From the NCBI GenBank assembly GCA_964596415.1, contig CAZQSX010000001.1, forward strand, positions 37,508 to 101,507: a stretch of DNA of 64,000 bases. The letters are read 5' to 3'. Of the stretch, positions 1 to 64,000 are shown piece by piece. Made by a program: the position numbers and the translations under genes. This DNA is from an uncultured Gammaproteobacteria bacterium (GTDB taxonomy: Bacteria; Patescibacteriota; Microgenomatia; Levybacterales; GWA1-39-11). Under the pieces are notes generated by a model. The model worked only from the letters and a program-made list of their open reading frames with translations. It made no database searches and was not told the DNA's origin. Positions within the stretch are counted from its first letter, which is position 1. Every line of letters begins with the position of its first letter.

Positions 1-12
1 GAAACGCAGTGA

Positions 13-98
13 GGCGGAGAGTACAGGATTCGAACCTGTGAGGGATTGCTCCCACTAGTTTTCAAGACTAGCGCCATAAACCGCTCGGCCAACTCTCC
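13..98 (-). tRNA. tRNA-Ser (anticodon UGA), class II with long variable arm
   Basis: Reverse complement reads GGAGAGTTGGCCGAGCGGTTTATGGCGCTAGTCTTGAAAACTAGTGGGAGCAATCCCTCACAGGTTCGAATCCTGTACTCTCCGCC. It has a 7-bp acceptor stem, a 3-bp D stem, anticodon stem CTAGT/ACTAG with loop CTTGAAA (anticodon TGA), a long extra arm, and T-arm CAGG-TTCGAAT-CCTG. CCA is not fully encoded. Confidence 0.8.
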
Positions 99-215
99 AA
101 ACATTATGCCTCGCAGTTTGCCTTTTTGCAAAGATAAAACCGCTCGGCCAACTCTCCAAACATTATGCCTCGCAGTTTGCCTTCTTGCAAAGATAAAACC
201 GCTCGGCCAACTCAT
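76..215 (-). repeat. Tandem 59-bp direct repeat (2 full copies + ~15-bp partial), each carrying a sigma70-like promoter (TTGCAA-17nt-CATAAT) plus the first ~20 nt of tRNA-Ser(UGA)
   Basis: Units at 81-139 and 140-198 differ by one base; a partial third copy lies at 199-213 (ccgctcggccaactc). Unit 1 is the native promoter and 5' end of the tRNA at 13-98. Confidence 0.9.
103..131 (-). promoter_or_regulatory. Promoter of tRNA-Ser(UGA): -35 TTGCAA, 17-nt spacer, -10 CATAAT, 4 nt before the tRNA 5' end
   Basis: Read on the minus strand: TTGCAAaaaggcaaactgcgaggCATAATgttt-GGAGAG. A duplicate copy lies at 162-190. Confidence 0.6.
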
Positions 216-225
216 TATAGTTTTC

Positions 226-318
226 TGCGGAGGGTACAGGATTTGAACCTGCGCGAGCTTGTTTAAGAGCTCAGGGGATTAGCAATCCCCCGCAATGGAC
301 CAACTATGCGAACCCTCC
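226..318 (-). tRNA. tRNA-Ser (anticodon GCU), class II
   Basis: Reverse complement reads GGAGGGTTCGCATAGTTGGTCCATTGCGGGGGATTGCTAATCCCCTGAGCTCTTAAACAAGCTCGCGCAGGTTCAAATCCTGTACCCTCCGCA. Anticodon stem is GGGGA/TCCCC with loop TTGCTAA (anticodon GCT). It has a long variable arm and T-loop TTCAAAT. Confidence 0.8.
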
Positions 319-508
319 TCACTTTTTATATTAGTTCGCACAAGCTTTGCTTATGCGAACCCTCCAGACTATAGCCATTCATTATAGCAGAGCAGGCACG
401 CAAATTGAAGCAGGTGGCAAGTCACAAATGACTAAATGTTTCTTTTAGAAAAATATGTACGAATGCATGCGTAGGTTGTATTAGTGGGATTTTTATATAT
501 AATACGCT

Positions 509-937
509 ATGGGAAAAATTATTGAATTACAAAGTTATAGAAGGAGAATATCGCGTGAACAGATTCCTGTTCCGTCTAGGGAAGAGCTGATTATTAATAG
601 ATTTAAAGAAGCTGAAATCCAATACGTAGGTTTTGTAAATGTTCTATTTTATAGTGGGAAGAAAGCTTCTAGAATGAGAAGAGTTTTGAATCGTTTAGGT
701 CGTAAATTAGATGAGCAGAATGAACAAACCGTACGTACTCTTTTTGATTCGCGTTTCCCCTTTCATGATGGGTTAGCAATGAGAGCGCAGGCTACGCTTT
801 TTGCTTCACATCATCACGCTGAGCAATTATCAAATAAAAACCTTCCATTTGGAGTTCGGGTATTTATACAAGAAAGAAATGATACGCTTAATAATAGAAT
901 TAGAGAATATAGAGAACAATACTCATCTGAGGCGTAA
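509..937 (+). CDS. hypothetical protein (142 aa), basic, no recognisable motif
   Basis: Intact ORF directly downstream of the tRNA pair, preceded by TATATAAT. No family recognised by eye. Confidence 0.5.
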   Translation: MGKIIELQSYRRRISREQIPVPSREELIINRFKEAEIQYVGFVNVLFYSGKKASRMRRVLNRLGRKLDEQNEQTVRTLFDSRFPFHDGLAMRAQATLFASHHHAEQLSNKNLPFGVRVFIQERNDTLNNRIREYREQYSSEA

Positions 938-973
938 CGTGATAAAAGTTTTTTTAGGCAATATTTGTAGTTT

Positions 974-1372
974 TTGATTTTCATAAGTATAATACAAGGC
1001 ATGAATGCAGAACGTAAAGAAATACTACTGCCAGTAAGTGTTGAATTTAAGGCAAGTCCAGAAATTCAGTCTGTTAGGCGTGCGCTTGCTGCCAAACAGG
1101 AAATACTTGAAAGGACACGAGAAAGGAAAGGCAGATCTAATCCCTCAATTTTAAGCGTAGAACAGGCCAATAATAGAAGAGATAAGGAAATAGAAAAACT
1201 GGAGAGATCTATTGCTGGAGCAGTAAGAATTATTGAGTTTGCAGATTCCATGTGGAAGTTAGGTGGCTCAGGGCAGCTGGAACATCTTGGGTTTTTCCCA
1301 TCTGAGGCAGCTGTTGAAACTGCAAAAAATCAAGTAGCTGAAAAAAGAAGACAGAAACGCAAAGAAATTTAG
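974..1372 (+). CDS. hypothetical charged/coiled-coil-like protein (132 aa; the real start may be the ATG at 1001, MNAERK...)
   Basis: ORF rich in K/R/E (ERTRERKGR, EKRRQKRKEI). A TATAAT at 989-994 inside the longer ORF favours the internal start. Confidence 0.45.
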   Translation: MIFISIIQGMNAERKEILLPVSVEFKASPEIQSVRRALAAKQEILERTRERKGRSNPSILSVEQANNRRDKEIEKLERSIAGAVRIIEFADSMWKLGGSGQLEHLGFFPSEAAVETAKNQVAEKRRQKRKEI

Positions 1373-1438
1373 CTTACATCTTCACGACCATAATAATAAT
1401 CTGCATCCCGCTCTGAGAAAGTTAAGAAGGAATTTCTT

Positions 1439-2188
1439 CTAAGCTTTATTTGAGATTACAATTATTTGAGACTCACCAGTGATGGAGGTGAGCGTATTAT
1501 CTATTCTAGTAACAATACCTACAAAAAAGTATTTGATATATCTAATAGTTTTTCCTGCGAATGGATTAAGGAATAAAAAATTTCTTAGCATGCTTTCTTT
1601 TTTATAAATCTTTTTTATTTTAAATCCACTTTTTCTTAATTTATTCTGCAGTTCCTCAGCAGTATAGCGCCTCAAATGTCCAACTTCTATATCAAACTTT
1701 TTTGCATAGCCCAATTTGTATAATGGCGCATTTTTTGACGGAGTGGAAAGAAAAAGTATTCCACCTGGTTTTAATAGTTTATAAATCTTTTGAAGCGCTA
1801 ATTCATCGTCTGGGAGATGTTCGATAACTTCACTAAAAAATATTAAGTCATATTTTCCCGACGGAATTTTATTTGGAAAATCACAAACTTCAAAGTTTGC
1901 ATTTTTTAGTCCAATGATTTCTACAGATTTTTTAGAAGCATCAATTGCTTTTTTTGAAATATCTATTCCTTTAACTTTGTATCCTTTAGATGCAAGGTAG
2001 AGAGATATGGTTCCGCTTCCACAACCTATGTCTAGAATGGATTTTATATTTTTTGAAAGACAAGAGTTTAATATGGGAATGATATTTATATAAGTGAAAT
2101 TATTTGCACTAATTACTTTTTTTTGAGCAGATGATTTACTATGGTATTTTTCGTATAAACTATTTAACAACATTTTATTTATTGACAT
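1439..2188 (-). CDS. class I SAM-dependent methyltransferase
   Basis: Motif I LDIGCGSGTISLYLA, an acidic residue ending beta-2 (KGIDIS), and post-motif II KPGGILFLSTP. Confidence 0.8.
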   Translation of the reverse strand: MSINKMLLNSLYEKYHSKSSAQKKVISANNFTYINIIPILNSCLSKNIKSILDIGCGSGTISLYLASKGYKVKGIDISKKAIDASKKSVEIIGLKNANFEVCDFPNKIPSGKYDLIFFSEVIEHLPDDELALQKIYKLLKPGGILFLSTPSKNAPLYKLGYAKKFDIEVGHLRRYTAEELQNKLRKSGFKIKKIYKKESMLRNFLFLNPFAGKTIRYIKYFFVGIVTRIDNTLTSITGESQIIVISNKA

Positions 2189-2221
2189 TGTATTACCATA
2201 GTGAGTTAATGTAAATATCGT

Positions 2222-4375
2222 ATGAAAATCATACTAAGATTATCTTCGATATTTTTTCTTTTATTACTTCTTTCTTTTTTCCCTGTTTCTGCGCATGCTG
2301 ATGATTTAACCAAATCATGGAACGTAACCACTAGTCTCCCCTACAGTCTAGCAAGCCACGTTGCATTTGGAAACGGGAAGAAAGCATTCGTATTAGACGG
2401 TTCTGCTCAAACTGGTAATAGTCATAATCAAATAATCTCAGCCATATCAGGAGTGAGCGGTGGGTTAAGTAACTGGAGTGTTGAAGCAAGTTTTCCTACT
2501 GCTCTGATATTTCATGCTATTGCTAGAAAAGATAATAATATTTACATTCTTGGAGGCAGAGAGGAAAATCCTGGGTCTGCAATGGATCATGTTAGTAAAG
2601 TTTTTGTAGCAAACATGAATTCGTTGGGTTCTTGGGGGCAGACATTTCCGTTGCCTAGCAATCGGTCATTGGGTGCTGCCGCAATTTCAGGTGATTACAT
2701 TTACTTTTCTGGGGGATTTAATACTACTGGTTATACCAATAAAGTATATGCTTCACATATTAAACCTGACGGTATGCTTGATCCCTGGTTTGAAGTGAGT
2801 GCTTTGCCGCTAACAAGAATTGGACATGGCATGATTGAAGACAATGGAAGTCTGTATGTGTTAGGAGGAGATAATGCGAATCAAGTATATAGAGCAACTG
2901 TTAACACAAGTAATGGGACTATTTCTTCATGGTCTCAAATATCTACATTGCCAGAGAAACTATATAGATCAGCTGTTATAAAAATAGGAAACCAGATATA
3001 TATGATCGGGGGTCATAATGGGACCTCTACGATTAATAAGATTTACTTCACAACTATAAACTCTGATGGTTCGCTTGGGTCTTGGCAGCTTTCAGCGAAT
3101 ACACTTCCTTTACCTGTTCAAGGGGGAGCGGTTGCACAAGCTGGAAAATATCTTTATCTTACTGGAGGATTTAGGTCCCCACCAGGCACATATCTTAACA
3201 GTGTTTATAAAACAGAGTTAAATATTTCAATAGAGCCTGATTTAAATGTTCCGCTTTTTAAACAAACGGATCCTGCATGGGGATCACAAGTATACGATTC
3301 AGCAAATATATGGCAACCAAATAATCCCGGGATTGATGCATCGGGATGCGCCCTTACTTCTGCTGCGATGGTATTTAATTATCATAAGATAACAAAATTA
3401 CCCGATGGATCAAGCCTTGATCCAAAATCTCTGAACATCTGGCTAAAAAACAACAACGGATATGTCGGGGGTGCTGTAAGTTGGGTAAGGTTATCGGCTC
3501 TGAGTGAGTTCGCTAAGTCTCAAAATTCTGCATTTACGTTTGATAGTCTGAAGTATTTCAGAGTAAATGAATTTAATGGAGAACAACTATTAAATGATTT
3601 AGAGCAAGGTATTCCTGGAATTCTTGAGGTTCCAGGGCATTTTATTGTGGGTAAGGGAGTTCAGAATGGAAAATTTTTAATTAATGATCCGTTTTATAAT
3701 AGAACTTCTCTTTCAGATTATGGGGACACGTTTCTTAGCTTAGGAAGATTTGTCCCAACAAATAGTGATGTATCTTATATTGAACTTGCTGTAGATGAAG
3801 GAGCAATTCTTTCAGTCAAAAATCAAAACGGAGAAGTTGTAGGAGAAGGATTTTTGCAAGAACCATATTCTGTTGATGGGCATCCTAGTTCTAATGTTGC
3901 GCGTTATTTTTACCTCGTTCCTGTGCCAGACAATGAAGAGCATACAATTATCGTTTCAGCTGGGGAAACAAAAGAATATACGCTTATTATTCGACTTCAA
4001 GGTGAAGATGGGGAGTTTACAGAAAAAACTGTAAAAGGCATAGTTGATTCAGGTTCCCACGATATTTTTTCTTTTAATTTCAGTAAGTCCGGTAATAATA
4101 AATCAGACATCCAACAAGAACTTTCTTTTGATTCTATTATTTCGGATCTGGAGTTATTGTATAACCTGGGTGAAATTTCAAATATTGGTATCTACATTAC
4201 ATTAAGGCAAAATATTTCAGTTTCACAACAGCTTTTATCCGTAAGTAAAGCAGCATCTACAGCGCATTTAAAAAACGTATTAAGCATACTAAAATCACAA
4301 AGAAAGAAATTTGTTTCAGAAACAGCTTATAAAATTTTATATCCGCAAGTTCAGCAACTCTTATCCACGATCTGA
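2222..4375 (+). CDS. secreted Kelch-repeat beta-propeller protein fused to a C-terminal C39-like (papain-fold) cysteine peptidase domain
   Basis: N-terminal signal peptide (LLLLSFFPVSAHA). Repeated Kelch blades: IYILGG, IYFSGG, LYVLGG, IYMIGG, LYLTGG. C-terminal C39-like catalytic residues: SGCALTSAAMVFNYH (Cys), PGHFIVGKG (His), LINDP (Asp). Confidence 0.75.
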   Translation: MKIILRLSSIFFLLLLLSFFPVSAHADDLTKSWNVTTSLPYSLASHVAFGNGKKAFVLDGSAQTGNSHNQIISAISGVSGGLSNWSVEASFPTALIFHAIARKDNNIYILGGREENPGSAMDHVSKVFVANMNSLGSWGQTFPLPSNRSLGAAAISGDYIYFSGGFNTTGYTNKVYASHIKPDGMLDPWFEVSALPLTRIGHGMIEDNGSLYVLGGDNANQVYRATVNTSNGTISSWSQISTLPEKLYRSAVIKIGNQIYMIGGHNGTSTINKIYFTTINSDGSLGSWQLSANTLPLPVQGGAVAQAGKYLYLTGGFRSPPGTYLNSVYKTELNISIEPDLNVPLFKQTDPAWGSQVYDSANIWQPNNPGIDASGCALTSAAMVFNYHKITKLPDGSSLDPKSLNIWLKNNNGYVGGAVSWVRLSALSEFAKSQNSAFTFDSLKYFRVNEFNGEQLLNDLEQGIPGILEVPGHFIVGKGVQNGKFLINDPFYNRTSLSDYGDTFLSLGRFVPTNSDVSYIELAVDEGAILSVKNQNGEVVGEGFLQEPYSVDGHPSSNVARYFYLVPVPDNEEHTIIVSAGETKEYTLIIRLQGEDGEFTEKTVKGIVDSGSHDIFSFNFSKSGNNKSDIQQELSFDSIISDLELLYNLGEISNIGIYITLRQNISVSQQLLSVSKAASTAHLKNVLSILKSQRKKFVSETAYKILYPQVQQLLSTI

Positions 4376-4464
4376 ATGTAAAGCACAAGTTATTAATTTT
4401 ATTAAGTTAAAAATCCATAATCCTATTCTTGATCTATTGCTTCCTTCTCCTGCATAATAAGTAT

Positions 4465-5292
4465 ATGTACGGGAAGTTTGTTATCAAAAAAAACGGTGAG
4501 CTAGAGCCATACAGTGAAGAAAAAGTAATTTCCTCCATGAATCGCGTTGGCGTTCCAAGCATTCTTCAGCCAGAAGTACTAGCTCACATACGGGATCGAT
4601 TTACGGGTGAATACATGGAAACAGATGAGTTGTTCAGGCACGTATTTGAGTTTTTAGAACCAAGAGATAAAAAATCAACGCTGAGGCTTAATTTGCGCCG
4701 GGCAATTTTTGAACTAGGTCCAACCGGGTTTCCGTTTGAAAAATATGTTGCAAGAATTTTTCAGTCCCAAGGATATAAGACTTTGGTTGGTTCATATTTA
4801 AATGGAGAGTGTGTTCGGCATGAAATAGATGTATTAATAGAAAAGGATGGGAAAAAAAGTAATGTGGAGGTGAAATTTCATAATGACGGAGGAATAAAAA
4901 CTGATATTCAGGTAGTTTTATATACATATGCTAGGTTTTTAGACATTTCAAAACAGAATGGCATATCTGAATGTTGGGTTATAACTAATACAAAACTTAC
5001 AACTGAGGCAATTACCTATGCAAAATGCAAAGGAATACACGTACTTGCTTGGAATTATCCAGGGGAAAATAATTTGCAAGATTTTGTGGAAAAACCAAAT
5101 ATGTACCCAATTACAACTATTACTGAGTTAACCCGTCAAGAAAAGCAGAGGCTTATTGAGGATAATATGATTCTAGCATCTGATCTTTTAAAAATTACCC
5201 CTGATGAAGTAAAAACATTTCCTCTTGTTAAGCGTCATAGATTAGTAAAGGCTATAAAATCCGCAGAAATTTTGTGTAATGGCGGGGTATAA
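4465..5292 (+). CDS. ATP-cone domain fused to an Mrr-like PD-(D/E)xK restriction-endonuclease-fold domain
   Basis: N-terminal KFVIKKNGELEPYSEEKVISSMNRVGV matches the ATP-cone consensus (V-KR-G--E-F---KI). The middle region GFPFEKYVARIFQSQGYKTL...HEIDVLIEKDGKKSNVEVK matches the Mrr_cat core (D...E-x-K). The ORF track starts at 4429; the ATG at 4465 (MYGKF) was chosen. Confidence 0.7.
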   Translation: MYGKFVIKKNGELEPYSEEKVISSMNRVGVPSILQPEVLAHIRDRFTGEYMETDELFRHVFEFLEPRDKKSTLRLNLRRAIFELGPTGFPFEKYVARIFQSQGYKTLVGSYLNGECVRHEIDVLIEKDGKKSNVEVKFHNDGGIKTDIQVVLYTYARFLDISKQNGISECWVITNTKLTTEAITYAKCKGIHVLAWNYPGENNLQDFVEKPNMYPITTITELTRQEKQRLIEDNMILASDLLKITPDEVKTFPLVKRHRLVKAIKSAEILCNGGV

Positions 5293-5345
5293 TTTTTACT
5301 CTACTTTTTATTGACAAGTGAAGTTTTTGACGGTAGTATAAGACA

Positions 5346-5813
5346 ATGAAGCTTACATTTCTTTTTAAAATTTTACCAGCACAATATGCACATGCTCATT
5401 GTGATATTCCATGCGGAATTTATGATCCAAACCAAGCGCAGCTTGCAGCTCATACCGTCTATCGTATGGTGCAGTTATTGGAGGAGCACCAGGAAAATGT
5501 TCATGATGTTGCTCGCATAACACATGTGAAAGAAGAACACGGAGAATTAGTTGAAGATGCACTCGGAACACTTGAAAATGATTATTTTAAGAAAGAAAAT
5601 TTTGAGAAATTTCCTGAGCTTAGGGATTTAATTTCTGATGCGGTACAGCTTTCAATAAAAACACGTCAAAAAGTTGATCTGCAACTTGCTGGAGAATTAG
5701 TTGAAAAAGTAATGCTTATTTCAGAAATCTTTTATAAGTCAAAAGGGGTTACTCCTGTTCGCATGAAATCTGTCTACCCTACAGAATTAGAATTTGTTAC
5801 TTATGCCGCATGA
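5346..5813 (+). CDS. sodN: nickel superoxide dismutase precursor (Ni-SOD)
   Basis: Leader MKLTFLFKILPAQYAHA is followed by the Ni-hook HCDIPCGIYDP, the diagnostic Ni-SOD N-terminus His-Cys-x-x-Pro-Cys-Gly-x-Tyr. Length is about 155 aa with a four-helix-bundle-like remainder. A promoter-like TTGACA-17-TAGTAT lies at 5321-5349. Confidence 0.85.
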   Translation: MKLTFLFKILPAQYAHAHCDIPCGIYDPNQAQLAAHTVYRMVQLLEEHQENVHDVARITHVKEEHGELVEDALGTLENDYFKKENFEKFPELRDLISDAVQLSIKTRQKVDLQLAGELVEKVMLISEIFYKSKGVTPVRMKSVYPTELEFVTYAA

Positions 5814-6073
5814 TTGTTAGACGTTTTAAAATTACTGGTCACAGTATGCAACCTACTTTTAGCCCTGGAGATCAAGTAATATCTTGGAAATTCTCAAAGA
5901 TAAAAAAAGGTGACGTTGTGGTTGTTCAATATCTTTCAAAACATATAATAAAGCGTGTTATACAAATATCAAAAGATTTCATTATTTTAACAGGAGATAA
6001 TAAAAAAGATAGTTTAAAAATTCCCCCAATCCCAAAACGTGATATTATTGGAAAGGTGATTCTAAAAATATAA
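5810..6073 (+). CDS. sodX: S26/S24-family signal-peptidase-like maturation protease for Ni-SOD (SodX)
   Basis: GHSMQPTF motif (Ser of the Ser/Lys dyad) and IKRVIQ (Lys). ATGA start/stop overlap with sodN. A Ni-SOD gene adjacent to an S26 peptidase gene is the classical arrangement. Confidence 0.75.
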   Translation: MIVRRFKITGHSMQPTFSPGDQVISWKFSKIKKGDVVVVQYLSKHIIKRVIQISKDFIILTGDNKKDSLKIPPIPKRDIIGKVILKI

Positions 6074-6075
6074 TT

Positions 6076-6591
6076 ATGCTTTTATATATTGCTGCGGCAA
6101 TTCTTATTATTTTATTACTTCTCCTTCTTTCCGCTGTCTGGCCACCTGATAGTCCATGGAGCCCTTGGTGGAAAACGTATAAAGAAGCAGGAATGGGCAT
6201 AATTACACTTGCAAACATTGATAAAAAAGATACGGTATATGAGTTAGGTTCAGGAGATGGCGAATTTCTTATTTTACTTGGAAAAAAAATAGGAGCAAAA
6301 AGTGTTGGCATAGAGATTGATCCATTACGGCATTATGTTGCAAAGCTTCGAGTAAAACTCGCTGGGCTTGAGAAGCATATTACCCTGAAAAAAAAATCAT
6401 TTCATGATGAAGACATTTCTCAAGCAACAGTTGTATATGTCTATTTAATTCCAAGAGTTTTAAAAAAAATTTTACCCAAACTTAAAAAAGAATTAAAAAA
6501 AGGAACAAGAGTTATATCATATAGATATCAAATGGATTTACCTCTTGTGAAAGAAGACAAAAAGCACAGATTATATCTTTACAAAGTCTAG
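6076..6591 (+). CDS. membrane-anchored class I SAM-dependent methyltransferase
   Basis: N-terminal TM helix (AAAILIILLLLLLSAVW), then motif I VYELGSGDGEF and acidic IEID. Confidence 0.7.
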   Translation: MLLYIAAAILIILLLLLLSAVWPPDSPWSPWWKTYKEAGMGIITLANIDKKDTVYELGSGDGEFLILLGKKIGAKSVGIEIDPLRHYVAKLRVKLAGLEKHITLKKKSFHDEDISQATVVYVYLIPRVLKKILPKLKKELKKGTRVISYRYQMDLPLVKEDKKHRLYLYKV

Positions 6592-6631
6592 CTTGCTAAA
6601 GCGTGATATACTTAAAAGTGGCAGCGTATAT

Positions 6632-6889
6632 ATGACTGAGTGCCAGAGCTGTGGGATGCCTCTATCCCTTGGCAATTATGGAACAAATGCAAGCGGTACC
6701 TATAATGATGAGTACTGCAGTATCTGTTTTCAGAAAGGACAATTTACTGATCCTGATTTAACTCTTCCTATTATGACTCAGATTATTGTTAACAGACTTG
6801 TTGGAGAAGGAATGAATGAAGATGAAGCCCGTATAAAAACTCAAACGATTGTTCCAACCCTCAAACGTTGGAGAAACGTTACGATTTAA
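6632..6889 (+). CDS. putative zinc-ribbon domain protein (Zn_ribbon_2-like)
   Basis: CQSCGMPL...GTNASGTYNDEYCSICFQKGQFT contains two CxxC pairs, typical of this small family. The start was taken at MTECQ (the ORF track starts at 6593). Confidence 0.6.
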   Translation: MTECQSCGMPLSLGNYGTNASGTYNDEYCSICFQKGQFTDPDLTLPIMTQIIVNRLVGEGMNEDEARIKTQTIVPTLKRWRNVTI

Positions 6890-7905
6890 ATACGTTTTTT
6901 TAAATTTAAAAATGCCCAACGGGCGGTATCTGCTACTTTTACAACTTCATACAGTTTTGTCATTACTACTAAATCATAGCTTCCCATAAATTCTGTAAGT
7001 GTTGCTCCGTATCCTTGTTTAAACTTGTGAAATCCATACCAAGGGTCTTGAGGGTTTGGGTTCTCAGAAAGTGCTCCCCACATGTCAAACTTTTTAAGAC
7101 CTATCTTTTTTCCCATTTTTATTGCTTCCCACATAATGAGATTGCTTGCCATTACATCTCTGTGTTCCCGTGAACTAGCACCGTATGGATAATATAATGT
7201 GTCCTTGAAAGAGAAAAGAACCCAAGAGGTCAGGATTTTTTTATCGTAAAATGCATGGAGTAGATGGTAGGAAAGATGATTCGTGTTTTGCGTTTGGTCT
7301 GTTGAGCAAAGAGTTTCCCAAAGCTTTTTGTGATATCTGGGAGTATGGGCATAGAATTTTTGACGTGTTGTTGTCTGCTCATACAGTTTTAAAAACTCCT
7401 TAAATCCTTTTTCTGAATTATCTTGCACTACTAAGACTTTGTGTTTTTGCGCGACTCTTATGTTATAGCGTGTTTTTGAGTGCATGTTTTTTAATAACTC
7501 ATCTTCTGAAGAGGTGAGATTAAGAATGAAAGAATACTTTGTGAATAACGGGTGAAAAGATTTTCGAATATCAAAATCTTTAATTTTTAATTCATTATTT
7601 TGAGTTACTTCATCCGGTTCAAGTTGGACATACACGCATTTGTGTTTTTTTGCTTGTTTCCGAACATCTTCTAGCATTTCTTTAGTAGGAAAATCAGATT
7701 TTGGAATATAGCCTATATAATAAGGAAGCTTTGGGACTTTATGGATAGTCATAGAGTAAGCGAACTTGAAATCATCACGTGCGCGTCTTACAACTTGGAT
7801 TCCTGTTGCGAGCCTAAATTCTCCCCACTCAAAAGATTGCAGCGGATGAGTTACAGCTTGATTAAATTTTTCTCGATCTTTTTCTGATACGTCAATAAAA
7901 TCCAT
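6886..7905 (-). CDS. FemAB-family peptidoglycan interpeptide-bridge aminoacyltransferase
   Basis: Length about 340 aa. FemAB-like segments: SKTRYNIRVAQKH, FKEFLKLYEQTTTRQKF, YYPYGASSREHRD. Confidence 0.7.
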   Translation of the reverse strand: MDFIDVSEKDREKFNQAVTHPLQSFEWGEFRLATGIQVVRRARDDFKFAYSMTIHKVPKLPYYIGYIPKSDFPTKEMLEDVRKQAKKHKCVYVQLEPDEVTQNNELKIKDFDIRKSFHPLFTKYSFILNLTSSEDELLKNMHSKTRYNIRVAQKHKVLVVQDNSEKGFKEFLKLYEQTTTRQKFYAHTPRYHKKLWETLCSTDQTQNTNHLSYHLLHAFYDKKILTSWVLFSFKDTLYYPYGASSREHRDVMASNLIMWEAIKMGKKIGLKKFDMWGALSENPNPQDPWYGFHKFKQGYGATLTEFMGSYDLVVMTKLYEVVKVADTARWAFLNLKKRI

Positions 7906-7907
7906 TA

Positions 7908-9794
7908 TTAGAGGAAATCTGGAGGTGCTTCTTCCAATTTCCTTTTATTATTATCTAACACTTCTTGTGGTAATTCAAAGATAAAACGAGATATGGAATT
8001 AGTTACGCGTTGTCCAAAGAATAATCTACGTTTTGCAAACGTGAGATACAGTTTTTCTTTTGCTCGTGTGATGCCCACATAGGCAAGTCTTCTTTCCTCT
8101 TCAATTGCAGATGAATCTAAAAGGGATTGTGCATGTGGGAAGAGACCTTCTTCCATGCCGATTAAAAAAACCATTTTAAATTCAAGTCCTTTTGCAGCAT
8201 GAATTGTCATGAAGGTTACAGCGTCTGGTTTGCCAAAATTTTTTGGCTGATCAGGCAAATGTTCTTGTTCAACGAGCGCAACATTTTCTAAAAATTGTGT
8301 AATATTTGGGAATTCAATCGCAACAGATCTAAGTTCCTTAATATTTTCAAGCCTATTTCTGTCTTCCGGATCCGATTCGTCATAAAGTGCAAGATAGCCA
8401 GTTTTTTCCAAAAGTAAATCAAGTAAGTCTATCGTTGGTTCTTCGTCAACATTCATGCCCTCTAATTCTTCAAGCAGTTTTGTAAAAATAGAAAACCTTC
8501 TTTTTCCAAGTTTCTCAATCCTTTTTTTTGCAACTGAATCTTTTCTGTTAACTAAAAAAGCAAGATAAGAAAGCGCATCTTTGATTTCTTTACGAGCATA
8601 AAATCTAGTTCCCCCAACTAATAAATACGGAATTGCGTGATGTATAAACGTTTCCTCAAGGGCACGTGACTGTGCATTCGTTCTATAAAGAACCGCAACG
8701 TCCGAGAAAGAAAAATGACGGTCATGATTTTTTTCCTCAAGTATTTTTTGTATGATAAATTCTGCCTCACTGTGTTCATTGTCTGCTAAAAATAAATCTA
8801 TATCTGCTCCGTAATTTTTATCAGTCCACAGTGCGAGAACGGGGTGAGATGAGTTATGAGAAATGACCGAATATGCAGCGTCTAGTATAGGTTTGGTAGA
8901 TCTATAATTCTGTGAGAGGGAAAGCTTTTTTGCGTTTGGAAAATCGATAATGAATTTTTCTAAATTTTTGTAGTCAGCTCCTCTAAAAGAGTAAATGCTT
9001 TGAGCAAAATCTCCCACAATGCAAATATTTTTAAAAACACCTGAGAGCATTTTTGTGAGTAAGTATTGTGGTTGATTTGTGTCTTGATATTCATCTACTA
9101 AAATATACCTAAATTGATTTTGATAATTTTCAAGAATTTGTTTTTGAGTTTTAAAAAGCTTTATAACAAGAAGCAGTAGGTCATCAAAATCAATTGCATC
9201 TGCTTCTTTTAACAGTTCTTGGTATAAAGGGTAAATTTTTGATATATGCTTTTGAAATTGTCCTCGTGCTAGTTCGGTATATGTTAAGGGATCAATCATT
9301 TGGTTTTTAATATCAGATATAGTGTGAAGTGCAGACCTTGGCTTAATATCTTTAATAGACAAGTCTAATTTTTGCATTGCTTGCTTTACGACCTCTAATT
9401 GATCTTCGCTATCATATATTCTGAAACTTGAAGAATAACCAACGTAGGCTGCATAGCGTCGTAAAATTCTTGCACAAAGTGAGTGAAAAGTTCCTACAAT
9501 CGGAAGATTTGAGTGTAGATTTAAATCGAGTAATGCTTTTTCAATTCTTTCCTTCATCTCAGAAGCGGCCTTATTTGTAAATGTGACCATGAGGATATTA
9601 TCTGCTTGAGCAGTTTTTTCAGTCATGAGGTATAAAACTTTATGAATAAGCACCTTTGTTTTGCCACTGCCTGCACCAGCAAGAATTATGATTGGTCCAT
9701 CTGTTTGCTCAACTGCTTTTGTTTGTTCCGGGTTCAGCGTATTGAGGATGTGATTCATATGTTGGTATAATAAGTGTACCTTAGAGTAACCCAT
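7908..9794 (-). CDS. UvrD/PcrA-type superfamily-1 DNA helicase
   Basis: Walker A AGAGSGKTKVL, motif II LVDEYQDTN, motif IV YRS, and a C-terminal GITRAKEKLYLT. Confidence 0.9.
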   Translation of the reverse strand: MGYSKVHLLYQHMNHILNTLNPEQTKAVEQTDGPIIILAGAGSGKTKVLIHKVLYLMTEKTAQADNILMVTFTNKAASEMKERIEKALLDLNLHSNLPIVGTFHSLCARILRRYAAYVGYSSSFRIYDSEDQLEVVKQAMQKLDLSIKDIKPRSALHTISDIKNQMIDPLTYTELARGQFQKHISKIYPLYQELLKEADAIDFDDLLLLVIKLFKTQKQILENYQNQFRYILVDEYQDTNQPQYLLTKMLSGVFKNICIVGDFAQSIYSFRGADYKNLEKFIIDFPNAKKLSLSQNYRSTKPILDAAYSVISHNSSHPVLALWTDKNYGADIDLFLADNEHSEAEFIIQKILEEKNHDRHFSFSDVAVLYRTNAQSRALEETFIHHAIPYLLVGGTRFYARKEIKDALSYLAFLVNRKDSVAKKRIEKLGKRRFSIFTKLLEELEGMNVDEEPTIDLLDLLLEKTGYLALYDESDPEDRNRLENIKELRSVAIEFPNITQFLENVALVEQEHLPDQPKNFGKPDAVTFMTIHAAKGLEFKMVFLIGMEEGLFPHAQSLLDSSAIEEERRLAYVGITRAKEKLYLTFAKRRLFFGQRVTNSISRFIFELPQEVLDNNKRKLEEAPPDFL

Positions 9795-9811
9795 TATACA
9801 CGTTTTTACAT

Positions 9812-10489
9812 ATGGACAAAAAGAAAATAATTGCGAATTGGAAATCCTTTAAAACCGCAGAGGAGACTATAGTTTTTCTGGACGTTTTAAAAGATGTACT
9901 TCCAAGCGTAAATCTATTAAACAAGGAAATAATTATTCTTCCATCCTATTTATCTATTCCACCTGCATTTGCATACATTGAAGCTGAGGGTTTACCCATT
10001 GCTATAGGCGCGCAGGACATATCAGGCTTTGACCCCGGTGCTTATACTGGAGAGGTGAACGGGGAGCAGATTGCTGAATTTTGTAGGTACGTTTTAATAA
10101 ATCATTCTGAGCGTAAACGGTATAATCATGAAGCGGATCAAGAGGCAAGAAGTAAGGTATTAATGGCGAAGAAATATAATTTGTCTTCCCTGTTTTGCAT
10201 TCAAGATGAAAATGCTGCTGTGCCTGATGGAGTTATTGATGTTATGTATGAGCCTCCGTCTGCAATTTCTACGTTTCAAAAAGATGCGCACGTAGAAGAT
10301 GCTTCAGAAATTGAATACGTATTTAAAAAAATGAAGGAGCGTATTCCATCAGCAAATTTTTACTATGGTGGGTCCGTTAATGCGGATAATATAGATTCAC
10401 TCTTGCAGATTCCAGGTATTTCAGGCTTTTTAGTTGGTGGAGCAAGTCTTGATATTGAAAAATTTTCAGAACTACTTCTGTCTTTTTAA
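9812..10489 (+). CDS. tpiA: triosephosphate isomerase
   Basis: ANWKSFK, GAQDISGFDPGAYTGE, HSERKRY, catalytic YEPP, YGGSV, GFLVGGASL. Confidence 0.8.
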   Translation: MDKKKIIANWKSFKTAEETIVFLDVLKDVLPSVNLLNKEIIILPSYLSIPPAFAYIEAEGLPIAIGAQDISGFDPGAYTGEVNGEQIAEFCRYVLINHSERKRYNHEADQEARSKVLMAKKYNLSSLFCIQDENAAVPDGVIDVMYEPPSAISTFQKDAHVEDASEIEYVFKKMKERIPSANFYYGGSVNADNIDSLLQIPGISGFLVGGASLDIEKFSELLLSF

Positions 10490-10495
10490 TTTTTC

Positions 10496-11626
10496 ATGAA
10501 ACAACGAAAAAAGAAAAAAATATTTCTCATTGTGTTTCTTCCAATTTCAATTCTTATTGTACTTATTATTATTAGGTTTTTTTCTCTGTTTTGGGGAGTA
10601 GTTGTTGATAAAAACATTCACATAAAAAAGAATGAACAAGGGGTTATTAATATATTACTTTTGGGGATAGGAGGGGGCGCACATGACGGACCAAACTTGA
10701 CCGATACTATTATTCTTGCATCACTTGACCCTAAAAAAAATACAGTAAATCTTATTGCTATCCCCAGAGATTTATACGTGCCTGCTCTAAAGGGAAAAAT
10801 AAATAGAGTGTATTCTGATGGGGAAGAAAAAGGGAAAGGAAAAGGGATACTTTTAGTAAAGTCTGCAATAAATTCAGTAACAGGAATAAAGCCAGATTAC
10901 GTGGTTGTTATTGATTTTTCAGGGTTTGTGAAATTGGTAGATTTACTTGGTGGGATAGATGTTATGGTTAAGAATCCACTGACAGATTATGAGTACCCAA
11001 TTACTGGTTCAGAAAATGAGCTTTGTGGATATGAACAGGATAGTATTGCTTCTTTTTCTGCACAGATTGCGACTGGTTCTGCAACAGAACCGGAAATATT
11101 TCCCTGCCGATATGAAACACTTCATGTAGATGCTGGAGATATTCATATGGATGGTGAATTAGCATTAAAATTTGTTCGGTCAAGACACGCGATAGGGATG
11201 GAGGGAACTGATTTTGCAAGATCAGCGAGACAGCAAGCAGTGATTAACGCAGTAAGAAGTAAGGTACTCTCCCTTGGTACCTTAACAAATCCGGTAAAAA
11301 TTGTGGGGATAATTGACATATTAACTGATCATATTAAGATGGATATTGCAGAAAATGAGATAGATGATTTCATAAAACTTGCCCAGAAAATGAAAGATGC
11401 AAAGATAACAAATTACGTATTAGATATGGGGGATGAGCGGGTAGCAAGACCTGGATTACTTGTTCATCCTGATATTTCTGAAGAGTATGGATTTCAGTGG
11501 GTCTTGGCGCCAAGACTTGAAGGGAATGATTTTTCAGAAATAAAAGAATATATAACCTGTATTGTTCTGGGTAAAGTTTGCGAAGTGACGAAAAATGCAG
11601 TAATTGTTTCAGAGCCTAATAAGTAA
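10496..11626 (+). CDS. LytR-CpsA-Psr (LCP) family cell-wall polymer transferase
   Basis: N-terminal TM, then INILLLGIGGGAHDGPNLTDTIILASLDP...NLIAIPRDLYV (the LCP signature). Confidence 0.8.
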   Translation: MKQRKKKKIFLIVFLPISILIVLIIIRFFSLFWGVVVDKNIHIKKNEQGVINILLLGIGGGAHDGPNLTDTIILASLDPKKNTVNLIAIPRDLYVPALKGKINRVYSDGEEKGKGKGILLVKSAINSVTGIKPDYVVVIDFSGFVKLVDLLGGIDVMVKNPLTDYEYPITGSENELCGYEQDSIASFSAQIATGSATEPEIFPCRYETLHVDAGDIHMDGELALKFVRSRHAIGMEGTDFARSARQQAVINAVRSKVLSLGTLTNPVKIVGIIDILTDHIKMDIAENEIDDFIKLAQKMKDAKITNYVLDMGDERVARPGLLVHPDISEEYGFQWVLAPRLEGNDFSEIKEYITCIVLGKVCEVTKNAVIVSEPNK

Positions 11627-13844
11627 GTTTGTAAATTATTGTTTTCTCCTGGGATCCTTTGAAGATTATTTTTCCAAGCGTTTTAAATTTTTCTTCTGAA
11701 ACATTATATTTTTCTTTTTCCTCATTTCCCACTATTACATATTCCACCTGATATTTTTTAAATAACGGTATTGAAGTTGCAAGATCTCCTTCATACATTG
11801 TTCTTACCTCCTCGATTCTTGGTGCAGGAATGTCATAGCTTCCACGCCATAACCATTCGTGTACTGTCCAGCCCAATATCGTTGGAAGACCGGTGTTTGC
11901 AGAAATTCGAGCGGCGTTCGTATAGGAATCTCCCTGAGCCTCTAAAATAACTGGTTGATTAGAGATAGATGAATTTAGAAATTGAATTGCTTGTAGGTCA
12001 TCTGGATTTATTTTTTTAATATAATCAGTTCCGTTAAGTCCTTTGTATTCTCTTAAGTCTGAATAATAGGATCGAATTGCAAAATAAGGATAAATAAGAA
12101 CTCCTGTCAGAAGGACAAATGTTATAAGAAAGAAAATTATTTTAAGTGCAACATTTTTTATACGTGAAAAAAGGAAAACTATGATATAGGCACTTGCAAG
12201 CGTAAGTAGCATAAATGCTTGATAAACTAATTTAAACATTGTATTTGCTCGGTAATGCGCTGGATAAATATCTTTTGCATATAAAAACTCAGGCGTGAGA
12301 ATAAGTAGAAATGAAATAATAATAATAAGTAGAATAAAAATATTTGTCATATTTTTGGGAAATGCTAAAATGTAGGACTTGTCTTTTTGGGAAAATTGAA
12401 AGATTTTTTTTGTTCTCATCATTAGAAACGCAACAAATGAACCGGTATAGAAAATAAAAAATCCGTATAAAATAAGCAGTTGATAAAGTTCAGATTTTTG
12501 ACAGTGATCTTTTTCAAATAAAAAAGGTCCAACCTTTCCGATATTCGTTAAGAAATCAGGAGCACATATAATTCCTACTCCAGATACAAACGGTTTGAAA
12601 AAGATATTGAAAGGTAGAGAAAATAAAAAATAGAAAATGATAATCAGTCCCACTGCGTATATGTTTTCTTTTATAAATTTTTTAAAATTATGAACGGCAC
12701 GTATATAGGGAAATACTAAGTGTTTTTCTTTTTTATGCATGGAAAAGTTGAGTAGTTTAATTTTTAGAATAATTATTATGAAAGTGGTGAGCCCTAAATA
12801 AATGATCCCGTCCCATACATTTGTCATATACATAATTGCAAGAAAAAGAGCTAATGTTGTAGTTTGAAGTTTTGTAAAAACCCCGTTTTTTAATACAGTA
12901 AAAGAAAGCGCCAGTGTTAAAAGTACGAATGGAATATCTAGAACGTGTCCATGCAAATCAGAGACAATAAATGAATACAGTGGAAATTCATGGATTGTTA
13001 AAGGGATAAATCTAGTCGCATTTGGATACCAGTAGTCATTTGGGAATGTATTTGGTAAAAAAACAAGATTCCATGGGGGAGTTGGTTTCTCTCCTATATA
13101 TGGTTGAAATAATGTATATATTGTATGTAGGTTTCCTGACAGGGATAGTAGTGTGCCGCCAAGAATTCCTCCTAGTATGCGTTTTTTTACTTCAAACTTT
13201 TCTAAGAAGTTGAAAAGAATGGAAAATCCACCACTTAGTGTAAATGCAAAAAGTGTAGCAATCATTAAGTTATAGGAAATATAGTTAGGAACCATAGATA
13301 ATTTTGTGAGCACTGCAGTTGCTAAATGACCAAAGAAATAATAATTTATGGGAAGTGGAGTAAACCACATATCTTTTGGAGGAAAATATTCACTTCTTAA
13401 GATTGAGTTTACAAACCCATAATCCATGAATTTTTCAAGCGATTGAATGCTTGGTTCATGTGCTCGAACATACGCCCAGAAACAGAGCGCTGAGAAAAAA
13501 AGAAGTTCTTCAAAAATAATTACTTTTGCAAGAAAAGAGACTTTTTTTGAAATGTGAATATTTTGTTTGAGGGTTTTTTTTAAAATATACATATTTCCAA
13601 TAAGTGAGATAAGTAAAACAAAAAGTATGGAGTAAACGTTAAACGGTAGAATGTGAAGCGTTCCTAAAACCAGAAGTACATAAGACAAAATGCCAATTCC
13701 CAATACTTTTGAGAAAATATAAAAATAGTCCTGACTTTTATGAAATAAAAGCATGGAGAGGGGAAGGAAAATAAATCCTATTCCTAAAAGTATCGCCCAC
13801 CATTGTAATATATATAAAAAATCACCTTGCATGAATGAAAACAA
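11616..13844 (-). CDS. large polytopic membrane protein (>12 TM) with a C-terminal extracytoplasmic domain; putative GT-C-fold glycosyltransferase (DUF2298/YYY-like?)
   Basis: 742 aa, a hydrophobic N-terminal two-thirds, and a C-terminal soluble domain of about 150 aa. Family assignment is uncertain. Confidence 0.55.
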   Translation of the reverse strand: MFSFMQGDFLYILQWWAILLGIGFIFLPLSMLLFHKSQDYFYIFSKVLGIGILSYVLLVLGTLHILPFNVYSILFVLLISLIGNMYILKKTLKQNIHISKKVSFLAKVIIFEELLFFSALCFWAYVRAHEPSIQSLEKFMDYGFVNSILRSEYFPPKDMWFTPLPINYYFFGHLATAVLTKLSMVPNYISYNLMIATLFAFTLSGGFSILFNFLEKFEVKKRILGGILGGTLLSLSGNLHTIYTLFQPYIGEKPTPPWNLVFLPNTFPNDYWYPNATRFIPLTIHEFPLYSFIVSDLHGHVLDIPFVLLTLALSFTVLKNGVFTKLQTTTLALFLAIMYMTNVWDGIIYLGLTTFIIIILKIKLLNFSMHKKEKHLVFPYIRAVHNFKKFIKENIYAVGLIIIFYFLFSLPFNIFFKPFVSGVGIICAPDFLTNIGKVGPFLFEKDHCQKSELYQLLILYGFFIFYTGSFVAFLMMRTKKIFQFSQKDKSYILAFPKNMTNIFILLIIIISFLLILTPEFLYAKDIYPAHYRANTMFKLVYQAFMLLTLASAYIIVFLFSRIKNVALKIIFFLITFVLLTGVLIYPYFAIRSYYSDLREYKGLNGTDYIKKINPDDLQAIQFLNSSISNQPVILEAQGDSYTNAARISANTGLPTILGWTVHEWLWRGSYDIPAPRIEEVRTMYEGDLATSIPLFKKYQVEYVIVGNEEKEKYNVSEEKFKTLGKIIFKGSQEKTIIYKLTY

Positions 13845-13856
13845 TTATATACTGTT

Positions 13857-15287
13857 TTAATATTCTTGACCAGAAGAGACAAGCCCACATTTTTTTACAG
13901 CTTTGCTATGAGAAAATTCTAATAGGTACGCAGTTATAGAGTCATTTTGTGGATCTGGGAATAGAAATCTACAATATTCTTGAGGGAATGTTATATCTTG
14001 GCGAATTATTTCAGTTCTTTTTTTAGCAATGAGCAGATACTGATAATTATATGTAATACCATCATTTCCTGAGAGATGATAATTAGTTGCATATACATTT
14101 TGCCCTAAAACGTTCACTTTTCCCCAGATAGTATTTGCAATTGGATCAACTGAGAAAAAAAGTCCTAAAATAGTGAGAAGAAATACTACAAAAATTGAAG
14201 TAGCCTTTACGAAAAAGTTTTTAAGTTGTGTAACAACCACAGAAAACCAAAGGAGAAGGAAGGGAATTATGGGAAGCGCGTATCTTGGGATTGTATAAGT
14301 TTGAAACGTTAGAACAGTTAATGCATACAAAATACAAAAAATTAAAATGAAAAGTATAGTTTTTGTTTGAGCATCAAATCGGGTTACTGTTTGAATGATT
14401 TTTTTTCGATTTTCCTTTCTTATTAAAATAATAATAGTTATAAAAATAGAAATCGCGATTATTATCCAATTGAAGTTTAAAAATAATAGCTGAAGAAAAT
14501 GCTGCGTAGCATATTCATTAAAAATTTTAAGTGTAACTACATTATTAACAATTGTATAGAATGTTCCCTGGTCAGCTGTGTCCGTAAAAATCCAATCGCT
14601 CCACTCACCTTTACCGTTCATATTTAAAAAATTGTCCCAAATATAATAAGCAGCAATAGGAATAATATAAAAGAAAATGTATTTAATTTGCTTCGATTTT
14701 TTTGTAAGTAATATAGTAGTGATATCCAAAAGTAAAAATGTTCCAACTATCAAAAGTCCAGTTTCCTTAGTGAGAATAATTAAACAGAGCAAAAGCGAAA
14801 AAAGTAGATGCTTTTTTTGCAAATATACTAACAAAGTCCAGATGAGAATAATTGTTATAACATAGTCTATTAGTGAAAAAAATGCAGTTGAAATAAGCAG
14901 AGGATTCATAGAAAAGATTATAGTTGAGATTTCTGCGGAGGGTTTACTTGATACTTTTTTGGTTAAGAAATACATTCCTATTATTCCAAGTACTCCCAAG
15001 ATGTATCCAAAGAGATTAAATCCTATACTAGAAAGTCCAAAGAACTGGAGAAGAAAAGCCGAAGACACAATTTTTAATGGTGGGTGTATCGAAGAAAATT
15101 GAGAAAAATAAAGATCAAATCCACCATTAAAAAAATAATACGATTTTACAAAGTCAATATTCCCATCAAGATATGGAAAGCTATTTATAAAAGGAAGAAA
15201 TAACAAGGAGAATATAACAAAGGAAATAAGAAGCGATATGTTATTTCGTGCAGTTTTTAGATACGTTGTAAATTTCAAATTCTCCAT
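13857..15287 (-). CDS. polytopic membrane protein, putative GT-C-fold (ArnT/PMT-like) glycosyltransferase
   Basis: 476 aa with more than 10 predicted TM helices and an acidic first-loop motif (PYLDGNIDF). Overlaps the upstream gene by 47 nt. Confidence 0.55.
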   Translation of the reverse strand: MENLKFTTYLKTARNNISLLISFVIFSLLFLPFINSFPYLDGNIDFVKSYYFFNGGFDLYFSQFSSIHPPLKIVSSAFLLQFFGLSSIGFNLFGYILGVLGIIGMYFLTKKVSSKPSAEISTIIFSMNPLLISTAFFSLIDYVITIILIWTLLVYLQKKHLLFSLLLCLIILTKETGLLIVGTFLLLDITTILLTKKSKQIKYIFFYIIPIAAYYIWDNFLNMNGKGEWSDWIFTDTADQGTFYTIVNNVVTLKIFNEYATQHFLQLLFLNFNWIIIAISIFITIIILIRKENRKKIIQTVTRFDAQTKTILFILIFCILYALTVLTFQTYTIPRYALPIIPFLLLWFSVVVTQLKNFFVKATSIFVVFLLTILGLFFSVDPIANTIWGKVNVLGQNVYATNYHLSGNDGITYNYQYLLIAKKRTEIIRQDITFPQEYCRFLFPDPQNDSITAYLLEFSHSKAVKKCGLVSSGQEY

Positions 15288-16866
15288 TCTTATATTCTAA
15301 TTGAAATTCTCTCTCAAATACATCTGATATTTTAGGTTGATCGGGGTTGTTTATTTGGCTTCTATTAATTTCTATATATGAGATTTTATTTTTAAGAAGT
15401 AATCTGCAAATTTCTCTTTTGGAAGCAGATGAAAACATTATGCTTCTTTCACTTCCTCTTTTTTCCGTGTCATACCCTGCTGACCAAGCAAAATATGGCC
15501 ACCCTAAAAATATTTTTCTTCCAACAATTGATTCAGGAGCAAGAAGAAATGTATTATTAAGAAAAATACTATCAGGAGCTGTGTTGTATAAAATCCATTG
15601 CGCCGTTTTATTATGAGTGTAATCCGAAAGTTGTATTTTTTGATCATTCAGGATGGGGAATAGATCTATAATTCCTGACAGTGTAAGAAAAAACACGAGT
15701 AGAATAGTAACAGGTTTCATGAATTTTTTACGCCAAAGCTTTATGAGAATAAATCCGGTAAACATACTACCCATAAGCATAAAATAATTAAAAAATTTGT
15801 GGTTAGCAGCCATTTCTGGAGAAAATTGAAATAAATTTCCTATTACAAACATGCTAAAAAATGCGAGAAGTACTTTTTTTTGATTTTTATTTGCAAAGAG
15901 AAAACCAAGAATGATAAGTAAAAAGTGAAGTCCTAAATTCATAAACCAATACAAGGTAAAATTTGCAACTGAAAGATTTTCAGAGATAAGATATCCCGGT
16001 TTAAAAACAATACCAAAAGCATTTCCTCCCGAATTCATGTAGAGATATTGGGGATACGAGAATAAACCTGCCATTAAAAGTAGAATTAGCAACTGGCTTC
16101 TTATTTTTGAAAAGAATAATCCAAGAAAAACTAAAACAATTCCGGTCATCATAAAAACGGCTACATGAAAGTAAAAAGAAAGACCAAGTAAAGACCCTAG
16201 TAGCAAGGATTCTGTAATTCCAAGATTTTTCTTTTTAGAAAATATAGGTTTTAACACTTGAGATATTACAAAAAGTGAAAGAGCGAGTGCTGCTGCAAAG
16301 TGTCTCTGGTTTGTATAGATGTTCAGATTCCAGAATGCAGATACAATACCAGTTCCATAATAGGGTGCGAACGAAGAGAAGGAGGTGTTTTTAATTATAT
16401 CCTGAATGTATAAAGTTGAAAGTGGATGTTTTTGAAAGAAATATATGAATGAGAGCGATCCGTTAAATAAAAAAAAGATTACGGTAAGAATTCCAACTGC
16501 CCTTGATGAGAAAACTAACTTTGCAAAAGAATATAACATAACAAGGAGGAGAAAAAATCCAATACTTGATGGAATATTTAATGCGAGATTTATGGGAAGT
16601 CCTATTTTTTCAAGTAGTCCCACAAATGCATAAAACAAGAAATGGTAGTGGATTGGTTCACCTGGGAATAAAGGGTATTCTACTGGAAAATTCCATCCTA
16701 ACGAAAAAGAGCGTATAAGCGGTATGTGCGAAGCGAAGTCGCTCCATAATTTTGAACCAATCAGTATGTTTCCGTTTTGGTATGAGAATGTTTGAAGCAT
16801 TAATATGCATGAGAAAAGGAAGCAGAGTCCAAAGAAGACGCGAATGAGGATTTTGTTAGAAAGCAT
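15241..16866 (-). CDS. polytopic membrane protein, putative GT-C-fold glycosyltransferase
   Basis: 541 aa with about 12 TM helices. Third of three co-oriented GT-C-like genes. Confidence 0.55.
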   Translation of the reverse strand: MLSNKILIRVFFGLCFLFSCILMLQTFSYQNGNILIGSKLWSDFASHIPLIRSFSLGWNFPVEYPLFPGEPIHYHFLFYAFVGLLEKIGLPINLALNIPSSIGFFLLLVMLYSFAKLVFSSRAVGILTVIFFLFNGSLSFIYFFQKHPLSTLYIQDIIKNTSFSSFAPYYGTGIVSAFWNLNIYTNQRHFAAALALSLFVISQVLKPIFSKKKNLGITESLLLGSLLGLSFYFHVAVFMMTGIVLVFLGLFFSKIRSQLLILLLMAGLFSYPQYLYMNSGGNAFGIVFKPGYLISENLSVANFTLYWFMNLGLHFLLIILGFLFANKNQKKVLLAFFSMFVIGNLFQFSPEMAANHKFFNYFMLMGSMFTGFILIKLWRKKFMKPVTILLVFFLTLSGIIDLFPILNDQKIQLSDYTHNKTAQWILYNTAPDSIFLNNTFLLAPESIVGRKIFLGWPYFAWSAGYDTEKRGSERSIMFSSASKREICRLLLKNKISYIEINRSQINNPDQPKISDVFEREFQLEYKNGEFEIYNVSKNCTK

Positions 16867-16870
16867 AACG

Positions 16871-18235
16871 TTATTGTACTATTATTTCTGTAATCCTTTT
16901 TCCTAGCTCTACCGCGTAATTTGTTCCTCTATCCCAAGGGTATACCTGTTCAATGTTTGCAAGATAAACATTTTTAAGAGGGGTTTTAAATTCTGGAATC
17001 TGTTTTGAATAATTTGGAAAAATAATGGGCTGGGCAAATGGCGCATGGAATAGTTCAGATCCAATGATATATTTTTTATAGTTAGGGTTTATTTTTTTAA
17101 GCCAGGGGTCATATAACTTAAGAAGTTGCTGTTCAGTCATTTTGAATCTTGGATCAGTTATTTCCATATAATTACCTAAATAAACGAGATGCTCATTCCC
17201 ATAGTGCTTTTTATCCATAAAATTCGTATGTTCAACGATTGCCAAAATCGGGGATTTTAAATCACACATGTTCAGCCAATATGTATTATCTGAAAAAAAC
17301 GGTTGTTTTAGTCGAAGTACTAAATTCATGGCTCCAATTCCAACTAGTTTTCCTAACTTCTCAGAATAATCCTTGGGGAGTGAGGGTGTAATTTTTTTAA
17401 AAAGAAATGATGGGGTAGTTACAATGACTGTATCATAATTACTAACTACTAACTTTTCTAGACCCACAGTTGAAGCCGAGGATCGCAAGCTTTGCTTACC
17501 ACGAACTTTTTTAAATGTCACTTGAGGATTATTATTTGATGTTAGGTTAACAACCTCTGTTTCATAAAAAAACTTTGCCCCATTTTTTTCCGCCGCTTTT
17601 TGCAGGTGAAGCGCAAACTCCAAAAATCCTCCTTCAGGATAAGCCAAGCTTGGAGTTCTTTTATAGATTCTTGCCCAAAACCAACTGAGAGATACGTCTT
17701 TTGCATATTTTCCCAGCTTGTTATCCATTAAAGGTTTCCAAATCATGTCATATCCTTTTTTTCCCATGAACTTTTTAAGGTACGGTTCTGCTTTGTATTT
17801 TTCAAGTGGGCGCCAGATAGGATTATATTTAAGAAGGGCAAGGGAGACTCCCATGCGGATCCGGTCGGTTAAAGAAAGCTTTGGAAATTTAAGAAGAGAT
17901 GTGGGGGAATCAAGTTGGAAAATTTTGTCATGCACAAATGATGAAGTTTTAGGTCTGACTATTTCAACTTGATGGTGAATCTCAGAGGCAAGATCCAGCA
18001 CATTTTTATCATTTGTGAACCAATGATGATAATGCTTTTCAAGCGTCCAGTCCCACTTCGTCGTTTTACTCCTCAGTGCAGGCACTTTTTTTCTTTGATT
18101 GACAGGCTTAAATCCGACTGCAAGACCTCCCGGTTTTTCATCGAGCTCAAAGACATTAACAGAATGACCACCCTTTGATAGATAGTAGGCTGCTGAAAGA
18201 CCGGTAAAGCCGGCACCGATAATTGCAATTTTCAT
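16871..18235 (-). CDS. FAD/NAD(P)-binding oxidoreductase (amine-oxidase / phytoene-desaturase / protoporphyrinogen-oxidase superfamily)
   Basis: N-terminal Rossmann dinucleotide motif MKIAIIGAGFTGLSAAYYLSKGGHSVNVFE...GG. Length 454 aa. Confidence 0.75.
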   Translation of the reverse strand: MKIAIIGAGFTGLSAAYYLSKGGHSVNVFELDEKPGGLAVGFKPVNQRKKVPALRSKTTKWDWTLEKHYHHWFTNDKNVLDLASEIHHQVEIVRPKTSSFVHDKIFQLDSPTSLLKFPKLSLTDRIRMGVSLALLKYNPIWRPLEKYKAEPYLKKFMGKKGYDMIWKPLMDNKLGKYAKDVSLSWFWARIYKRTPSLAYPEGGFLEFALHLQKAAEKNGAKFFYETEVVNLTSNNNPQVTFKKVRGKQSLRSSASTVGLEKLVVSNYDTVIVTTPSFLFKKITPSLPKDYSEKLGKLVGIGAMNLVLRLKQPFFSDNTYWLNMCDLKSPILAIVEHTNFMDKKHYGNEHLVYLGNYMEITDPRFKMTEQQLLKLYDPWLKKINPNYKKYIIGSELFHAPFAQPIIFPNYSKQIPEFKTPLKNVYLANIEQVYPWDRGTNYAVELGKRITEIIVQ

Positions 18236-18282
18236 ATATTTCGTTTTAACTTAATGAATTCTAATGAACTATAAATATCTTT

Positions 18283-19656
18283 CTAAAGAACAAAGAAGAG
18301 AACCGATCCTGCTACTATAAAAAGTAAAGCTGCTCCTGTCAAGAGGATGCCTTGTTCTGTCGTGCCAGTTTGGGGTAGTGGAATTTTTGTTGGAACAAAA
18401 GTAGTTGGAGTAGGGCTTGCTGGAGTAAGTGTTTCATTTGGCGCTCCAACAGGAATCGATGTAACGGTTATGCCAGTTGGTGTTGGTGTAACCGTTGTAA
18501 GAGGCTCAGAGGTTGGACTCACCGTAACACTTTCTGTAGGTGTAGGCGTTGGAGTGGATGGCGTTAGTGTTGCAGAAGGAGTAGCAGTCTCTGCAATTTG
18601 AGAACCACTTGAAAATACAGAAAATTCCTGTTTAACACTTCTGCCACCGCTTGTAACAGAGATGGTGTGGTCACCGGTTGAGAGTGGTGCACTAGACCTA
18701 AAAGACCAGTTTCCATTAGGCGACGATCTTAATTGTGCTGCATTTTTACCATCAATAGCTATTCTGACAATACTTCCTGCCGGTGCGGTTCCTCTAAATT
18801 GTGGACGAACATCTATAAACGTTTCGTTTTCTTTTGGCGACAACACTTGGAGAGTATTTGAAATATTTGGGTCAGGCTCTTTGAAAAGTGAAGATGGAGT
18901 AGCCAGTAATTGTTCATTTATATCCGCTATGAATTCGTAATTTTCTGATAGACTAATTGGTGGTATTGAGCCATTTGGGATAAAAGTGGTAGTTATCGTA
19001 GATGTTAGATTTTTTTGCAGTGCTTGAATTTGAATATTAATATGTTCAGAAGTATCTAGGTATTTTGTTCCGTCACTCGTTTTTAATAATCGAGCAGGTA
19101 TTGAATAGTTTCCATCATTATCTGTGACAACGGATGTAAGCATTCCATCAGTGGGAGTTATAAGAATTAATGTGTCGGATCCCTTACTACCATCAGGTAA
19201 TAAAATTTTTCCTTGCATGCTTACATCCTCTGGTTTTTCTGATATTTTTTCTGATGTTTTTCCTTGAAACAATTCATCTGATTCTGGGTAGGCAGTTCCA
19301 TTTGAAAGAATTTTATACCCATAATTATTGTTCGGTTTGAGACCGGGAATTGTTATTTCATGGGAAAAATATGCTTTCTTTTCATCCCCATCTCTATCAT
19401 CAAACAATAATGTTTCGGTCCCATCAATCGTTAGAGATATTGCAGAAACTGTTTTTTCATGCGTTGTAAACGCAACAGTAAATGATGAGCCGGTTCTGTT
19501 TGTGACTGAAACATTTTGAGGTTCCTGGTCCGGGGTGGCTCTTGTTATGGTAAAAATTCCTTGATTTATTAAAAGCATTGTAGTTGCTATGCCGCCAATT
19601 AAAAGAAACAGCGCAAAAACTGTTGGTATTCTTCTATCAAAAAATCCTTTTTTCAT
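18283..19656 (-). CDS. LPxTG-type surface protein (FN3-like, carboxypeptidase-regulatory-like and Ig-like domains; T/P/S-rich stalk)
   Basis: N-terminal signal anchor. C-terminal LPQTGTTEQGILLTGAALLFIVAGSVLFFVL carries an LPxTG motif plus a hydrophobic helix. CarboxypepD_reg-like GKILLPDGS...VVTDNDGNYSI. TPSxTP linker. Confidence 0.8.
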   Translation of the reverse strand: MKKGFFDRRIPTVFALFLLIGGIATTMLLINQGIFTITRATPDQEPQNVSVTNRTGSSFTVAFTTHEKTVSAISLTIDGTETLLFDDRDGDEKKAYFSHEITIPGLKPNNNYGYKILSNGTAYPESDELFQGKTSEKISEKPEDVSMQGKILLPDGSKGSDTLILITPTDGMLTSVVTDNDGNYSIPARLLKTSDGTKYLDTSEHINIQIQALQKNLTSTITTTFIPNGSIPPISLSENYEFIADINEQLLATPSSLFKEPDPNISNTLQVLSPKENETFIDVRPQFRGTAPAGSIVRIAIDGKNAAQLRSSPNGNWSFRSSAPLSTGDHTISVTSGGRSVKQEFSVFSSGSQIAETATPSATLTPSTPTPTPTESVTVSPTSEPLTTVTPTPTGITVTSIPVGAPNETLTPASPTPTTFVPTKIPLPQTGTTEQGILLTGAALLFIVAGSVLFFVL

Positions 19657-19660
19657 AATT

Positions 19661-19972
19661 TTAAAACTCTCCTTCTGCGGTTATTGTTGGTATTAAGTTT
19701 TGCTCCAAAAGAAGTGCTGATTTTGAAGATGTTGTCTCTTCCTCTGTTGTTGAGCTAATCGTTGACGGTTGTGATAGGTCAGCTTTTATCTGTTTTCTTT
19801 TTTTTAAATTTGAAATAGTTTCCCTATCAAAAGTTGCCTTGATAGGAACTATTTGAATTTGTGTAACTTCTGAAATTGTTGTTGTTGAGAAGTTGTGATA
19901 AATAGTTACTCCTATCCAAACAAGAACTATGAACGTTGTGAATATAGTAAGATAAACAAGATTTTTTAGCAT
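19661..19972 (-). CDS. small single-TM protein (103 aa), possible pilus-assembly accessory
   Basis: TM helix LVYLTIFTTFIVLVWIGVTIY. Sits between pilO and the LPxTG gene in the same operon-like run. Confidence 0.45.
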   Translation of the reverse strand: MLKNLVYLTIFTTFIVLVWIGVTIYHNFSTTTISEVTQIQIVPIKATFDRETISNLKKRKQIKADLSQPSTISSTTEEETTSSKSALLLEQNLIPTITAEGEF

Positions 19973-19975
19973 AGC

Positions 19976-20611
19976 TTAATTAGTAATATCTTTTGAAAAA
20001 TATACTTTTCCGCCTATAGATGTTTTATATACGTTTCCTGAAATATTTCCCGTTGTTATTCTATCAATACTGATAACTCTATTAAATGAGATGATGGTAT
20101 TAATAAAGCTGTTTATGTTTTTTTCAGCGCCTACTGCTTCAAGCGAGAAAGTATATGAATAGAGATCGTTTGCATTATTCTCAAGCGGAAAAAATTCAAC
20201 AGTACCAGAGGTAAGTGATTGTATATTTACGTTATTATCTTGTGCGATTGTTTCAACCTGTCTCATAAACGTTGGAATTTGTGACGAGGATGGTACCGCA
20301 CCATAAATATAAGGAAGATCTTTTTCTAGTAATTTATATTCTCGAGTCAAATTAGCAAGAGCATTCAGCTTGGTTTCCAAGGCATCAGCTATTTTTTTAT
20401 TATCTTCATACTGTTTATTAAGCGTTGATATTGTTGAAAAGGCAGGCAGAAGAGCAAATATTCCAAAAATAGAAATGGTAAGAAAACTGAAAACAAGGTA
20501 TGTGTATGTAATTACTTTCTCTTTATTTACACCTGTACCCAAAGGAGTACTATTTGGATTTTTTCTTGGTTGAATTATTGGTTGTTGTGTATTTGAAGAT
20601 GTAGGTATCAT
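19976..20611 (-). CDS. pilO: type IV pilus assembly protein PilO-like
   Basis: Short cytoplasmic N-terminus, one TM, a coiled coil (NKQYEDNKKIADALETKLNALANL), then a ferredoxin-like C-terminal region. 4-nt overlap with upstream pilN. Confidence 0.6.
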   Translation of the reverse strand: MIPTSSNTQQPIIQPRKNPNSTPLGTGVNKEKVITYTYLVFSFLTISIFGIFALLPAFSTISTLNKQYEDNKKIADALETKLNALANLTREYKLLEKDLPYIYGAVPSSSQIPTFMRQVETIAQDNNVNIQSLTSGTVEFFPLENNANDLYSYTFSLEAVGAEKNINSFINTIISFNRVISIDRITTGNISGNVYKTSIGGKVYFSKDITN

Positions 20612-21162
20612 ACTTCTTTTTTGTTAGACAATAACTGTACAGTTATTCTGAACCGAACTCCCTGATCAAGCGTTGAAAGCTCCTCCATGGAGATTGTTTC
20701 AACATTTGGATTTTTTTTCAGCGCTTCAACAAATGAGTTAAGAGAAAAAACAGAACTTGCCTGACCATCAATTGCGACTGTGTTGTCAGTAAGGTTTAAA
20801 CTGTTTGAGAGTAGAGCGCTTTGAGAAGCAAGCGAGAGTATGTCTTTTAAGAATTGAACTTTGGTTTGCGTATCAGAGGTTATTGATTGGATAGTATCTA
20901 TGCGTGACTGTAGGTTTCTGAATTGTTTTTCTTGCTGAGCTTGTGCCTGAATAAAAATTTGCTGGTTTTTGATTTCGTCATTCAAGTCTACAATTTTTTG
21001 ATCTATAAAAAACCGATATCCAAGCGCACCAAGCGCGAGAAGCTCTATTACTATTACAATAATTCTTCCTCGGCTAATAGCCCATTTTATAAATATATTT
21101 CCAGTGTTGGTTTCCTTCTTTTTTCCAAGGTTAATATTGAGACGATAGGCGTCATTCTGCAT
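20608..21162 (-). CDS. pilN: type IV pilus assembly protein PilN-like
   Basis: N-terminal ~33-aa cytoplasmic segment (LNINLG), one TM (IIVIVIELLALGALGY), a long coiled coil, and a C-terminal beta-rich domain. Confidence 0.6.
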   Translation of the reverse strand: MQNDAYRLNINLGKKKETNTGNIFIKWAISRGRIIVIVIELLALGALGYRFFIDQKIVDLNDEIKNQQIFIQAQAQQEKQFRNLQSRIDTIQSITSDTQTKVQFLKDILSLASQSALLSNSLNLTDNTVAIDGQASSVFSLNSFVEALKKNPNVETISMEELSTLDQGVRFRITVQLLSNKKEV

Positions 21163-21208
21163 AAATTTAGTTTAGATTGTTTTTGGGGGATTGTCAAAGA
21201 AAAAAAGC

Positions 21209-21529
21209 CTATTTTGTAGTTTTTTTAGAAGTTGTTTTTTTGACTGTTGATTTTGATTCAGGTTTTTTTTCTGTGGTTGTAGGTTTTGTTGTTTTTTTGG
21301 GAAGTAAGGTTGAAATTTTTGATTTTATTCTTGCAGCTTTATTTTTGTGGATAAGGTTTTTCTTAACAGCTTTGTCTACGAAAGAAAATGCAGCTGATGC
21401 AGCTTTTTGGGTTGGATTTTTTGTTGCTTCCTTTACTGCTTTTTCCACAGAAGCTCGAAACAGGTTATTTTCCTTTTCCTGTTTTTTATCTCGTCTCAAT
21501 TTTTTTATTGCAGATTTAATAACTGGCAT
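21209..21529 (-). CDS. rpsT: 30S ribosomal protein S20 with Lys/Thr-rich C-terminal extension
   Basis: MPVIKSAIKKLRRDKKQEKENNLFRASVEKAVKEA... matches the bS20 N-terminus. About 45 extra C-terminal residues (KKTTKPTTTEKKPESK...). Confidence 0.85.
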   Translation of the reverse strand: MPVIKSAIKKLRRDKKQEKENNLFRASVEKAVKEATKNPTQKAASAAFSFVDKAVKKNLIHKNKAARIKSKISTLLPKKTTKPTTTEKKPESKSTVKKTTSKKTTK

Positions 21530-21540
21530 AAATTAATTTG

Positions 21541-21564
21541 TGCCAGTAACATTCTTTACTGGCA
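21541..21564 (-). promoter_or_regulatory. Perfect 9-bp inverted repeat (TGCCAGTAA-6nt-TTACTGGCA) in the rpsT 5' leader, 12 nt upstream of the start codon
   Basis: Seen directly. The 3' arm is also near-complementary to the rpsT start region (ATGCCAGTTA). Confidence 0.6.
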
Positions 21565-21620
21565 TAGTATGAAAAAATCAGCAAAAGCTGCTGACAAGTG
21601 GTATTGTACCATGCTATACT

Positions 21621-21644
21621 TGAAAAATAAAGCCCTGTGGGCTT
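21621..21644 (-). terminator. Intrinsic-terminator-like hairpin on the minus strand (AAGCCC-aca-GGGCTT followed by TATTTTT)
   Basis: 6-bp GC-rich stem with a 3-nt loop and a T-run in minus-strand orientation. No annotated minus-strand gene lies immediately upstream (to the right). Confidence 0.4.
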
Positions 21645-21757
21645 GATTCGAGTTTGTTATTCTGCAGTTATTCCCATATATTCCGGTTTTGTTAGGAATA
21701 TAGATAAGGTTGCAGGATGGGCTTTTTTAAAATTACATAATTTGTAGACAATAATCT

Positions 21758-23401
21758 ATGCGAAAATTTTTTCAGAAAGGTCTTGGTGCGCTCACCTCAA
21801 AGCAAACTAATATTTTCTCTGCTGCTCTATTCATAATACTTACGACCGTATTTTCACAGTTTTTGGGACTTTTTAAATATAGGATTCTTGTTTCATTTTT
21901 TGGCGCATCTGAAGATTTAGGTGTATTTTTTGCTGCGTTTAGAATTCCAGACTTTATCTTTTCAGTCGTTATTGCAGGTGCTCTTTCAACTTCTTTTATT
22001 CCAATTTTTTCTGAATATGTAGCACAAAACAAAAGAAAAGAAGCAGATCTTTTTACCTCAAGTCTTTTAACGCTTGGGGTTCTATTTTATATTGTTGTAA
22101 GTATTATAATTATCATATTTGCACTCCCATTAAGCTCTGTTATCGCGCCTGGATTTTCTCCTGCAGAGCTGAGGCTTATGGCTCAGTTTATGATTGTAAT
22201 TCAGCTTGCACAGTTGTTTTTCATTTTAGGAACTGTTGCTACTGCCGTTCTTCAATCACTGCAACACTTTTTAATTCCCGGAATGGCAACTGCGTTTTAT
22301 AACTTAGGAATTATACTTGGACTACTACTTCTTGCTCCTTTTATCGGAATTTATGCAGCAAGCATAGGTGTTGTGATTGGATCGTTTTTGTTTTTTATTA
22401 TCCAAATACCAGTTCTTATTCATTCAGGGTTTCGGTATAGGCCTATTTTAGATTTTAAAAATGGGGTTATGAAGGTAATTCGCCTTATGGTTCCACGGTC
22501 TATGACTTTAATCGTTACGCAATTTGCAATAACAGCTAATGTTTTCTTTGCCTCATTTTTAGGAGCAAGAAGTCTTGTTATTTTTGATCTCGCGCAAACA
22601 CTCGTGCTAGCTCCTGTTGTTTTGTTTGGTCAATCAATTGCACAAGCGAGCTTTCCGGCTTTATCTCAGAAAACAAATGACAAAGAAACTTTTACGCATA
22701 TTTTTGTATCATCATTTACGCAAATTTTATATCTTACGCTTCCTATATCAGCGCTTCTTGCAGTGCTTCGGATTCCTGTTGTTCGGTTGTTTTTTGGCGC
22801 AAGCAGATTTGACTGGGTTGCAACGGTTGATACTGGACGAACACTCGCTTATTTTTCAGTTGCTATTGCCCCTGCAGCCCTTATTTATTTATTTGCTCGT
22901 GCTTTTTTTGCGTATAAAGACACAAAAACACCACTTATGGTAACGACTATTGCAGTAGGAGTAAATATTTTTCTTTCATACCTATTTTTACTTGTTTTAC
23001 ATCTTCCAATATTTTTTCTTGCAGCAGCGTATTCAATTTCTAACGTTTTAGCAATTGTGTTGTTGTTTATTTTACTTGACAGAAAAATCTTGCTTCCAAA
23101 AAAACAAATAATAACAGTAAGTGTGAAGATAGGCACTTGTGCATTTTTAACGGGAATTGCGCTTTATATTCCCATAAAACTTCTTGATCAATTAGTTTTT
23201 GATACAACAAGAACTATAAACCTAATACTTTTAACCGGAATTGCATCACTTGCTGGGTTTTTAACATACGTATTTTTTACGTGGATATTTAGAATTCAGG
23301 AGGCATCATACGTGTTGGCAGTGTTGAAGCGATTTAGTCAAGGGAAGAGTTCATTACGAGATATTAAAGAGATTATTGATGGTCCCAAGCAAACCCTCTA
23401 A
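21758..23401 (+). CDS. murJ: lipid II flippase MurJ/MviN
   Basis: 547 aa, 14-TM-type profile. N-terminal FSAALFIILTTVFSQFLGLFKYRILVSFFGASEDLGVFFAAFRIPDFIFSVVIAGALS is the canonical MurJ start. Confidence 0.85.
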   Translation: MRKFFQKGLGALTSKQTNIFSAALFIILTTVFSQFLGLFKYRILVSFFGASEDLGVFFAAFRIPDFIFSVVIAGALSTSFIPIFSEYVAQNKRKEADLFTSSLLTLGVLFYIVVSIIIIIFALPLSSVIAPGFSPAELRLMAQFMIVIQLAQLFFILGTVATAVLQSLQHFLIPGMATAFYNLGIILGLLLLAPFIGIYAASIGVVIGSFLFFIIQIPVLIHSGFRYRPILDFKNGVMKVIRLMVPRSMTLIVTQFAITANVFFASFLGARSLVIFDLAQTLVLAPVVLFGQSIAQASFPALSQKTNDKETFTHIFVSSFTQILYLTLPISALLAVLRIPVVRLFFGASRFDWVATVDTGRTLAYFSVAIAPAALIYLFARAFFAYKDTKTPLMVTTIAVGVNIFLSYLFLLVLHLPIFFLAAAYSISNVLAIVLLFILLDRKILLPKKQIITVSVKIGTCAFLTGIALYIPIKLLDQLVFDTTRTINLILLTGIASLAGFLTYVFFTWIFRIQEASYVLAVLKRFSQGKSSLRDIKEIIDGPKQTL

Positions 23402-23406
23402 TTTTA

Positions 23407-23448
23407 TTGTGTAACCTAGCCACATAGATTATAATTGCGAAGGAGAAC
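23407..23448 (+). promoter_or_regulatory. lepA promoter (-35 TTGTGT, 17 nt, -10 TATAAT) and RBS AGGAG
   Basis: TTGTGTaacctagccacatagatTATAATtgcgaAGGAGaactgtATG. Confidence 0.55.
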
Positions 23449-23451
23449 TGT

Positions 23452-25212
23452 ATGAAAAACAACATTAGGAATTTTGCCATCATTGCTCACGTGGATCACG
23501 GGAAGTCTACCCTTGCTGATAGGCTCCTTGTTTTAACGGGGACTATTCGTCGTGAAGATATAGGTGAGCAGTTCTTAGATTCCAGTGAAATTTCCAGAGA
23601 ACGAGGTATTACCATAAAGCTTGCTCCGGTTCGGATGAATTATAGCTTGAACGGGCAAGAGTATATATTAGATTTAATTGATACTCCTGGGCATGTGGAC
23701 TTTTCCTATGAAGTTGTAAGAACGCTTTATGCATGCGAAGGTGCAGTTTTACTCGTGGATGCAACAAAGGGCATTCAAGCTCAAACTGTTGCCAATCTTA
23801 ATTTTGCAAAAAAACTTAACCTAACAATTGTTCCTGCAATTAATAAAATTGACCTTCCTATGGCACGAGTAGACGCCGTTGAGAAAACGATGGTTGATAG
23901 TCTTGGCTTTGAGAAAAGTGAGATCCATTATATTTCTGCAAAAACAGGTGATGGAGTTGAAGACTTACTAACTGCGGTAATCGATAAAATTCCGCCGCCT
24001 AAAGTGTCTGAAAATTCAAAAACGCAAGCTTATATTTTTGACTCAAAATATGATGAGCACAGGGGAATTGTTATCTTCGTTCGGCTTGAGTCTGGTGAAA
24101 TTAAGAAGGGTGATGAAATATTATTTTTAGCAGATAAGACTTCAGCGCAGATTATGGATATAGGCTTTATGAAACCCACCTTTTATTCAAGTGAAAAATT
24201 ATCTGCAGGAGAAGTGGGATACGTTATAACAAACATTAAAGATATTACGCAAGCAAAAGTTGGAGATACCATGACGCTATTAAAAGATCCAGCAGAACCG
24301 CTTCCTGGGTTTTTACCCATGAAACCGTTTGTATATTTATCTATATATCCAAGCTCGAATTCAGAATTTCAGAGCTTACGAAAAGCAATTTATAAATTAA
24401 AGCTTAATGATGCTGCGCTTACTATTTCACCTGAAATGTCTACGATTTTTGGACCAGGATTCAGATGTGGATTTTTAGGACTTTTGCATTCTCAAATTGT
24501 AATTGAGAGGCTTGAAAGGGAAGAAGGAATTGAGGTGTTTACGGCTCCTCCTACCATAGAATATAAAATAGATGGAAAAAGCATAACATCACCAAAAGAT
24601 TTTAATAATGGAGCATTTGAAATGCTTGAACCTTTTATATTGGGTGAAATCTATACTCCCGGTGATTATTTGGGGAACTTACTTGAGATAATAAACAGCA
24701 GGCGAGGTGTACAGAAAAATGTAGAGTATTTTGAAAATTTAGTAAAACTTACATTTGAAATGCCACTTGCTTCAGTGGTCTATGATTTTTATGACAAAAT
24801 AAAATCTGCTTCGAGTGGATTTGCATCTTTTGATTATGAAATAAAAGAATTTAGGCCTTCAAAGCTTGTCAGAGTAGATATATTTGTAAACGAGCAAAAC
24901 ATTCCAGAATTATCATTTATAGTTCACGAGTCAGAGGTAGAGTCGTTCAGCAGAAGAATTGTTGAGATATTAAGTAAGGAAATACCCAGGCATAATTTTG
25001 TGGTTGCAGTGCGTGCGCAAGTAGGAGGGAAAATAATAGCATCAGAAAAAATCTCAGCTTTGAGAAAAGATGTTACTGCAAAATTATATGGAGGGGATAG
25101 AACAAGAAAAGATAAGCTTTTAGAAGCTCAGAAAAAAGGTAAGGCTAAAATGAAAACGATCGGAAATGTGAATGTGCCAAAGGAGGCATTTTTGAGTGTT
25201 TTGAAAGTTTAG
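23452..25212 (+). CDS. lepA: elongation factor 4 (LepA)
   Basis: G1 AHVDHGKSTL, G3 DTPGH, G4 NKID, and a LepA-specific C-terminal domain. 586 aa. Confidence 0.9.
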   Translation: MKNNIRNFAIIAHVDHGKSTLADRLLVLTGTIRREDIGEQFLDSSEISRERGITIKLAPVRMNYSLNGQEYILDLIDTPGHVDFSYEVVRTLYACEGAVLLVDATKGIQAQTVANLNFAKKLNLTIVPAINKIDLPMARVDAVEKTMVDSLGFEKSEIHYISAKTGDGVEDLLTAVIDKIPPPKVSENSKTQAYIFDSKYDEHRGIVIFVRLESGEIKKGDEILFLADKTSAQIMDIGFMKPTFYSSEKLSAGEVGYVITNIKDITQAKVGDTMTLLKDPAEPLPGFLPMKPFVYLSIYPSSNSEFQSLRKAIYKLKLNDAALTISPEMSTIFGPGFRCGFLGLLHSQIVIERLEREEGIEVFTAPPTIEYKIDGKSITSPKDFNNGAFEMLEPFILGEIYTPGDYLGNLLEIINSRRGVQKNVEYFENLVKLTFEMPLASVVYDFYDKIKSASSGFASFDYEIKEFRPSKLVRVDIFVNEQNIPELSFIVHESEVESFSRRIVEILSKEIPRHNFVVAVRAQVGGKIIASEKISALRKDVTAKLYGGDRTRKDKLLEAQKKGKAKMKTIGNVNVPKEAFLSVLKV

Positions 25213-25673
25213 GATTTTAATTTTGCTGCTTCTTGTATGTAAGCTTTTGCATGGTTAAGGATGTTACTAGTTTGCCTTAGCTCAACGTGTGATAATGGCC
25301 TTCTTGCGCCCTGCATTGTACGATTATTCTTTCTTGCTATAATTTCATCTCTATAGCCTTCTCGTAGGGTAGCAACCTCTTCTTGAACGTCAAGAGTGGT
25401 TGTACCTATCTCAATAGAAATGGTAGGATTGCCAATCTCAAAAGAATTGTTAATCCTAACTGCTCTTTTTAGCAAAATATACCATTCGACTTTTTGTGTT
25501 TCTATGTCAGATGTTAAAGGGATGAGTACGGTATCAGCCCTAGACTTATCAGAAGTTTTTGTTTCCCTTTGTGGTGGTTGCGAAGATCGAATTATGTGAT
25601 CTGCATAGTCTAGTAACTCTGCAGGAGTTGGAGCTGGGAGATATCGATCTCTTTGCTCAAGTGCTTGTGACAT
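25209..25673 (-). CDS. hypothetical protein (154 aa)
   Basis: Intact ORF convergent with lepA (4-nt overlap). No motif recognised. Confidence 0.45.
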   Translation of the reverse strand: MSQALEQRDRYLPAPTPAELLDYADHIIRSSQPPQRETKTSDKSRADTVLIPLTSDIETQKVEWYILLKRAVRINNSFEIGNPTISIEIGTTTLDVQEEVATLREGYRDEIIARKNNRTMQGARRPLSHVELRQTSNILNHAKAYIQEAAKLKS

Positions 25674-25741
25674 GAGGAGATTATATAACCTGGAAATGTA
25701 AAGTCAAGAGTTGGGGAAATTAGAGAAACGGATGTTCTCTT

Positions 25742-26839
25742 TCAGAGAATGAAAAGGAAGGCGCCTACCACAACGGCAACTGCTGCGGCACCTGCAACCA
25801 TAAGCGCTGTTTCAAAAGTTCCTGTCACGGGAAGTGTGGGAACAGCTGTTCCGCCTGTACCACCAGTTGATCCACCTGTTGAGCCAGATCCTGAACCTGC
25901 AGTGATGGTAACTGTTTGCGTGCATGATCCAGCTGTGCTTGTGAGCCCTCCATCATCAGTAAGCGTTGCCGTTACGTTATAGGTGCCAGCAGTTGTAAAG
26001 GTATGAGCTATTTGAACATTTACTGAATTTGTTCCAATTCCTCCACCTGTTGTTACAGCTTGGGCAGGTCCGTCTCCAAAGTTGAATGAAGCATTAGAAA
26101 TGGTGCCTCCATTATCTGACCCAGTTGCTGTAAATATGATTGCGTAGGGTGCTGCTCCAGCTGCTGATCTATCAAGTGAAAGTGCGGTGCAGACAGGTGC
26201 TTGGTTTGCCAAAGGAGTCGGGCTTAAAGTTCCTGTGGGATTGGTTCCACCGACTCCACCGGTTGGAGTAGGGGAAAGATTAGTGCCATCAGTTACCGTG
26301 ACAGATGCTGTGCCTCCACCCTGGAGAACGTTTTCTGTTTCACCATCTGCTGAAGCAAGCGAAAATGCTTGTGATGGTGGGGTATCAAACTTAATAATAG
26401 ATGGACCACTTGTTAGTTTTTTACTTTTAACAGTCAAAGTTGCCGCTTTTGTAACGGTTTGGATTGCACGAGCAACATCATTTGATGTTGACATGGCAGC
26501 AGTTACTGTGCCTGATTGGATATCAGGGCCTTTTAAGCTTACTGGAAATGCTGTTTCATTTCTCTCTAGGCTTACAATTTCAAAAACGTCAGGATCAACG
26601 GAGATGGTTACATCTAGAATGGAGACTACGTTTTGTCCAGGATCTACAAAAATATCAAACGTTGCGGTTTCGCCAAGTCCTATTTCAGCAGTTGCCGGTT
26701 GGAATGAAAGGTTTGTGGAAGGCGCAGCTTTAGATTTAAGATTTGTTTGTTGACGAACTACAAAAAGCGTGACAGGAATAACGATTAGTAAAAGAAGTAT
26801 GTTTCCTAAGATAAACCATTTATTTTTTAAAATACCCAT
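25742..26839 (-). CDS. LPxTG-type surface protein with cohesin-like and PKD-like domains
   Basis: Signal anchor (FILGNILLLLIVIPVTLFVV), a cohesin-like domain, a PKD-like region (YNVTATLTDDGGLTS), a Gly/Ser/Thr linker, and C-terminal LPVTGTFETALMVAGAAAVAVVVGAFLFIL. Start taken at the internal Met (MGILKNKWF); the ORF track starts at 26947. The gene is visibly G+C-richer than its surroundings. Confidence 0.75.
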   Translation of the reverse strand: MGILKNKWFILGNILLLLIVIPVTLFVVRQQTNLKSKAAPSTNLSFQPATAEIGLGETATFDIFVDPGQNVVSILDVTISVDPDVFEIVSLERNETAFPVSLKGPDIQSGTVTAAMSTSNDVARAIQTVTKAATLTVKSKKLTSGPSIIKFDTPPSQAFSLASADGETENVLQGGGTASVTVTDGTNLSPTPTGGVGGTNPTGTLSPTPLANQAPVCTALSLDRSAAGAAPYAIIFTATGSDNGGTISNASFNFGDGPAQAVTTGGGIGTNSVNVQIAHTFTTAGTYNVTATLTDDGGLTSTAGSCTQTVTITAGSGSGSTGGSTGGTGGTAVPTLPVTGTFETALMVAGAAAVAVVVGAFLFIL

Positions 26840-26912
26840 AGAACAGGCAAGAAATATGCCTCTATCAGCGTATCCAATTTGGTATGTATTGTCAACTATT
26901 TGAAAAAAACAC

Positions 26913-26966
26913 TTGACAAAGAATGAAGTTTTTCTTAAAATTAGCAATCAGAAGACTAAATTGATA

Positions 26967-26967
<1 letters not shown>
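26913..26967 (+). promoter_or_regulatory. groES promoter (TTGACA-17-TAAAAT) followed by a degenerate CIRCE-like operator TTAGCA-N15-TGATAA
   Basis: acTTGACAaagaatgaagtttttctTAAAATTAGCAatcagaagactaaatTGATAAtg. The outer half-sites match CIRCE TTAGCA/TGCTAA (one mismatch). Confidence 0.55.
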
Positions 26968-28984
<2,017 letters not shown>

Positions 28985-29120
28985 CGTAGAGAGATTAGAG
29001 CTTAGTGAATAGAGAATAGTTATTTTTCTATAGATTCGATTACCCACTCTTCATATTTTTCATTTAAACTACGTTCTCATTTATACTGAATACTAAATAC
29101 AGTATACTTGATACTGAATT

Positions 29121-29945
29121 ATGGTTGATGTGCATTGTCATTTAAATTTCTATAAATTTGAAAATGATTTTGATCAAGTGATAAAAGATGCATTTCAGGC
29201 TGGAGTTAAAACCATTGTTAATACGGGAACAAGTATTGAATCAAGTAAAAAAGCAGTTGATCTAGCCTCGAAATATCCTAATTTGTACGCTATTGTTGGT
29301 ATTCATCCGCATCATGCGGACAAATCAGATGAAAAATATGAGGGCTTGATGCCCGAGGATTGGCTGGAGCAACTCGAAAAATTAGCTAAAAATGAAAAGG
29401 TGATAGGAATCGGAGAAATAGGGATGGATTATTGGAATTACCGGACAAATGGGATAGTTCCAAAAGATTTGCAGGAAGATGCTTTTAGAAAACAAATTGA
29501 ACTTTCCATAAAGCTATCTCTTCCGCTTCAAATTCACACGCGTCTTGCGTGGGATGATACGCTTTCTATACTTTCTGATTATGTAAAAGACTTGCAGGAT
29601 GTGCCAGGAATGTTTCATTGCTTTTCAGGAAGTACTGAATTTGCAAAAAAAGTTCTTGACGCAGGTTTTTATGTAGGATTTGATGGGAACATTACGTATC
29701 CAGGTATTCCACCAGGAGAAAGTACTGCGTTGTCAGAACTTGTGAAGTATGTGCCAATTGAGCGTATAGTTACTGAAACAGATAGTCCATTCTTGTCACC
29801 ACAAATTCTTCGTGGAACCAGAAATACCCCTAAAAATGTTATAATTATAGCAGGGGAGATCGCCCGGTTAAAAGGTATATCCTTTGAAGAGGTAAATACT
29901 ATTACCACAAAAAACGCACAAACAGTTTTTAGAAACATTGTATGA
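29121..29945 (+). CDS. tatD: TatD-family metal-dependent hydrolase/DNase
   Basis: MVDVHCHLNF, GIGEIGMDY, and His/Asp/Glu ligand pattern through HCFSG and FDGNITY. Confidence 0.85.
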   Translation: MVDVHCHLNFYKFENDFDQVIKDAFQAGVKTIVNTGTSIESSKKAVDLASKYPNLYAIVGIHPHHADKSDEKYEGLMPEDWLEQLEKLAKNEKVIGIGEIGMDYWNYRTNGIVPKDLQEDAFRKQIELSIKLSLPLQIHTRLAWDDTLSILSDYVKDLQDVPGMFHCFSGSTEFAKKVLDAGFYVGFDGNITYPGIPPGESTALSELVKYVPIERIVTETDSPFLSPQILRGTRNTPKNVIIIAGEIARLKGISFEEVNTITTKNAQTVFRNIV

Positions 29946-31438
29946 ATTATTATTTGAGCCTGTTTTTTACCAGATATCCGAGAAAATCAATAAGACTTCT
30001 TGAATTAATCCCTCCTTTGACCGCCCTATTTCTTATTAGTATCCCGTTTTGGGGATCGTTTTTCTTTCCGGTAATTCTTGCTTACTTTATTATATTCTTT
30101 GATATTTGGTGGCTTTATAAGTCTGTAAATTTGGCAATTTGTTCATTTATTGCGTCTAGAAAAATAAAAATTGCTGAAAAAACAGACTGGATGGAGAAAG
30201 TAATGAGTTTGCCACAAAGTTTAAAAATACATCATATTATTATCATCCCTACCTATAAAGAATCGCTAAATAAGCTCATGGAGACCATAAATAGTATCCA
30301 GTCTCAGACATTTCCCAAAAAACAAATACATATTTATTTAGCAATGGAAGAGAGGGAGGCAGAGGCTTTTCAGAAAGCAAAAGAATTGATAAAGCATTAC
30401 AAAAATGTTTTTGGAACAATAACGGCAACATTCCATCCGGATTTACCAAATGAAGTAAAAGGAAAATCTTCGAACCAAGCATTTGCAAGTGTTAAAGCGT
30501 ATAAGGAGTTAGTTGAGGGGGGTCGCATTGATATAGATTATGCGACAATCTCATCTGTTGATGCTGATTCTATTTTTGATGAGCAATATTTTGCGCACGT
30601 AGCTTACACATTTCTTACTTGCAAGAATCCTCATCTCTCATTTTTTCAATCTGCAAATGTTTACTATAATAATTTTTGGAAAGTTCCAGCTGGAACTCGG
30701 GTTATTGCATTTTTTGGAAGCTTATTGAGGACTTCACTTCTCGTTCAGGGATTAAAACTTATTCCTAATTCAACATATACACTTTCCTTTAAGCTTTTGA
30801 AAAACATCGGATATTGGGATACAGATGTTATTCCAGAAGACTATCGGGTATTTTTTAAAGCATTTTTTATGAATGAAGGAAAGGTTTCAGTTGAGCCAAT
30901 TTTTCTTAAAACGTCTATGGATGCACCTCAATCTATGACGTATGTTGGAAGCCTTATGAATAAATATAACCAAGAAAGAAGATGGTCTTGGGGAATTTCA
31001 GATGATGCTGTGTTTCTAAGATGGTGGTTGACCGTAAAAAATGTTCCTTTTCTAAAAAAGACATATTTGGTTTCAAATGTTTTGCTAGATCATATTTTAT
31101 GGCCAGTAAACTGGTTTATTATTACCATTTCTGCAAATTTAGTCGTATTTTTGAATCCTGTTTTTTCAAGAACAAGTCTTGGATATACGCTTCCTCAACT
31201 TTCAGGGTTCATATTAACGGTATGTTTATTTACTCTTTTTATTATGATTTATGTTGATTTTGATCTTCGTTCAAATAAATACGCGAAACCTTCTAAAATG
31301 AAACAGTTTATGTTTCCTTTAGAATTTGTGCTTATGCCGATTGCTGGATTTTTACTTTCCACAATTCCAGCGCTTATGTCACACCTACAACTCATACGAG
31401 GAAAGAGGATGGAGTATAAAGTAACTGAAAAGGTCTAA
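29942..31438 (+). CDS. membrane-integrated processive family-2 glycosyltransferase (cellulose/chitin-synthase-like)
   Basis: N-terminal TM pair, a GT-A domain with DxD (SSVDADSIF), the QxxRW motif (QERRWSWG), then a C-terminal multi-TM region. ATGA overlap with tatD. Confidence 0.8.
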   Translation: MNYYLSLFFTRYPRKSIRLLELIPPLTALFLISIPFWGSFFFPVILAYFIIFFDIWWLYKSVNLAICSFIASRKIKIAEKTDWMEKVMSLPQSLKIHHIIIIPTYKESLNKLMETINSIQSQTFPKKQIHIYLAMEEREAEAFQKAKELIKHYKNVFGTITATFHPDLPNEVKGKSSNQAFASVKAYKELVEGGRIDIDYATISSVDADSIFDEQYFAHVAYTFLTCKNPHLSFFQSANVYYNNFWKVPAGTRVIAFFGSLLRTSLLVQGLKLIPNSTYTLSFKLLKNIGYWDTDVIPEDYRVFFKAFFMNEGKVSVEPIFLKTSMDAPQSMTYVGSLMNKYNQERRWSWGISDDAVFLRWWLTVKNVPFLKKTYLVSNVLLDHILWPVNWFIITISANLVVFLNPVFSRTSLGYTLPQLSGFILTVCLFTLFIMIYVDFDLRSNKYAKPSKMKQFMFPLEFVLMPIAGFLLSTIPALMSHLQLIRGKRMEYKVTEKV

Positions 31439-31463
31439 CGACCATTTTTCTATAACTTTGCGT

Positions 31464-31478
31464 CTTGCCTTTGGCAAG
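31464..31478 (+). terminator. weak hairpin (CTTGCC-ttt-GGCAAG) followed by TTTAAAAGTT after the GT2 gene
   Basis: 6-bp stem with a 3-nt loop. The downstream run is A/T-rich but not a clean U-tract. Confidence 0.3.
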
Positions 31479-31486
31479 TTTAAAAG

Positions 31487-33040
31487 TTGCCAATAAATTC
31501 TAGAATGGAGTTATTAAAAAAAATTTATAAAAAAGAAGTAAAGCCTGACTATGATTATTTCTTTCTCATTGGGGTTGTATTTTTATTTATCCTTCTAAGG
31601 ATTCCATCCCTTGTTGAGCCAGATTGGTATGGTGATGAAGGAATATATCAGGTAATTGGACGAGCACTTAATTCGGGGAGAATGTTATATTCTGGGATCT
31701 GGGATAATAAGCCGCCGCTTTTATACGTTTTATACGCGTTTGTAAATGGAGATTTATTTTTAATTAGATTGTTGTCTCTTGTTTTCGGAGCGCTTTCAAT
31801 AATTGTGTTTTTCTTTGTTGCAAGAAATCTTTTTCAGAAAAGGGTTTCATTATTTTCTGCAACTTTTGCTTTTGGATTTTTGTTTGGGATACCTCTTCTG
31901 GAAGGAAATATTGCAAATGCAGAGAATTTCATGATTCTGCCAATTCTTCTTGCTTTGTATCTTTTAATAAAACTTAAAAAATCTTCGTCAGTTTTTCAGC
32001 CTGCCCTTATAGGGATACTTCTTTCAGTTGCATTTTTAACGAAGATAGTTGCGTTGTTTGATTTTATTGCATTTGTTTTTATTTTATTTACGTTACGTTT
32101 TTATGATTTAAGTTTTATTGATTTGAAGCATTTTCTTTCACGTCCAAAAGAGCTTATCAGGGTTATAAAGCTTGAAACGATTCTTGCGGTTGCATTTCTA
32201 ACCCCCATTTTTTTAACAGGTCTGTACTTTTTACTCGTAGGTAGTTTTCAAGATTTTTTTAGGGCAGCGTTCTCCCAAAATGTAGGATATGTAGGATACG
32301 CGAATTTATTACAGTTTAAGCTGGGAACCATGGACGTGTCTGTGCCGCAAGGGATTTTAATACTGAAAGTAATTGCTTTATTTATCGCAATAATACTTAC
32401 CATTCTGTTTAGAAGAAAACTTGGAAGGGCAGGAGTAGCAATATATCTTTGGATGTTATTTTCACTTTTTAATACGTTTTTTTCAGGAAGACCGTATACG
32501 CATTATATGTTAGTTTCCCTACCTGCTTTTTGTTTATTTTTTGGTTTATTATTTGAAAAAGCAGAAGTGCGATTAAAAGTGTTTCATGTTTTCATATTTA
32601 TTATTGTCTTACTTCTTTTGCGAAAAAACTTTTGGATGTATACAAAAATCACACCGTACTATGCAAATTATGTTGAATTTATGAATGGGCAAAGGTCTAT
32701 TACAACATATCAATCTTTTTTTGATAGAATAACACCTAGAGATTATGAGATAGCTCGATTTATTGAGATAAATACAAAACCAGAAGATGCAATATTTTTA
32801 GTTTCTGACAGTGGGCAAATTTATTTTCTCGCGGATAAGTTACCACCTGGACGTTATATAGTTGCATATCATATTTCATTTTATAAAGATGGAATTTTAG
32901 AAACTCAGAAAGCAATAGATGAAGCAAAACCAAAATATATAATTGTTACAAAAGATGGTGAGTTGAAAAATAATTTTTTATCAAATTATGAATTAAGATA
33001 TTTACTAAATTCAATCCAAATTTATGAGCGTGAGGAATAG
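31487..33040 (+). CDS. GT-C-fold glycosyltransferase of the ArnT/PMT (family 39/83-like) type
   Basis: First extracytoplasmic loop DWYGDEGIYQVIGRALNSGRMLYSGIWDNKPPLLYVLYAF, with the DE/D-x-D acidic motif and hydrophobic pattern typical of PMT_2/ArnT. About 12 TM helices plus a C-terminal soluble domain. Confidence 0.7.
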   Translation: MPINSRMELLKKIYKKEVKPDYDYFFLIGVVFLFILLRIPSLVEPDWYGDEGIYQVIGRALNSGRMLYSGIWDNKPPLLYVLYAFVNGDLFLIRLLSLVFGALSIIVFFFVARNLFQKRVSLFSATFAFGFLFGIPLLEGNIANAENFMILPILLALYLLIKLKKSSSVFQPALIGILLSVAFLTKIVALFDFIAFVFILFTLRFYDLSFIDLKHFLSRPKELIRVIKLETILAVAFLTPIFLTGLYFLLVGSFQDFFRAAFSQNVGYVGYANLLQFKLGTMDVSVPQGILILKVIALFIAIILTILFRRKLGRAGVAIYLWMLFSLFNTFFSGRPYTHYMLVSLPAFCLFFGLLFEKAEVRLKVFHVFIFIIVLLLLRKNFWMYTKITPYYANYVEFMNGQRSITTYQSFFDRITPRDYEIARFIEINTKPEDAIFLVSDSGQIYFLADKLPPGRYIVAYHISFYKDGILETQKAIDEAKPKYIIVTKDGELKNNFLSNYELRYLLNSIQIYEREE

Positions 33041-33377
33041 TTTTATAGTACGAGATAGTAGCATAAAATATCCATTTTTTTTATGTATTTTTTTTCTGAC
33101 AATTCAAGTAATACTTATAGCCATTTTTTACAGTAGTCTTCCGCCTCTTATTCCACTTTTTAATAGTTTACCTTGGGGGGGAAATAGATTAGCTCTTTCC
33201 CAGCTTATTTTTTTAGTTCCTGCAGTTTCTATTGTTGTTATCTTTTTAAATCTATATATAGCAAAACTTATTTACACAAAACATACGCTTGTTGCTAGAA
33301 TACTAACGGTAAACGGTTTCTTAGTCTCATTATTAGGTTTTTTTGCATTGGTACAGATTTTACTGCTTATATTTTAA
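33024..33377 (+). CDS. small membrane protein (117 aa, 3 TM)
   Basis: Hydrophobic ORF overlapping the preceding gene by 17 nt and ending 1 nt before the next. Confidence 0.45.
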   Translation: MSVRNSFIVRDSSIKYPFFLCIFFLTIQVILIAIFYSSLPPLIPLFNSLPWGGNRLALSQLIFLVPAVSIVVIFLNLYIAKLIYTKHTLVARILTVNGFLVSLLGFFALVQILLLIF

Positions 33378-33378
33378 T

Positions 33379-34428
33379 ATGAATTTTTTACAACCAAGTA
33401 TTATTTTTTTAGTACCGTTTATTTTGTGTATTATTTTTGTTCCGGTGGTAATCTCCTTTGCTAAAAAGTATGGATTACTCGATGACCCTAAAACACATAA
33501 GCATCCTGCAATAATTCATAAAAAACCAATCCCTCGGGCGGGGGGGTTACCAATTCTTATTGCGATTATAATTTCTTCACTGTTTTTTCTTCCCGCTTAC
33601 CCTCAGCTACTTATTATATATATGTGCTCTATTGGGGTAGTTATCGTAGGTTTACTTGATGATAAGTATGATATTTCTCCTTACTTTAGATTTTTTACAA
33701 ATATTTTATTCGCTGGAATAGTTGTTTTTGCAGCAGGGGTTACTATTCCTTACGTGACGAATCCTTTAGGGGGAATAGTGCACTTTACGGGTTTTGAGCT
33801 TTCAAAACTATTTGTTCCTCAGCTTTTTGCAATCATATGGATTGTATGGATTATGAACATGTTGAACTGGAGTAAAGGAGTTGACGGACAAATGCCTGGT
33901 ATAGCTGCTATTTCATCAATTATCATTGGTGTTGCAGCGTATAGATTTCCTGAAGTTACTGAGGCAAATATTATTGCAGGCAATTTATCTTTCATAGTTG
34001 CGGGTGCAGCTGCTGGTTTTTTGGTTTATAATTTTTATCCTGCTAAGATATTTCCCGGGTATTCAGCAACTATTCTTGGTTTTTTAATTGGAATTTTGTC
34101 AATTCTTTCAGGCGTTAAGCTCGCAACTGCACTTCTTGTTATGGGTGTTCCCGCAGTTGACGCTTTATTAACCGTCTCAAGAAGGCTACTTTCCAAGAGA
34201 TCTCCTTTCTGGCATGATAAAGGTCACTTGCACCATCTATTACTTGATGCAGGAATGTCTCAAAAACAAATTGCCATATCATACTGGATCATGTCTCTTA
34301 TTTTAGGACTTATAGCATTAAACCTTTCAAGTAAAGGAAAATTATTTGCTATAATTTTGTTACTAGTGATAGTTGGTGGGGTAATCATTACGCTTAAGTA
34401 TATTTTAAAAAAAAATAAAACTGCATGA
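33379..34428 (+). CDS. polyprenyl-phosphate N-acetylhexosamine-1-phosphate transferase (MraY/WecA, GT4 family)
   Basis: About 10 TM helices. Cytoplasmic loop motifs MNMLNWSKGVDGQ and the YPAKIFPGYSATILGF region. Start taken at MNFLQP. Confidence 0.75.
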   Translation: MNFLQPSIIFLVPFILCIIFVPVVISFAKKYGLLDDPKTHKHPAIIHKKPIPRAGGLPILIAIIISSLFFLPAYPQLLIIYMCSIGVVIVGLLDDKYDISPYFRFFTNILFAGIVVFAAGVTIPYVTNPLGGIVHFTGFELSKLFVPQLFAIIWIVWIMNMLNWSKGVDGQMPGIAAISSIIIGVAAYRFPEVTEANIIAGNLSFIVAGAAAGFLVYNFYPAKIFPGYSATILGFLIGILSILSGVKLATALLVMGVPAVDALLTVSRRLLSKRSPFWHDKGHLHHLLLDAGMSQKQIAISYWIMSLILGLIALNLSSKGKLFAIILLLVIVGGVIITLKYILKKNKTA

Positions 34429-35366
34429 GAAATACAATTTTTTTCTATTATTTTAAATTATTAAGACCAAGGCAGTGGCTAAAGAATTTTGCACTTTTTG
34501 CAGCTCCTATGTTTGGTGGTCAGTTGTTTTTACCTGAAGTAATGATTCCGATTGTTTGGGGCTTTATTGCTTTTTGTTTACTCTCATCTGCAACATATGT
34601 TATTAATGATTTACTAGACATTGAAAAAGATAAACTACATCCATTCAAAAAAAATAGACCCATTGCAGCTGGGGTTATTTCTCCTCGGGCAGGGATTATA
34701 TATTTTGTGTTTTTGATTTCTACATCTCTGTATATTTCATTTCACACGTCAATTCTGTTTTTCTTAATTGCCGTTTTGTATCTTATTTTGCAACTTTCAT
34801 ATTCACTTATCTTTAAAAATATTGTAATCTTTGACATTCTAATTATTGCTTCTGGATATTTTTTACGTGTGTATGCTGGCGAAATTCTTTCAGGGTACCA
34901 TATATCTATTTGGCTTCTCTTAACAACCGTGTCTATTTCGCTCTTTTTGGCGGTAGGTAAAAGAAGATCAGAGTTAACGCTTTTAAAAGATAAAACAGGA
35001 AGCCATTTGGCAGCGGTGAGAAAAAGTTTATCTCATTATTCTGAGCATTTGCTTGATGCGTATTCTATGATGTTTGCTGCTTCAACGCTTATTTTCTATG
35101 CACTTTTTACTTTTCAGGAATCTTCCAGAGGAATTCAGGCCCCTGAGATTTTTCTTCCAGAATTTCTACCGGATTACTTTCAGCGTAAATGGTTGATGGT
35201 TACAACTTTTCCTGTGATTTACGGAGTTATGAGATATCTTCAGGATATTTATGAAAAGTCTGAGGGTGAAAGTCCTGAGCGAGTACTTCTTTCAGATAAA
35301 GCTTTATTATCAGCTGTTATTATGTGGGGGCTTCTTGTTATATTTGTTATTTACGTTATTGGTTAG
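34425..35366 (+). CDS. UbiA-superfamily prenyltransferase, decaprenyl-phosphate phosphoribosyltransferase-like
   Basis: KLLRPRQWLKNFALFAAPMFGG and the Asp-rich motif YVINDLLDIEKDKLHPFKKNRPIAAG (NDxxDxxxD). About 8 TM helices. ATGA overlap with the upstream gene. Confidence 0.7.
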   Translation: MRNTIFFYYFKLLRPRQWLKNFALFAAPMFGGQLFLPEVMIPIVWGFIAFCLLSSATYVINDLLDIEKDKLHPFKKNRPIAAGVISPRAGIIYFVFLISTSLYISFHTSILFFLIAVLYLILQLSYSLIFKNIVIFDILIIASGYFLRVYAGEILSGYHISIWLLLTTVSISLFLAVGKRRSELTLLKDKTGSHLAAVRKSLSHYSEHLLDAYSMMFAASTLIFYALFTFQESSRGIQAPEIFLPEFLPDYFQRKWLMVTTFPVIYGVMRYLQDIYEKSEGESPERVLLSDKALLSAVIMWGLLVIFVIYVIG

Positions 35367-36201
35367 AAAGCTTTGTATAATCTTCACTTACCCAACCTTG
35401 CTTACCTTCTGCTAGTTGTATTTGATACCATCCATCTTGCTCATTCACATAGGGAAAAATTTCTCCGGGTTTAACTTGGCTTACTTCTGAGAAGTTAACA
35501 CTTGGTCCGCTTCTTACCCGAAGGAATCCAACAGGCGTTGAGAGAATGGTCACTGTTTGTGAGTCTGGAGTGGGTGTGGGGGTTGGTGGTTCTTGTCCAG
35601 GAAGATTTTCTGTTTCAGTGGGTACGGTGCCAAGTACCGCTTCAACGATCAATTTATATCCAGGGACGGTTCTAACAAGAATTGTTTTTTTACCATACCC
35701 TCCTTTTTGAAGCTCAACTTCATGTTCAGATGTTGTTATATCAGTTATTGTTTTTGGAGTTACCCCAACGTCATCTCCGTCAAGTGTTATAAGAGAACCG
35801 TCTGGAATTGAGGTAACAAATAATTCTGTTTTTTGTCCTTTTATCTTTTCTAGATATAAGACATATGATGAGGCATATGATCCAGGAAGAAAAGTTCTGT
35901 CAACAGCTGTGAGTACTCCGTTTAGAATCTTAACTTTTGTGGAATAGGTTTCTGATCCGTCATCAGGAATAAGTTGAAGCGTATAGAGACCAGCGTTTAT
36001 GGTATCTTGTGGGTCGCATAGACAAAGAGGTGTGTTTCCGATTGCTTTTCCGTTTAGAACTACTTTTGCTCTTACATTGCTATCTACTTTTAATGCTCCT
36101 TTTCCTTTTGGTAAAAACCGGTCTATTAATTGGAAGAGAAGAAAAAATCCGATAAAAATAAGAATTATTGCGAAAAATGAAAACAAGCGTTTTTTCTTCA
36201 T
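35356..36201 (-). CDS. membrane-anchored PEGA-domain protein with C-terminal SH3b-like domain
   Basis: TM anchor, PEGA-like repeats (AKVVLNGKAIGNTPL; ITLDGDDVGVTPKTI), a PT linker, and a C-terminal GFLRVRSGPS...GWYQI...GWVSEDY region (SH3_3-like). Start taken at MKKKRLF; the ORF track gives 36279. Confidence 0.7.
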   Translation of the reverse strand: MKKKRLFSFFAIILIFIGFFLLFQLIDRFLPKGKGALKVDSNVRAKVVLNGKAIGNTPLCLCDPQDTINAGLYTLQLIPDDGSETYSTKVKILNGVLTAVDRTFLPGSYASSYVLYLEKIKGQKTELFVTSIPDGSLITLDGDDVGVTPKTITDITTSEHEVELQKGGYGKKTILVRTVPGYKLIVEAVLGTVPTETENLPGQEPPTPTPTPDSQTVTILSTPVGFLRVRSGPSVNFSEVSQVKPGEIFPYVNEQDGWYQIQLAEGKQGWVSEDYTKLSNQ

Positions 36202-36313
36202 AAAACAGTATGATTTATAATACCAGAGGAAAAGTGACGAGACAAGTAAAGATAAACTATATGATATTGACCCCACCAACTTACTTCTCGCCTTTTTAAT
36301 TCTATCTAAAAGA

Positions 36314-36336
36314 ACGAGTACTCGAGTATTCGAATA
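36314..36336. promoter_or_regulatory. Nested perfect palindromes GAGTACTC / TACTCGAGTA / GTATTCGAATAC in a divergent intergenic region
   Basis: Seen directly, between the PEGA gene (minus) and hsp20 (plus). Confidence 0.5.
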
Positions 36337-36381
36337 CGGCTCAAAGAGCGTTTATGGAGGGGTCTGCGACCTTTCAGGTAT

Positions 36382-36425
36382 TGACAAATTAGCAGTTAAT
36401 ATGCTAGACTGCTAATGTATAAATT
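36382..36425 (+). promoter_or_regulatory. hsp20 promoter with embedded CIRCE-like operator: -35 TTGACA, TTAGCA-gttaatatgctagac-TGCTAA, -10 TATAAAT
   Basis: The inverted repeat TTAGCA-N15-TGCTAA has exactly the spacing of the canonical CIRCE (TTAGCACTC-N9-GAGTGCTAA) and lies between the -35 and -10 boxes. Confidence 0.65.
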
Positions 36426-36587
36426 CTTAAGTATGAAGAGCAAAGGAGGTGAAAAAGAAACTACAAGTATATACCGCTAACTCTTGGTGCATCCCTCGGA
36501 TATAACCTCGGGATTTACCAGAGACTCTCGGTATAGTTTCATAAACGAATACAAATTAGATATATTCTAATGTAGTTTATTTCAATT

Positions 36588-37022
36588 ATGGCAATTATAA
36601 GATGGAATCCTTGGAATATAGATCGCTTCTTTGAAGACGATTTTGACATGCCGACCATTCCTGGTGTATCTAGGCTTATGGGTCAAGGTCTTAATATCTA
36701 TGAAACAGAAAGTGCAGTAGTTGCAGAAGCAGCACTTCCTGGAATACAGGAGGATAAAGTAGACGTGACTTTCGAAGATGGAGTGGTTCGAGTAAGTGCA
36801 TCAATGGAAGATAATAAGGAAGAAAAAGATAAAAGACGATATTTTATGTCTTCTATGTCTACTTCCTTCAACTATTCATTTAAGGTTCCAACAGGGATTG
36901 TTCAGGATAAGGAACCAGAGGCAGAGCTGGAAGATGGTGTTCTGAAACTTACATTCAAAAAGATTGAAAAGAAAGAACCCAAGAAAATTAAAGTTACTAA
37001 AAAAGCAAAAGTTTTAAAATAG
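36588..37022 (+). CDS. Hsp20/alpha-crystallin small heat-shock protein
   Basis: MAIIRWNPW...DRFFEDDF N-terminus, an alpha-crystallin domain (VDVTFEDGVVRV ... AELEDGVLKLTF), and a basic C-terminus. Confidence 0.9.
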   Translation: MAIIRWNPWNIDRFFEDDFDMPTIPGVSRLMGQGLNIYETESAVVAEAALPGIQEDKVDVTFEDGVVRVSASMEDNKEEKDKRRYFMSSMSTSFNYSFKVPTGIVQDKEPEAELEDGVLKLTFKKIEKKEPKKIKVTKKAKVLK

Positions 37023-37074
37023 TAACTTGATTTTAATAACTTCGAAAGCCTCCGAGATTATCGGGGGCTTTTTT

Positions 37075-38496
37075 CTAGGAAAGCCTGGGGAATACTGGAT
37101 CAGAAGATACAATTTTTTCTGCAGTGAATTGGTTGAGTATTTTTTCAGCGGTTGTTGGTAGAAATGGTTGCAGATTATACGCAATGTGAATAATCTGATC
37201 AACCAATTTCACAAGGATTTGTTTTAATTCTTCATTTTCTTTCTCCCAGGGTTTTTGTTCATTTATTGAAACATCAGCATTTTTTATTTCACTCCAAATG
37301 TGTTCTAGTCCGCGGCTAAAATCATAAAGATCAAGTTGTTCTTTTAATTTTGAGTCAAGTTTTTCCGGCACACTTCCTCCTTGAAGTTCTACTTTTTCAC
37401 AAAGTTTTGCAATCCTTGAACACAAGTTTCCAAGCCCGTTTGCAAGATCTGAATTGTATACTTCGCGCAGTCTTTGTTCTGAAAAATCACCATCTCCGGT
37501 TGCAGGAATTTGGGACAGAAAATAATAGCGCAGTGCATCTACTCCGTATTTTTGGATCAGTGCGTTAGGATCAACTACATTTCCTAGAGTCTTTGACATT
37601 TTCTGACCATCTACCGTGAAGTATCCATGTACAAAAATTTCTTTTGGTAATTTTAGTCCAGCAGATAGTAAAAACGCTGGCCAATATACAGCGTGAAATC
37701 TGATAATGCCTTTTCCAATAACATGTACATCTGCCGGCCACCATTTGTTATATTCTTCTTCATTCGTTGCAAACCCAATTCCTGATTGGTAAATGTTGAG
37801 TGCGTCAAACCACACATACATTTTTTGGCTGTCATCTCCTGGAACTGGTACTCCCCAATTTTTTGCGCGAGCGTTTGTTCTGCTGATACTGATATCTTGA
37901 AGTCCTGTTTTTACAAATGATAAAACTTCATTTTTTCTTGACTCAGGAATAATCTTAATTACGTCGTTACTAAGAAGATCTTCAATTTGAGTTTGGTATT
38001 TTGATAATTTAAAAAAGTAATTTTCCTCCGTTACTTCTTCCAGCTTTCTTCCCGGGTGCTCAAAACATTCTCCTTTTTCATTTAGCTCTTCTTTTTCATA
38101 GAAAAGTTCACAACCCACGCAGTAAAGCCCTGAATAAGATTTTTTATAAATATCCCCAGCAGCACTACATAGTTCCCAAAGCTTTTGTGAAGACTTATGA
38201 TGCATTTCACTTGATCCTTTTTGAAACACATCAAACTTAACATTTAAATTTTTTGAGAGCTGTTCAAAAAGTTCTGTGTTTTTGTCTATAAATTCCTGAA
38301 TGGGTATTCCTTCTTTTTCAGCAGCCTGAACATTCTTCATTGCATTTTCATCCCCACCACATAGCAGTAGCACATCATCCCCTAATAATTTGCGATACCT
38401 TCGCACAGTGTCTGACTGCACAAATTCTAGCGCATGCCCTACGTGAGGTTTTGCGTTTACATACGGAATAGCATTTGTTATATAAAACTTATTCAT
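37075..38496 (-). CDS. metG: methionyl-tRNA synthetase, core only (no C-terminal tRNA-binding domain)
   Basis: HIGH-class motif PYVNAKPHVGHA, KMSKTLGN, and the connective peptide with a CxxC...C knuckle. Start taken at MNKFYIT; the ORF track's upstream Met is judged noncoding. About 474 aa. Confidence 0.9.
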   Translation of the reverse strand: MNKFYITNAIPYVNAKPHVGHALEFVQSDTVRRYRKLLGDDVLLLCGGDENAMKNVQAAEKEGIPIQEFIDKNTELFEQLSKNLNVKFDVFQKGSSEMHHKSSQKLWELCSAAGDIYKKSYSGLYCVGCELFYEKEELNEKGECFEHPGRKLEEVTEENYFFKLSKYQTQIEDLLSNDVIKIIPESRKNEVLSFVKTGLQDISISRTNARAKNWGVPVPGDDSQKMYVWFDALNIYQSGIGFATNEEEYNKWWPADVHVIGKGIIRFHAVYWPAFLLSAGLKLPKEIFVHGYFTVDGQKMSKTLGNVVDPNALIQKYGVDALRYYFLSQIPATGDGDFSEQRLREVYNSDLANGLGNLCSRIAKLCEKVELQGGSVPEKLDSKLKEQLDLYDFSRGLEHIWSEIKNADVSINEQKPWEKENEELKQILVKLVDQIIHIAYNLQPFLPTTAEKILNQFTAEKIVSSDPVFPRLS

Positions 38497-38533
38497 GCAT
38501 GAATTGTACCAAGAGGAGGCTAAAATGACAATC

Positions 38534-38857
38534 CTAAGATCTTTTTTTAAGACCAATATCCAGTATGAGAACAATAAGAAGAAGAACAGTAATATAAAAA
38601 ACATTTGCATACCCTGTTATTTGAAGGATTAACAGTGCAGAAGTAAAAAATCCGATGAGTATTCCTCGTCTTATATTTAAAAACACATAACTTGACAGCG
38701 CAAAACAGGTAAGAAAAATAAAAAGAAAGAAGATAATGACTGGGGACACACCGTAAAAAGATTTTTCAGGGTCTACAAAGTAAAAAGTAAGTGCAACACA
38801 GATGAAAGATGCAACTGTGAGCAGTAGATATGGTAAAAACTCTTTTCTTTTTTTCAT
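38534..38857 (-). CDS. small membrane protein (~107 aa, 3-4 TM)
   Basis: Hydrophobic ORF. Start taken at MKKRKEF to avoid a clash with the pyrD-like gene on the opposite strand. Confidence 0.4.
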   Translation of the reverse strand: MKKRKEFLPYLLLTVASFICVALTFYFVDPEKSFYGVSPVIIFFLFIFLTCFALSSYVFLNIRRGILIGFFTSALLILQITGYANVFYITVLLLIVLILDIGLKKRS

Positions 38858-38922
38858 ACATCTTAGCGTAGCAGAAATTTTCTTAAATTGAAAAGAATTA
38901 TGTCTTGTGATATTATTCGGAT

Positions 38923-40014
38923 ATGTCAAGTGAGGTTCCATTTTATGACCCGGGTCAAAGTTATGAAGACAATTATGAAAATGGTCCTTTTGGTTCTTTT
39001 TCTGATGGTCGAAAAATTGAAGATCCTCTTCGTCCACCACAGCATGAGTTTATGGGACACAAGGTAAATCTTCCTTTTGGAATTCCTGCAGGTCCACTTC
39101 TCAATAGTAATTATATTAAGGCAGCTTTTGAAAAAGGGTTTGATGTTGCGGTATATAAAACAGTACGAGCTGGGGAGTTTCCATGTCATCCTTTTCCAAA
39201 TGTTTTAGGGGTACATCTAGATGGTGATTTAACTATGCAGCGAGCGAACGAACCAATTTTTGCAGATACAAATTATACAAACCCAATATCTATTACAAAT
39301 TCTTTTGGCGTTCCGTCTAAAGATCCCTCAGTTTGGCAGGAGGATGCAAGACGGGCTATGAGTTTTGCAGGTGAAGGGCAGGTAATGGTACTAAGTTTTA
39401 TGGGAACTGTAAAACCAAATCAAACAGCAGAAGAATTTGTTCAGGATTTTGTACGAACAGCAGAACTATCAAAAGAAACAGGCGCAAGAATTCTCGAAGG
39501 GAATTTATCTTGTCCCAATATCGGTAATGAAGGCTTGGTTTGTTATAACTTGGACATGACTGAAAGGGTTACGCATGCGACTCGAGATAAAGTTGGGGAC
39601 ATTCCACTTATTTGGAAAGTGGGTTATTTTGAGTCTGATGCTGATCTTAAAAGGCTTGCGAAAATTATGCATGATACACACTCTGGAATTTCAGTTATTA
39701 ATACGATTCCTGCAACGATTGTTGACATAAATGGAAATCAAGCGCTTCCTGGAAGCCCAGCCAGACTTAAAAGTGGTGTCTGTGGCTCTGTTATTAAATG
39801 GGCGGGAATGGATATGGTAAAAAGGCTTGATAGAATTAGAAAAGAAGATGGGTATGAATTTTCAATAGACGGAGTTGGTGGAGTAACAACTGTTCAAGAT
39901 TATTTTGATTATAAAGAGGCAGGGGCTGATGCGGTTTTCTCAGCAACGGGAGCAATGTGGCATCCGAATCTTGCGCTTGGAATAAAAAGAGAAGTTAAAA
40001 AAAGAGCAGCTTAA
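38923..40014 (+). CDS. pyrD: dihydroorotate dehydrogenase-like (class 1 DHOD/DHPD family) flavoenzyme; alternative start at 39052
   Basis: NLPFGIPAGPL...GFDVAVYKTV, catalytic-loop LSCPN, and a TIM-barrel FMN-binding pattern (GVGGV...DAVFSATGAMW). An N-terminal ~43-aa extension is present if the first Met is used. Adjacent to pyrE. Confidence 0.65.
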   Translation: MSSEVPFYDPGQSYEDNYENGPFGSFSDGRKIEDPLRPPQHEFMGHKVNLPFGIPAGPLLNSNYIKAAFEKGFDVAVYKTVRAGEFPCHPFPNVLGVHLDGDLTMQRANEPIFADTNYTNPISITNSFGVPSKDPSVWQEDARRAMSFAGEGQVMVLSFMGTVKPNQTAEEFVQDFVRTAELSKETGARILEGNLSCPNIGNEGLVCYNLDMTERVTHATRDKVGDIPLIWKVGYFESDADLKRLAKIMHDTHSGISVINTIPATIVDINGNQALPGSPARLKSGVCGSVIKWAGMDMVKRLDRIRKEDGYEFSIDGVGGVTTVQDYFDYKEAGADAVFSATGAMWHPNLALGIKREVKKRAA

Positions 40015-40634
40015 GACTTTTTACTTTCCAAAAACTTTTTTCCATGCCCCACAGTTGTGTTTATAGGGATCCCTTTTTTGCAAAGTGGACAGTTTCTTGC
40101 TTCCCATGTTTCCACGAATAATTCTCCCAAACTCATAAACGGGGCGCCTACTGTATCCCCATTTACTGTTTTTGGACTTCTATTTACCATGACAATTACT
40201 GAAACTACTCTTCCGCCGGCATTTTTTACTGTGGTTACAACTTTCTTAACAGATCCGCCGGTTGTAGTTAAGTCTTCAATTACCAGTACATTTTTATCCT
40301 TTACATACTTATCATACCCGCGGGTAAATACCTGGTTTTTATCTGCATCTTTTTCTGTGTAAATTCCCAGAATTTCTTTATTTTTTAAAGAAGAAAGGTG
40401 ATAGGCAGTCCACGTAGATAGAATAATTCCGCCAAGTGCTGGTGCTACTACTACATCTATGTCTAAATCTTTTGCGCGTTTTGCAAATAGCATTCCCACC
40501 CTTGATGTTTCCTCAGTGTGCGGATAGAGCGCATCTTTATTAATATAAATTGGCATGTGAAGACCAGAGGTTCCCACAAAATGGTCATCTACTAAAACTG
40601 CACCAACACTTTTTAAGATATCCAAAACTTCCAT
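40011..40634 (-). CDS. pyrE: orotate phosphoribosyltransferase
   Basis: PRPP-binding loop VLVIEDLTTTGGSVKKVV. Type I PRTase length. Confidence 0.8.
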   Translation of the reverse strand: MEVLDILKSVGAVLVDDHFVGTSGLHMPIYINKDALYPHTEETSRVGMLFAKRAKDLDIDVVVAPALGGIILSTWTAYHLSSLKNKEILGIYTEKDADKNQVFTRGYDKYVKDKNVLVIEDLTTTGGSVKKVVTTVKNAGGRVVSVIVMVNRSPKTVNGDTVGAPFMSLGELFVETWEARNCPLCKKGIPINTTVGHGKKFLESKKS

Positions 40635-40641
40635 ATAGATA

Positions 40642-41733
40642 TTATATAACTGGTTTTATAACTTGTCCAAATCCTTTTTCAGCTAAAATTTTTCCCTGCC
40701 TGCCGGTAGGCATGGTGTTTTCAAAAACGGTTGTTTCTCGAATAATTACCTTCTTAACCCTTCCCTTCATTCTTCTTCCTTCAAATGGTGACCAACCACA
40801 TTTAGTAAATAACATTTCATTGGTAAGTGCGTACTCTTCATCCGTGTCCACTTCAACAATCGCATCTTGGTCAGGTAGGTTAAAAATTTTCTTTGGATTG
40901 TCATGGCAAAGCCGAAATATATCTTCAATTTTAAGTCTACCCTCGCTCACTGCGGTTAATAGCAGAGGAAGGGTCGTTTCTAAACCTGGTACTCCAAATG
41001 GAGGAGTATCGCTTTCTTTTTCCTCTTTTGTATGCGGTGCATGGTCAGATTCTATGATATCAATTTGATCCAGATGATCCCATAAAAACTGAACATCTTT
41101 CTTTGATTTTAAATATGGTTTCATTTTCCCGTATGATCCTAATTTTTTACTATCTTCTTGAGTTAAAAATAAATGATGAGGCGTTACTCCGCAGGAAACA
41201 GGAAGTCCTTTTTCTTTTGCTTGCATGATTTGCTCTAGATCCGTTCTTAAACTAATATGACAAAAATGAGCGTGCTTTTTTGTTTTGGTTACGTTTTTTA
41301 TAACTTCAGAAACTGCGTCGTCTTCTGCATGAACGAGAATTGGTCTACCATTCCAAGCGTCATATATTTTTGCAAGAGTATTTGAGTCGATTAAAAAATT
41401 TCCAGTTGTTTCATTAAGATATAGTTTTAACCCAAATACTTTTTCTTTTACTTTTTCAAATTCAGAGAGGTTATCACCTAAAGATCCAAAATAAAAACCA
41501 ACATCACTTACTATGGATTTTTTTGCAAATTCTATTTTTTCAAGAAGAAGCTTTGCGGATGTGATGGGAAATGTATTATTTGGCATGTCTAAAATTTGCG
41601 TAAACCCACCAGCTATTGCTGCAGCAGTTCCTGTATAAAAATCTTCTTTATGGGTTTGACCAGGAGTTCTTAGGTGAGTATGGATGTCTATAAGTCCTGG
41701 CAGGGTAATGTTTTTCATCTGTATTCGCTCCAC
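40642..41733 (-). CDS. pyrC: dihydroorotase (amidohydrolase superfamily)
   Basis: PGLIDIHTHLRTPG (HxH metal ligands), later His/Asp ligands (HAEDD, DHAPH). Confidence 0.8.
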   Translation of the reverse strand: MERIQMKNITLPGLIDIHTHLRTPGQTHKEDFYTGTAAAIAGGFTQILDMPNNTFPITSAKLLLEKIEFAKKSIVSDVGFYFGSLGDNLSEFEKVKEKVFGLKLYLNETTGNFLIDSNTLAKIYDAWNGRPILVHAEDDAVSEVIKNVTKTKKHAHFCHISLRTDLEQIMQAKEKGLPVSCGVTPHHLFLTQEDSKKLGSYGKMKPYLKSKKDVQFLWDHLDQIDIIESDHAPHTKEEKESDTPPFGVPGLETTLPLLLTAVSEGRLKIEDIFRLCHDNPKKIFNLPDQDAIVEVDTDEEYALTNEMLFTKCGWSPFEGRRMKGRVKKVIIRETTVFENTMPTGRQGKILAEKGFGQVIKPVI

Positions 41734-44700
41734 GATTTTATAGGAAGATCCTCGAGTGTGTACTCTGTTAATGCTTTTATATAAAGATTAGCATTTTTTC
41801 TGTTTGTTATAAGGCGAATATTATGATCAACTGCAGCTCTTCTCATAATATATCCATCATCAACATCTTTTTTATGTTTTAGATCAACAATATTAATAGC
41901 AAGATCTACTTTTCCGCGAGCAAAAAAATCTAAGATGTTAGGGTTTTTATTTTCATGAATTTTGTAAAGACGTTTAGCGGGAATTCCATGATATCTAAAA
42001 AACTTTGCTGTATTTTCAGTCGCATATATTTGAACTCCTAATTCCTTTAAGCGAAAAGCACTATCTAAGAATCTGACTTTATTATCCTCTGAGCCAAGGG
42101 ATACAAAAATTCCTTTTTTTGGAATAACTCCATCTACTGAGAGTTCAGCTTTTAGAAATGCCTCATCAACATGCTCTCCAAAAGCAGCTGCTTCTCCGGT
42201 TGAAGCCATTTCTACTCGAAGCAGAGGATCTGCTCCTTCTAGTCTTGAGAATGAGAATTGCGGAACCTTTACAAGGTAAGATTTTGGGTAAGGGATAATT
42301 TCTTTTTTACCTTTATTAAAAAACGCATCAACTAAAACGTGGGCAAGATTAACCCCTGTTGCTTTGGAGATAAATGGAAATGTTCGGGATGCCCGAAGAT
42401 TTGCTTCAATAACGTAGACTTTTCCTTCACGTGCTAAAAATTGTATATTTATGGGTCCAGTAATATCTAATTTTTTTACAATTTTTTGAGCAATTTCTAT
42501 AATTTCTCGTTCATAGTGAATGTAAAGATTATGAGGAGGGTAAACAATTGACGCATCACCAGAATGTACACCCGCATTTTCTATATGTTGGGATATAGCG
42601 TATCGGATTAATTCTCCGTGTTGACCAACTCCATCAAGCTCTATCTCCCGAGCATGCTCTATGAATTTACTTACCGTAATTGGATGATCGCTGCTGATAG
42701 TAGTAGCAACTTTTTTTAAGAAAGATTTTAAGTCTTCTTCTGTATAGCATACACTCATAGCATCACCAGAAAGTACATATGACGGTCGAATAAGCACAGG
42801 ATACCCTTCCTCTGTTGCAAATGTAATTGCGGACTGTACTGTTTTAAACTGCTTCCATATGGGTTGTGCAATATTGAGTGTGTCAAGAAGGTGGGAAAAT
42901 GTATTTCTGTCCTCTGCGCGGTCAATATTTTCAGCGCTTGTTCCAAGAATAGGAACTTTATTAAGATCTAATTTTTTTGCGAGATTATTTGGCGTTTGTC
43001 CTCCAACAGAAATAATTACACCAAAAGATTTTTCAAAATCATAAATATCCAAGACCCGTTCTAGTGTTAGTTCTTCAAAATAGAGTCTATCTGAGATGTC
43101 ATAATCTGTTGAAACAGTTTCAGGGTTACAGTTTATGATGATTGATTGTTTTTTGTATTTTTTTAGAGCAAGAGCTGTGTTAACACATGTCCAATCAAAC
43201 TCTACGGAAGACCCAATTCTGTAAGGACCTGATCCCAGCACAATGACACCGTCATTTTTAATAGGTGTAACATCATTTATTGTTGCATGATATGTCATGT
43301 ATAGATAATTTGTTTTTGCTGGAAATTCCCCAGCGAGAGTATCAATCTGAAGAACAGAAGGGATTATCTTAAACGCGAGTCGCATCTTTCGAATTTCTTG
43401 TTCAGGTATTTTTAAAATAGATCCAATTTTTTTATCTGAAAAACCGAGTTTCTTCAGGTGGTATAAAGAGTCTTTTGTTATAATTTTTTTGTTCTCTAAA
43501 ACTGTTTCAGCATGTGCGATATTTTTTATACCAGTTAGAAACCATGGGTCAATTCCTGTAAGTTTATGAATTTTTTGAATTGTTTCACCATTTTTAAAAG
43601 CTTGAGCAATTGCAAAAATTCTTTTTGGAGTAGGAGTTTTTATAAAATGATGTAGGTTTTCTTTTTTTGTTGCGAACCGGTCTTTATTCCTGAGAATATT
43701 ACTGTCAGTAATTCCTTCATTTCCTGTTCCAAGCATCCTGATTGCTTTTTGAAGTGCTTCTTCAAATGATCTTCCGATACTCATAACTTCTCCAACAGAT
43801 TTCATGCTGCTTCCTATTTTTTCCTCAACCCCTTTAAATTTTTCTAGATCCCAGCGGGGAATTTTAACAACTAAATAATCAAGTGCAGGTTCAAAACAGG
43901 ATTGGGTTACAAGCGTCACCTGATTTTTAATTTCAGTCATGGAAAATCCTAACGACAGTTTTGCCGCAACATATGCAAGTGGATATCCGGTTGCTTTAGA
44001 AGCAAGAGCAGAAGATCTTGAAAGTCTTGGATTCATTTCAATTACCTGATACTCTAATGGCGGATTATTTAAGTGGGCTTGCCCTGAGCCTTCTGGCGAA
44101 GGGTGAAGTGCAAATTGGACATTGCATTCGCCAACAATATTTAAACTTCTCACAATCTTAATGGATACATCTCTGAGGTATTGATATTCATAATTGGTAA
44201 GCGTTTGAGAAGGCGCAACCACAATAGATTCTCCTGTATGAATTCCCAGGGGATCTAAATTTTCCATATTGCAAACTGTTATGCAGTTATCATATGCGTC
44301 TCGTACTACTTCGTACTCAATCTCTTTATAATGATGAAGATATTTTTCTATGAGAATTTGTGGTGAAAAAGAAAGGGCTTCTTCTATTTTGAGATTAAAT
44401 TCTTCCTCTGTGTAGCAGATTCCAGACTTCTGTCCTCCTAGAGCAAATGCAGCCCGTACCATAACAGGAAGGCCTAATTTTTTCATAACTTTTTTTGCCT
44501 CAGAGATACTTGCAGCTGCATAACTAAGAGGAGTATTTACTTGGATTTTTTTCATGTGTTTTGCAAATTCAGCTCTATCTTCTGCGATAATGATGCTTTC
44601 AACGGATGTTCCAAGAACTTTTGTTTGATATTTTTGAAGAACCCCTTTTTTATATAAGTTAACACCGCAGTTCAATGCAGTTTGTCCGCCAAAAGAAAGT

Positions 44701-44966
44701 GTTATGGCATCTGGTTTTTCTTTTTTTATTACTTCTTCTACAAAATGTTCAGTTACGGGAAGAAAATAAACGGTATCTGCTAAAAATTCAGAAGTTTGAA
44801 TGGTTGCAATGTTAGGATTTATAAGAACTGTTGTTATTCCTTCTTCTTTATATGCTTTAATTGCTTGTGAACCTGAGTAATCAAATTCACCAGCTTGTCC
44901 GATTTTTAATGCACCAGATCCAAGTATCAAAATTTTTTTAATTTTCTGTATTTTTTTATTTGTCAT
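41715..44966 (-). CDS. carB: carbamoyl-phosphate synthase large subunit
   Basis: 1083 aa, duplicated ATP-grasp halves (ILILGSGALKIGQAGEFDYSG ... IVLGSGPYRIGSSVEFDW), and a C-terminal MGS-like domain. Confidence 0.95.
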   Translation of the reverse strand: MTNKKIQKIKKILILGSGALKIGQAGEFDYSGSQAIKAYKEEGITTVLINPNIATIQTSEFLADTVYFLPVTEHFVEEVIKKEKPDAITLSFGGQTALNCGVNLYKKGVLQKYQTKVLGTSVESIIIAEDRAEFAKHMKKIQVNTPLSYAAASISEAKKVMKKLGLPVMVRAAFALGGQKSGICYTEEEFNLKIEEALSFSPQILIEKYLHHYKEIEYEVVRDAYDNCITVCNMENLDPLGIHTGESIVVAPSQTLTNYEYQYLRDVSIKIVRSLNIVGECNVQFALHPSPEGSGQAHLNNPPLEYQVIEMNPRLSRSSALASKATGYPLAYVAAKLSLGFSMTEIKNQVTLVTQSCFEPALDYLVVKIPRWDLEKFKGVEEKIGSSMKSVGEVMSIGRSFEEALQKAIRMLGTGNEGITDSNILRNKDRFATKKENLHHFIKTPTPKRIFAIAQAFKNGETIQKIHKLTGIDPWFLTGIKNIAHAETVLENKKIITKDSLYHLKKLGFSDKKIGSILKIPEQEIRKMRLAFKIIPSVLQIDTLAGEFPAKTNYLYMTYHATINDVTPIKNDGVIVLGSGPYRIGSSVEFDWTCVNTALALKKYKKQSIIINCNPETVSTDYDISDRLYFEELTLERVLDIYDFEKSFGVIISVGGQTPNNLAKKLDLNKVPILGTSAENIDRAEDRNTFSHLLDTLNIAQPIWKQFKTVQSAITFATEEGYPVLIRPSYVLSGDAMSVCYTEEDLKSFLKKVATTISSDHPITVSKFIEHAREIELDGVGQHGELIRYAISQHIENAGVHSGDASIVYPPHNLYIHYEREIIEIAQKIVKKLDITGPINIQFLAREGKVYVIEANLRASRTFPFISKATGVNLAHVLVDAFFNKGKKEIIPYPKSYLVKVPQFSFSRLEGADPLLRVEMASTGEAAAFGEHVDEAFLKAELSVDGVIPKKGIFVSLGSEDNKVRFLDSAFRLKELGVQIYATENTAKFFRYHGIPAKRLYKIHENKNPNILDFFARGKVDLAINIVDLKHKKDVDDGYIMRRAAVDHNIRLITNRKNANLYIKALTEYTLEDLPIKSWSEYR

Positions 44967-46003
44967 ACTTTTTTAAGAAATTCATCAAACAAAAAGTCAG
45001 TATCTTGTGGCCCTGGATAGCTCTCTGGATGAAACTGTACAGACATAAACGGCAATGAGTTGTGGATAATTCCTTCATTGGTGTTATCATTTGCATTCGT
45101 AAACCAAGTTTTGAACCCAGGAGGAATTTTCCCAACTGCGTATCCGTGGTTTTGCGTTGTGATATAGCATCTATCAGTTCCCGTCATCACGCAGGGTTGG
45201 TTTTGGGATCTATGTCCATACTTTAATTTATAGGTGTCTCCGCCAGCAGCAAGTGCAAGAATTTGATTTCCCAAACAAATACCAAAGGTAGGAATTTTTT
45301 TCTCAAGTGCTTTTTTTATAATCTCAATTGTTTTTACTGCCATTTTTGGATCACCTGGTCCATTTGAGATAATAATTCCATCACATAAAACGTTATGCTT
45401 AAAAATATCATAATCCCACGGGACAGTTATTACTTCAACGCCACGATTCAAAAGGCTTCTTACGATATTTCTTTTTGCACCGCAATCAAATAAAACAATT
45501 TTTTTCTTGCCAGTTCCTTGCCTAACTATTTTTTTTGTTGAAACTTCAGCAACTAAATTTTCAATATTTGGATTGTATTGTTCTAATCCGCCAGCTGGTG
45601 GATTTATCAATATTTTTCCAAGCATCGTTCCTTTTGTTCTTAATTTTTTTGTTAAGAATCTTGTGTCTGAAATTTCAAGACCAGGAATACCTTCTTCTTT
45701 CAACCAGCTCGCAAGCGTTTTACGACTGGTGTGATGAGAGGGGTTGTCAATATAATTACAAACAATAAGACCTTTTATATGAATAGAATCTGATTCAAAA
45801 TATTTGTTATCTGTTACGCCGTAGTTTCCAATTAATGGATAGGTAAATATGAGAATTTGTCCTCTGTATGAAGGGTCGGTAATTGATTCTGGATACCCAA
45901 CCATGCCAGTTGCAAAAACCACTTCCCCTGCGGTTGAAGTGGGCGCTCCAAATGAAGCACCTTCAAGATGTGTTCCATCTTCTAAAATTAAATAACCTTT
46001 CAT
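44963..46003 (-). CDS. carA: carbamoyl-phosphate synthase small (glutaminase) subunit
   Basis: Class I GATase catalytic GICLGNQ (Cys) and HPE near the C-terminus. ATGA overlap with carB. Confidence 0.9.
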   Translation of the reverse strand: MKGYLILEDGTHLEGASFGAPTSTAGEVVFATGMVGYPESITDPSYRGQILIFTYPLIGNYGVTDNKYFESDSIHIKGLIVCNYIDNPSHHTSRKTLASWLKEEGIPGLEISDTRFLTKKLRTKGTMLGKILINPPAGGLEQYNPNIENLVAEVSTKKIVRQGTGKKKIVLFDCGAKRNIVRSLLNRGVEVITVPWDYDIFKHNVLCDGIIISNGPGDPKMAVKTIEIIKKALEKKIPTFGICLGNQILALAAGGDTYKLKYGHRSQNQPCVMTGTDRCYITTQNHGYAVGKIPPGFKTWFTNANDNTNEGIIHNSLPFMSVQFHPESYPGPQDTDFLFDEFLKKV

Positions 46004-46965
46004 AATAATCCAAGAACAAGAGATATAAGAGCCATGCGTAAATACATCCCATTTCTTATTTGGGATGTGAGATATACTGCCCGAGGATCAGAGTCAACAC
46101 CTGTATCAATTTCACCTACTCTTGGAAGTGGATGCATGAAGATAGTTTTTGCACCTGCATAATTTTCAATAAGTTTTGGAGTGAGTATATATTTATTTTT
46201 TACTTTTTCATATGCTTCATGTTTTGAAAAACGCTCTTTTTGAACTCTTGTCCAATACCAGAAATCAGCATTTTTAGGAATATCTTCTTCTTTTGAAATT
46301 TCATGAATGGTAATTCCTGAGTCTTTGAATTTTGTTAATTCAGTTCTATTAATCATTAATTCCTTTGGTGACAGAAGATATACAGTGTTTTTCTTAAACA
46401 AGCTTAAAGCTCTAATTAAAGAGTGTACTGTTCTTCCATTCAGCATATCTCCTGCAAGAACTCCTGTAAGATTATCTAAGTGTTTTGTGTGTTCATAGAT
46501 GGTATAAAGATCAAATAATGCTTGTGTAGGGTGCTCATTAGTTCCGTCACCTGCGTTAAGAATTGGAACAAAGTTTGCAGCATCAGCAGCTTTTTTAGCA
46601 GCTCCTACTTCCGGATGTCTTATGACAATTGCGTCACAATATGCTTCAAAAACACGAATAGTATCTTCAAGTGTTTCACCTTTTGAAACTGAGGAAAATT
46701 GCTGCGGATTTAAGATTTCAATTGTTTGACCTCCCAATTGTTTAACTGCTGCGCCAAAAGAGGCAAAGGTTCTGCTTGAGGGTTCGTAGAATAATAAGGT
46801 AACTATTTTTCCTTTTAAAAGACTTGAAGGGCGACCGTTTTTGGCAATTAATGCCATCTTGGGAACGTGTGAGAAAAGTTTTTCAATTGAAGAGGTATCA
46901 AATTGAGAAAGAGAGAGGATGTCTTGGTTTTTAAACTTGCCAGAAATTGTTTTAGTGTTTTGCAT
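46000..46965 (-). CDS. pyrB: aspartate carbamoyltransferase catalytic subunit
   Basis: FYEPSSRT (STRTR-type carbamoyl-phosphate site), HPTQAL, and HPLP motifs. Alignment with canonical ATCase N-termini favours the start at 46965 (MQNTK); the ORF track extends to 47046, and 46989 is another candidate. Confidence 0.8.
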   Translation of the reverse strand: MQNTKTISGKFKNQDILSLSQFDTSSIEKLFSHVPKMALIAKNGRPSSLLKGKIVTLLFYEPSSRTFASFGAAVKQLGGQTIEILNPQQFSSVSKGETLEDTIRVFEAYCDAIVIRHPEVGAAKKAADAANFVPILNAGDGTNEHPTQALFDLYTIYEHTKHLDNLTGVLAGDMLNGRTVHSLIRALSLFKKNTVYLLSPKELMINRTELTKFKDSGITIHEISKEEDIPKNADFWYWTRVQKERFSKHEAYEKVKNKYILTPKLIENYAGAKTIFMHPLPRVGEIDTGVDSDPRAVYLTSQIRNGMYLRMALISLVLGLL

Positions 46966-47035
46966 TGATTTTACGACGTTCTGGAACATAACTTTACCAG
47001 AATATAGGCTCTTTTTCAATATTGAAAAAATTCCC

Positions 47036-47073
47036 CTTGACACCAATTAGCAGTCGTGGTATATTATTGCTAA
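47036..47073 (+). promoter_or_regulatory. hrcA promoter region with CIRCE-like operator TTAGCA-gtcgtggtatattat-TGCTAA preceded by TTGACA
   Basis: Outer half-sites are perfect with a 15-nt spacer. Lies in the pyrB/hrcA divergent intergenic region. Confidence 0.6.
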
Positions 47074-47124
47074 TCCTTCGACTCGCTCTGTTTGCTCAGG
47101 ACAAGCACAAGGATTTTTAATACC

Positions 47125-47850
47125 ATGTATGATTTGACACCACGCCAAGTAGATATCTTAAAGCTTATTGTCAAGGAGTATATAGATAATGCAGAGCCTG
47201 TTGGCTCTGAAACCCTTGAAAAAAAATATGATATTGGGGTTTCACCCGCAACTATCAGAAATGAGATGGCAGAGATGGTGAAGCTTGGATATCTTTCAAA
47301 ACCTCATACATCAGCTGGTCGAATACCTTCTACAAAGGCATTAAAGCTTTACATAAATGAGCTTATGCGTGAAAAAGAAATTTCAGTAGCTGATGAAGTT
47401 CAAGCAAAAGAAAAAGTGTGGGATTATAGGGCAACACGAGATAAGTTTTTGCGCGAAGTTACAAAAAATTTAGCCCAAAAAACACATTCGCTTGCGGTTA
47501 CAACTACTTCTGAGGGAGATATTTATTATGCAGGATATGGAAATATTTTGGAGATGCCTGAATTTTACGATATTGATATAGCAAAAAATTTTCTTACCCT
47601 TCTTGATAATACTTCTTGCTTTGAAAGCATCATTGAACGTATGGAAAACGATTTTGGAATTTTTTTGGGTGATGAGTTAGGGAGCGAGCTGTATAAACCA
47701 TACAGTTTTATTTTTAGTAGATTTGATGTAAAATCTCATCAATGTCAGGGTTCAATTGGAGTGGTAGGTCCAGCTAGAGTAAGGTATGATTCGCTTGTAC
47801 CAACCGTTAAATTTTTTGGAGGGCTTATAGAAGACGTTGCTGAATGGTAG
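47125..47850 (+). CDS. hrcA: heat-inducible transcription repressor HrcA (short form, ~241 aa)
   Basis: N-terminal wHTH LTPRQVDILKLIVKEYIDNAEPVGSETL...SAGRIPSTKALKLYINELM. C-terminal GSIGVVGPARVRYDSLVPTVKFFGG is HrcA-like. Confidence 0.85.
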   Translation: MYDLTPRQVDILKLIVKEYIDNAEPVGSETLEKKYDIGVSPATIRNEMAEMVKLGYLSKPHTSAGRIPSTKALKLYINELMREKEISVADEVQAKEKVWDYRATRDKFLREVTKNLAQKTHSLAVTTTSEGDIYYAGYGNILEMPEFYDIDIAKNFLTLLDNTSCFESIIERMENDFGIFLGDELGSELYKPYSFIFSRFDVKSHQCQGSIGVVGPARVRYDSLVPTVKFFGGLIEDVAEW

Positions 47851-47897
47851 GATTTGAAACAGTAGTTTTAGAAGTTATAATTTATAATTAAATTCAG

Positions 47898-48443
47898 ATG
47901 GATAAGAAAAATAAGCAAAGCTTGCGACCCTCAGATGAGTCTGAAGGTCTAAAGAAACATGAAGAAACAACAGAAGAATTTGAAGAGGAGCTTGATCAGG
48001 AAGAGCACGTAGGAGAGGAACAAGAGGAGTCAGAAGCAGATGCTAGGGTAAAAAACTTAGAGGATCAATTAAAGCGGGCAGTTGCAGATTATCGTAATCT
48101 TGAAAATAGGGTGCAGGAGGAACGGATTGAGTTTGTAAAATTTGCAAATAAAAATTTGTTAGAAAATTTACTTCCTGCTTTTGACACAATAATTTTGGCC
48201 TCTCAATATTCTGAGGACCAGAACTTGCAAGTGACCGTAAAGTATTTACTTGATATTTTAAAGCAGGCAGGAGTAGAAAAAGTAGAAACAATTGGTCAGA
48301 AATTTGACCCGGTGACCATGGAGGCAATTGAGGTTATTGCGGGAAATGAAGGAGAGGTTGTAGAAGAGTCTCAGCCAGGATTTACACTGCATGGTAAGAT
48401 ATTAAGACCTGCGAGAGTAAAAGTGGGAAGGGAGAAGGAGTAA
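47898..48443 (+). CDS. grpE: nucleotide exchange factor GrpE
   Basis: Acidic N-terminus, long coiled coil (LKRAVADYRNLENRVQEERIEF), and a C-terminal beta-domain (GKILRPARVKV). Confidence 0.85.
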   Translation: MDKKNKQSLRPSDESEGLKKHEETTEEFEEELDQEEHVGEEQEESEADARVKNLEDQLKRAVADYRNLENRVQEERIEFVKFANKNLLENLLPAFDTIILASQYSEDQNLQVTVKYLLDILKQAGVEKVETIGQKFDPVTMEAIEVIAGNEGEVVEESQPGFTLHGKILRPARVKVGREKE

Positions 48444-48530
48444 GAAAAAACTATAATTTAAAATTTTTAATTTCTCATGAATTTTTAAAAGTGATTGAAA
48501 ATTTAAGATTTATAATTTAAAATTAAACCT

Positions 48531-50462
48531 ATGTCTAAAATTATTGGTATTGATTTAGGAACAACAAATTCATGCGTTGCTGTTATGGAAGCAGGCACGC
48601 CTAAGGTTATTTTTTCTGCTGAAGGTAGAAATGTTACTCCTTCTGTGGTTGATCCAGTTGATCGTGTTGTGGGAGATGTGGCAAAGCGTCAAATGGTTTT
48701 AAAGCCAAAAAGAATAATTTTCTCCATAAAAAGACTCATGGGAAGACGTTTTAAAGATAAGGAAGTGCAAGATGATTTAAAGCTTCTTCCGTATACCATA
48801 GAGGCAGGAAAAGAAGGCATGGCGATAGTTGAAGTAGAGGGTAAAAAATATACTCCAGAGGAAATTTCTGCAATGATTTTAACAAAGCTTAAAAATGACG
48901 CAGAATCATACTTGGGTGGAAAAGTAACACAAGCAGTTATTACAGTTCCAGCATATTTTGATGATTCTCAGCGTCAAGCAACAAAACAAGCAGGAGAAAT
49001 TGCTGGACTTGAGGTGCTTCGAATAGTAAATGAGCCAACAGCAGCGGCACTTGCCTATGGGCTTGATAAAAAACATGCGCATACCATTGCAGTTTATGAC
49101 ATGGGAGGCGGAACATTTGATATTTCTATACTTGAACTTGGTGAAGGAGTATATGAAGTAAAAGCAACAAATGGAGATACCCATTTAGGTGGAGATGATT
49201 TTGATCAAAAAATAATTGATTATATTGCTGATGAATTTAAAAAAGAAAATAGTATTGATTTGCGAAAAGATTCTCAGGCACTTCAAAGACTCAAAGAAGC
49301 AGCAGAAAAAGCAAAAATTGAACTTTCAACTTCTCAAGAGGCAGAGATTAACCAACCGTTTATAACACAAGGCGCAAATGGTCCGCTTCATCTAACCATG
49401 AAGTTAACGCGTAGCAAGCTTGAAAGCATCGTAGGTGAGTTAATAACAAACTCCTTTAAGCCAGTTGAGGCAGCCTTGAAAGATGCTGGAATGGATGCAT
49501 CTAAAGTAGATGAGGTGATTTTAGTAGGAGGTATGACGCGTATGCCAAAAATTGTTGAAGAAGTTGGAAAGTTCTTTGGAAAAGAACCAAATAAATCTGT
49601 CAATCCTGATGAGGTTGTTGCGGTTGGAGCAGCTGTTCAGGCAGGAGTTTTGGGTGGAGACGTGAAAGATGTACTGCTTTTAGATGTAACACCATTGACA
49701 CTGGGGATAGAAACATTAGGAGGAGTTGCAACGCCATTAATAAATCGCAATTCAACAATCCCTACTAAAAAATCTCAAGTATTTTCAACAGCTGCTGATA
49801 ATCAGACTCAGGTTGAAATTCATGTAGTTCAAGGGGAACGACCAATGGCTGCCGACAACAAGTCATTGGGTAGATTTATTTTAGATGGAATTCCACCAGC
49901 GCCCCGTGGTGTTCCCCAGGTTGAAGTGACCTTTGACATAGATGCTTCAGGACTTTTATCAGTTACCGCAAAGGATAATGCTTCAGGAAAAGAGCAAAGC
50001 ATTAAGATAACCGGTGGAACTGGTTTGTCAAAAGAAGAGGTTGAGAAAATGACAAAAGAAGCAGAAATGAATGCTGCTGAAGATGAAAAGAAAAAAGAAA
50101 TGATTGAAGTGAAAAACCGCGCGGATGGACTGATCTTTACTGCAGAAAAATCCCTTAAAGACTTGGGGGATAAAGTGCCCGCAGATTTGAAAACAGACGT
50201 TGAAGCAAAAATTGAGGCGCTAAGAGAAGCGCTGAAAGGTGATGATAAAGAGGCAATTGAAGCAAAAACAACAGAACTTTCAGAGCATCTCTCAAAAATA
50301 GGTGAACAGATGCAGCAGCAGCCAGGAGGACAGCCTGGAGCCGAACAGGCATCAGGGGAAACAGCGGGAGAACAGGCTGAGACTTCTTCAGAAGAAAACG
50401 GAGAAAAAAAAGAAGAAACGAAAGATAAAGACGAAGCAGTTGAAGGTGAAGTGGTGAATTAG
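48531..50462 (+). CDS. dnaK: molecular chaperone DnaK (Hsp70)
   Basis: [22 protein letters not shown], and an acidic C-terminal tail. Confidence 0.95.
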
Positions 50463-50591
50463 GAATTAGATACGAGGAATTAAAGATTAGAAAAATGCAA
50501 GAAACATCTTTACCAATGCCTACGCAAGACATCCCAATGGGATGTTTAATGTGTGGGAAGATGTAGAAAATAGCTTCAGTAGTAAATTGCA

Positions 50592-50619
50592 GATCTCCCA
50601 CAAAAGGGGAGATTTTTTT
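50592..50619 (+). terminator. rho-independent terminator after dnaK (AGATCTCCC-acaaaag-GGGAGAT followed by TTTTTTT)
   Basis: 7-bp GC-containing stem followed by a 7-T run, directly before the next ORF. Confidence 0.7.
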
Positions 50620-50630
50620 ATGTTAAAAAT

Positions 50631-50957
50631 ATGGTTACAAGAATAGAAATTAGAAGGTTTTATGAGAAGAAAATATCAGACACTTCTCTGCATATTATTG
50701 CGGAGCTTCCTGATGTTTCGGGGGAATATAGACTTAACTCAGGCGAAATTGTTGAGATAAGCTTTGAAAAAGATACAAAACAAGGATATAGGTTTGTTCG
50801 GTTGAAAACAGAGAGTCTTAGAAATTTTCAAAGAAGAGGTAGAAAAGAAAGGAAAGTGAATGTTTCTAATGAGGGTAAGGGTTCTATAACTCTTTCTGCA
50901 AATGAAGTGCTTTTTGTTTCAACAGATGCTAAAGAAGATCAGTTTAAAAGCATATAA
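50631..50957 (+). CDS. hypothetical protein (108 aa)
   Basis: Intact ORF. No motif recognised. Confidence 0.45.
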   Translation: MVTRIEIRRFYEKKISDTSLHIIAELPDVSGEYRLNSGEIVEISFEKDTKQGYRFVRLKTESLRNFQRRGRKERKVNVSNEGKGSITLSANEVLFVSTDAKEDQFKSI

Positions 50958-50971
50958 AGGAGGTGGTATGA

Positions 50972-51307
50972 GTGATTTCATATGATGATTTTGAAAAAGT
51001 TGATATTCGAGTTGGAAAAATAATTGAGGTGAAAGATTTTCCAGAAGCCAGAAAACCTTCCTACAAGTTCACAATAGACTTTGGCTCTGAAATAGGCATT
51101 AAAAAATCAAGCGGTCAGTACACTAAATATTATAAAAAAGAAGAGCTTTTGGGAAAACTTGTTTTGGGTGTAGTTAATTTTCCGGAAAAACAAATTGGAC
51201 CTTTTATGTCACAATCTTTGACTCTTGGAGTTCCAGATAGTGAAGGTGCGGCGATTCTTATTGAGCCAAGTAATGAAAATGCAGTTATTGGCGGAAAGTT
51301 ATTTTAG
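50972..51307 (+). CDS. stand-alone tRNA-binding OB-fold protein (Trbp111/CsaA/MetRS-beta-like)
   Basis: FEKVDIRVGKIIEV...GVVNFP matches the tRNA-binding domain found at the C-terminus of MetRS/PheT and in CsaA. Confidence 0.75.
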   Translation: MISYDDFEKVDIRVGKIIEVKDFPEARKPSYKFTIDFGSEIGIKKSSGQYTKYYKKEELLGKLVLGVVNFPEKQIGPFMSQSLTLGVPDSEGAAILIEPSNENAVIGGKLF

Positions 51308-51730
51308 TTTATCAATTTTTCCATTCAAAACTATTGGTTGCATGGCGGAGATCTCGTCATAAAATGGGTGAGTTTTTAAATATGGATGCAGGAGGTAGAT
51401 TTTTATACCCGCATTAAATGCGATTCCCATTTCCATGAGTGCGTTTCCTCCTACATAACCCTTTATTCCATTCTTCGTCTTATTTACCACAAGAATTGCG
51501 CTTGATGTTAGCTCTTTTTCAAAGTGAAGTTTAATAAATTTAGCTTTGTCTTTTGCGGTAATGTGTTTTCTAAATTCAATAGGGTCAAAGTTTTTGGTCT
51601 TTTGCATGATGAGCGCTGATTCAGGGTAAAGAACTTTCCACCCTTTTCTTTCGAGTTTCTGCCCAAGTTTTAAAACCTCAGGATAAAACGTCATTGAAGA
51701 GCAAATGGTTATTGTTTTCATTGAGCTCAT
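51299..51730 (-). CDS. nucleoside 2-deoxyribosyltransferase-like protein
   Basis: ITICSSMTFYPE ... AILVVNKTKNGIKGYVGGNALMEMGIAFNAGIKIYLL resembles the Rossmann-like NDT/YtoQ fold. Confidence 0.55.
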   Translation of the reverse strand: MSSMKTITICSSMTFYPEVLKLGQKLERKGWKVLYPESALIMQKTKNFDPIEFRKHITAKDKAKFIKLHFEKELTSSAILVVNKTKNGIKGYVGGNALMEMGIAFNAGIKIYLLHPYLKTHPFYDEISAMQPIVLNGKIDKLK

Positions 51731-51784
51731 TATATCAATGGAATTGTTTCTTTCAAATAGTCTTTTGTGATACTATAAATAGGT

Positions 51785-52075
51785 ATGGAATGTGCTGTTA
51801 ATGAGGTGGCAACAGATTTAGGTTGTCTACCTAATGATCCTGTTGGATTTATTCAAAAGTTTTATGGTATTGGCCTGTCACTTATTGGCATGGTTGCATT
51901 ACTATTTCTCATTTATGGAGGGTATCATATTTTAACCTCTGGTGGAAATTCCGAACAACTTCAAAAAGGAAAAGAATATATCTATTATGCTATAGCAGGA
52001 TTATTGCTTGCTATTTTTGGATTTGTTTTTGTGCAGTTTATTGCTGCAGGATTAAGAATTCCCGGATTTTCGTAA
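51785..52075 (+). CDS. small two-TM protein resembling the TrbC/VirB2-type T4SS pilins common in CPR-like genomes
   Basis: Two Cys near the N-terminus (CAVNEVATDLGCLPNDP). Helix 1 IGLSLIGMVALLFLIYGGYHILTSGGN, a short polar loop (EQLQKGKE), then helix 2 YIYYAIAGLLLAIFGFVFVQFIAAGL. No cleavable signal peptide. Confidence 0.5.
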   Translation: MECAVNEVATDLGCLPNDPVGFIQKFYGIGLSLIGMVALLFLIYGGYHILTSGGNSEQLQKGKEYIYYAIAGLLLAIFGFVFVQFIAAGLRIPGFS

Positions 52076-52086
52076 AAGGTAACACT

Positions 52087-54345
52087 ATGTATAAAAAACT
52101 GCCCATTTTTATAACCTGTTTTATATTTGTAAGCATACTTTTCTTTGGATTTGTCAAAAGTGTTTTCGCTCAGACAACAACAACTTCTGTTACTCCAACG
52201 CCTGAATTAATACAAGAAATTCAGCAAAGTTTTCCAGGTCTTCCTATAGATATTCCAGATTTAACTAATCCATCTGGAGGGCTTCCGATTGGAACAAGTC
52301 CAGTTGCTGAGGGCACTTGGGTTTCTGATTCAAATGTAACGTTTGTTGGAAAAACCGCATCTCGGTCAGGAGATTTTCTTGATTGGACTTTAAGAAATTA
52401 TGATTGGGCATGTGCTACAAAAAATGCAAATGGGTCATGTTCTAACCAAGGAAATCCACTTGTTGGGTTTTGGGCTTTAATTAGAAATATTGTGTACGCA
52501 CTTCTTATAGCAGTTGTACTTGTTGCAGCATTTGTCATGATTATAACTCGCGGAAGAAGCATTACCGTTATGCGTTTTATTCCTCGATTTATCTTTATTC
52601 TTGTTCTTGTGACTCTTTCGTATTCCTTGATACAGTTTATTTATCAAATAACAGATATTATAACTGGTTTTTTTCTTAGAGTAAGCGGATCTCTTATTTC
52701 AACAAAAGATTTAATTTTTATAGGATTTAACTATCAGACTTTTGAGGGTTTAAGGCTAGCTGGTTCAAAGTATGACGAGTCTGCGTTTATAACGCTTTTA
52801 TTAGTCAGGCTTACTGCCATAACGTATTATGTTATGACAGGGATTCTTCTTATTAGAAAAATTATTCTTTGGTTTTTTATAGTACTTTCCCCTATTTTCC
52901 CTCTTTTATTTTTCTTTAGGCCCGTAAGAAATACAGGAAAAATTTGGATAGGAGAATTTTTTAGATGGTTATTATATGCGCCGCTTTTCGCAATCTTTTT
53001 GCATGGATTGGTTGTTTTATGGAGTAGTGGAAGTCCTGATAAACCAGGAATTCCACTTGCTTTTGATTTGACAAGTCCAGGGCGCATTCCAGGTGTTGAG
53101 GCAAATGTTGTATATCCAACTGCCGTGAACATATTAATTGGTGGTCCAGGTCAGCAAATTGGAATTTATAATTCAGTTAATCTTCAGGACACATTTGCGC
53201 TTTATGTTGTTGCTCTTCTTATGCTTTGGGTTGTGATACTTCTTCCATTTATCTTACTTAAAATCTTCTTAGACTATCTGACTAATATTTCGCTTAAGGA
53301 TAATGTAACGCTTCAGAAGATGTGGGATAGGGGTATGGCGCCATTTAATCCAAAACCACCTTCTCCTGCGACCCCACCAATAGTTCCACCACCTGCTACA
53401 ACAGGGCTTGCAAAGTCTTTGCCATTTGCAGCAGGAATTTCTAGAACATTAAATCAAACAAAAAACATCACAGAAAATAAGACTGTTAATCAAGCTATGT
53501 CTAGTCCTGTAAATACGCAAATTCTCCAACTCTCAAATCTCTCAATTCCAAAAATGAGAGATATCGCAAAGTTTGAGACTTCTATGGTTTCAAAAGATAC
53601 AACTCGTCAACACGAAGTTAATAGATTAAAGACTTCACTTTCAAGAATTGCGAATCCAAGCTCAGTTCAAAGCGCATCAGAAAGAGATCGTTACACGCAG
53701 GTGAAACATCAGTTGACACAAGAAAAACAAAAAGGTAACGCTTTGGCTTCATCTATTCTTTCCGCAGCAAACACAACAAATCAGGCTTCCCGCGCTCATG
53801 TACCTGGGCAAAAAATTGCAGCCGTAGCAAATCTTCCAACTGTTAATAGGGTTCAGCAGGTTTCACTTGAAGATTATGAGGAGGTTAGAAAAATGTGGGT
53901 TGAAACATATCAATCATCAGAGCCCCCAACTGATCTAGCAGGAAAACAGGCAAATCGTGAAGAATGGATTAAGGGTGATATTGATAAGATTAATCAAGCA
54001 ATTACGCTTCTATCATCTATTGATCCAAGTCGTTCACAAGAAGGGATGGATATGGTTTCAAATATTTTGCCATTTCTAATGGTTGGAGGATTTTCAAAAA
54101 CTGAAGTTATAGCATACCTAAAAGCAAAACTTGAAGCAGCAAAGCAGGTAATGTCAGACACTAATAAAAAGAAAGAGGATGAGGAGGGTATGGTTGAAAG
54201 AGCCACTGGAACAACAACCGCTGAAAAACATATGACAATGGAAGCAGAAGCAAAAATTCCAGATGAAGAAGCGCCTAAAAAAACATTTGATACCCCTGAA
54301 GATGGTCAAGCAAAAATTGACGATTTGAGAAAAACAGGAGTGTAG
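52087..54345 (+). CDS. signal-peptide-bearing polytopic membrane protein (6 TM) with a long C-terminal hydrophilic domain; VirB6/TrbL-like topology
   Basis: SP MYKKLPIFITCFIFVSILFFGFVKSVFA, a Thr-rich N-terminal exodomain, six hydrophobic helices between about aa 125 and 400, and a C-terminal domain of about 350 aa rich in polar residues. Confidence 0.45.
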   Translation: MYKKLPIFITCFIFVSILFFGFVKSVFAQTTTTSVTPTPELIQEIQQSFPGLPIDIPDLTNPSGGLPIGTSPVAEGTWVSDSNVTFVGKTASRSGDFLDWTLRNYDWACATKNANGSCSNQGNPLVGFWALIRNIVYALLIAVVLVAAFVMIITRGRSITVMRFIPRFIFILVLVTLSYSLIQFIYQITDIITGFFLRVSGSLISTKDLIFIGFNYQTFEGLRLAGSKYDESAFITLLLVRLTAITYYVMTGILLIRKIILWFFIVLSPIFPLLFFFRPVRNTGKIWIGEFFRWLLYAPLFAIFLHGLVVLWSSGSPDKPGIPLAFDLTSPGRIPGVEANVVYPTAVNILIGGPGQQIGIYNSVNLQDTFALYVVALLMLWVVILLPFILLKIFLDYLTNISLKDNVTLQKMWDRGMAPFNPKPPSPATPPIVPPPATTGLAKSLPFAAGISRTLNQTKNITENKTVNQAMSSPVNTQILQLSNLSIPKMRDIAKFETSMVSKDTTRQHEVNRLKTSLSRIANPSSVQSASERDRYTQVKHQLTQEKQKGNALASSILSAANTTNQASRAHVPGQKIAAVANLPTVNRVQQVSLEDYEEVRKMWVETYQSSEPPTDLAGKQANREEWIKGDIDKINQAITLLSSIDPSRSQEGMDMVSNILPFLMVGGFSKTEVIAYLKAKLEAAKQVMSDTNKKKEDEEGMVERATGTTTAEKHMTMEAEAKIPDEEAPKKTFDTPEDGQAKIDDLRKTGV

Positions 54346-54438
54346 ACGAAAGCCTAAGAAATAGCTACATTGTTATAATAGTTAAATAGTTTATAATTAT
54401 TCTAGCCATTTAGCTATTTTTAACTAATTATTATTTTT

Positions 54439-57204
54439 ATGTTTGGTAATTTATTTTCTGTAAAGCATGACGCACAACAAGATAGCGGACAATCACAAGT
54501 TGTATCTGCTGGGACTACTATGAGTATTGGCGAGCAACCTGTTCATAGTACAAATATTTCCATAAATAGTAATCCATTAAACGTTCCACCTTCTCAACAG
54601 CCAGTTGTAGATCCTTCAGTTGGACAAGGAGGCATGGATCCTCAAAAACGCCAGAACCTTTTTGCCATGAGTAAGCTTGACCCACGAACTATTCAGGTTT
54701 TGCATCATGCACAAGAAGAAACAAAACGAATTGCCCAGCAATTTATTGGTCCGGAGCAGCTTTTAATAGGAATGTTTTATGACGGTGAGATTTTTAAAGT
54801 TTTCCAAAACTTTAATGTAGATGTAGCAAAGTTAACACGTGAAATCCAAACAAAAGAAGTAAGTGGGAGTTTTACCGGAGAACCCACATTATCTGATTCT
54901 GTTAAGCATATTTTTGAAGAGGCCTACACGGCAGCACAGGGAAGAGGGGCAGATTTTGTTTCTCCGGAAGATGTACTCGTTTCACTATTTTCACAACCAG
55001 TAACTTCTGAATTTTTAAAATCTTTTGGAGTAGAAAAGCAAAAATTGGAAGAAAACCTATCTAAATCTTCAGGTTATTCTGCTTCCAGAAAATCAGTATT
55101 AGATAAGTATGGAATAGATTTAACAAAAGAGGCGCGTGACGGAAAATTAGATCCTATTACGGGACGCGATAAAGAAACTGAGCGACTGATTCATATTTTA
55201 CTTCGAAGAACTAAAAACAACCCAATTATTATTGGTGAGGCAGGAGTTGGAAAAACTGCCATAGTTGAAGCGCTTGCGCAAAAAATTGTGCAAGGCTCTG
55301 TCCCTCACGATTTATTAAACAGAAAAATTATTCAGCTTGAATTATCATCTTTGGTAGCAGGCGCATCCCATAGAGGTGAATTTGAAGAGCGACTTCAAAA
55401 TGTCATCAAAGAAGCGCAAGCATCAGCTGGTCAGATAATTTTATTTATTGATGAAATTCATACGCTTATAGGAACTGGTGATACACAAGGCGCAATGGAT
55501 GCATCCAATATAATAAAGCCGTACTTAGCGCGTGGTCAATTACAATTAATAGGAACAACAACAACTTCAGAATATAGAAAATATTTTGAGAAAGATAAAG
55601 CTTTTGAAAGGCGGTTTCAGGCAGTTCTTGTTGAAGAACCATCAGAAGAAGTAGCAATGCAAATGCTTGAAGCGCTTAAGGCAAAATATGAGAAATATCA
55701 TCAAGTTGTTATTACCCCTCAAGCAATTGAGGCGGCTGTTAAGCTTTCTAAAAAATATATTGGTGAAAGATATCTTCCTGATAAGGGTGTAGATTTACTA
55801 GACGAGGCAGCGGCTGAAGTGAAACTCCAACATACTGAAGGAAAACGACCGGATAACCAAGTGGTGAAAGCAGATATTGAAAAAGTTGTATCTGCCTGGA
55901 CAGGAATACCAATAACAAAACTTACTGAAGATGAATCTGCAAAGCTTATTAATCTGGAGGATACAATTCATAAACGGTTTATTGACCAGGCAGAAGCTGT
56001 AAAAGCTGTGGCAGAAGCTGTAAGGCGCGGAAGAATTGGACTTGCTCCAGGAAATAGACCAATCGCATCCTTTATTTTCTTGGGACCAACAGGAGTTGGA
56101 AAAACAGAACTTGCAAAAACACTTGCTGAAATATTATTTGGTCGCGATGACCTCATGATTCGACTTGATATGTCTGAATATATGGAGAAGCACGAGGTAG
56201 CAAAACTTATCGGTGCTCCTCCTGGGTATGTGGGATATGAAGAAGGGGGTCAATTAACTGAAGCAGTGAGAGCAAAACCGTACTCCATAGTTCTTCTTGA
56301 TGAAATAGAGAAAGCACACCCTGATGTTTTTAATATACTCTTACAGCTTCTTGAAGACGGAAGACTGACTGACAATAAGGGAAATACTATTTCATTTAAA
56401 AATACAATTGTTATTGCCACATCAAATATTGGATCAGCTCTTATACAACAACAACTTCTTGCGTCGCAAAAAGATGGAACAAAAACAGCTGTAACAGAAG
56501 AAGATGAGAAGAAAAAATATGAAGCGCTTTCAAAGACACTTATGGATGAACTCCGAAAATTCTTTAAGCCTGAGCTTTTGAATCGTTTTGATGATTTAGT
56601 TATGTTTAAACCACTTCGTCAGCAAGATATGGCACAAATTGCAAAGTTAGGAATTGCCAAAACAAAAAAACTTTTGAAAGATCAAGAACTTGATTTGCAA
56701 ATATCAGATTCTGCTCTTCAAGTTTTGGCGAAAGAAGGATATGATCCGGTTTATGGAGCCAGACCTTTGAGACGTCTTATTCAATCCGCAATAGAAAACC
56801 CGATTGCTATTTTAATAATAAATAAAACATTTGTTCCAAAAGACACTATTCTTATTGATTATGATACTGCAAAAACTGAGTTTACATTTAAGAAAACAAC
56901 TCCTCCTCAGCCGTTAGTTCCGGGTCAGTACCCGCCTGGGGCTCAACCTCAACAAAGCGTTACAGGTATGAATCAAAACGGACAAGCGTTACAGGGTCAG
57001 CCAGTTATTGCAAATGGTATGTCATCTCAGGCAGGAAACCAAGCAGTACCAGGTGGATCTCAAGGAGGCGGTGGTATATTAACAAGTATTGCACAGGAAC
57101 ATACAGCAACTACTCCTCCAGCTGCTTCTCCTTCGTCTCCGACGTCTTCACAGAATCCGCCTCCCGTGATAGGCACAGATGGTACTGCCATGCAAAGAGC
57201 ATAA
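54439..57204 (+). CDS. Hsp100/Clp double-AAA+ ATPase (ClpC-like) with Q/P-rich N- and C-terminal low-complexity tails
   Basis: Clp_N repeats ([17 protein letters not shown]; EDVLVSLF). D1 Walker [13 protein letters not shown] and Walker [10 protein letters not shown]2 Walker [13 protein letters not shown], Walker [15 protein letters not shown], and a sensor. Short D1-D2 linker with no long M-domain. C-terminal ~130 aa Q/P/G/S-rich. Confidence 0.85.
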
Positions 57205-57225
57205 TGCTGTACAATAATAGTACGT

Positions 57226-59019
57226 ATGCATAAGGTTCGTAAGATTCTTCAGATTCAAGGAAAATTGGCTTATTCATTTTTACTACTCGGTATAGGAATT
57301 GGGATAGTGCTCATTCTTTTATATTTCTTTTTTTCAAGCAGAATTGCGGCAGAAAATGTCAGAACAGAAATATTTCCAGAAGGAGCAAGATATGCAAAAA
57401 ATCAAATAATTGTTAAATATAGATCAGGTTTTTCTCCACATGTATTAAACGCGCAAAACAAAAAACAAGACTTAGATCTTCTTGAAAATAAGCTAAAAAG
57501 TATTGGGGTTATTTCTCAAAATCGATTGTTTATTTCAGATAATATATTGCTTGAAAATTATTACATTTTAAATTTGCCTCAGGATAGTGATATTTTTCAG
57601 GTTTACACAAAGCTTTCAAAATTTTCAGAAATTGATGCAATCACCCCAGATTACATCTTAAGTGTTCAGGAGGTTCCTGATGATCCGGCGTATTCCTCTC
57701 TTTGGGGACTTTCTGAAATTTCAGCACCGAAAGCTTGGGATATTAAAAATGGGAAGAGTAATGTAATAGTAGGAATTGTTGATACTGGAGTTGATTTGAA
57801 TCATGAAGACTTGAAGGGAAACGTAATAAAAGGTGTAAATACTGTTGATGAAACTCGTGATCCTTCAGATGATCACGGGCATGGGACGCATGTTGCGGGA
57901 ACAGTTGGTGCAATCACTAATAATGCAATTGGAATTTCCAGTATTTCTTGGGGCGCAAAGCTATTGGCAATAAAAAGTTGTGATGAAAATGGAGATTGTA
58001 AAACCTCAGATGTATCAAAAGGTATAAAATACGCAATAGATAACGGCGCAAAAATTGTAAATGTGAGTGTTGCGGGTGAAGGGAGTTGTCGGGGTACATA
58101 TGATGATATGAGTAAATATGCAAAAGAAAAAAATGTACTACTTGTTGTTGCTGCCGGAAATGGAATAAATGGGAGAGGAGTAGATGCGAGAAAATGGATA
58201 CCTGCCGGATGTAATGATATATTTACTATTGGTGCGTTTGGTCCGTCTGGAGATCGGGCTCCATATTCAAACTATGGGAATGTTTTGTCTATGTCAGCTC
58301 CAGGAGGAGATAGGGGTTCAGAGGCGTGTACAGAATCAACTTGCATCTTATCAACCAGCAATAACAATACATACTCGCTTCGTCAAGGTACTTCTATGGC
58401 GGCGCCTCAAGTAAGTGGAGCCGCAGCGCTTTTGTTATCATATAATCCATTACTTTCTGTTAGTCAGATTCGCTCGTGCTTGATTCAAGGCGGAGATGTC
58501 TTAACAACTGATAAATACATTGGAAAAAAATTAAACACCCAAAAAGCGCTTATGAGATGTGCGCCCATTGCATCTCCTACGCCTATTCAGAAAGTTGAGG
58601 ATTCTGGAAACTTATCTATTTCTGGCATTGTATATGCAGATGAAAATAATGATAAGTCTTTTGACTCAAATGAGATGCCAATTGTTGGTGCACAGGTTAT
58701 ACTTTCAGGATATGATTCACAAAGTGTTCTCTCAAATTCTACTGGTCGTTATATCTTTCCAGATTTAAAACCTGGTTTTTATACGATTTCAGTTTCAGTA
58801 GGCGGTCAAAGCGCGGGAGATTTGTATGATGTTTCGCTTCTCAAGTTATTTCCAAATGTACAAATAGATCTTCCTATTTCCTCTGAGTATATACCTTCAC
58901 CTACTCAGGATCAAAATCCAAAACCAACCCAGCAAGCATCCAGTATTCAATGTGTCCCTGACCCTGCTTGCGAATCTGCTGAGGGAAGTATTCAAATCTG
59001 CTCGCTGAAATGTGAATAA
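57226..59019 (+). CDS. secreted subtilisin-family (S8) serine protease with I9-like propeptide and C-terminal SdrD-B/Cna-B-like domain
   Basis: N-terminal TM/signal. Catalytic triad motifs VGIVDTGVD (Asp), HGTHVAGTVGA (His), GTSMAAPQVSGAAALL (Ser). C-terminal GIVYADENNDKSFDSNEMPIVGAQVILSGYD...GRYIFPDLKPGFYTISV. Confidence 0.9.
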   Translation: MHKVRKILQIQGKLAYSFLLLGIGIGIVLILLYFFFSSRIAAENVRTEIFPEGARYAKNQIIVKYRSGFSPHVLNAQNKKQDLDLLENKLKSIGVISQNRLFISDNILLENYYILNLPQDSDIFQVYTKLSKFSEIDAITPDYILSVQEVPDDPAYSSLWGLSEISAPKAWDIKNGKSNVIVGIVDTGVDLNHEDLKGNVIKGVNTVDETRDPSDDHGHGTHVAGTVGAITNNAIGISSISWGAKLLAIKSCDENGDCKTSDVSKGIKYAIDNGAKIVNVSVAGEGSCRGTYDDMSKYAKEKNVLLVVAAGNGINGRGVDARKWIPAGCNDIFTIGAFGPSGDRAPYSNYGNVLSMSAPGGDRGSEACTESTCILSTSNNNTYSLRQGTSMAAPQVSGAAALLLSYNPLLSVSQIRSCLIQGGDVLTTDKYIGKKLNTQKALMRCAPIASPTPIQKVEDSGNLSISGIVYADENNDKSFDSNEMPIVGAQVILSGYDSQSVLSNSTGRYIFPDLKPGFYTISVSVGGQSAGDLYDVSLLKLFPNVQIDLPISSEYIPSPTQDQNPKPTQQASSIQCVPDPACESAEGSIQICSLKCE

Positions 59020-59044
59020 TAACGTTAGCAAAAAAGGACTTAAT

Positions 59045-59071
59045 TTGCTAAAATATATGCTCAAAGCTGGA
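59045..59071 (+). promoter_or_regulatory. CIRCE-like operator TTAGCA-aaaaaggacttaatt-TGCTAA upstream of the dnaJ-like gene
   Basis: Perfect outer half-sites with a 15-nt spacer, followed by TAAAATAT and the start codon at 59082. Confidence 0.6.
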
Positions 59072-59081
59072 TAAAGAAAAA

Positions 59082-59954
59082 ATGAAAAAGGATTTTTATG
59101 AAATTTTAGGTGTAGCAAAAACCGCAACTGCGGACGAGTTAAAACGTGCCTATAGAAAGCTTGCTCTTGAGTATCACCCTGATAAAAATAAAGGAAAAGA
59201 TACAGAGGAGAAATTCAAAGAAATAAACCAAGCCTACGAGGTTTTATCAGATCCTCAGAAACGTGCAACGTATGATCAGGTTGGACGTGCAGGATTTGAT
59301 GCAGGGGCGGGAGCTGGTGGTGGGCCTTTTGGTGGATTTGGCGGACAGCAAGGTGGCGGATTTGGACCATTCACCTACTCTTATTCTACCGGTGGAGGGG
59401 CTCAGGGTTTTGATTTTGGTGGCGGTGCTGACCCTTTTGAAATATTTGAGCAATTTTTTGGTGGCGGATTTGGAAGGAGAAAGCCACGATATAGTATTTC
59501 AATAGATTTTTTAGAGGCAGTAAAAGGTGTGACAAAAAAAGTCAGTATAGATGGGAAAGCGCAGAATATTAAAATTCCAGCAGGGGTTGATAATGGTTCA
59601 CGAATTCAATTTCCAGATTATGATGTAGTGGTACAAGTAAAGGGAGATAAAAATTTTCACAGAGAAGGGTATGATATATTAACAGAAAAGCAAATTTCAA
59701 TTGCACAAGCAATTTTGGGGGATGAAGTAGATGTTGAAACTGTTCATGGGTCTGTAAAATTAAAAATTCCAGAAGGCACGCAATCAAATATTCTTATTAG
59801 AATTAAAGGAAAAGGAGTGCCTCATGTAAGGGGGAGAGGGTTTGGTGACCACTTTGTGAGAGTGAAAGTAGAAATTCCCGGGAAAGTAAGTAATAGACAA
59901 AAAGAATTGATACAAGAATTTGAAGAAGAAGGAAAGAAAAAAGGTTGGTTTTAG
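59082..59954 (+). CDS. dnaJ: DnaJ-family co-chaperone lacking the zinc-finger domain (CbpA/type II-like)
   Basis: J domain [35 protein letters not shown], a G/F-rich region, and a C-terminal substrate-binding beta domain. No CxxCxGxG repeats. Confidence 0.8.
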
Positions 59955-60012
59955 TTTTTTCGTCCACATCAATCCTTGATTTGTAAGCTCATCCACTCTA
60001 AACTAATACCAT

Positions 60013-60342
60013 ATGGGGATTCTGCTCTATCCTATTGCTGTGGTTCTGTTTTGGTACAAAGATGGTGCTTTCGCGCTTTTATTATATTTTCGTTCTTTGA
60101 ACGATTATTGCATTAGGCTTTTTTCCCTCCCAGGTTTATTTGTAACTTTTTTTAGACCTCTTAAGAATGAATATAGAAAAAATTTAGTAGTATTCTCTAT
60201 TTTATTCGGAATGATTGTTAAGACATTTTTAGTTATTGCTTCTCTTGGAGTACTTGCGGCGCTTTTTGCGTTAGAGGTTTTAATTTTTGTTTCCTATATA
60301 CTTTTTCCTATTTTACCGATTTTAGTTTTATTCTATGTCTAG
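60013..60342 (+). CDS. small membrane protein (109 aa, ~4 TM); possible N-terminal module of the downstream Hsp100-like gene (8-nt overlap, +1 frame)
   Basis: Hydrophobic ORF whose stop overlaps the start of 60335..62731. Confidence 0.45.
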   Translation: MGILLYPIAVVLFWYKDGAFALLLYFRSLNDYCIRLFSLPGLFVTFFRPLKNEYRKNLVVFSILFGMIVKTFLVIASLGVLAALFALEVLIFVSYILFPILPILVLFYV

Positions 60343-62731
60343 ATATTTATTTTTATACTATCAGATTAACAACACGCTTCTTGCGCGAGTGATTCGCTTA
60401 TTTTTCTTAGTGGGTGGGTTTATTGGAGTATTTTTTATAAGCACAAATACAGAAGTTTTTAAAATTGTGCTAATCTTCTACTCTTATTTTATTCTTCATG
60501 AAATTTTTATTCACTTTCATGTAGATAAAGCATTTCCGTATATAAAAGTCATTGATAATCCGCAGCAGATTTTAGATACAGTTCTTTTTAAAACAAGAAA
60601 AAAATATGTATCTGGAAAAGATGGACTGAAAGTTATTCAAAAAATTATGCATGATAAGGATGTTGAATTTATGATACAAAAAATAGGCGGTTTTAAGATA
60701 GATAATTTTTCTATTCCAAAAGATGAAATCTTAAAGAAAGCATTCGAATTAGTTTTAGAGATAAAAGGTGCTTATATTACTTCTGCAGATATGTTTACCG
60801 CTTATCTTTTACTTACTGAACTTCAGACGAAAATATTGCAAGAAAAAGAGTTGACGGAAAAAGATTTACTGGAAATATTAATATGGACACGTCAAGAATT
60901 TCATCTTGAACAGCCCAGAAAACAGGTTTTGCATTTTACCGGGTATGGGGTTTTTGATTTCTTTATCTACGGTTGGGATACATATATAAAGGAGTTTGCA
61001 TATGACATTACGTATTCTGTCTTAGGTAAGAAAGCATACCCAATTGTTGGTCGAGAAAAAGAATTTAATGAACTGACTGAAATCCTTTCAAAATCAACAG
61101 TAAATAACGCATTACTGGTGGGTGAGACGGGTGTTGGAAAAACATCACTTGTTTATAGGCTCGCTCTTGAATCATATCGTGATCCACGTTTTATTTTGGG
61201 ACATCGAAAAGTATATGAGGTAATGGTAGATAGATTACTTTCTGGTGTAAATTCATCAAGCGATTTAGAATCTCGGCTTGGATTGTTATTCGCTGAGGTT
61301 AATCATTCTGGAAATATTATTTTGTTTTTTCAAAATATTGAAAATATTTTTGGTGGAGGAGGTTTTGGGTTTGACATGTCTGGAATTCTATTTGAGTATT
61401 TAAAAAACGGAAGCATTCAAATTATCGGAAGTACTACGCCTGGATCCTACAAGGAAATTATAGAAAAAAAACAAAGCATTTTGCATTTATTTGAAAGAGT
61501 TTCTATTCAAGAACCAGAAAGAGAGCAAGTGTTTGAGATGATTGCGTCACATATTCCGGTAATAGAACACGAGTATGGAGTTTCTATTTCATACAAAGCA
61601 ATTCACGATGCTACAGAACTTGCATCTTCATATTTTCCAGATCAGGTATTGCCAGGAAAGGCGATAAACCTATTAACAGATGTTGCGGCAAAAGTAAGAC
61701 ATAGTGGTGGAAAAACTGTTGATAAAGATGATGTGGTAGCGGTAGTTCAGGAAAAAACAAATATTGTATTAGAGAAGCCATCAGATGAGGAGAAGGATAC
61801 ACTGCTTCATTTAGAGGAGCAAATGCATAAGCGTGTTATCGGACAAGAAGATGCGATAACAGCAGTTGCCAAAGCGATTCGACGACTCAGGTCTGGTTTC
61901 ACACAGCATACACGTCCTATTTCTGTATTTCTCTTTTTAGGTCCAACTGGAGTTGGAAAAACAGAAACTGCAAAGACGCTTGCCGATCTTTATTTTGGAG
62001 ATGAAGCTCATATGATTCGACTTGATATGTCTGAATACCAAACCCAGAATGAGGTAGAAAGGTTATTGGGAGGTTTGCCTGGGGGTGAAGAAATTTCTGG
62101 TTCACTACCTGATCAGGTTCATGAACATCCCTTCTCTTTGATTTTACTTGATGAATTTGAGAAGGCACATCCGCATATATTAGACATATTCTTACAAGTT
62201 TTTGAAGATGGAAGACTTACTGATAATCAAGGGAAAACTGTTTCATTTAAAAATACTATTATTATTGCTACTTCAAATGCAGGATCTGAAACAATTCGCG
62301 AGATGGTTGGAGGAGGGATGGATATAAGCACTGAGAAGAATAAAATTATAGATGGGCTGCTACAATCTGGAATTTTTAAACCAGAACTTTTAAATCGTTT
62401 TGACGATGTAATAATTTTTCAGCCGTTAACAGTAGAGGATGCAAAGCAAATTGCTGAATTATTAATAAAAACTTCTCTTCAGGCATTAGAAAGTGACCAG
62501 ATATATCTTACGTTTGATGAAAAAGTGATAAATAAGGTAGTTACTGAATCATTTGATGTGGAGGCAGGAGCTCGGAATATGAGAAGGTATATTGGAGCAG
62601 AGATTGAAGATTTCATTTCTCAGCTTATCTTAAAAGACCAGCTTCCTGCAGGGGTGCACGCGATGCTTTCAACTGATGATAACAATAAATTTATTTTAAT
62701 AAATGAAAAAGAGGTTGTAGCAGAAGCATAA
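60335..62731 (+). CDS. membrane-anchored Hsp100/Clp-family double-AAA+ ATPase paralog with degenerate D1 Walker B
   Basis: Two N-terminal TM helices. D1 Walker A GETGVGKTS is intact, but Walker B reads IILFFQNIENIF (the canonical h-h-h-h-D-E is replaced by Q-N). D2 Walker [13 protein letters not shown], Walker B LILLDEFEKAHPHI, and sensor-1 ATSNAGS are intact. Confidence 0.8.
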   Translation: MSRYLFLYYQINNTLLARVIRLFFLVGGFIGVFFISTNTEVFKIVLIFYSYFILHEIFIHFHVDKAFPYIKVIDNPQQILDTVLFKTRKKYVSGKDGLKVIQKIMHDKDVEFMIQKIGGFKIDNFSIPKDEILKKAFELVLEIKGAYITSADMFTAYLLLTELQTKILQEKELTEKDLLEILIWTRQEFHLEQPRKQVLHFTGYGVFDFFIYGWDTYIKEFAYDITYSVLGKKAYPIVGREKEFNELTEILSKSTVNNALLVGETGVGKTSLVYRLALESYRDPRFILGHRKVYEVMVDRLLSGVNSSSDLESRLGLLFAEVNHSGNIILFFQNIENIFGGGGFGFDMSGILFEYLKNGSIQIIGSTTPGSYKEIIEKKQSILHLFERVSIQEPEREQVFEMIASHIPVIEHEYGVSISYKAIHDATELASSYFPDQVLPGKAINLLTDVAAKVRHSGGKTVDKDDVVAVVQEKTNIVLEKPSDEEKDTLLHLEEQMHKRVIGQEDAITAVAKAIRRLRSGFTQHTRPISVFLFLGPTGVGKTETAKTLADLYFGDEAHMIRLDMSEYQTQNEVERLLGGLPGGEEISGSLPDQVHEHPFSLILLDEFEKAHPHILDIFLQVFEDGRLTDNQGKTVSFKNTIIIATSNAGSETIREMVGGGMDISTEKNKIIDGLLQSGIFKPELLNRFDDVIIFQPLTVEDAKQIAELLIKTSLQALESDQIYLTFDEKVINKVVTESFDVEAGARNMRRYIGAEIEDFISQLILKDQLPAGVHAMLSTDDNNKFILINEKEVVAEA

Positions 62732-62780
62732 ATATTTTTGTATGATAAGAAGTGTGTAAAGTATTTTAGTATTTAAGATT

Positions 62781-63794
62781 ATGAAAATTGCATGTTTTGA
62801 AGTTGAAAAGTGGGAAGAGGATTATTTAAAAGAAGGTTTACCCCAAGACGTAACGCTTCTTTCCTTTGATCATCCTATAAAAAAAGAAAACATTGAGGAA
62901 ATAAAAGACGTGGAAGGACTTATTGTGTTTATTTACTCCGGCATAACAAAGGACATAATTGATTTACTTCCAAATCTTAAGTTTATCGCTACGATGTCAA
63001 CAGGTTTTGATCATATTGATTTGGAGGCATGTAAGAGTAGAAATATTATTGTATCTAATGTTTCAGGATATGGGGAAACTACAGTAGCTGAGCATACATT
63101 TGCGTTACTACTTGCAATTTCAAGAAGAATTATTGAATCATATGAACGAGTGAGGGAGGGATATTTTTCCCCAGAAGATTTAACAGGATTTGATCTTTAT
63201 GGAAAAACACTTGGAGTTGTCGGGATTGGTAGCATCGGAAAACATGTTATTAAAATAGCAAAAGGATTTGGAATGAATGTGATTGGGTATAAGCGCTCAC
63301 CAGATCCAGAGCTTGAAAAGGAATTGGGATTTAAAATTGTTGACATGGATACGCTTTTGAAAACTTCAGATGTAATTTCATTACATGTTCCATATAATCC
63401 TGAGACGCATCACATTATTAACGTAGAAGCTTTTGAAAAAATGAAGCAAGGAGTAGTAATACTTAATACCGCACGTGGTCCACTTATTGATACGAGTGCT
63501 TTATTAAAATATGTTGAAAATGGGAAGGTCGGTGGTGTGGGCCTAGACGTATGTGAAAATGAGCCACTTCTTCGAGAGGAAAAACAAATTCTATCAAAAG
63601 AATTCAACAAGGAAGATTTGCTTTGTTTACTTGAAGAAAAAATGCTGATACTTCATAAAAATGTTATTCTTACACCGCATAATGCTTTTAATAGTCATGA
63701 GGCTTTGACTAAAATTCTTAAAACAACGGTTGAAAATGTACGTGGTTTTATTGGAAATATTCCCCTGAATGTTGTTAGTCAACAAGCGAGTTAA
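62781..63794 (+). CDS. D-isomer-specific 2-hydroxyacid dehydrogenase (D-lactate/glycerate/phosphoglycerate dehydrogenase family)
   Basis: NAD-binding GVVGIGSIGKHVIKIAKGFGMNVIGYKR. Catalytic Arg/Glu/His pattern (ARGPLID ... LDVCENEP ... TPHNA). Confidence 0.85.
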   Translation: MKIACFEVEKWEEDYLKEGLPQDVTLLSFDHPIKKENIEEIKDVEGLIVFIYSGITKDIIDLLPNLKFIATMSTGFDHIDLEACKSRNIIVSNVSGYGETTVAEHTFALLLAISRRIIESYERVREGYFSPEDLTGFDLYGKTLGVVGIGSIGKHVIKIAKGFGMNVIGYKRSPDPELEKELGFKIVDMDTLLKTSDVISLHVPYNPETHHIINVEAFEKMKQGVVILNTARGPLIDTSALLKYVENGKVGGVGLDVCENEPLLREEKQILSKEFNKEDLLCLLEEKMLILHKNVILTPHNAFNSHEALTKILKTTVENVRGFIGNIPLNVVSQQAS

Positions 63795-64000
63795 GAAAAG
63801 AGCTCACAAGTGAGAGTACTATTGCAAAAAGAAGTGCCCACCAAAAATTGTCTACGATAAAACCTGGAATAACAGCTGATGCTAGAAGAATAAGTAATGC
63901 GTTGATAACAAGAGCAAAAAGTCCAAAGGTGAGAATTGTAATTGGTAAAGTAAGAAGAAGTAAGATGGGTTTAATAAACGTGTTTAGTACGCCAAGCACA
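63775..64000 (-). CDS. YvlD/holin_4_2-family small membrane protein, 5'-truncated by the window edge
   Basis: FIKPILLLLTLPITILTFGLFALVINALLILLASAVIPGFIVDNFWWALLFAIVLSLVSSFLN closely matches the recalled B. subtilis YvlD core. That core sits mid-protein, so the N-terminus lies beyond position 64000. Confidence 0.55.
   Translation of the reverse strand, partial: VLGVLNTFIKPILLLLTLPITILTFGLFALVINALLILLASAVIPGFIVDNFWWALLFAIVLSLVSSFLNSLVD

Follow-up and report, generated by a model that had tools for sequence, protein, structure and literature searches.

An operon of four genes, for PilN and PilO, for a small bitopic protein and for a stalk-like surface protein, was identified in the 64-kb window (the whole stretch of DNA that was analysed), and is conserved across the Microgenomatia, a class of ultra-small, uncultured CPR bacteria. 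The recurrence of this block in Levy-, Woese- and Daviesbacteria is new. All four genes lie on the minus strand, in the order pilN (20608..21162, 184 aa), pilO (19976..20611, 211 aa), the gene for the small protein (19661..19972, 103 aa, with one N-terminal helix) and the gene for the stalk protein (18283..19656, 457 aa, with three beta-sandwiches and an LPxTG-type C-terminal signal). With gene linkage as the basis, the small and stalk proteins were tentatively interpreted as envelope components particular to this lineage that serve as accessories to the pilus alignment complex, a reading that was given somewhat less than an even chance of being correct.

Structure and conservation of the operon

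The initial annotation had described one minus-strand run of pilN, pilO, a gene for a 103-aa single-TM protein and a gene for a 457-aa LPQTG protein, and all of the coordinates matched that description. As it had also reported, pilN and pilO overlap by 4 nt, with the pilO start placed on the pilN stop in an ATGA (minus strand, GAAGTATGATACC). The gap between pilO and the small gene is 3 nt, and that between the small gene and the stalk gene is 4 nt. The gene upstream of pilN, at a distance of 46 nt, is rpsT for ribosomal protein S20 (21209..21529, minus strand; PF01649 Ribosomal_S20p, E=3.9e-11) and not pilM, as had been claimed. A consensus scan placed promoter-like sites on both flanks of the four-gene block, ahead of pilN and after the stalk gene. 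The first, which is a pattern match only, lies in the rpsT-pilN gap (TTGACA-17-TAAACT, 21169..21197, minus strand), where its -10 element ends 6 nt ahead of the pilN ATG. The second (TTGACA-17-TATAGT, 18314-18342) belongs to a gene for an FAD-dependent oxidoreductase (16871..18235, minus strand; Amino_oxidase, E=2.3e-17). No terminator-like site was found on the coding strand within the block in a scan.

Through PilO, the block was found at 4 loci in genomes and 29 in metagenomes; it was also found through distant stalk homologues (23-30% identity) at 5 loci, and through the small protein at 1 locus. Both downstream genes were present at all pilO loci with enough sequence, and pilN-pilO was located directly upstream at all loci reached via the stalk or small protein. 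The lineages concerned are Levy-, Woese- and Daviesbacteria (Microgenomatia, CPR), at only 23-45% identity. The juxtaposition of type IV pilus alignment genes with a sortase-type substrate, pointed out in the initial annotation, is thus not only real but also conserved across the whole class. The rpsT gene is upstream in most relatives and on the opposite strand (inverted) in Woesebacteria, and the oxidoreductase gene is downstream in only part of the class, being absent there in Woese- and Daviesbacteria and in the relatives L043 and L044.

The wider surroundings of the block, which include murJ, rpsT, lepA, LCP, FemAB and genes for GT-C-like membrane proteins, are also largely syntenic across the class, and part of the linkage could therefore be inherited gene order within an envelope supercluster. 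This observation favors an explanation by neighbourhood without partnership, in which the stalk protein would be an ordinary surface protein anchored in the wall or membrane, either an adhesin or a strut of the envelope, co-transcribed through ancestral envelope-gene order in compact genomes, and the small protein may serve either or neither of its neighbours. It is also favored by the adjacency of rpsT, which is as faithful as that of the stalk gene in spite of a clearly unrelated function, by the generic folds of the stalk protein, and by a neighbouring cohesin/PKD protein that has the same anchor type outside the operon. However, gaps of at most 4 nt or overlaps were retained in distant lineages, the four genes remained joined while the downstream genes varied between lineages, and the linkage was reciprocal at all places found via the stalk protein, the small protein, or pilO with enough sequence. 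Neighbourhood without partnership was therefore considered possible but rather unlikely, and the reading as accessories of the alignment complex was preferred.

The PilN, PilO and small bitopic proteins

The PilN and PilO assignments of the initial annotation were upheld by profile matches above the curated Pfam cut-offs, with 32.5 bits for PilN against PF05137 (cut-off 22.8, residues 120-177) and 32.5 bits for PilO against PF04350 (cut-off 22). A profile of the PilO orthologues also matched the solved structures of PilO from Myxococcus (3jc8, E=3.6e-5) and P. aeruginosa (2rjz, E=0.046), and a PilN profile built from five orthologues returned no PilN match in the PDB. PilN starts with a cytoplasmic N-terminus, which is followed by a single membrane helix, a coiled coil and the C-terminal PilN domain. 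Its residues I10-N11-L12..K15 are invariant in 5 orthologues with 38-41% identity, and in the Woesebacteria orthologue the motif reads INLLP, within ININLLPEDP. The PilM-docking motif of PilN is named INLLP.

In other bacteria, PilM binds a short cytoplasmic segment of PilN (PMC4471445). No pilM was adjacent to pilN in the window or in its relatives, with rpsT or other genes upstream at every examined locus, and no pilM, pilB/C/T/D, pilin or sortase gene was detected in the 64-kb window; six related loci that were checked along with the window also contained no pilin gene. Because PilN retains the N-terminal PilM-docking segment, pilM probably lies elsewhere in the genome, as most likely do the remaining pilus genes. 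Genes for PilB, PilC, PilD, PilM and pilins are common in CPR (PMC6744442), and a complete (closed) Microgenomates genome is reported to have pilM in its main pilus locus, where pilN and pilO are not mentioned (PMC7143001), an arrangement that fits a single pilN/pilO pair. The lack of pilM that was claimed initially therefore holds for the locus, since none is adjacent in any relative, but given the invariant INL..K and the closed genome it probably does not hold for the system.

The same data weigh on the idea that the pair consists of co-opted paralogues that no longer serve a pilus and that, together with the small and stalk proteins, scaffold another envelope structure. The pair is indeed detached from other pilus genes and embedded among wall-biogenesis genes, and there is a precedent in flagella, where some motors are reported to have co-opted pilus alignment proteins (PilM/N/O-like; PMC10823254). 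This idea is nevertheless very unlikely in view of the invariant PilM-docking motif of PilN, the naming of orthologues as PilO in some source databases (NCBI: type 4a pilus biogenesis PilO), and the pilus locus of the closed Microgenomates genome with its reported pilM and no listed pilN/pilO.

The 103-aa protein begins with a membrane helix (W19, Y25-H26), which is followed by a conserved motif (TSTIS-x5-QI-x-PI-x3-FD-x2-T[IL]-x2-LK-x-R) and a variable low-complexity tail, so that only about 35 residues are conserved outside the membrane. A structure model contained a helix at residues 2-30 and an unstructured segment, with no globular domain. The protein had no Pfam, NCBIfam or PDB match, and the best E-value of its profile against the PDB was 1.2, to unrelated proteins. 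It defines an unnamed family, with 509 clusters at E<=1e-3 among 1.84 billion representatives. Among the 150 clusters listed, all but one were stand-alone proteins of 84-140 aa, and in the 150 cluster representatives F48 was invariant, I44 was conserved in 95% and P43 in 90%; as the invariance of F48 shows, this protein is strongly constrained. Its gene was located between pilO and the stalk gene wherever the interval was covered, and the length of the product ranged from 56 to 131 aa across loci, the Daviesbacteria orthologue having 56 aa in total. PilP, with which the initial annotation had proposed a profile comparison, was rejected as an identity for this protein based on the absence of a Cys/lipobox, of an HR beta-sandwich in the model, and of a related solved structure.

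The stalk protein and its C-terminal signal

The stalk family comprises 58 members and extends to Woese- and Daviesbacteria. The N-terminal hydrophobic helix of the window's protein (aa 6-31, 19564..19641, minus strand), which was also a helix in the model, is preceded by a near-invariant R-I-P-T. In an alignment of 34 sequences with 23-84% identity, only 10 columns are invariant, and P11, T12 and A40 belong to them. The invariant Ala40 after the helix could be a candidate signal-peptidase site (between TRA and TP), and the invariance of P11 and T12 is unusual for a disposable signal peptide. Three beta-sandwich domains (18616..19524, minus strand) were delineated using Pfam, the model and Foldseek, namely an FN3-like domain (aa 45-135), a transthyretin/CarboxypepD_reg-like domain (aa 146-240) and a Big_13 Ig-like domain (aa 270-347). 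Big_13 scored 30 bits against a cut-off of 27, and fn3, Pur_ac_phosph_N and CarboxypepD_reg were sub-threshold. The mean pLDDT of the model was 75, with 82-96 for the three sandwiches, and Foldseek retrieved generic tandem FN3/Ig arrays only, with no pilus-specific structural match. A Pro/Thr/Ser-rich disordered linker (aa 355-426, 18379..18594, minus strand; pLDDT <50) follows; linkers across the family contain 27% T, 19% P and 10% S.

The LPQTG pentapeptide (aa 427-431, 18364..18378, minus strand) is followed by 26 residues up to the stop (aa 432-457, 18286..18363, minus strand), of which 433-456 are a predicted helix, and the protein ends with ...KIPLPQTGTTEQGILLTGAALLFIVAGSVLFFVL-stop. This segment contains no Lys or Arg; its sole charged residue is Glu434 at the start, and the final 22 residues, from G436 to the stop, are uncharged. 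G431 was conserved in at least 90% of the 34-sequence alignment and was invariant among 11 close orthologues. The consensus [LIV]Px[TS]G was present at a fixed position in 35/57 family members, compared with 1.5% expected from the linker composition (just 3 motif matches in 3363 linker positions), which is an enrichment of about 40-fold. The motif was degenerate in 16/57 members (e.g. PAPPG, APGSS and KPGDA); the pentapeptide is LPPTG in a strain with 98% identity, and PAPPG, TSPGG or VPPSG in other Levybacteria. Across the family, the C-terminal signal is thus of the LPxTG type, but degenerate.

The absence of a Lys/Arg tail past the motif, which had been noted initially for both LPxTG proteins of the window, was confirmed. 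The stop position is common to stalk orthologues from more than 30 independent assemblies, in which TAA, TAG or TGA is used and the in-frame sequence past the stop is not conserved, and the missing tail is therefore not a sequencing, frame or assembly error. When the C-termini of the stalk family were aligned to see if tail-less signals are the rule, the tail was absent in 35/54 members and a short one (1-2 K/R) was present in 19/54, so that tail-lessness is common in the lineage but not absolute. Models of the LPXTG anchor remained below their cut-offs, with 14.2 bits against 15.9 for TIGR01167, and 16.1 and 12.5 bits against 20 for PF00746. Together with the erosion of the motif, these scores mean that processing of the stalk protein by a sortase, although presumed here, is not assured. 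Sortase is near-ubiquitous in Microgenomates (PMC6744442), and no sortase-like (SrtA-like) ORF was found in 476 kb of related loci. A sortase-pilus locus was rejected, because there was no adjacent sortase, no pilin and no match to CnaB/SpaA-type pilins, the domains being FN3, transthyretin-like and Big_13.

The second tail-less protein (25742..26839, minus strand, 365 aa) is encoded by a conserved neighbour beside lepA, outside the operon. Its N-terminal signal helix is followed by a cohesin-like domain, a PKD domain and a Gly/Ser/Thr linker, and the protein ends in LPVTG with 25 uncharged residues after it (...VPTLPVTGTFETALMVAGAAAVAVVVGAFLFIL-stop). The PKD domain was above cut-off in two models (PKD_4, 34.8 bits; PKD, 31.1 bits). 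The cohesin-like domain was assigned by homology only: the Pfam Cohesin model did not detect it in the window's own protein, the N-terminal 180 aa of which aligned (BLASTP, 1e-19) with an L043 protein that has a Pfam Cohesin match. Orthologues end with VPPTG, IAPTG, VPPPG or MPISG and a helix, without a tail. In the Daviesbacteria orthologue of the stalk protein, the Ig domain and anchor have been lost and a dockerin is present at the end, and no cohesin partner was found in the locus of that genome. One possible reading of this swap is that selection preserves the attachment of the stalk C-terminal end to the envelope.

That the stalk protein is cargo and not a component, with a PilN/PilO-containing machine aiding its export or wall-crossing in a type II secretion-like manner without an outer membrane, is improbable. 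The stalk gene is indeed coupled directly to pilN-pilO, but its product carries an N-terminal Sec-type helix and a C-terminal anchor signal of its own and thus needs no special exporter, and the linkage is limited to the two alignment genes, with the ATPase and platform genes not linked.

Proposed role and comparison with known systems

In the preferred reading, that of envelope accessories of the alignment complex, PilN and PilO are the bitopic 'alignment' proteins of a type IV pilus machine, and the genes for the small and stalk proteins occupy the pilP and pilQ positions of pilMNOPQ operons. The stalk protein would be exported through Sec, and its N-terminal end and the small protein would bind, at the membrane, to the ectodomains of PilN/PilO, a physical interaction that is presumed here. 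The C-terminal end of the stalk would be fixed to the envelope, either covalently by sortase or because its C-terminal helix simply stays in the membrane, so that the small and stalk proteins would link the platform of the pilus with the cell wall in a bacterium that has no outer membrane. Given the sortase-type anchor of the stalk protein, which has no charged tail, the two additional genes may encode a part of the pilus machine that belongs to the envelope, is specific to this lineage and has not been described before. A more specific form of this proposal, considered unlikely, is a wall-anchored collar or stator, in which the stalk would be covalently attached to peptidoglycan via its tail-less signal and held at its other end by the small protein and PilN/PilO, or, in Daviesbacteria, attached non-covalently via dockerin to the neighbouring cohesin-bearing anchored protein. 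If the collar or stator were real, it would be a functional replacement of PilP-PilQ from unrelated parts, and the sortases of Microgenomates would accept substrates without a charged retention tail.

In CPR bacteria, a central role in host attachment, feeding on hosts and DNA uptake is attributed to type IV pili. The class-wide operon provides concrete candidates for the part that holds the pilus machine in an envelope without an outer membrane or secretin, and several hundred 'hypothetical' small proteins gain a testable context. The census of anchor signals is an initial account of the sortase-type signals of Microgenomatia, with the motif kept, the tail often missing and erosion in some lineages; no papers on CPR sortase substrates were found in a full-text literature search. 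Because standard LPXTG models miss these proteins, the census matters for predicting the surface proteomes of uncultured bacteria.

Similar to a classical sortase signal (TIGR01167, PF00746), the pentapeptide is located where a Pro/Thr linker meets a hydrophobic C-terminal stretch and has the consensus [LIV]Px[TS]G, and the host class nearly always encodes sortase (PMC6744442). The classical signal has a Lys/Arg tail, whereas the window protein and 35/54 stalk family members do not; in addition, the motif is degenerate in 16/57, the HMMs are below cut-off and no sortase is nearby. The dockerin of the Daviesbacteria stalk orthologue and the cohesin-like domain in the neighbouring anchored family resemble the parts of cohesin-dockerin tethering, but the window's stalk protein has no dockerin. 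The Pam pilus of CPR (bioRxiv 10.64898/2026.03.03.709456) is also a CPR-specific set of proteins at the cell surface, which have Ig/FnIII folds and a membrane helix at the C-terminus. However, the window contains no chaperone-like genes, donor-strand pilins or ATP-synthase neighbourhood, and membership in this system was rejected based on the different gene context and the FnIII-level score of the second anchored protein against NCBIfam CPR_pilus_PamR (17 bits, cut-off 300).

In Gram-positive bacteria and Saccharibacteria, which are likewise monoderms, the loci for type IV pili encode PilN/PilO without PilP/PilQ (PMC4471445; PMC11623550). In those loci pilM, pilN and pilO are together with pilB, pilC, pilD and pilins, whereas pilN-pilO is apart from these genes here, in an operon with two lineage-specific genes. 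The small protein resembles PilP/GspC in its position after pilO, its membrane tether and an extended, largely unstructured extracytoplasmic segment, PilP having a long disordered arm (PMC4471445), but it differs in having no HR beta-sandwich and no match to solved structures. Compared with the pilMNOPQ operon of diderm type IVa systems (Pseudomonas, Neisseria, Myxococcus), pilM is outside the operon, the product of the third gene is a bitopic protein of 56-131 aa that has neither a lipobox nor a beta-sandwich and is therefore not PilP, and that of the fourth, with its three Ig/FN3-like sandwiches and an anchor of the LPxTG type, is not a secretin; CPR bacteria have no PilQ (PMC6744442). The two operons have in common the adjacent and coupled pilN and pilO, the N-terminal PilM-docking segment of PilN, and two more envelope genes at the positions of pilP and pilQ.

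Layout and conservation of the four-gene block

The window is AT-rich (G+C 30-39%), its gene content is typical of the class Microgenomatia of the Candidate Phyla Radiation (CPR), and among named genomes the locus is most closely related to those of Candidatus Levybacteria. Five minus-strand genes lie between 18283 and 21529, namely rpsT (21209-21529), pilN (20608-21162, 184 aa), pilO (19976-20611, 211 aa), a gene for a small protein of 103 aa matched by no Pfam or NCBIfam family (19661-19972), and a gene for a 457-aa protein, here called the stalk protein (18283-19656). Re-examination of the window upheld the coordinates and gene description of the pilN-pilO block in the initial annotation. 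pilN and pilO overlap in the sequence ATGA, and the small protein gene is separated from pilO by 3 nt and from the stalk gene by 4 nt. Two promoter-like sites on the minus strand, both pattern matches only, were located at 21169-21197, directly ahead of pilN, and at 18314-18342, in the 3'-terminal part of the stalk gene, before the oxidoreductase gene; a pattern scan of the coding strand gave no terminator-like site within the four-gene block. Within 21162-21197, the promoter-like -10 element TAAACT ends just 6 nt short of the ATG of pilN, and nothing resembling a Shine-Dalgarno sequence can be seen; the pilN transcript might be leaderless or nearly so.

The block is conserved across the class. 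A PilO search of public genomes and metagenomes gave 4 + 29 places, and the order pilN, pilO, small protein gene, stalk gene was found at every one of these with enough sequence. With the stalk protein as query, 58 family members were retrieved, at identities down to 23%. Five distant loci among them (Woesebacteria, Daviesbacteria and three others) were inspected, together with one found via the small protein; all six carry pilN and pilO immediately upstream and the small gene between pilO and the stalk gene. The downstream genes differ: Levybacteria have a FAD oxidoreductase and membrane proteins of GT-C-like type, and Woesebacteria, Daviesbacteria and two further related loci (L043 and L044) have unrelated genes. 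In addition, rpsT is inverted in Woesebacteria; despite this, the four genes remain joined and tightly spaced. The juxtaposition of pilN-pilO with an LPxTG protein, first noticed in this one sequence, is real and recurs in relatives throughout the class.

In five Levybacteria loci (L009, at 9007-9312, and L013, L014, L022 and L024) a 101-aa ORF beginning with MKHYFVYIMTNWNDKVLYAGVTNN, a putative GIY-YIG nuclease, lies between rpsT and pilN and leaves the operon undisturbed. A 314-kb contig labelled Candidatus Saccharimonadales by NCBI (L046, CAYSBN010000002.1) has the full Microgenomatia gene order, comprising cohesin protein, lepA, murJ, rpsT, pilN, pilO, small protein, stalk protein, FAD oxidoreductase, PMT_2 and DUF2298. 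Its label may be wrong, and the Gammaproteobacteria label of the related locus L006 is open to the same doubt.

The operon has a dense wall-biogenesis setting (6886-7905, 10496-11626, 11616-16866, 21758-23401 and 29942-35366), much of it syntenic across Microgenomatia, which includes a FemAB-family transferase, LytR-CpsA-Psr, large membrane proteins of DUF2298/DUF2079/PMT_2 type, MurJ, glycosyltransferases and a UbiA prenyltransferase. The window also holds a near-complete de novo pyrimidine cluster (38923-47046), with aspartate carbamoyltransferase (46000-47046), the small and large chains of carbamoyl-phosphate synthase (44963-46003 and 41715-44966), an amidohydrolase that may be dihydroorotase (40642-41733), a phosphoribosyltransferase (40011-40634) and a dihydroorotate-dehydrogenase-like gene (38923-40014). 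This cluster is noteworthy, since nucleotide biosynthesis genes are generally scarce in CPR genomes. Elsewhere are a 717-aa protein with Kelch repeats and a peptidase_C39-like domain (2222-4375), a nickel superoxide dismutase (5346-5813), and a 752-aa membrane protein (52087-54345) with a weak TrbL/VirB6 match (21 bits; cut-off 25.9), which has a gene with a tRNA-binding domain on one side and two ClpB-like AAA+ genes (54439-57204 and 60335-62731) on the other.

PilN, PilO and the small protein

The 184-aa protein was matched by Pfam PilN at 32.5 bits (cut-off 22.8) and the 211-aa protein by Pfam PilO at 32.5 bits (cut-off 22). A PilO profile of nine orthologues retrieved two solved PilO structures, 3jc8 from Myxococcus (E=3.6e-5) and 2rjz from Pseudomonas (E=0.046), and orthologues are named PilO in some source databases and type 4a pilus biogenesis protein PilO at NCBI. 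Since the profile of PilN orthologues matched no solved PilN structure in the PDB, the PilN assignment rests on Pfam, architecture and pairing with PilO.

No pilM, pilB, pilC, pilT or pilD was found within the 64-kb window, and no prepilin-like N-termini were found in the window or key related loci. At the PilN N-terminus, I10-N11-L12 and K15 are invariant in orthologues of only about 40% identity (the Woesebacteria orthologue has ININLLPEDP), and it is via the short cytoplasmic part of PilN that PilM binds in studied systems (PMC4471445). We therefore infer that the lack of pilM is a feature of the locus and not of the organism, and that pilM lies elsewhere in the genome. This fits a closed Microgenomates genome in which PilA, minor pilins, PilD, PilB, PilT, PilC and PilM reportedly occupy a single locus for which PilN and PilO are unmentioned (PMC7143001), as well as the reported CPR enrichment of the PilM, PilN, PilO, PilB/T and PilC families (PMC6744442).

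The 103-aa protein has no relative in Pfam or NCBIfam. When 1.84 billion cluster representatives were searched exhaustively, 509 clusters matched at E<=0.001. All but one of the 150 clusters listed represent stand-alone proteins, 84-140 aa long, and the remaining one is a low-complexity match; named members are called hypothetical. The family architecture is one membrane helix, a constrained motif (TSTIS-x5-QI-x-PI-x3-FD-x2-T[IL]-x2-LK-x-R, in which F48 is invariant among 150 representatives) and a variable low-complexity tail, and the Daviesbacteria orthologue is only 56 aa. In the predicted structure a confident helix (2-30) is followed by a non-globular segment. The gene occupies the position of pilP in pilMNOPQ operons, but both the beta-sandwich and the lipobox that define PilP are absent. 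Homology to PilP, a comparison proposed in the initial annotation, was rejected, as a profile of 16 orthologues run against all PDB sequences gave chance matches only (E at least 1.2), Pfam and NCBIfam were empty and the model contains no sandwich domain; at most, the small protein is an analogue of the disordered arm of PilP. In many members the variable tail (19661-19700 and orthologues) closes, at its extreme C-terminus, with a weakly conserved T/S-G-S-A-x-x-L/F (ATGSAGL and TGSAQQQL in orthologues; TAEGEF in the window), which might serve for docking. The residues most often found in last place among 149 representatives are L (53) and P (45).

The stalk protein and its anchor signal

The stalk protein was modelled from an alignment of 34 sequences drawn from database homologues (mean pLDDT 75). 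The model consists of an N-terminal helix (aa 6-31), three beta-sandwich domains (aa 45-135, 146-240 and 270-347; block pLDDT 82-96), a disordered Pro/Thr linker (aa 355-432) and a C-terminal helix (aa 433-456). Pfam Big_13 scored above its cut-off, with fn3, Pur_ac_phosph_N and CarboxypepD_reg below theirs, and Foldseek gave only generic tandem FN3/Ig arrays and no pilus-specific fold relative. Conservation is unusually high at the N-terminus; only ten columns of the alignment are invariant, including P11 and T12 of an R-I-P-T motif and A40, which fits a putative signal-peptidase site; the helix might be cut off there or might stay on as an anchor.

The LPQTG position reads LPPTG in a 98%-identical strain and PPPTG, PAPTG, PAPPG, TSPGG or VPPSG in other Levybacteria, and variants such as PAPPG, TSPGG and LPPTG made LPQTG first seem accidental. 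Among 57 anchored family members, however, [LIV]Px[TS]G was found in 35 (61%), [LIV]PxAG in four and xPx[TS]G in two, with a degenerate or motif-free signal in the remaining 16, against a rate of 1.5% expected at that position from linker composition. Within the linkers themselves the motif was seen at just 3 of 3363 positions. This excess rules out, family-wide, a chance product of the Pro/Thr-rich linker, and the signal is an LPxTG-type sorting signal under selection. It is eroded in some lineages, the erosion in some Levybacteria being real.

The initial annotation had also described LPxTG signals lacking a basic tail. Orthologues share the stop position while using TAA, TAG or TGA, and the in-frame sequence beyond it is not conserved; with the stop shared by so many assemblies, the possibility that sequencing or frame errors, or read-through, conceal a charged tail is excluded, and the missing tail is real. 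Compared across the family, tail-less signals are common (35 of 54 members) but not universal, as 19 carry one or two basic residues after the hydrophobic stretch (for example TRGGLSAL, NKKGI, SRRGI and KEIERE). Motif quality showed no link to the tail, the canonical motif occurring in 12/19 tailed and 23/35 tail-less members. Tail-less signals occur in other Microgenomatia proteins as well, and the window's proteins fall below the cut-offs of standard LPXTG models. Sortase is reported to be near-ubiquitous in Microgenomates (PMC6744442); none was found within the 64-kb window, nor, by phmmer with S. aureus SrtA and a scan for the TLxTC motif, around the block in the 476 kb of related loci. 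Variants of the PAPPG type argue that the canonical cleavage site is dispensable in at least some lineages.

A second LPxTG-type protein outside the operon (25742-26839, minus strand) contains a PKD domain, and over its first 180 residues it aligns (E=1e-19) with a relative bearing a Pfam Cohesin match; the equivalent neighbour in another genome has a weak Cohesin match. Together with L043 655-1737 and L046 1-1249 it forms a cohesin-like anchored-protein family that is a conserved neighbour of the block. In orthologues of the window protein the C-terminal signal is VPPTG, IAPTG, VPPPG or MPISG followed by a helix, again tail-less. In Daviesbacteria (L041 8001-8945, JACPDA010000004.1) the stalk orthologue has lost the third domain, linker and anchor and has a dockerin end, with no cohesin partner seen in that locus. 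Selection possibly preserves envelope attachment of the stalk C-terminal end, whatever the means; if so, the stalk protein and the second protein might be partners in some lineages. The dockerin end and the cohesin-like domain of the neighbouring family suggest cohesin-dockerin tethering on CPR surfaces.

Interpretation and comparison with known systems

On the best-supported reading, the block is a four-gene operon that adds two envelope proteins specific to the lineage to PilN and PilO; pilM and the remaining machine would be encoded elsewhere. The small protein and the stalk protein would tie the membrane platform to the wall in a cell without an outer membrane and without a secretin, the two presumably contacting PilN/PilO. 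The stalk signal may be processed by sortase, or the helix may simply stay in the membrane.

Since murJ, rpsT, lepA and several wall-biogenesis genes are likewise syntenic across Microgenomatia, part of the linkage may be inherited gene order; that it is nothing more, with no partnership between PilN/PilO and the downstream proteins, seems rather unlikely to us, the four genes staying together where the downstream genes differ. It is improbable that pilus parts serve here in a secretion-like role with the stalk protein as their cargo, a use reported for Clostridium perfringens, and a co-opted, non-pilus PilN/PilO pair seems to us equally improbable. Co-option of pilus alignment proteins is described for some flagellar motors (PMC10823254). 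Membership of the Pam pilus, raised by a weak PamR match, was rejected, as operon content and context differ from those in the Pam preprint.

Full-text literature searches gave no description of this operon, the small-protein family or CPR sortase signals. As an operon joining PilN and PilO to two envelope proteins, the block offers a concrete lead, from gene linkage alone, on the way in which CPR pili are mounted in the envelope. Its parts are of known kinds, namely pilus alignment proteins and an LPxTG-type anchor, and what is new is their arrangement and the two added components.

Follow-up and report, generated by a model that had tools for sequence, protein, structure and literature searches.

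The analysed stretch of DNA, hereafter called the window, comprises 64,000 nucleotides. Inspection of its open reading frames located five co-oriented genes on the plus strand at 29942–35366, with overlapping or abutting ends, as a first, sequence-only reading had described, and all five family assignments of that reading hold: a GT2 glycosyltransferase, a GT-C glycosyltransferase, a small membrane protein, a polyprenyl-phosphate HexNAc-1-phosphate transferase (PNPT), and a UbiA-type protein. The module limits need to be widened, as two co-travelling genes, TatD upstream and PEGA-SH3 downstream, had been missed (Table 1). TatD ends 4 nucleotides into the GT2 gene, the 117-amino-acid (aa) gene begins 17 nucleotides before the end of the GT-C gene, and the PNPT and UbiA genes share 4; the PEGA-SH3 gene is convergent to the UbiA gene, and their 3' ends share 11 nucleotides. 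The GT-C reading frame opens with a TTG at 31487 and that of PNPT with a TTG at 33343 (361 aa), and likelier starts are the ATG codons at 31505 (511 aa), as in P0121 and L001, and at 33379 (349 aa), respectively.

Table 1. Genes of the conserved block and the matches on which their assignment is based
Feature	Position	Strand	Evidence
TatD-family metal-dependent hydrolase	29121..29945	+	Pfam TatD_DNase 264 bits; NCBIfam TIGR00010 260 bits
Synthase-type membrane GT2	29942..31438	+	498 aa; Pfam Glyco_trans_2_3 30.8 bits vs cut-off 27
GT-C fold glycosyltransferase	31505..33040	+	511 aa; Pfam PMT_2 33.8 bits vs 26.1
Three-TM membrane protein, unnamed family	33024..33377	+	117 aa; no Pfam family
PNPT, WecA-like polyprenyl-phosphate HexNAc-1-phosphate transferase	33379..34428	+	349 aa; Pfam Glycos_transf_4 92 bits
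UbiA-superfamily PPPRS/DPPRS, Rv3806c-like	34425..35366	+	313 aa; Pfam UbiA 74.6 bits; NCBIfam NF008978
PEGA-SH3 surface protein, membrane-anchored	35356..36279	-	Pfam PEGA 61.6 bits; SH3_3 49.1 bits

The proposed resemblance of the UbiA-type protein to decaprenyl-phosphate phosphoribosyltransferase (DPPR synthase, DPPRS) was confirmed by 210–215 bits on two DPPR-synthase models and by the conservation of phosphoribose-specific residues. The equivalog cut-off was passed for NF008978 (decaprenyl-phosphate phosphoribosyltransferase; 214.6 bits vs 207), and scores were below cut-off for NF008977 (209.9 vs 234), NF008976 (174 vs 474), and the untyped NF006088 "UbiA family prenyltransferase" (166.7 vs 351). 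The best UbiA-subfamily models of other kinds (prenyltransferase, heme O, and menaquinone types) gave at most 56 bits, which favours a DPPR synthase over a menaquinone or heme O prenyltransferase. The suggested comparison of 34425–35366 with Rv3806c was equally clear, as the only PDB relatives were the Rv3806c entries 8j8j (E=6e-38) and 8j8k. All 12 PRPP/Mg2+ contact residues defined from the Mycobacterium tuberculosis Rv3806c structure (PMC10994848) are kept, and 11 of them are invariant among 20 Levybacteria homologues. R14, K20, Y58, N61, D65, K75, R78, Q123, Y126, K131, Y145, and K200 correspond to R22, K28, Y70, N73, D77, K87, R90, Q135, Y138, K143, Y157, and K208 of Rv3806c, so that the tested phosphoribose- and pyrophosphate-contact residues of the latter (K28, Y70, Q135, and Y157; R22, K87, R90, K143, Y138, and K208) are all present, as is the NDxxDxxxD Mg2+ motif. 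No fused phosphatase domain was found in the protein. Judged by its sequence, it should be a polyprenyl-phosphate 5-phosphoribosyltransferase (PPPRS), predicted to form polyprenyl-P-ribose-5-P from PRPP and polyprenyl phosphate.

For the GT-C protein, the assignment as PMT/ArnT-like stood, with PMT_2 above the gathering score, whereas a kinship to the mycobacterial Emb/Aft enzymes did not. The acidic DE motif of the first extracytoplasmic loop lies directly after TM1 in the invariant stretch E44-P-x-W-Y-G-D50-E51-G, and the C-terminus forms a small extracytoplasmic alpha/beta domain. By fold it stands nearer to PIG-M, ALG3, PMT, and ArnT than to the Emb/Aft enzymes of mycobacteria, and the protein does not group with the arabinofuranosyl GT-Cs of that type (GT53, GT85, GT87, GT89).

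In the GT2 protein, two TM helices at the N-terminus precede a GT-A domain, which is followed by interface helices and a TM bundle at the C-terminus. Among 33 homologues, D207-A-D209, E299-D300, and Q344-E-R-R-W348 do not vary. The motifs D, DxD, (T)ED, and QxxRW, together with a GT-A domain fused with interface helices and a TM channel, place it among the synthase-type enzymes. A sequence-level match in the PDB was not found, also not by profile search. The top structural match was PcManGT, and fold alone is thus no proof of processivity. PcManGT, a minimal cellulose-synthase-like enzyme, reportedly works with a lipid-linked acceptor, and the shared operon with PNPT suggests such an acceptor for the GT2 as well. 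PNPT itself is a member of the WecA/TagO/MraY superfamily, as its Glycos_transf_4 domain carries the DDxxD, NxxNxxxGxDG, and HxHH motifs, which are conserved in 130 orthologues (DDxxD106-110, NMxNWSxGVDGQ172-183, and HLHH295-298, numbered on the 361-aa frame). Its best PDB match was MraY (5jnq, E=7e-15). Equivalog-level identity with WecA or MraY was not reached, with all NCBIfam scores below cut-off (WecA 88.5 vs 326, archaeal MraY 81.5 vs 450, MraY 62.2 vs 192).

The 117-aa protein has three TM helices and a conserved loop (LPPxxPLFNSxPWGxxRL) that is predicted to face outward. At E<=1e-3, its family comprises 698 cluster representatives, almost all of them about 117 aa long, and in the related loci compared, the gene always lies between GT-C and PNPT. 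Searches gave no Pfam family, only faint DUF1648 matches, and no PDB relative. An SMR-like flippase was considered and rejected, as an hhalign comparison with the SMR-like protein of locus L094 revealed no similarity (probability 0.1%). The PEGA-SH3 protein has the architecture PEGA-PEGA-(P/T-rich linker)-SH3b. Any role of TatD, the 117-aa protein, and the PEGA-SH3 protein in the glycan pathway is one that we infer.

Named homologues belong to Candidatus Levybacteria/Patescibacteria, in agreement with the earlier notion of a CPR-like genome; Levybacteria are an uncultured lineage of the candidate phyla radiation. Seeding with UbiA gave the same gene order in about 80 genome loci, and seeding with GT2 gave it in 42/42 metagenome loci that had enough downstream sequence; the arrangement is therefore not due to chance. 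TatD and PEGA-SH3 travel with the block in about 120 Levybacteria loci, and the flanks rearrange or invert. TatD adjoins GT2 in about 80 loci, irrespective of whether MetRS or GroEL is the upstream neighbour. In all 87 loci seeded with UbiA, the PEGA-SH3 gene comes after UbiA, and it remains attached to the block despite changed flanks. The set is located among housekeeping genes, and with median identities of 61% and 60%, GT2 and UbiA are conserved like MetRS (63%).

Several steps that a PPPRS pathway might require are not encoded nearby. Neither a 5-phosphatase (HAD or PAP2, as Rv3807c) nor a recognisable flippase (MATE, SMR, or GtrA type) was found in the block or the window, the former among Pfam-scanned frames; the phosphatase gene could lie in another part of the genome. 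DprE1 (FAD_binding_4/ALO) and DprE2 (SDR) were not found among Pfam-scanned frames of at least 100 aa in the 64-kb window, and the pair was also missing within the block of related loci. Locus L094, a canonical system, has the full set of phosphatase (a HAD gene), flippase (the SMR-like protein), and epimerase. PyrE and the pyrimidine pathway are encoded in the window, which indicates that PRPP is in use in the organism, and so are an LCP glycopolymer ligase and MurJ. As no epimerase is encoded nearby, ribofuranose rather than arabinofuranose is the default sugar, and the donor most likely carries ribose, a five-carbon sugar. Of the cell-surface polymer with pentofuranose proposed before, the pentofuranose is thus retained as a prediction, in the form of ribofuranose, and arabinofuranose is not.

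These findings can be arranged in a model with two lipid-carrier branches, in which the order of steps is a proposal. In the first, at the cytoplasmic face, the WecA-like PNPT would form polyprenyl-PP-HexNAc, and the GT2, if processive, would elongate it or make a free beta-glycan and move the chain across the membrane via its own TM bundle. In the second, the Rv3806c-like enzyme would transfer 5-phosphoribose from PRPP to polyprenyl phosphate, and dephosphorylation and flipping by further proteins would yield polyprenyl-P-ribofuranose outside, the presumed donor for the extracytoplasmic GT-C. The latter, probably paired with the translationally coupled 117-aa protein, may add pentofuranose residues to a glycan or a surface protein as putative acceptor. 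The model is supported by the DPPRS-type scores and contact residues of the UbiA-type enzyme, the PNPT motifs, the overlapping gene ends, the conservation of the block, the use of PRPP, the LCP ligase and MurJ in the window, and the precedent of PPPRS with GT-C described below. Against it count the missing phosphatase, flippase, and epimerase, two lineages without UbiA in the block, the dissimilarity of the GT-C to the DUF6044 partner in a canonical PPPRS system, and the fact that a GT2 of the synthase type does not normally require priming by a PNPT. Overall, there is about an even chance that the block serves as an envelope-glycan operon of the Candidatus Levybacteria core genome, present throughout the lineage and joining two such branches.

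Protein O-glycosylation is an unlikely alternative, in which the GT-C puts pentofuranose, or a glycan built by PNPT and GT2, on Ser/Thr of the co-conserved PEGA-SH3 protein with its P/T-rich linker or of type IV pilins. TfpW, which transfers arabinofuranose onto Pseudomonas pilin, serves as a model, and most PEGA-SH3 orthologues have a P/T/S-rich linker. However, such linkers are common and absent in some orthologues, Pfam gave no match in the GT-C to the MIR domains of true protein O-mannosyltransferases, the synthase-type GT2 is left unexplained, and the acceptor is a putative one.

It is quite improbable that the UbiA product is not the donor for the GT-C, the core being GT2, GT-C, the 117-aa protein, and PNPT, with a glycan on polyprenyl-PP-HexNAc transferred or polymerised outside and PPPRS as an add-on feeding another transferase. 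Two lineages (L097 and L145) keep this core and PEGA with intact GT-C motifs and lack UbiA in the block; the coupling is therefore frequent, not obligatory, and the GT-C may use another donor. Two GT-C paralogues each occur in L092 and L093, and polytopic GT-C-like proteins (DUF2298, DUF2079-like) that might receive the PPPRS product lie 16–24 kb upstream. On the other hand, UbiA is present in every GT2-seeded locus with enough sequence, its gene overlaps that of PNPT, UbiA of the two lineages may sit elsewhere in the genome, and PMT_2/ArnT-type GT-Cs (GT39/GT83) characteristically use polyprenyl-monophosphate sugars. An arabinan, in which DprE1/DprE2-like enzymes encoded elsewhere convert polyprenyl-P-ribose to polyprenyl-P-arabinofuranose and the GT-C, following the pattern of mycobacterial arabinogalactan, builds a wall polymer with arabinofuranose on a backbone primed by the WecA-like enzyme, also has a low probability: the first enzyme is the same, PNPT and GT2 share the operon, and the upstream GT-C-like proteins lie with the LCP ligase beside an FAD oxidoreductase, but the required epimerases are missing from the window and related blocks, and Emb/Aft-type GT-Cs are required as well. 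The "mycobacterial arabinan logic" of the sequence-only reading was accordingly not upheld.

The operon can be compared with known systems. With membrane-integrated GT2 synthases (BcsA, hyaluronan synthase, chitin synthase, PgaC) and PcManGT, the GT2 has in common the signature D, DxD, ED, QxxRW and the packing of its GT-A domain on a TM bundle; it differs in having no PilZ or partner subunits, no sequence-level PDB match, and a PNPT in its operon. The mycobacterial DPA/arabinogalactan pathway comprises Rv3806c, Rv3807c, DprE1/DprE2, Rv3789, WecA, GlfT1/2, Emb/Aft GT-Cs, and an LCP ligase. Common to both are an Rv3806c-like enzyme in which all PRPP contacts are kept, a WecA-like PNPT, an elongating GT2, a GT-C acting outside, and an LCP ligase (in the window), whereas DprE1/DprE2, a PAP2 phosphatase, and a GtrA-type Rv3789 were not found in block or window. 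Arabinosylation of Pseudomonas aeruginosa group IV pilin depends on PPPRS, DprE1/E2 homologues, and the GT-C TfpW; it likewise combines PPPRS and GT-C in a non-actinobacterial organism with type IV pili, but the Levybacteria block has no epimerases and its GT-C is not beside a pilin gene.

A further parallel is the three-component system for extracytoplasmic pentofuranose glycosylation, described for Citrobacter youngae O1/O2 with ORF15 (PPPRS-PRP), ORF14 (MATE flippase), and ORF12 (GT-C/GT136) (Kelly et al. 2024, PMC11127046). [quoted passage not shown] Similarly, about 120 Levybacteria loci have a UbiA-type PPPRS and a GT-C in one operon with two genes between, a polyprenyl-P-ribofuranose donor predicted to be used outside, and an ArnT-like rather than Emb-like GT-C. 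In contrast, block and window have no fused or separate HAD phosphatase, MATE/SMR flippase, or epimerase, and the GT-C is a PMT_2 protein without detectable sequence similarity to the DUF6044 partner of the canonical PPPRS in L094. To call the envelope component unexpected was overstated, as these systems are reported to be widespread and the Levybacteria proteins already carry the NCBI names DPPR synthase and ArnT/GT39-like. The operon should supply a lipid-carried pentofuranose donor and build a sugar chain at the cell surface. It represents a variant of a pathway known from tuberculosis and gut bacteria and no new kind of system; it differs by the additional GT2 of the synthase type, the PNPT, and the novel 117-aa protein, and in residing among housekeeping genes with MetRS-level conservation instead of in a variable serotype locus.

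The sequence-only reading had described five co-oriented genes of a lipid-linked glycan module, and both these genes and their order were borne out by the open reading frames read in the window. The conserved unit extends beyond these five. Between positions 29121 and 36279, six plus-strand genes with overlapping or almost abutting ends are joined by one convergent gene (see table). For the GT-C and for PNPT, the polyprenyl-phosphate HexNAc-1-P transferase, the later ATG starts are favoured, because gene calls on identical contigs use them. The GC content is about 0.35, and homologues are named Candidatus Levybacteria or Levyibacteriota, within Patescibacteria. A promoter and terminator scan of 28900-36700 gave no excess over shuffled sequence. 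Many species-representative MAG records with the Levybacteria block (L008-L087) are titled 'uncultured Gammaproteobacteria bacterium', which fits neither the genes they carry nor the neighbouring Levybacteria records and is probably a submission-title artefact.

Features of the window, with the median identity of related proteins to the window protein
Feature	Position	Strand	Median identity
Kelch-repeat/Peptidase_C39-like protein, 717 aa	2222-4375		
LCP glycopolymer ligase	10496-11626	+	
chlor_Arch_YYY/DUF2298 membrane protein, 742 aa	within 10496-18235	-	
DUF2079/AZOBR_p60025-like protein, 476 aa	within 10496-18235	-	
Polytopic protein without family assignment, 541 aa, C-terminal soluble domain	within 10496-18235	-	
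FAD oxidoreductase, family PRK07233	within 10496-18235	-	
TatD	29121-29945	+	57%
GT2	29942-31438	+	61%
GT-C	31487/31505-33040	+	45%
117-aa membrane protein	33024-33377	+	39%
PNPT	33343/33379-34428	+	54%
UbiA-type enzyme	34425-35366	+	60%
PEGA-SH3 protein (PEGA-PEGA-SH3b)	35356-36279	-	42%
MetRS	37075-38610	-	63%
752-aa protein	52087-54345		
ClpB-like AAA+ chaperone	54439-57204		
Secreted subtilase	57226-59019		
DnaJ	59082-59954		
ClpB-like AAA+ chaperone	60335-62731		

Judged by its sequence, the UbiA-type enzyme (313 aa, without a fused phosphatase domain) is a PRPP:polyprenyl-phosphate phosphoribosyltransferase (PPPRS). It reached 214.6 bits with NCBIfam NF008978 (cut-off 207) and 209.9 bits, below the cut-off of 234, with NF008977, and at most 56 bits on the prenyltransferase, heme O, ubiquinone and menaquinone models. 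Its only PDB match was Rv3806c of M. tuberculosis (8j8j, E=6e-38, full length). In Rv3806c, N73 and D77 are Mg2+ ligands, N73 and Q135 contact the ribose, K28, Y70 and Y157 the 5-phosphate, and R22, K87, R90, K143, Y138 and K208 the pyrophosphate, and ordinary UbiA prenyltransferases are without conserved phosphoribose sites (PMC10994848). All 12 contacts are kept in the HMMER alignment (R14, K20, Y58, N61, D65, K75, R78, Q123, Y126, K131, Y145 and K200), and 11 are invariant in 20 homologues. The earlier assignment as a DPPR synthase thus held up, as NF008978, Rv3806c and the contact residues agree and clustering with menaquinone or heme O types was not found.

An essentially constant order, TatD-GT2-GT-C-117aa-PNPT-UbiA and then the convergent PEGA-SH3 gene, was seen in 87 loci seeded with UbiA. 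Metagenome loci seeded with GT2 are unbiased regarding UbiA; of 80 such loci, 42 extend 4.3 kb or more downstream, and every one of these carries UbiA. The PEGA-SH3 protein and its orthologues were inseparable from the block, and remote relatives of the 117-aa protein (28–29% identity) occupy the same block. In the UbiA-seeded loci, the flanks switch between MetRS...GroEL and GroEL...MetRS, a pattern expected from inversion of exactly the TatD...PEGA block. Most relatives carry MetRS immediately upstream of TatD, and a MetRS-TatD neighbourhood is common among bacteria. In the window the whole block is inverted, so that GroES/GroEL precede it and MetRS follows it on the opposite strand. As the identities in the table illustrate, cytoplasmic-face enzymes act like core genes, whereas outward-facing parts diverge faster. 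Two loci of a more distant lineage (L092/L093, 5176-7994) hold two tandem PMT_2-type GT-C paralogues; three small unannotated genes lie there between UbiA and PEGA-SH3, those of L092 without a Pfam match. A few loci carry sporadic, uninformative insertions between UbiA and PEGA (an MFS transporter, toxin-antitoxin-like genes, an ATPase).

The GT-C had been read as part of a mycobacterial arabinan logic. It is a genuine GT-C, yet not Emb/Aft-like, so that the family assignment stands, whereas the fold counts against a specifically arabinan enzyme. Single-sequence and profile searches of the PDB gave no match, and relatives came from fold comparison alone, with scores of 20.7 for GPI mannosyltransferase I, 18.4 for ALG3, 17.9 for Pmt4 and 17.3 for ArnT (376 residues aligned), against 12.4 for AftA, 11.9 for AftB, 10.3 for AftD and 7.7 for EmbA. 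An invariant WYGDEG directly follows TM1, and MIR domains were not found in the protein. By hhalign, its profile had no significant match to the other polytopic proteins of the window (541 aa and 476 aa) or to DUF6044. The enzyme may nevertheless transfer pentofuranose, since ORF12, a GT-C with proven ribofuranosyl transfer, has likewise been described as nearest to ArnT (PMC11127046).

The 117-aa protein is, from its sequence, a family of its own, with 698 cluster representatives of nearly all about 117 aa and three predicted TM helices. The positive-inside rule predicts an outward orientation for its conserved loop LPPxxPLFNSxPWGxxRL. No Pfam family and no PDB match were found, with faint DUF1648 matches in four of 47 members (best E=0.019). 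The label 'GtrA/SMR flippase' was dropped, as there was no SMR-type similarity and no Pfam or PDB relative. The start of its gene and the end of the GT-C gene share 17 nt, which hints at translational coupling and at a function as partner of the GT-C.

The GT2 matched Pfam weakly (30.8 bits) and the PDB, by single sequence or profile, not at all; its relatives, too, came from fold comparison alone. PcManGT (21.0, 318 residues), BcsA (19.9, 358) and Chlorella virus HAS (19.7, 372) stood above the polyprenyl-phosphate sugar synthases DPMS (13.4, 206), GtrB (12.9, 192) and ArnC (12.5, 189). DAD207-209, ED299-300 and QERRW344-348 are invariant. The enzyme is of the membrane-integrated synthase type, and its processivity is predicted. 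PNPT appears WecA-like without equivalog-level assignment, its best NCBIfam scores (WecA 88.5, archaeal MraY 81.5, MraY 62.2) being far under the cut-offs, and the motifs DDxxD, NMxNWSxGVDGQ and HLHH are kept across 130 orthologues. That it is the cell's MraY was rejected, given 62 bits on the MraY equivalog (cut-off 192) and the WecA-like motifs.

A second envelope-glycan cluster lies at 10496-18235 and includes the LCP ligase; its proteins could be further lipid-donor-dependent transferases. Elsewhere in the window, the two ClpB-like genes flank the subtilase and DnaJ, downstream of hrcA-grpE-dnaK. The 717-aa protein has Kelch-repeat beta-propeller matches and a Peptidase_C39-like domain. 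For the 752-aa protein, a weak TrbL/VirB6 match (21 bits, under cut-off) hints at a membrane protein linked to type IV secretion or competence.

As the likeliest mechanism, held with about even confidence, the following scheme is proposed, in which we infer all connectivity between enzymes whose families and active-site residues were observed. PNPT would produce polyprenyl-PP-HexNAc, and GT2 would extend or make a beta-glycan and export it. PPPRS would form polyprenyl-P-ribose-5-P from PRPP, whose use in this organism follows from PyrE and the pyrimidine pathway encoded in the window. A phosphatase and a flippase, not among the recognised block genes, would bring polyprenyl-P-ribofuranose outside, where the GT-C with the 117-aa protein would move the pentofuranose onto the glycan or a surface protein. 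The LCP ligase could join a polyprenyl-PP-linked product to peptidoglycan.

Alternatively, the GT-C might use a donor other than the UbiA product. Two lineages (L097, 3257-8381; L145, 516-6603) keep GT2-GT-C-117aa-PNPT-PEGA without UbiA, so that UbiA is a near-constant but not obligatory member of the block. PNPT directly adjoins the convergent PEGA-SH3 gene there, both retain the GT-C catalytic motifs, and L097 is also without TatD. Another alternative is that the PEGA-SH3 protein or pilins are O-glycosylated; the PEGA-SH3 protein usually has a P/T/S-rich linker (median 14/25 residues), which could carry O-glycans or simply provide flexibility. An arabinofuranose version of the scheme requires epimerases encoded elsewhere, as none of the DprE1/DprE2 type was found by Pfam in the 64-kb window or in related blocks.

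The same Pfam scan, covering almost every ORF of 100 aa or longer, turned up neither a phosphatase (HAD or PAP2) nor a flippase (MATE, SMR or GtrA) in the window, and the related blocks show neither. TatD as the missing 5-phosphatase was treated as unproven: it is suggested by adjacency, and MetRS-TatD neighbours are common in bacteria. A positive control was provided by an unverified 'Bacteriophage sp.' gut scaffold (L094, MT837543.1, 898-5419), where a UbiA-type PPPRS adjoins a HAD phosphatase, an SMR/EamA-like 118-aa transporter, an NAD-dependent epimerase and a 565-aa DUF6044 membrane protein. The layout is the canonical arrangement of PMC11127046 and points to DUF6044 as the transferase partner, of GT-C type, in pentofuranose systems of this kind.

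A wider joint reading is speculative and rather improbable. Levybacteria would own an essential-like heteropolymer of the wall or surface that defines the lineage and is probably shared by related Microgenomates, in which a GT2 glycan on a PNPT primer receives ribo- or arabinofuranose outside. GT2 would be a minimal cellulose-synthase-like enzyme, the customary phosphatase, flippase and epimerase would give way to unrecognised proteins, the 117-aa family would be a new flippase or an obligatory GT-C subunit, and the PEGA-SH3 protein would be anchor or acceptor.

CPR bacteria are host-attached and have tiny genomes, and to our knowledge there is next to no experimental knowledge of their envelopes. 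Given its tRNA-synthetase-like conservation despite genome reduction, the operon is a promising candidate for a surface structure that is key to attachment or envelope integrity. A literature search on DPPR synthase, arabinofuranose or decaprenyl in CPR/Patescibacteria returned nothing relevant, and NCBI annotation of Levybacteria proteins already matches PPPRS/GT-C naming. PPPRS, GT2 and the GT-C together with its putative 117-aa partner are clonable targets for asking if PRPP-derived lipid-linked pentofuranose donors are at work beyond Actinobacteria and Proteobacteria, and could reveal substitutes for the absent phosphatase and flippase. The underlying chemistry is already established in other systems, as the principle of PPPRS plus GT-C is known from mycobacteria, from Pseudomonas pilin glycosylation and, since 2024, from many O-antigen and other loci (PMC11127046). 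New are the lack of the customary accessory components, the core-gene behaviour of the operon within a reduced genome, and the fixed operon itself, which unites PPPRS, a PMT_2-type GT-C, a novel small protein, PNPT and a synthase-type GT2.

Follow-up and report, generated by a model that had tools for sequence, protein, structure and literature searches.

Two coupled genes and their conservation

The window, that is, the whole 64-kb stretch of DNA that was analysed, comes from an ultrasmall CPR bacterium of the Levybacteria type and carries two tightly coupled genes on the forward strand, 11 bp apart, that code for proteins of 96 and 752 amino acids (Table 1). Both open reading frames (ORFs) lie where an earlier note on this DNA, made from the sequence alone, had placed them, and the 96-aa protein contains the segment LIYGGYHILTSGGNSEQLQKGKEYIYYAIAGLLLA that was quoted there. 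Because a word-indexed search returned 604 homologues and an exhaustive HMMER search returned 615 representatives, these ORFs are real genes and not chance reading frames. Relatives of the pair are found in at least 144 species genomes. The earlier note had asked if the pairing is kept in related genomes and it is: the pilin gene lies directly upstream of the virB6-like gene in 73 of 77 loci and the median gap between them is 3 bp. In the family alignment of 37 sequences, which are 45-65% identical, over 100 columns are invariant. The pair is translationally coupled and strongly conserved.

Table 1. Coordinates of the features at the locus, numbered from the first nucleotide of the window
Feature	Position	Strand	Basis
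CIRCE-like operator (47047-47073) and hrcA-grpE-dnaK heat-shock operon	47047..50462	+	CIRCE match
Candidate promoter TTTCAA-17-TATAAA, low confidence	51751..51779	+	By eye; ends 5 nt before the pilin ATG
Putative leaderless VirB2-like pilin, 96 aa	51785..52075	+	Pfam PF18895; acidic N-tail, two TM helices, C-terminal L-R-I-P-G-F-S motif
Extended VirB6/TrbL-like polytopic membrane protein, 752 aa	52087..54345	+	
Signal peptide (residues 1-28), Thr-rich linker and Cys-containing ectodomain (residues ~75-123), predicted	52087..52455	+	Hydropathy, conserved columns
VirB6-like transmembrane core (residues 124-400)	52456..53286	+	
Hydrophilic tail, '...ANP...GNPLA...' helical repeat units	53494..53832	+	Alignment, tail extraction
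Conserved C-terminal four-helix-bundle domain (residues 583-695), probably cytoplasmic	53833..54171	+	
Hsp100 (ClpB/ClpC-like) double-ring AAA+ ATPase without M-domain	54439..57204	+	Pfam Clp_N, AAA, AAA_lid_9, AAA_2, ClpB_D2-small
Membrane-anchored S8 (subtilisin/mycosin-like) protease	57226..59019	+	Pfam Peptidase_S8
Second Hsp100-like ATPase, hydrophobic N-terminus, without Clp_N domain	60335..62731	+	Pfam, NCBIfam, translation read

The pilin-like and the VirB6-like protein

The small protein had been described as resembling the pilins of type IV secretion systems (T4SS), with a two-helix hairpin and a Gly-rich turn, and this description holds. Hydropathy analysis gave two hydrophobic helices at about residues 25-50 and 65-92 with a Gly-rich basic loop between them, and residues 21-86 match Pfam PF18895 (T4SS_pilin) with 31.3 bits (E 2e-7), above the gathering score of 26.6. 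Pilin profiles built independently from other loci match it with E values of 1.6e-14 and 2.2e-10, and the NCBIfam Mbov_0395 pilin-like model gives 29.6 bits, which is under its cut-off (E 4e-7). Judged by these matches, the 96-aa protein is a member of the T4SS_pilin family. The likeness to TrbC was not recovered with the TrbC/VirB2 profile, PF04956, which gave no match for the window protein at E values up to 10; the signal-peptide-bearing pilin paralogues in related loci match PF04956 weakly (26.8 bits, cut-off 27.9).

There is an in-frame TAA three codons 5' of the pilin ATG, missed in the earlier note, and therefore the ORF cannot carry a signal peptide. In 64 of 76 orthologues the N-terminus is too short to hold a signal peptide; about 12 of 75-76 have one, with the predicted cleavage just before the Cys motif. 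The missing signal peptide is a variant feature and does not disqualify a protein from the Pfam T4SS_pilin family. The window pilin has two Cys (C3 and C14) in its acidic N-tail; two Cys are kept in 70 of 76 orthologues and IPGF in 64 of 76, and across the 76 the N-tail has a charge of -2.8 and the loop a net charge of +1.45. The VirB2/TrbC pilins (PF04956) and the Mbov_0395 protein of the Mycoplasma ICE are likewise small two-helix hairpins with a basic cytoplasmic loop, but most members of the present family are without a signal peptide and conserve the N-terminal Cys pair and the C-terminal IPGF. There is no evidence of cyclisation or C-terminal processing of the 96-aa pilin, and a profile search found no additional pilin or PrgI genes in the 64-kb window.

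For the 752-aa protein, the earlier note had predicted a cleavable signal peptide, a Thr-rich segment, six transmembrane (TM) helices and a large hydrophilic tail. It does begin with a signal-peptide-like segment (residues 1-28, ...VFA/QT) that is followed by a Thr-rich linker, and its hydrophobic core (residues 124-402) is followed by a hydrophilic tail of 350 aa with 46 K/R and 43 D/E. The helix count has to be loosened to 5 or 6 because a Kyte-Doolittle scan gave six hydrophobic segments whereas the AlphaFold model has five long helices (residues 124-154, 159-197, 230-274, 278-313, and 367-400); by hydropathy and by the model it is a polytopic protein with at least five TM helices. Conserved columns of the ectodomain in the 37 sequences are V84, F86, G88, K89, R93, Y105, and W107. 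The number of ANP...GNPLA repeats differs among orthologues, family members reach up to 3,266 aa, and the C-terminal four-helix bundle has no match in the PDB.

Pfam PF04610 (TrbL) scores the 752-aa protein at 21.0 bits, below the cut-off of 25.9 (E 3e-4). In the family, 27 of 37 members match PF04610 at E < 0.01, the best at 3.5e-7, and several carry precomputed PF04610 matches. When the family alignment was used as a profile against all PDB sequences, no VirB6 was matched and the only hit, to a coiled coil, was spurious (E 5.8); homology therefore had to be shown through structure. Structure comparison found the VirB6 fold in the transmembrane core, with weak Foldseek E-values of 0.1-0.5. 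The exhaustive HMMER search gives just 615 relatives, so that the family does not grade into canonical VirB6 by sequence. Identity to R388 TrwI/VirB6 (PDB 7o3v, 8rt9, 8rtd) and to Agrobacterium tumefaciens VirB6 is 14% only and, unlike these proteins, the 752-aa protein has a predicted cleavable signal peptide, an ectodomain with Cys, and a repeat tail of 350 aa that includes a four-helix bundle, no VirB5, VirB8, or VirB10 partner is encoded nearby, and the host is monoderm. The closer parallel in architecture is with the extended VirB6 class described in PMC12857230 (Rickettsiales VirB6 paralogues and the Gram-positive TcpH, PrgH, and ConG), with which it shares the core and a large hydrophilic C-terminal domain of variable length; the tail differs in having family-specific repeats and a terminal bundle, and no sequence similarity to the Rickettsiales paralogues, TcpH, PrgH, or ConG was detected.

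T4SS ATPases and the chaperone neighbourhood

All ORFs of at least 120 aa in the window were translated and the unassigned ones were run against Pfam. No VirB4, VirD4, or relaxase was found in the 64 kb, in agreement with the earlier note; the P-loop proteins of the window are UvrD, LepA, housekeeping proteins unrelated to GroEL, and two Clp-like ATPases. VirB4, which is the hallmark and the only universal component of every T4SS, was also missing from 80 species loci covered to 10 kb on either side of the pair and from the 30-kb contiguous island of variant genomes, and neither the VirD4 coupling protein nor a relaxase, both needed for conjugation, was found in the window or in related loci. 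The earlier note had held that a pair never found near T4SS ATPases would speak against its reading; for VirB4 and VirD4 this is formally so at every locus examined, but the homology of the two proteins is not overturned by it. Large unannotated proteins of related loci (488, 624, 696, 714, 911, 1522, and 1570 aa) might have been cryptic ATPases but were set aside, since all of them lack both a Walker A motif and a Pfam match to an ATPase.

In an excerpt of the published table in PMC12102498, 20 of 44 Levybacteria (about 45%) are scored VirB4-positive, and many are scored VirB4-negative regardless of assembly size. Four Levybacteria assemblies with the pair have an identifiable entry in that table, and 3 of the 4 are VirB4-negative. 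The negative calls come from draft MAGs. These numbers hint that many carriers of the pair may be without VirB4.

The pair had been called an orphan, which fits with no VirB4 being seen but does not fit the Daviesbacteria-type relatives, where it lies inside a large T4SS-like island of ~30 kb with about 13 T4SS_pilin genes and without VirB4. The island also has M23 and SpoIID cell-wall hydrolases and a PrgI/VirB3-like gene (34.8 bits, cut-off 27), at which the stretch read ends, and in these variant genomes the pilin arrays, the hydrolases, and the PrgI/VirB3-like gene are within about 26 kb of the pair. Because of this company the pair probably belongs to a T4SS-like gene set. An M-domain-less Hsp100 of the window type sits in the middle of the island and is the sole Walker-A protein there; its gene overlaps a pilin gene by 4 bp in L062 and L093 and is separated from it by 2 bp in L094, and in a further variant locus, L095, no Hsp100 gene was found within 10 kb.

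In the window, the next genes after the pair code for the Hsp100/ClpB-like ATPase, the S8 protease, DnaJ, and the second ClpB-like protein. These chaperone and protease neighbours, to which the earlier note had drawn attention, are conserved in related loci, where the usual order is hrcA-grpE-dnaK-(dnaJ)-pilin-virB6-like-Hsp100 and the outer flanks vary. DnaK is at most 4 kb away in 58 of 64 loci, HrcA is upstream in 50 of 54, and the dnaJ-to-pilin gap has a median of 53 bp and is less than 100 bp in 24 of 33. The Hsp100 gene is adjacent downstream in 53 of 66 loci, the S8 protease gene is downstream in 28 of 50, and the second Hsp100-like gene in 32 of 50; the window lacks an accessory family X that 21-22 of 80 loci have. 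By NCBIfam and PDB alignments the Hsp100 lacks the coiled-coil M-domain with which canonical ClpB docks DnaK: the NCBIfam ClpB model gives 893 bits (cut-off 1232) in two blocks, skipping profile positions ~415-525, and of the PDB proteins ClpC and ClpB align in two blocks and ClpA in one. No ClpP-docking loop was seen by eye. The best NCBIfam match of the S8 protease is the T7SS mycosin, at 151 bits, below its cut-off.

CIRCE-like sites sit before hrcA in 47 loci and, one site in the window apart, only there; none was found directly upstream of the pair. In the window the CIRCE match has 3 mismatches (0.02 expected by chance) and a promoter overlaps it, and a second CIRCE-like site precedes a small HSP gene. 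A terminator (50591-50615) follows hrcA-grpE-dnaK, so that this terminator and three genes lie between dnaK and the pair, and a promoter-like site lies between the virB6-like and Hsp100 genes. The candidate promoter in front of the pilin gene would give a leaderless or near-leaderless pilin mRNA; it is not among the sites from a consensus scan, in which the sixth base of the -10 hexamer has to be T.

A proposed divergent T4SS module and its possible motor

It has been reported that Patescibacteria carry VirB4, VirB3, VirB6, and arrays of VirB2-like pilins, that Southlakia cannot do without these, and that in Microgenomatia VirB6 is 'scarce', perhaps owing to extreme sequence divergence, and T4SS genes frequently do not adjoin virB4 (PMC12102498, PMC12857230). 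The explanation that we favour, with modest confidence, is that the pair is a divergent pilin/VirB6 module of a Patescibacteria-type T4SS that is encoded apart from its ATPase. The two genes, of a family known from genes alone, would encode the core, within the membrane, of a type IV secretion-like apparatus of the Patescibacteria type (monoderm, MPF-FATA-derived). The small protein would be a VirB2-like pilin that lost its signal peptide and that probably inserts with the acidic, disulfide-bonded N-tail and the C-terminus outside and the basic loop inside. The large protein would be an 'extended' VirB6 whose TrwI-like transmembrane core may serve as an oligomeric platform that collects pilin subunits and passes them outward into a pilus or channel, while the four-helix bundle at the end of its cytoplasmic repeat tail probably docks a cytoplasmic partner. 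The genes sit in the HrcA-controlled chaperone cluster directly before the Hsp100 gene, and the ATPase of the system, for which VirB4 acting in trans is the candidate, would be encoded elsewhere. The VirB6-like family is most likely the highly divergent VirB6 that had been 'missing' from the class Microgenomatia.

The nearest known system is the Patescibacteria T4SS of the Saccharimonadia (Southlakia epibionticum, TM7x; survey of Quinonero-Coronel et al. 2025, PMC12102498). Both have PF18895 pilins, a VirB6-like polytopic protein, a monoderm envelope, and no relaxase, which, as far as that survey's account goes, most Patescibacteria T4SS clusters are without; pilin paralogue arrays, cell-wall hydrolases, and PrgI/VirB3-like genes are found in relatives of the window genome. 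Unlike that system, the window pilin is leaderless and single-copy, the VirB6 is a discrete and very divergent family largely missed by the published profiles in Microgenomatia, and the pair never adjoins virB4 in the loci examined but sits in the hrcA-dnaK-clpB cluster. The survey examined only virB4 neighbourhoods and makes no mention of Clp or DnaK (PMC12102498).

An unlikely alternative is that the machine does not depend on VirB4 and that the adjoining M-domain-less ClpB/ClpC-like ATPase replaces it, the unit being expressed with the heat-shock regulon; the ATPase would then be a dislocase that pulls pilin from the membrane or an unfoldase that feeds the VirB6-like channel. The Hsp100 gene is adjacent downstream or at most 7 kb upstream in 43 of 47 loci while the outer flanks vary, and the linkage is kept in two different gene orders, in the variant one of which it overlaps or abuts a pilin gene and encodes the only Walker-A protein of the island. 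The atypical make-up of this ATPase, the docking-type domain, probably cytoplasmic, that ends the VirB6-like tail, and the many Levybacteria scored VirB4-negative in the published table point the same way. However, ClpB-type genes are common in heat-shock clusters and adjacency to dnaK/dnaJ may suffice to explain the linkage; the loci are phylogenetically related and their counts are therefore not independent events; L095 has no nearby Hsp100 gene; the promoter-like site parts the virB6-like from the Hsp100 gene in the window; and the VirB4-negative calls stem from draft MAGs. A T4SS-like system driven by an Hsp100 is also without precedent. The Hsp100 double-ring ATPase ClpV (TssH) is likewise encoded within a secretion gene cluster, that of type VI secretion, where it recycles the cytoplasmic sheath, but the analogy is speculative: T6SS genes are absent, and the window ATPase resembles ClpC and ClpB most, its match to the ClpV model (697 bits) falling short of the cut-off. 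That Levybacteria and their relatives have a T4SS-derived pilin/VirB6 apparatus without VirB4, for which the HrcA-regulon Hsp100 supplies energy by extracting leaderless pilins or threading unfolded cargo into the VirB6-like channel, is quite unlikely. If true, no T4SS-like machine before it would have lacked the universal ATPase, and no secretion or pilus system before it would have run on an ATPase of the ClpB/ClpC type.

We regard as very unlikely a role in envelope or membrane proteostasis unrelated to secretion, in which the pilin-like hairpin and the VirB6-like protein were exapted, for example as a stress-induced membrane scaffold or channel that takes part in envelope quality control together with DnaK, DnaJ, Hsp100, and the S8 protease. 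The pair is on the same strand within hrcA-grpE-dnaK-dnaJ...clpB with short gaps, the CIRCE-like sites are confined to the front of hrcA, the membrane-anchored S8 protease and the membrane-anchored Hsp100-like protein are frequent neighbours, and no VirB4 is near, all of which would fit such a role; but the variant genomes place the pair among pilin arrays, peptidoglycan hydrolases, and a VirB3-like gene, which is a secretion or pilus context, no such role is known for the VirB6 fold or the pilin family, and a terminator and three genes part dnaK from the pair in the window. That the two proteins are convergent look-alikes, a two-helix membrane hairpin and a polytopic helical protein whose likeness to VirB2 and VirB6 is one of composition alone, is highly improbable, although the sub-threshold TrbL score, the failure to match PDB sequences, and the weak Foldseek values would allow it and hydrophobic helices are prone to spurious matches (PrgI, for instance, with the VirB6-like protein at E 8e-4). 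The suggestion in the earlier note that the pair is a decaying remnant of a lost T4SS, kept by chance, is hardly credible: the window is without a T4SS ATPase and some genomes are scored VirB4-negative, but the conservation data already contradict it, with ORFs intact in no fewer than 144 species, over 100 residues invariant, the 3-bp gene coupling, and the Cys pair, IPGF motif, and tail domain all kept.

In the one species tested, the Patescibacteria T4SS is indispensable to life as an epibiont (PMC11665869, PMC12857230), and VirB6 was not found in most Microgenomatia by the main survey (PMC12102498). This locus supplies a well-supported candidate for the missing VirB6, as a discrete family of a few hundred clusters, together with a pilin subtype that has lost its signal peptide. 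The genomic linkage of the locus, which is very stable, is with the HrcA/DnaK/Hsp100 chaperone cluster and not with VirB4. Should VirB4 prove absent from complete genomes, it can be tested directly whether a T4SS-type pilin/VirB6 core works with another motor. With VirB4 present, T4SS annotation across a large CPR class is still improved, and a link between stress and the regulation of the apparatus is suggested.

The pilin-like and VirB6-like proteins

Homologue names point to Candidatus Levybacteria, class Microgenomatia, CPR/Patescibacteria. Both genes of the pair were found where the earlier note had put them, on the same strand with a gap of 11 bp, and the Gly-rich basic loop quoted there does lie between two hydrophobic helices of the small protein. 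This protein passes the Pfam T4SS_pilin model (PF18895; 31.3 bits, gathering score 26.6), comes near the NCBIfam Mycoplasma-ICE pilin-like model but stays under its cut-off, and is matched by HMMs of unrelated pilin paralogues from other loci (E 1.6e-14 and 2.2e-10); a scan with pilin-paralogue HMMs found no further pilin gene in the window. What had been missed is an in-frame TAA three codons upstream of the ATG, which leaves no possibility of a signal peptide. Microvariation of the start site gives a 98-aa pilin (MGMECAV...) in near-identical contigs of other samples (L001), likewise without a signal peptide.

The 76 pilin orthologues compared have an acidic N-tail (mean net charge -2.8), with two Cys in 70 of them, and a basic loop (+1.45); the C-terminal end is [ILV]-P-G-F in 73 and IPGF in 64. 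Room for a signal peptide is absent in about 64 of the 76. About 12 do have one, and since its predicted cleavage falls just ahead of the Cys motif, the leaderless start corresponds approximately to their mature start. This is in keeping with a pilin whose two termini lie outside and whose loop lies inside, its short acidic N-tail crossing the membrane with no signal peptide. Such translocation is established for short acidic N-tails and needs YidC and the proton-motive force; by analogy, the leaderless pilin may use this route. Among NCBIfam models, the S8 protease encoded nearby matches the type VII secretion mycosin best (151 bits, under the cut-off), and it is pure speculation that this protease could process the IPGF motif or the VirB6-like ectodomain.

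The signal-peptide-like N-terminus, Thr-rich linker and hydrophilic tail ascribed to the large protein are present; a hydropathy scan gives six hydrophobic segments and the model five long helices, a count of five or six transmembrane (TM) helices. A hydrophobic core (residues 124-402) precedes the 350-aa tail. The match to Pfam TrbL/VirB6 is sub-threshold (21.0 bits, cut-off 25.9, E 3e-4, residues 141-305); of 37 family members scanned individually, 27 matched TrbL (best E 3.5e-7), and the family profile had no match among PDB sequences. In the AlphaFold2 model, built from a 37-sequence alignment, the TM core has pLDDT 75-89 and the tail and linkers are of low confidence. When this model was searched with Foldseek against 350,542 PDB chains, the top matches were R388 TrwI/VirB6 chains (probability 0.96-0.99, TM-target 0.48-0.55, with weak E-values), and on the strength of the predicted structure we take the VirB6 fold as established. 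Basic stretches follow helices 1, 3 and 5, and this positive-inside pattern with five modelled helices suggests the classical VirB6 topology, N-out and C-in, in which case the tail would be cytoplasmic.

The tail consists of ANP...GNPLA helical repeats of variable number, and family members reach 2,000-3,266 aa; the tails are greatly repeat-expanded in P0246-P0260 and P0383, and in P0065 the entire repeat and terminal-bundle module is duplicated. The terminal domain of the tail, 113 aa long, is strongly conserved (26 invariant columns) and was modelled with confidence as a four-helix bundle (pLDDT 83), for which the structure search gave no informative neighbour. The protein's architecture matches that of the 'extended VirB6' class (PMC12857230). 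When 1.84 billion cluster representatives were searched exhaustively with HMMER, only 615 proteins were returned at E <=1e-3 and 331 at E <=1e-30; judged by sequence, this is a discrete family with no gradual transition to the canonical TrbL/VirB6 families.

Coordinates of features in the window and in related loci
Source	Coordinates	Feature
Window	2222-4375	Secreted 717-aa protein; Kelch beta-propeller repeats, Peptidase_C39-like domain
Window	11616-16866; 29942-33040	Large polytopic membrane protein cluster (DUF2298, DUF2079-like, PMT_2-like, GT2-like)
Window	18283-19656	Large fn3/Big_13 surface protein adjoining PilO/PilN genes; C-terminus LPQTG and hydrophobic stretch
Window	19976-21162	PilO- and PilN-domain genes (type IV pilus assembly)
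Window	25742-26947	PKD-domain protein; end LPVTG and hydrophobic stretch
Window	36389-36415	CIRCE-like repeat upstream of HSP20-type gene
Window	36588-37022	Small HSP20-type gene
Window	47047-47073	CIRCE-like repeat upstream of hrcA, overlapped by strong promoter
Window	51779-51787	Pilin start; ATA two codons before start
Window	51785-52075	Pilin-like protein, 96 aa
Window	52087-54345	VirB6-like protein, 752 aa
Window	54439-57204	Hsp100, 921 aa
Window	57226-59019	S8 protease with N-terminal membrane anchor
Window	60335-62731	Second Hsp100-like ATPase, 798 aa
L001	2568-2576	Pilin start; ATG in place of ATA
L007	4122-5285	Protein with C-terminal T4SS_pilin domain
L007	10001-13747	P0065
L094 and L096 (one JGI contig)	17489-47859	Variant island

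The chaperone cluster

One genome per GTDB species was scanned; relatives were found in 144 species, and 80 loci with 10-kb flanks were analysed.

Neighbours of the pair (retained/loci where visible; the loci share ancestry and the counts are phylogenetically non-independent)
Neighbour	Count	Median gap
Pilin gene directly upstream of VirB6-like gene	73/77	3 bp
DnaK <=4 kb upstream	58/64
HrcA upstream	50/54
Hsp100 gene immediately downstream	53/66	50 bp
Hsp100 adjoining downstream or <=7 kb upstream	43/47
Second Clp-like gene downstream	32/50
S8 protease downstream	28/50
pyr genes, outer flank	6/51
2-hydroxyacid dehydrogenase, outer flank	7/50

The gap from dnaJ to the pilin gene was under 100 bp in 24 of the 33 loci having dnaJ ahead of it. 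CIRCE-like operators stand ahead of hrcA in 47 loci, and none was found directly ahead of the pair in the loci scanned. Because the dnaJ-pilin gaps are short and the CIRCE-like sites stand before hrcA and not before the pair, we infer that hrcA-grpE-dnaK-dnaJ-pilin-virB6-like-Hsp100 in many relatives is probably one HrcA-controlled unit. The link to dnaK is looser in the window, where a strong terminator after dnaK is followed by three small genes, of which one is divergent, and promoter-like sites lie ahead of the pair (read by eye) and ahead of the Hsp100 gene. The two CIRCE-like inverted repeats in the window (3 mismatches each, 0.02 expected by chance) indicate an HrcA regulon.

The adjoining Hsp100, a ClpB/ClpC-like AAA+ ATPase, has by Pfam a Clp_N domain, two AAA modules and a ClpB D2-small domain. 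It aligns to NCBIfam ClpB in two blocks that skip the coiled-coil M-domain (893 bits, cut-off 1232). In PDB, two blocks are aligned with ClpC (query 466 to 473 opposite ClpC 390 to 469) and with ClpB, and a single block with ClpA. Since the M-domain is skipped and the score is under the cut-off, it is not a canonical DnaK-partnered ClpB; no ClpP-docking IGF/IGL loop was seen in it by eye. It also carries long low-complexity N- and C-terminal extensions. In the second Hsp100-like ATPase a hydrophobic N-terminus with about two putative TM helices (residues ~20-62) replaces Clp_N, and this protein may be membrane-anchored.

Other proteins accompany the module. Family X, with an N-terminal TM anchor, a ~460-aa ectodomain and no Pfam hit, occurs in 21-22 of the 80 loci (L025, L042, L043, L050, L053, L055, L060, L062, L064, L070, L072, L073 and others) at three positions, namely, in the dnaK-pilin interval, in the interval from the VirB6-like to the Hsp100 gene, and divergently upstream of pilins; the window has no member of it. 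In the Levybacteria-type loci L007, L061, L083, L091 and L092, a protein of 387-436 aa that carries a T4SS_pilin domain at its C-terminus is encoded upstream of hrcA on the opposite strand. Elsewhere in the window, the LPQTG and LPVTG ends, read by eye, are possible sortase-type anchors, and the polytopic membrane protein cluster suggests extensive envelope glycosylation machinery.

A second arrangement in Daviesbacteria-type genomes

Gene order differs in six of the 80 loci and in loci from the pilin searches (L060, L062, L064, L093-L098). It runs PrgI/VirB3-like (Pfam 34.8 against 27), a 296-aa protein, a giant protein, a polytopic protein, ten T4SS_pilin genes, a pilin-domain protein, an M23 peptidase, a 166-aa protein and Hsp100, and then a pilin, family X, two pilins, the leaderless 98-aa pilin, the VirB6-like protein, a SpoIID-domain hydrolase, a 2-TM protein, DUF5657, a 624-aa protein and SmpB. 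The pilin-domain protein heading the array is homologous to the one found upstream of hrcA. From this arrangement it is clear that the pair is part of a T4SS-like gene set, along with pilin arrays, hydrolases of VirB1 type and a VirB3-like protein. The Hsp100 linkage outlasts complete reshuffling with loss of dnaK, L095 without Hsp100 being the exception, and the Hsp100 gene overlaps a pilin gene by 4 bp or abuts it with a 2-bp gap.

The contiguous island of about 30 kb (L094 with L096 on one contig; also L097 and L098) has Hsp100 as its only Walker-A protein. No VirB4 was seen in it; the stretch ends at prgI and the next gene, at the position that virB4 usually takes in monoderm systems, lies outside. 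In the island the PrgI/VirB3-like gene is fused to a long Pro-rich extension, the giant protein (1,500-1,900 aa) has no Pfam hit and the polytopic protein is of 617-696 aa.

The possible motor of the module

That no VirB4, VirD4 or relaxase occurs in the window, as the earlier note had stated, was borne out when ORFs of at least 120 aa were translated and the unassigned ones scanned with Pfam; UvrD, LepA and the two Clp-like ATPases make up the large P-loop proteins. VirB4 is absent from the neighbourhood of the pair in each of >85 loci, and among the unassigned ORFs of the 80 loci that reach 300 aa Walker A was found in IF-2 and an ABC transporter only, with no T4SS ATPase. VirB4 has been reported in 2,417 of 3,035 Patescibacteria assemblies, usually near dnaA/dnaN in Microgenomatia, where only 22.6% of VirB3 homologues are near virB4 and VirB6 is 'scarce', 'suggesting extreme sequence divergence' (Quinonero-Coronel et al., PMC12102498); the text of that paper does not mention Clp or DnaK. 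By our count from the available portion of its Table S1, 20 Levybacteria assemblies of similar sizes are VirB4-positive and 24 negative, although absence is not proven because these are draft MAGs. In the same portion nearly all ABY1 and Paceibacteria MAGs of the same project are positive, and of four assemblies matched to our loci L042, L045 and L077 are negative and L057 is positive.

We lean, with modest confidence, to the explanation that the pair is the pilin/VirB6 membrane module of a Patescibacteria-type T4SS, its divergent VirB6 missed by profile searches of Microgenomatia and its ATPase encoded elsewhere. If R388 is a guide, the VirB6-like oligomer would serve as a platform that collects membrane-stored pilins and pushes them outward, and the motor would dock on its cytoplasmic tail. 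The chief competing explanation is that the adjoining Hsp100 is itself the motor and VirB4 is dispensable. Its synteny in two arrangements, the overlap with pilin genes, its atypical character and the VirB4-negative assemblies speak for this, but the loci share ancestry, clpB is naturally placed in heat-shock clusters and the MAGs are incomplete, and we regard it as unlikely. An exapted role of the pair in envelope proteostasis seems quite improbable. That the two proteins are convergent look-alikes is very doubtful, and to a decaying remnant we give hardly any credence.

No paper describing this arrangement of the pair was found in the literature searched. The system is of a known kind, the CPR T4SS with VirB2-like pilins and VirB6. 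What is new in this variant is the leaderless pilin, the discrete divergent extended-VirB6 family, the stable embedding in an HrcA/DnaK/Hsp100 cluster and the VirB4-free neighbourhood.
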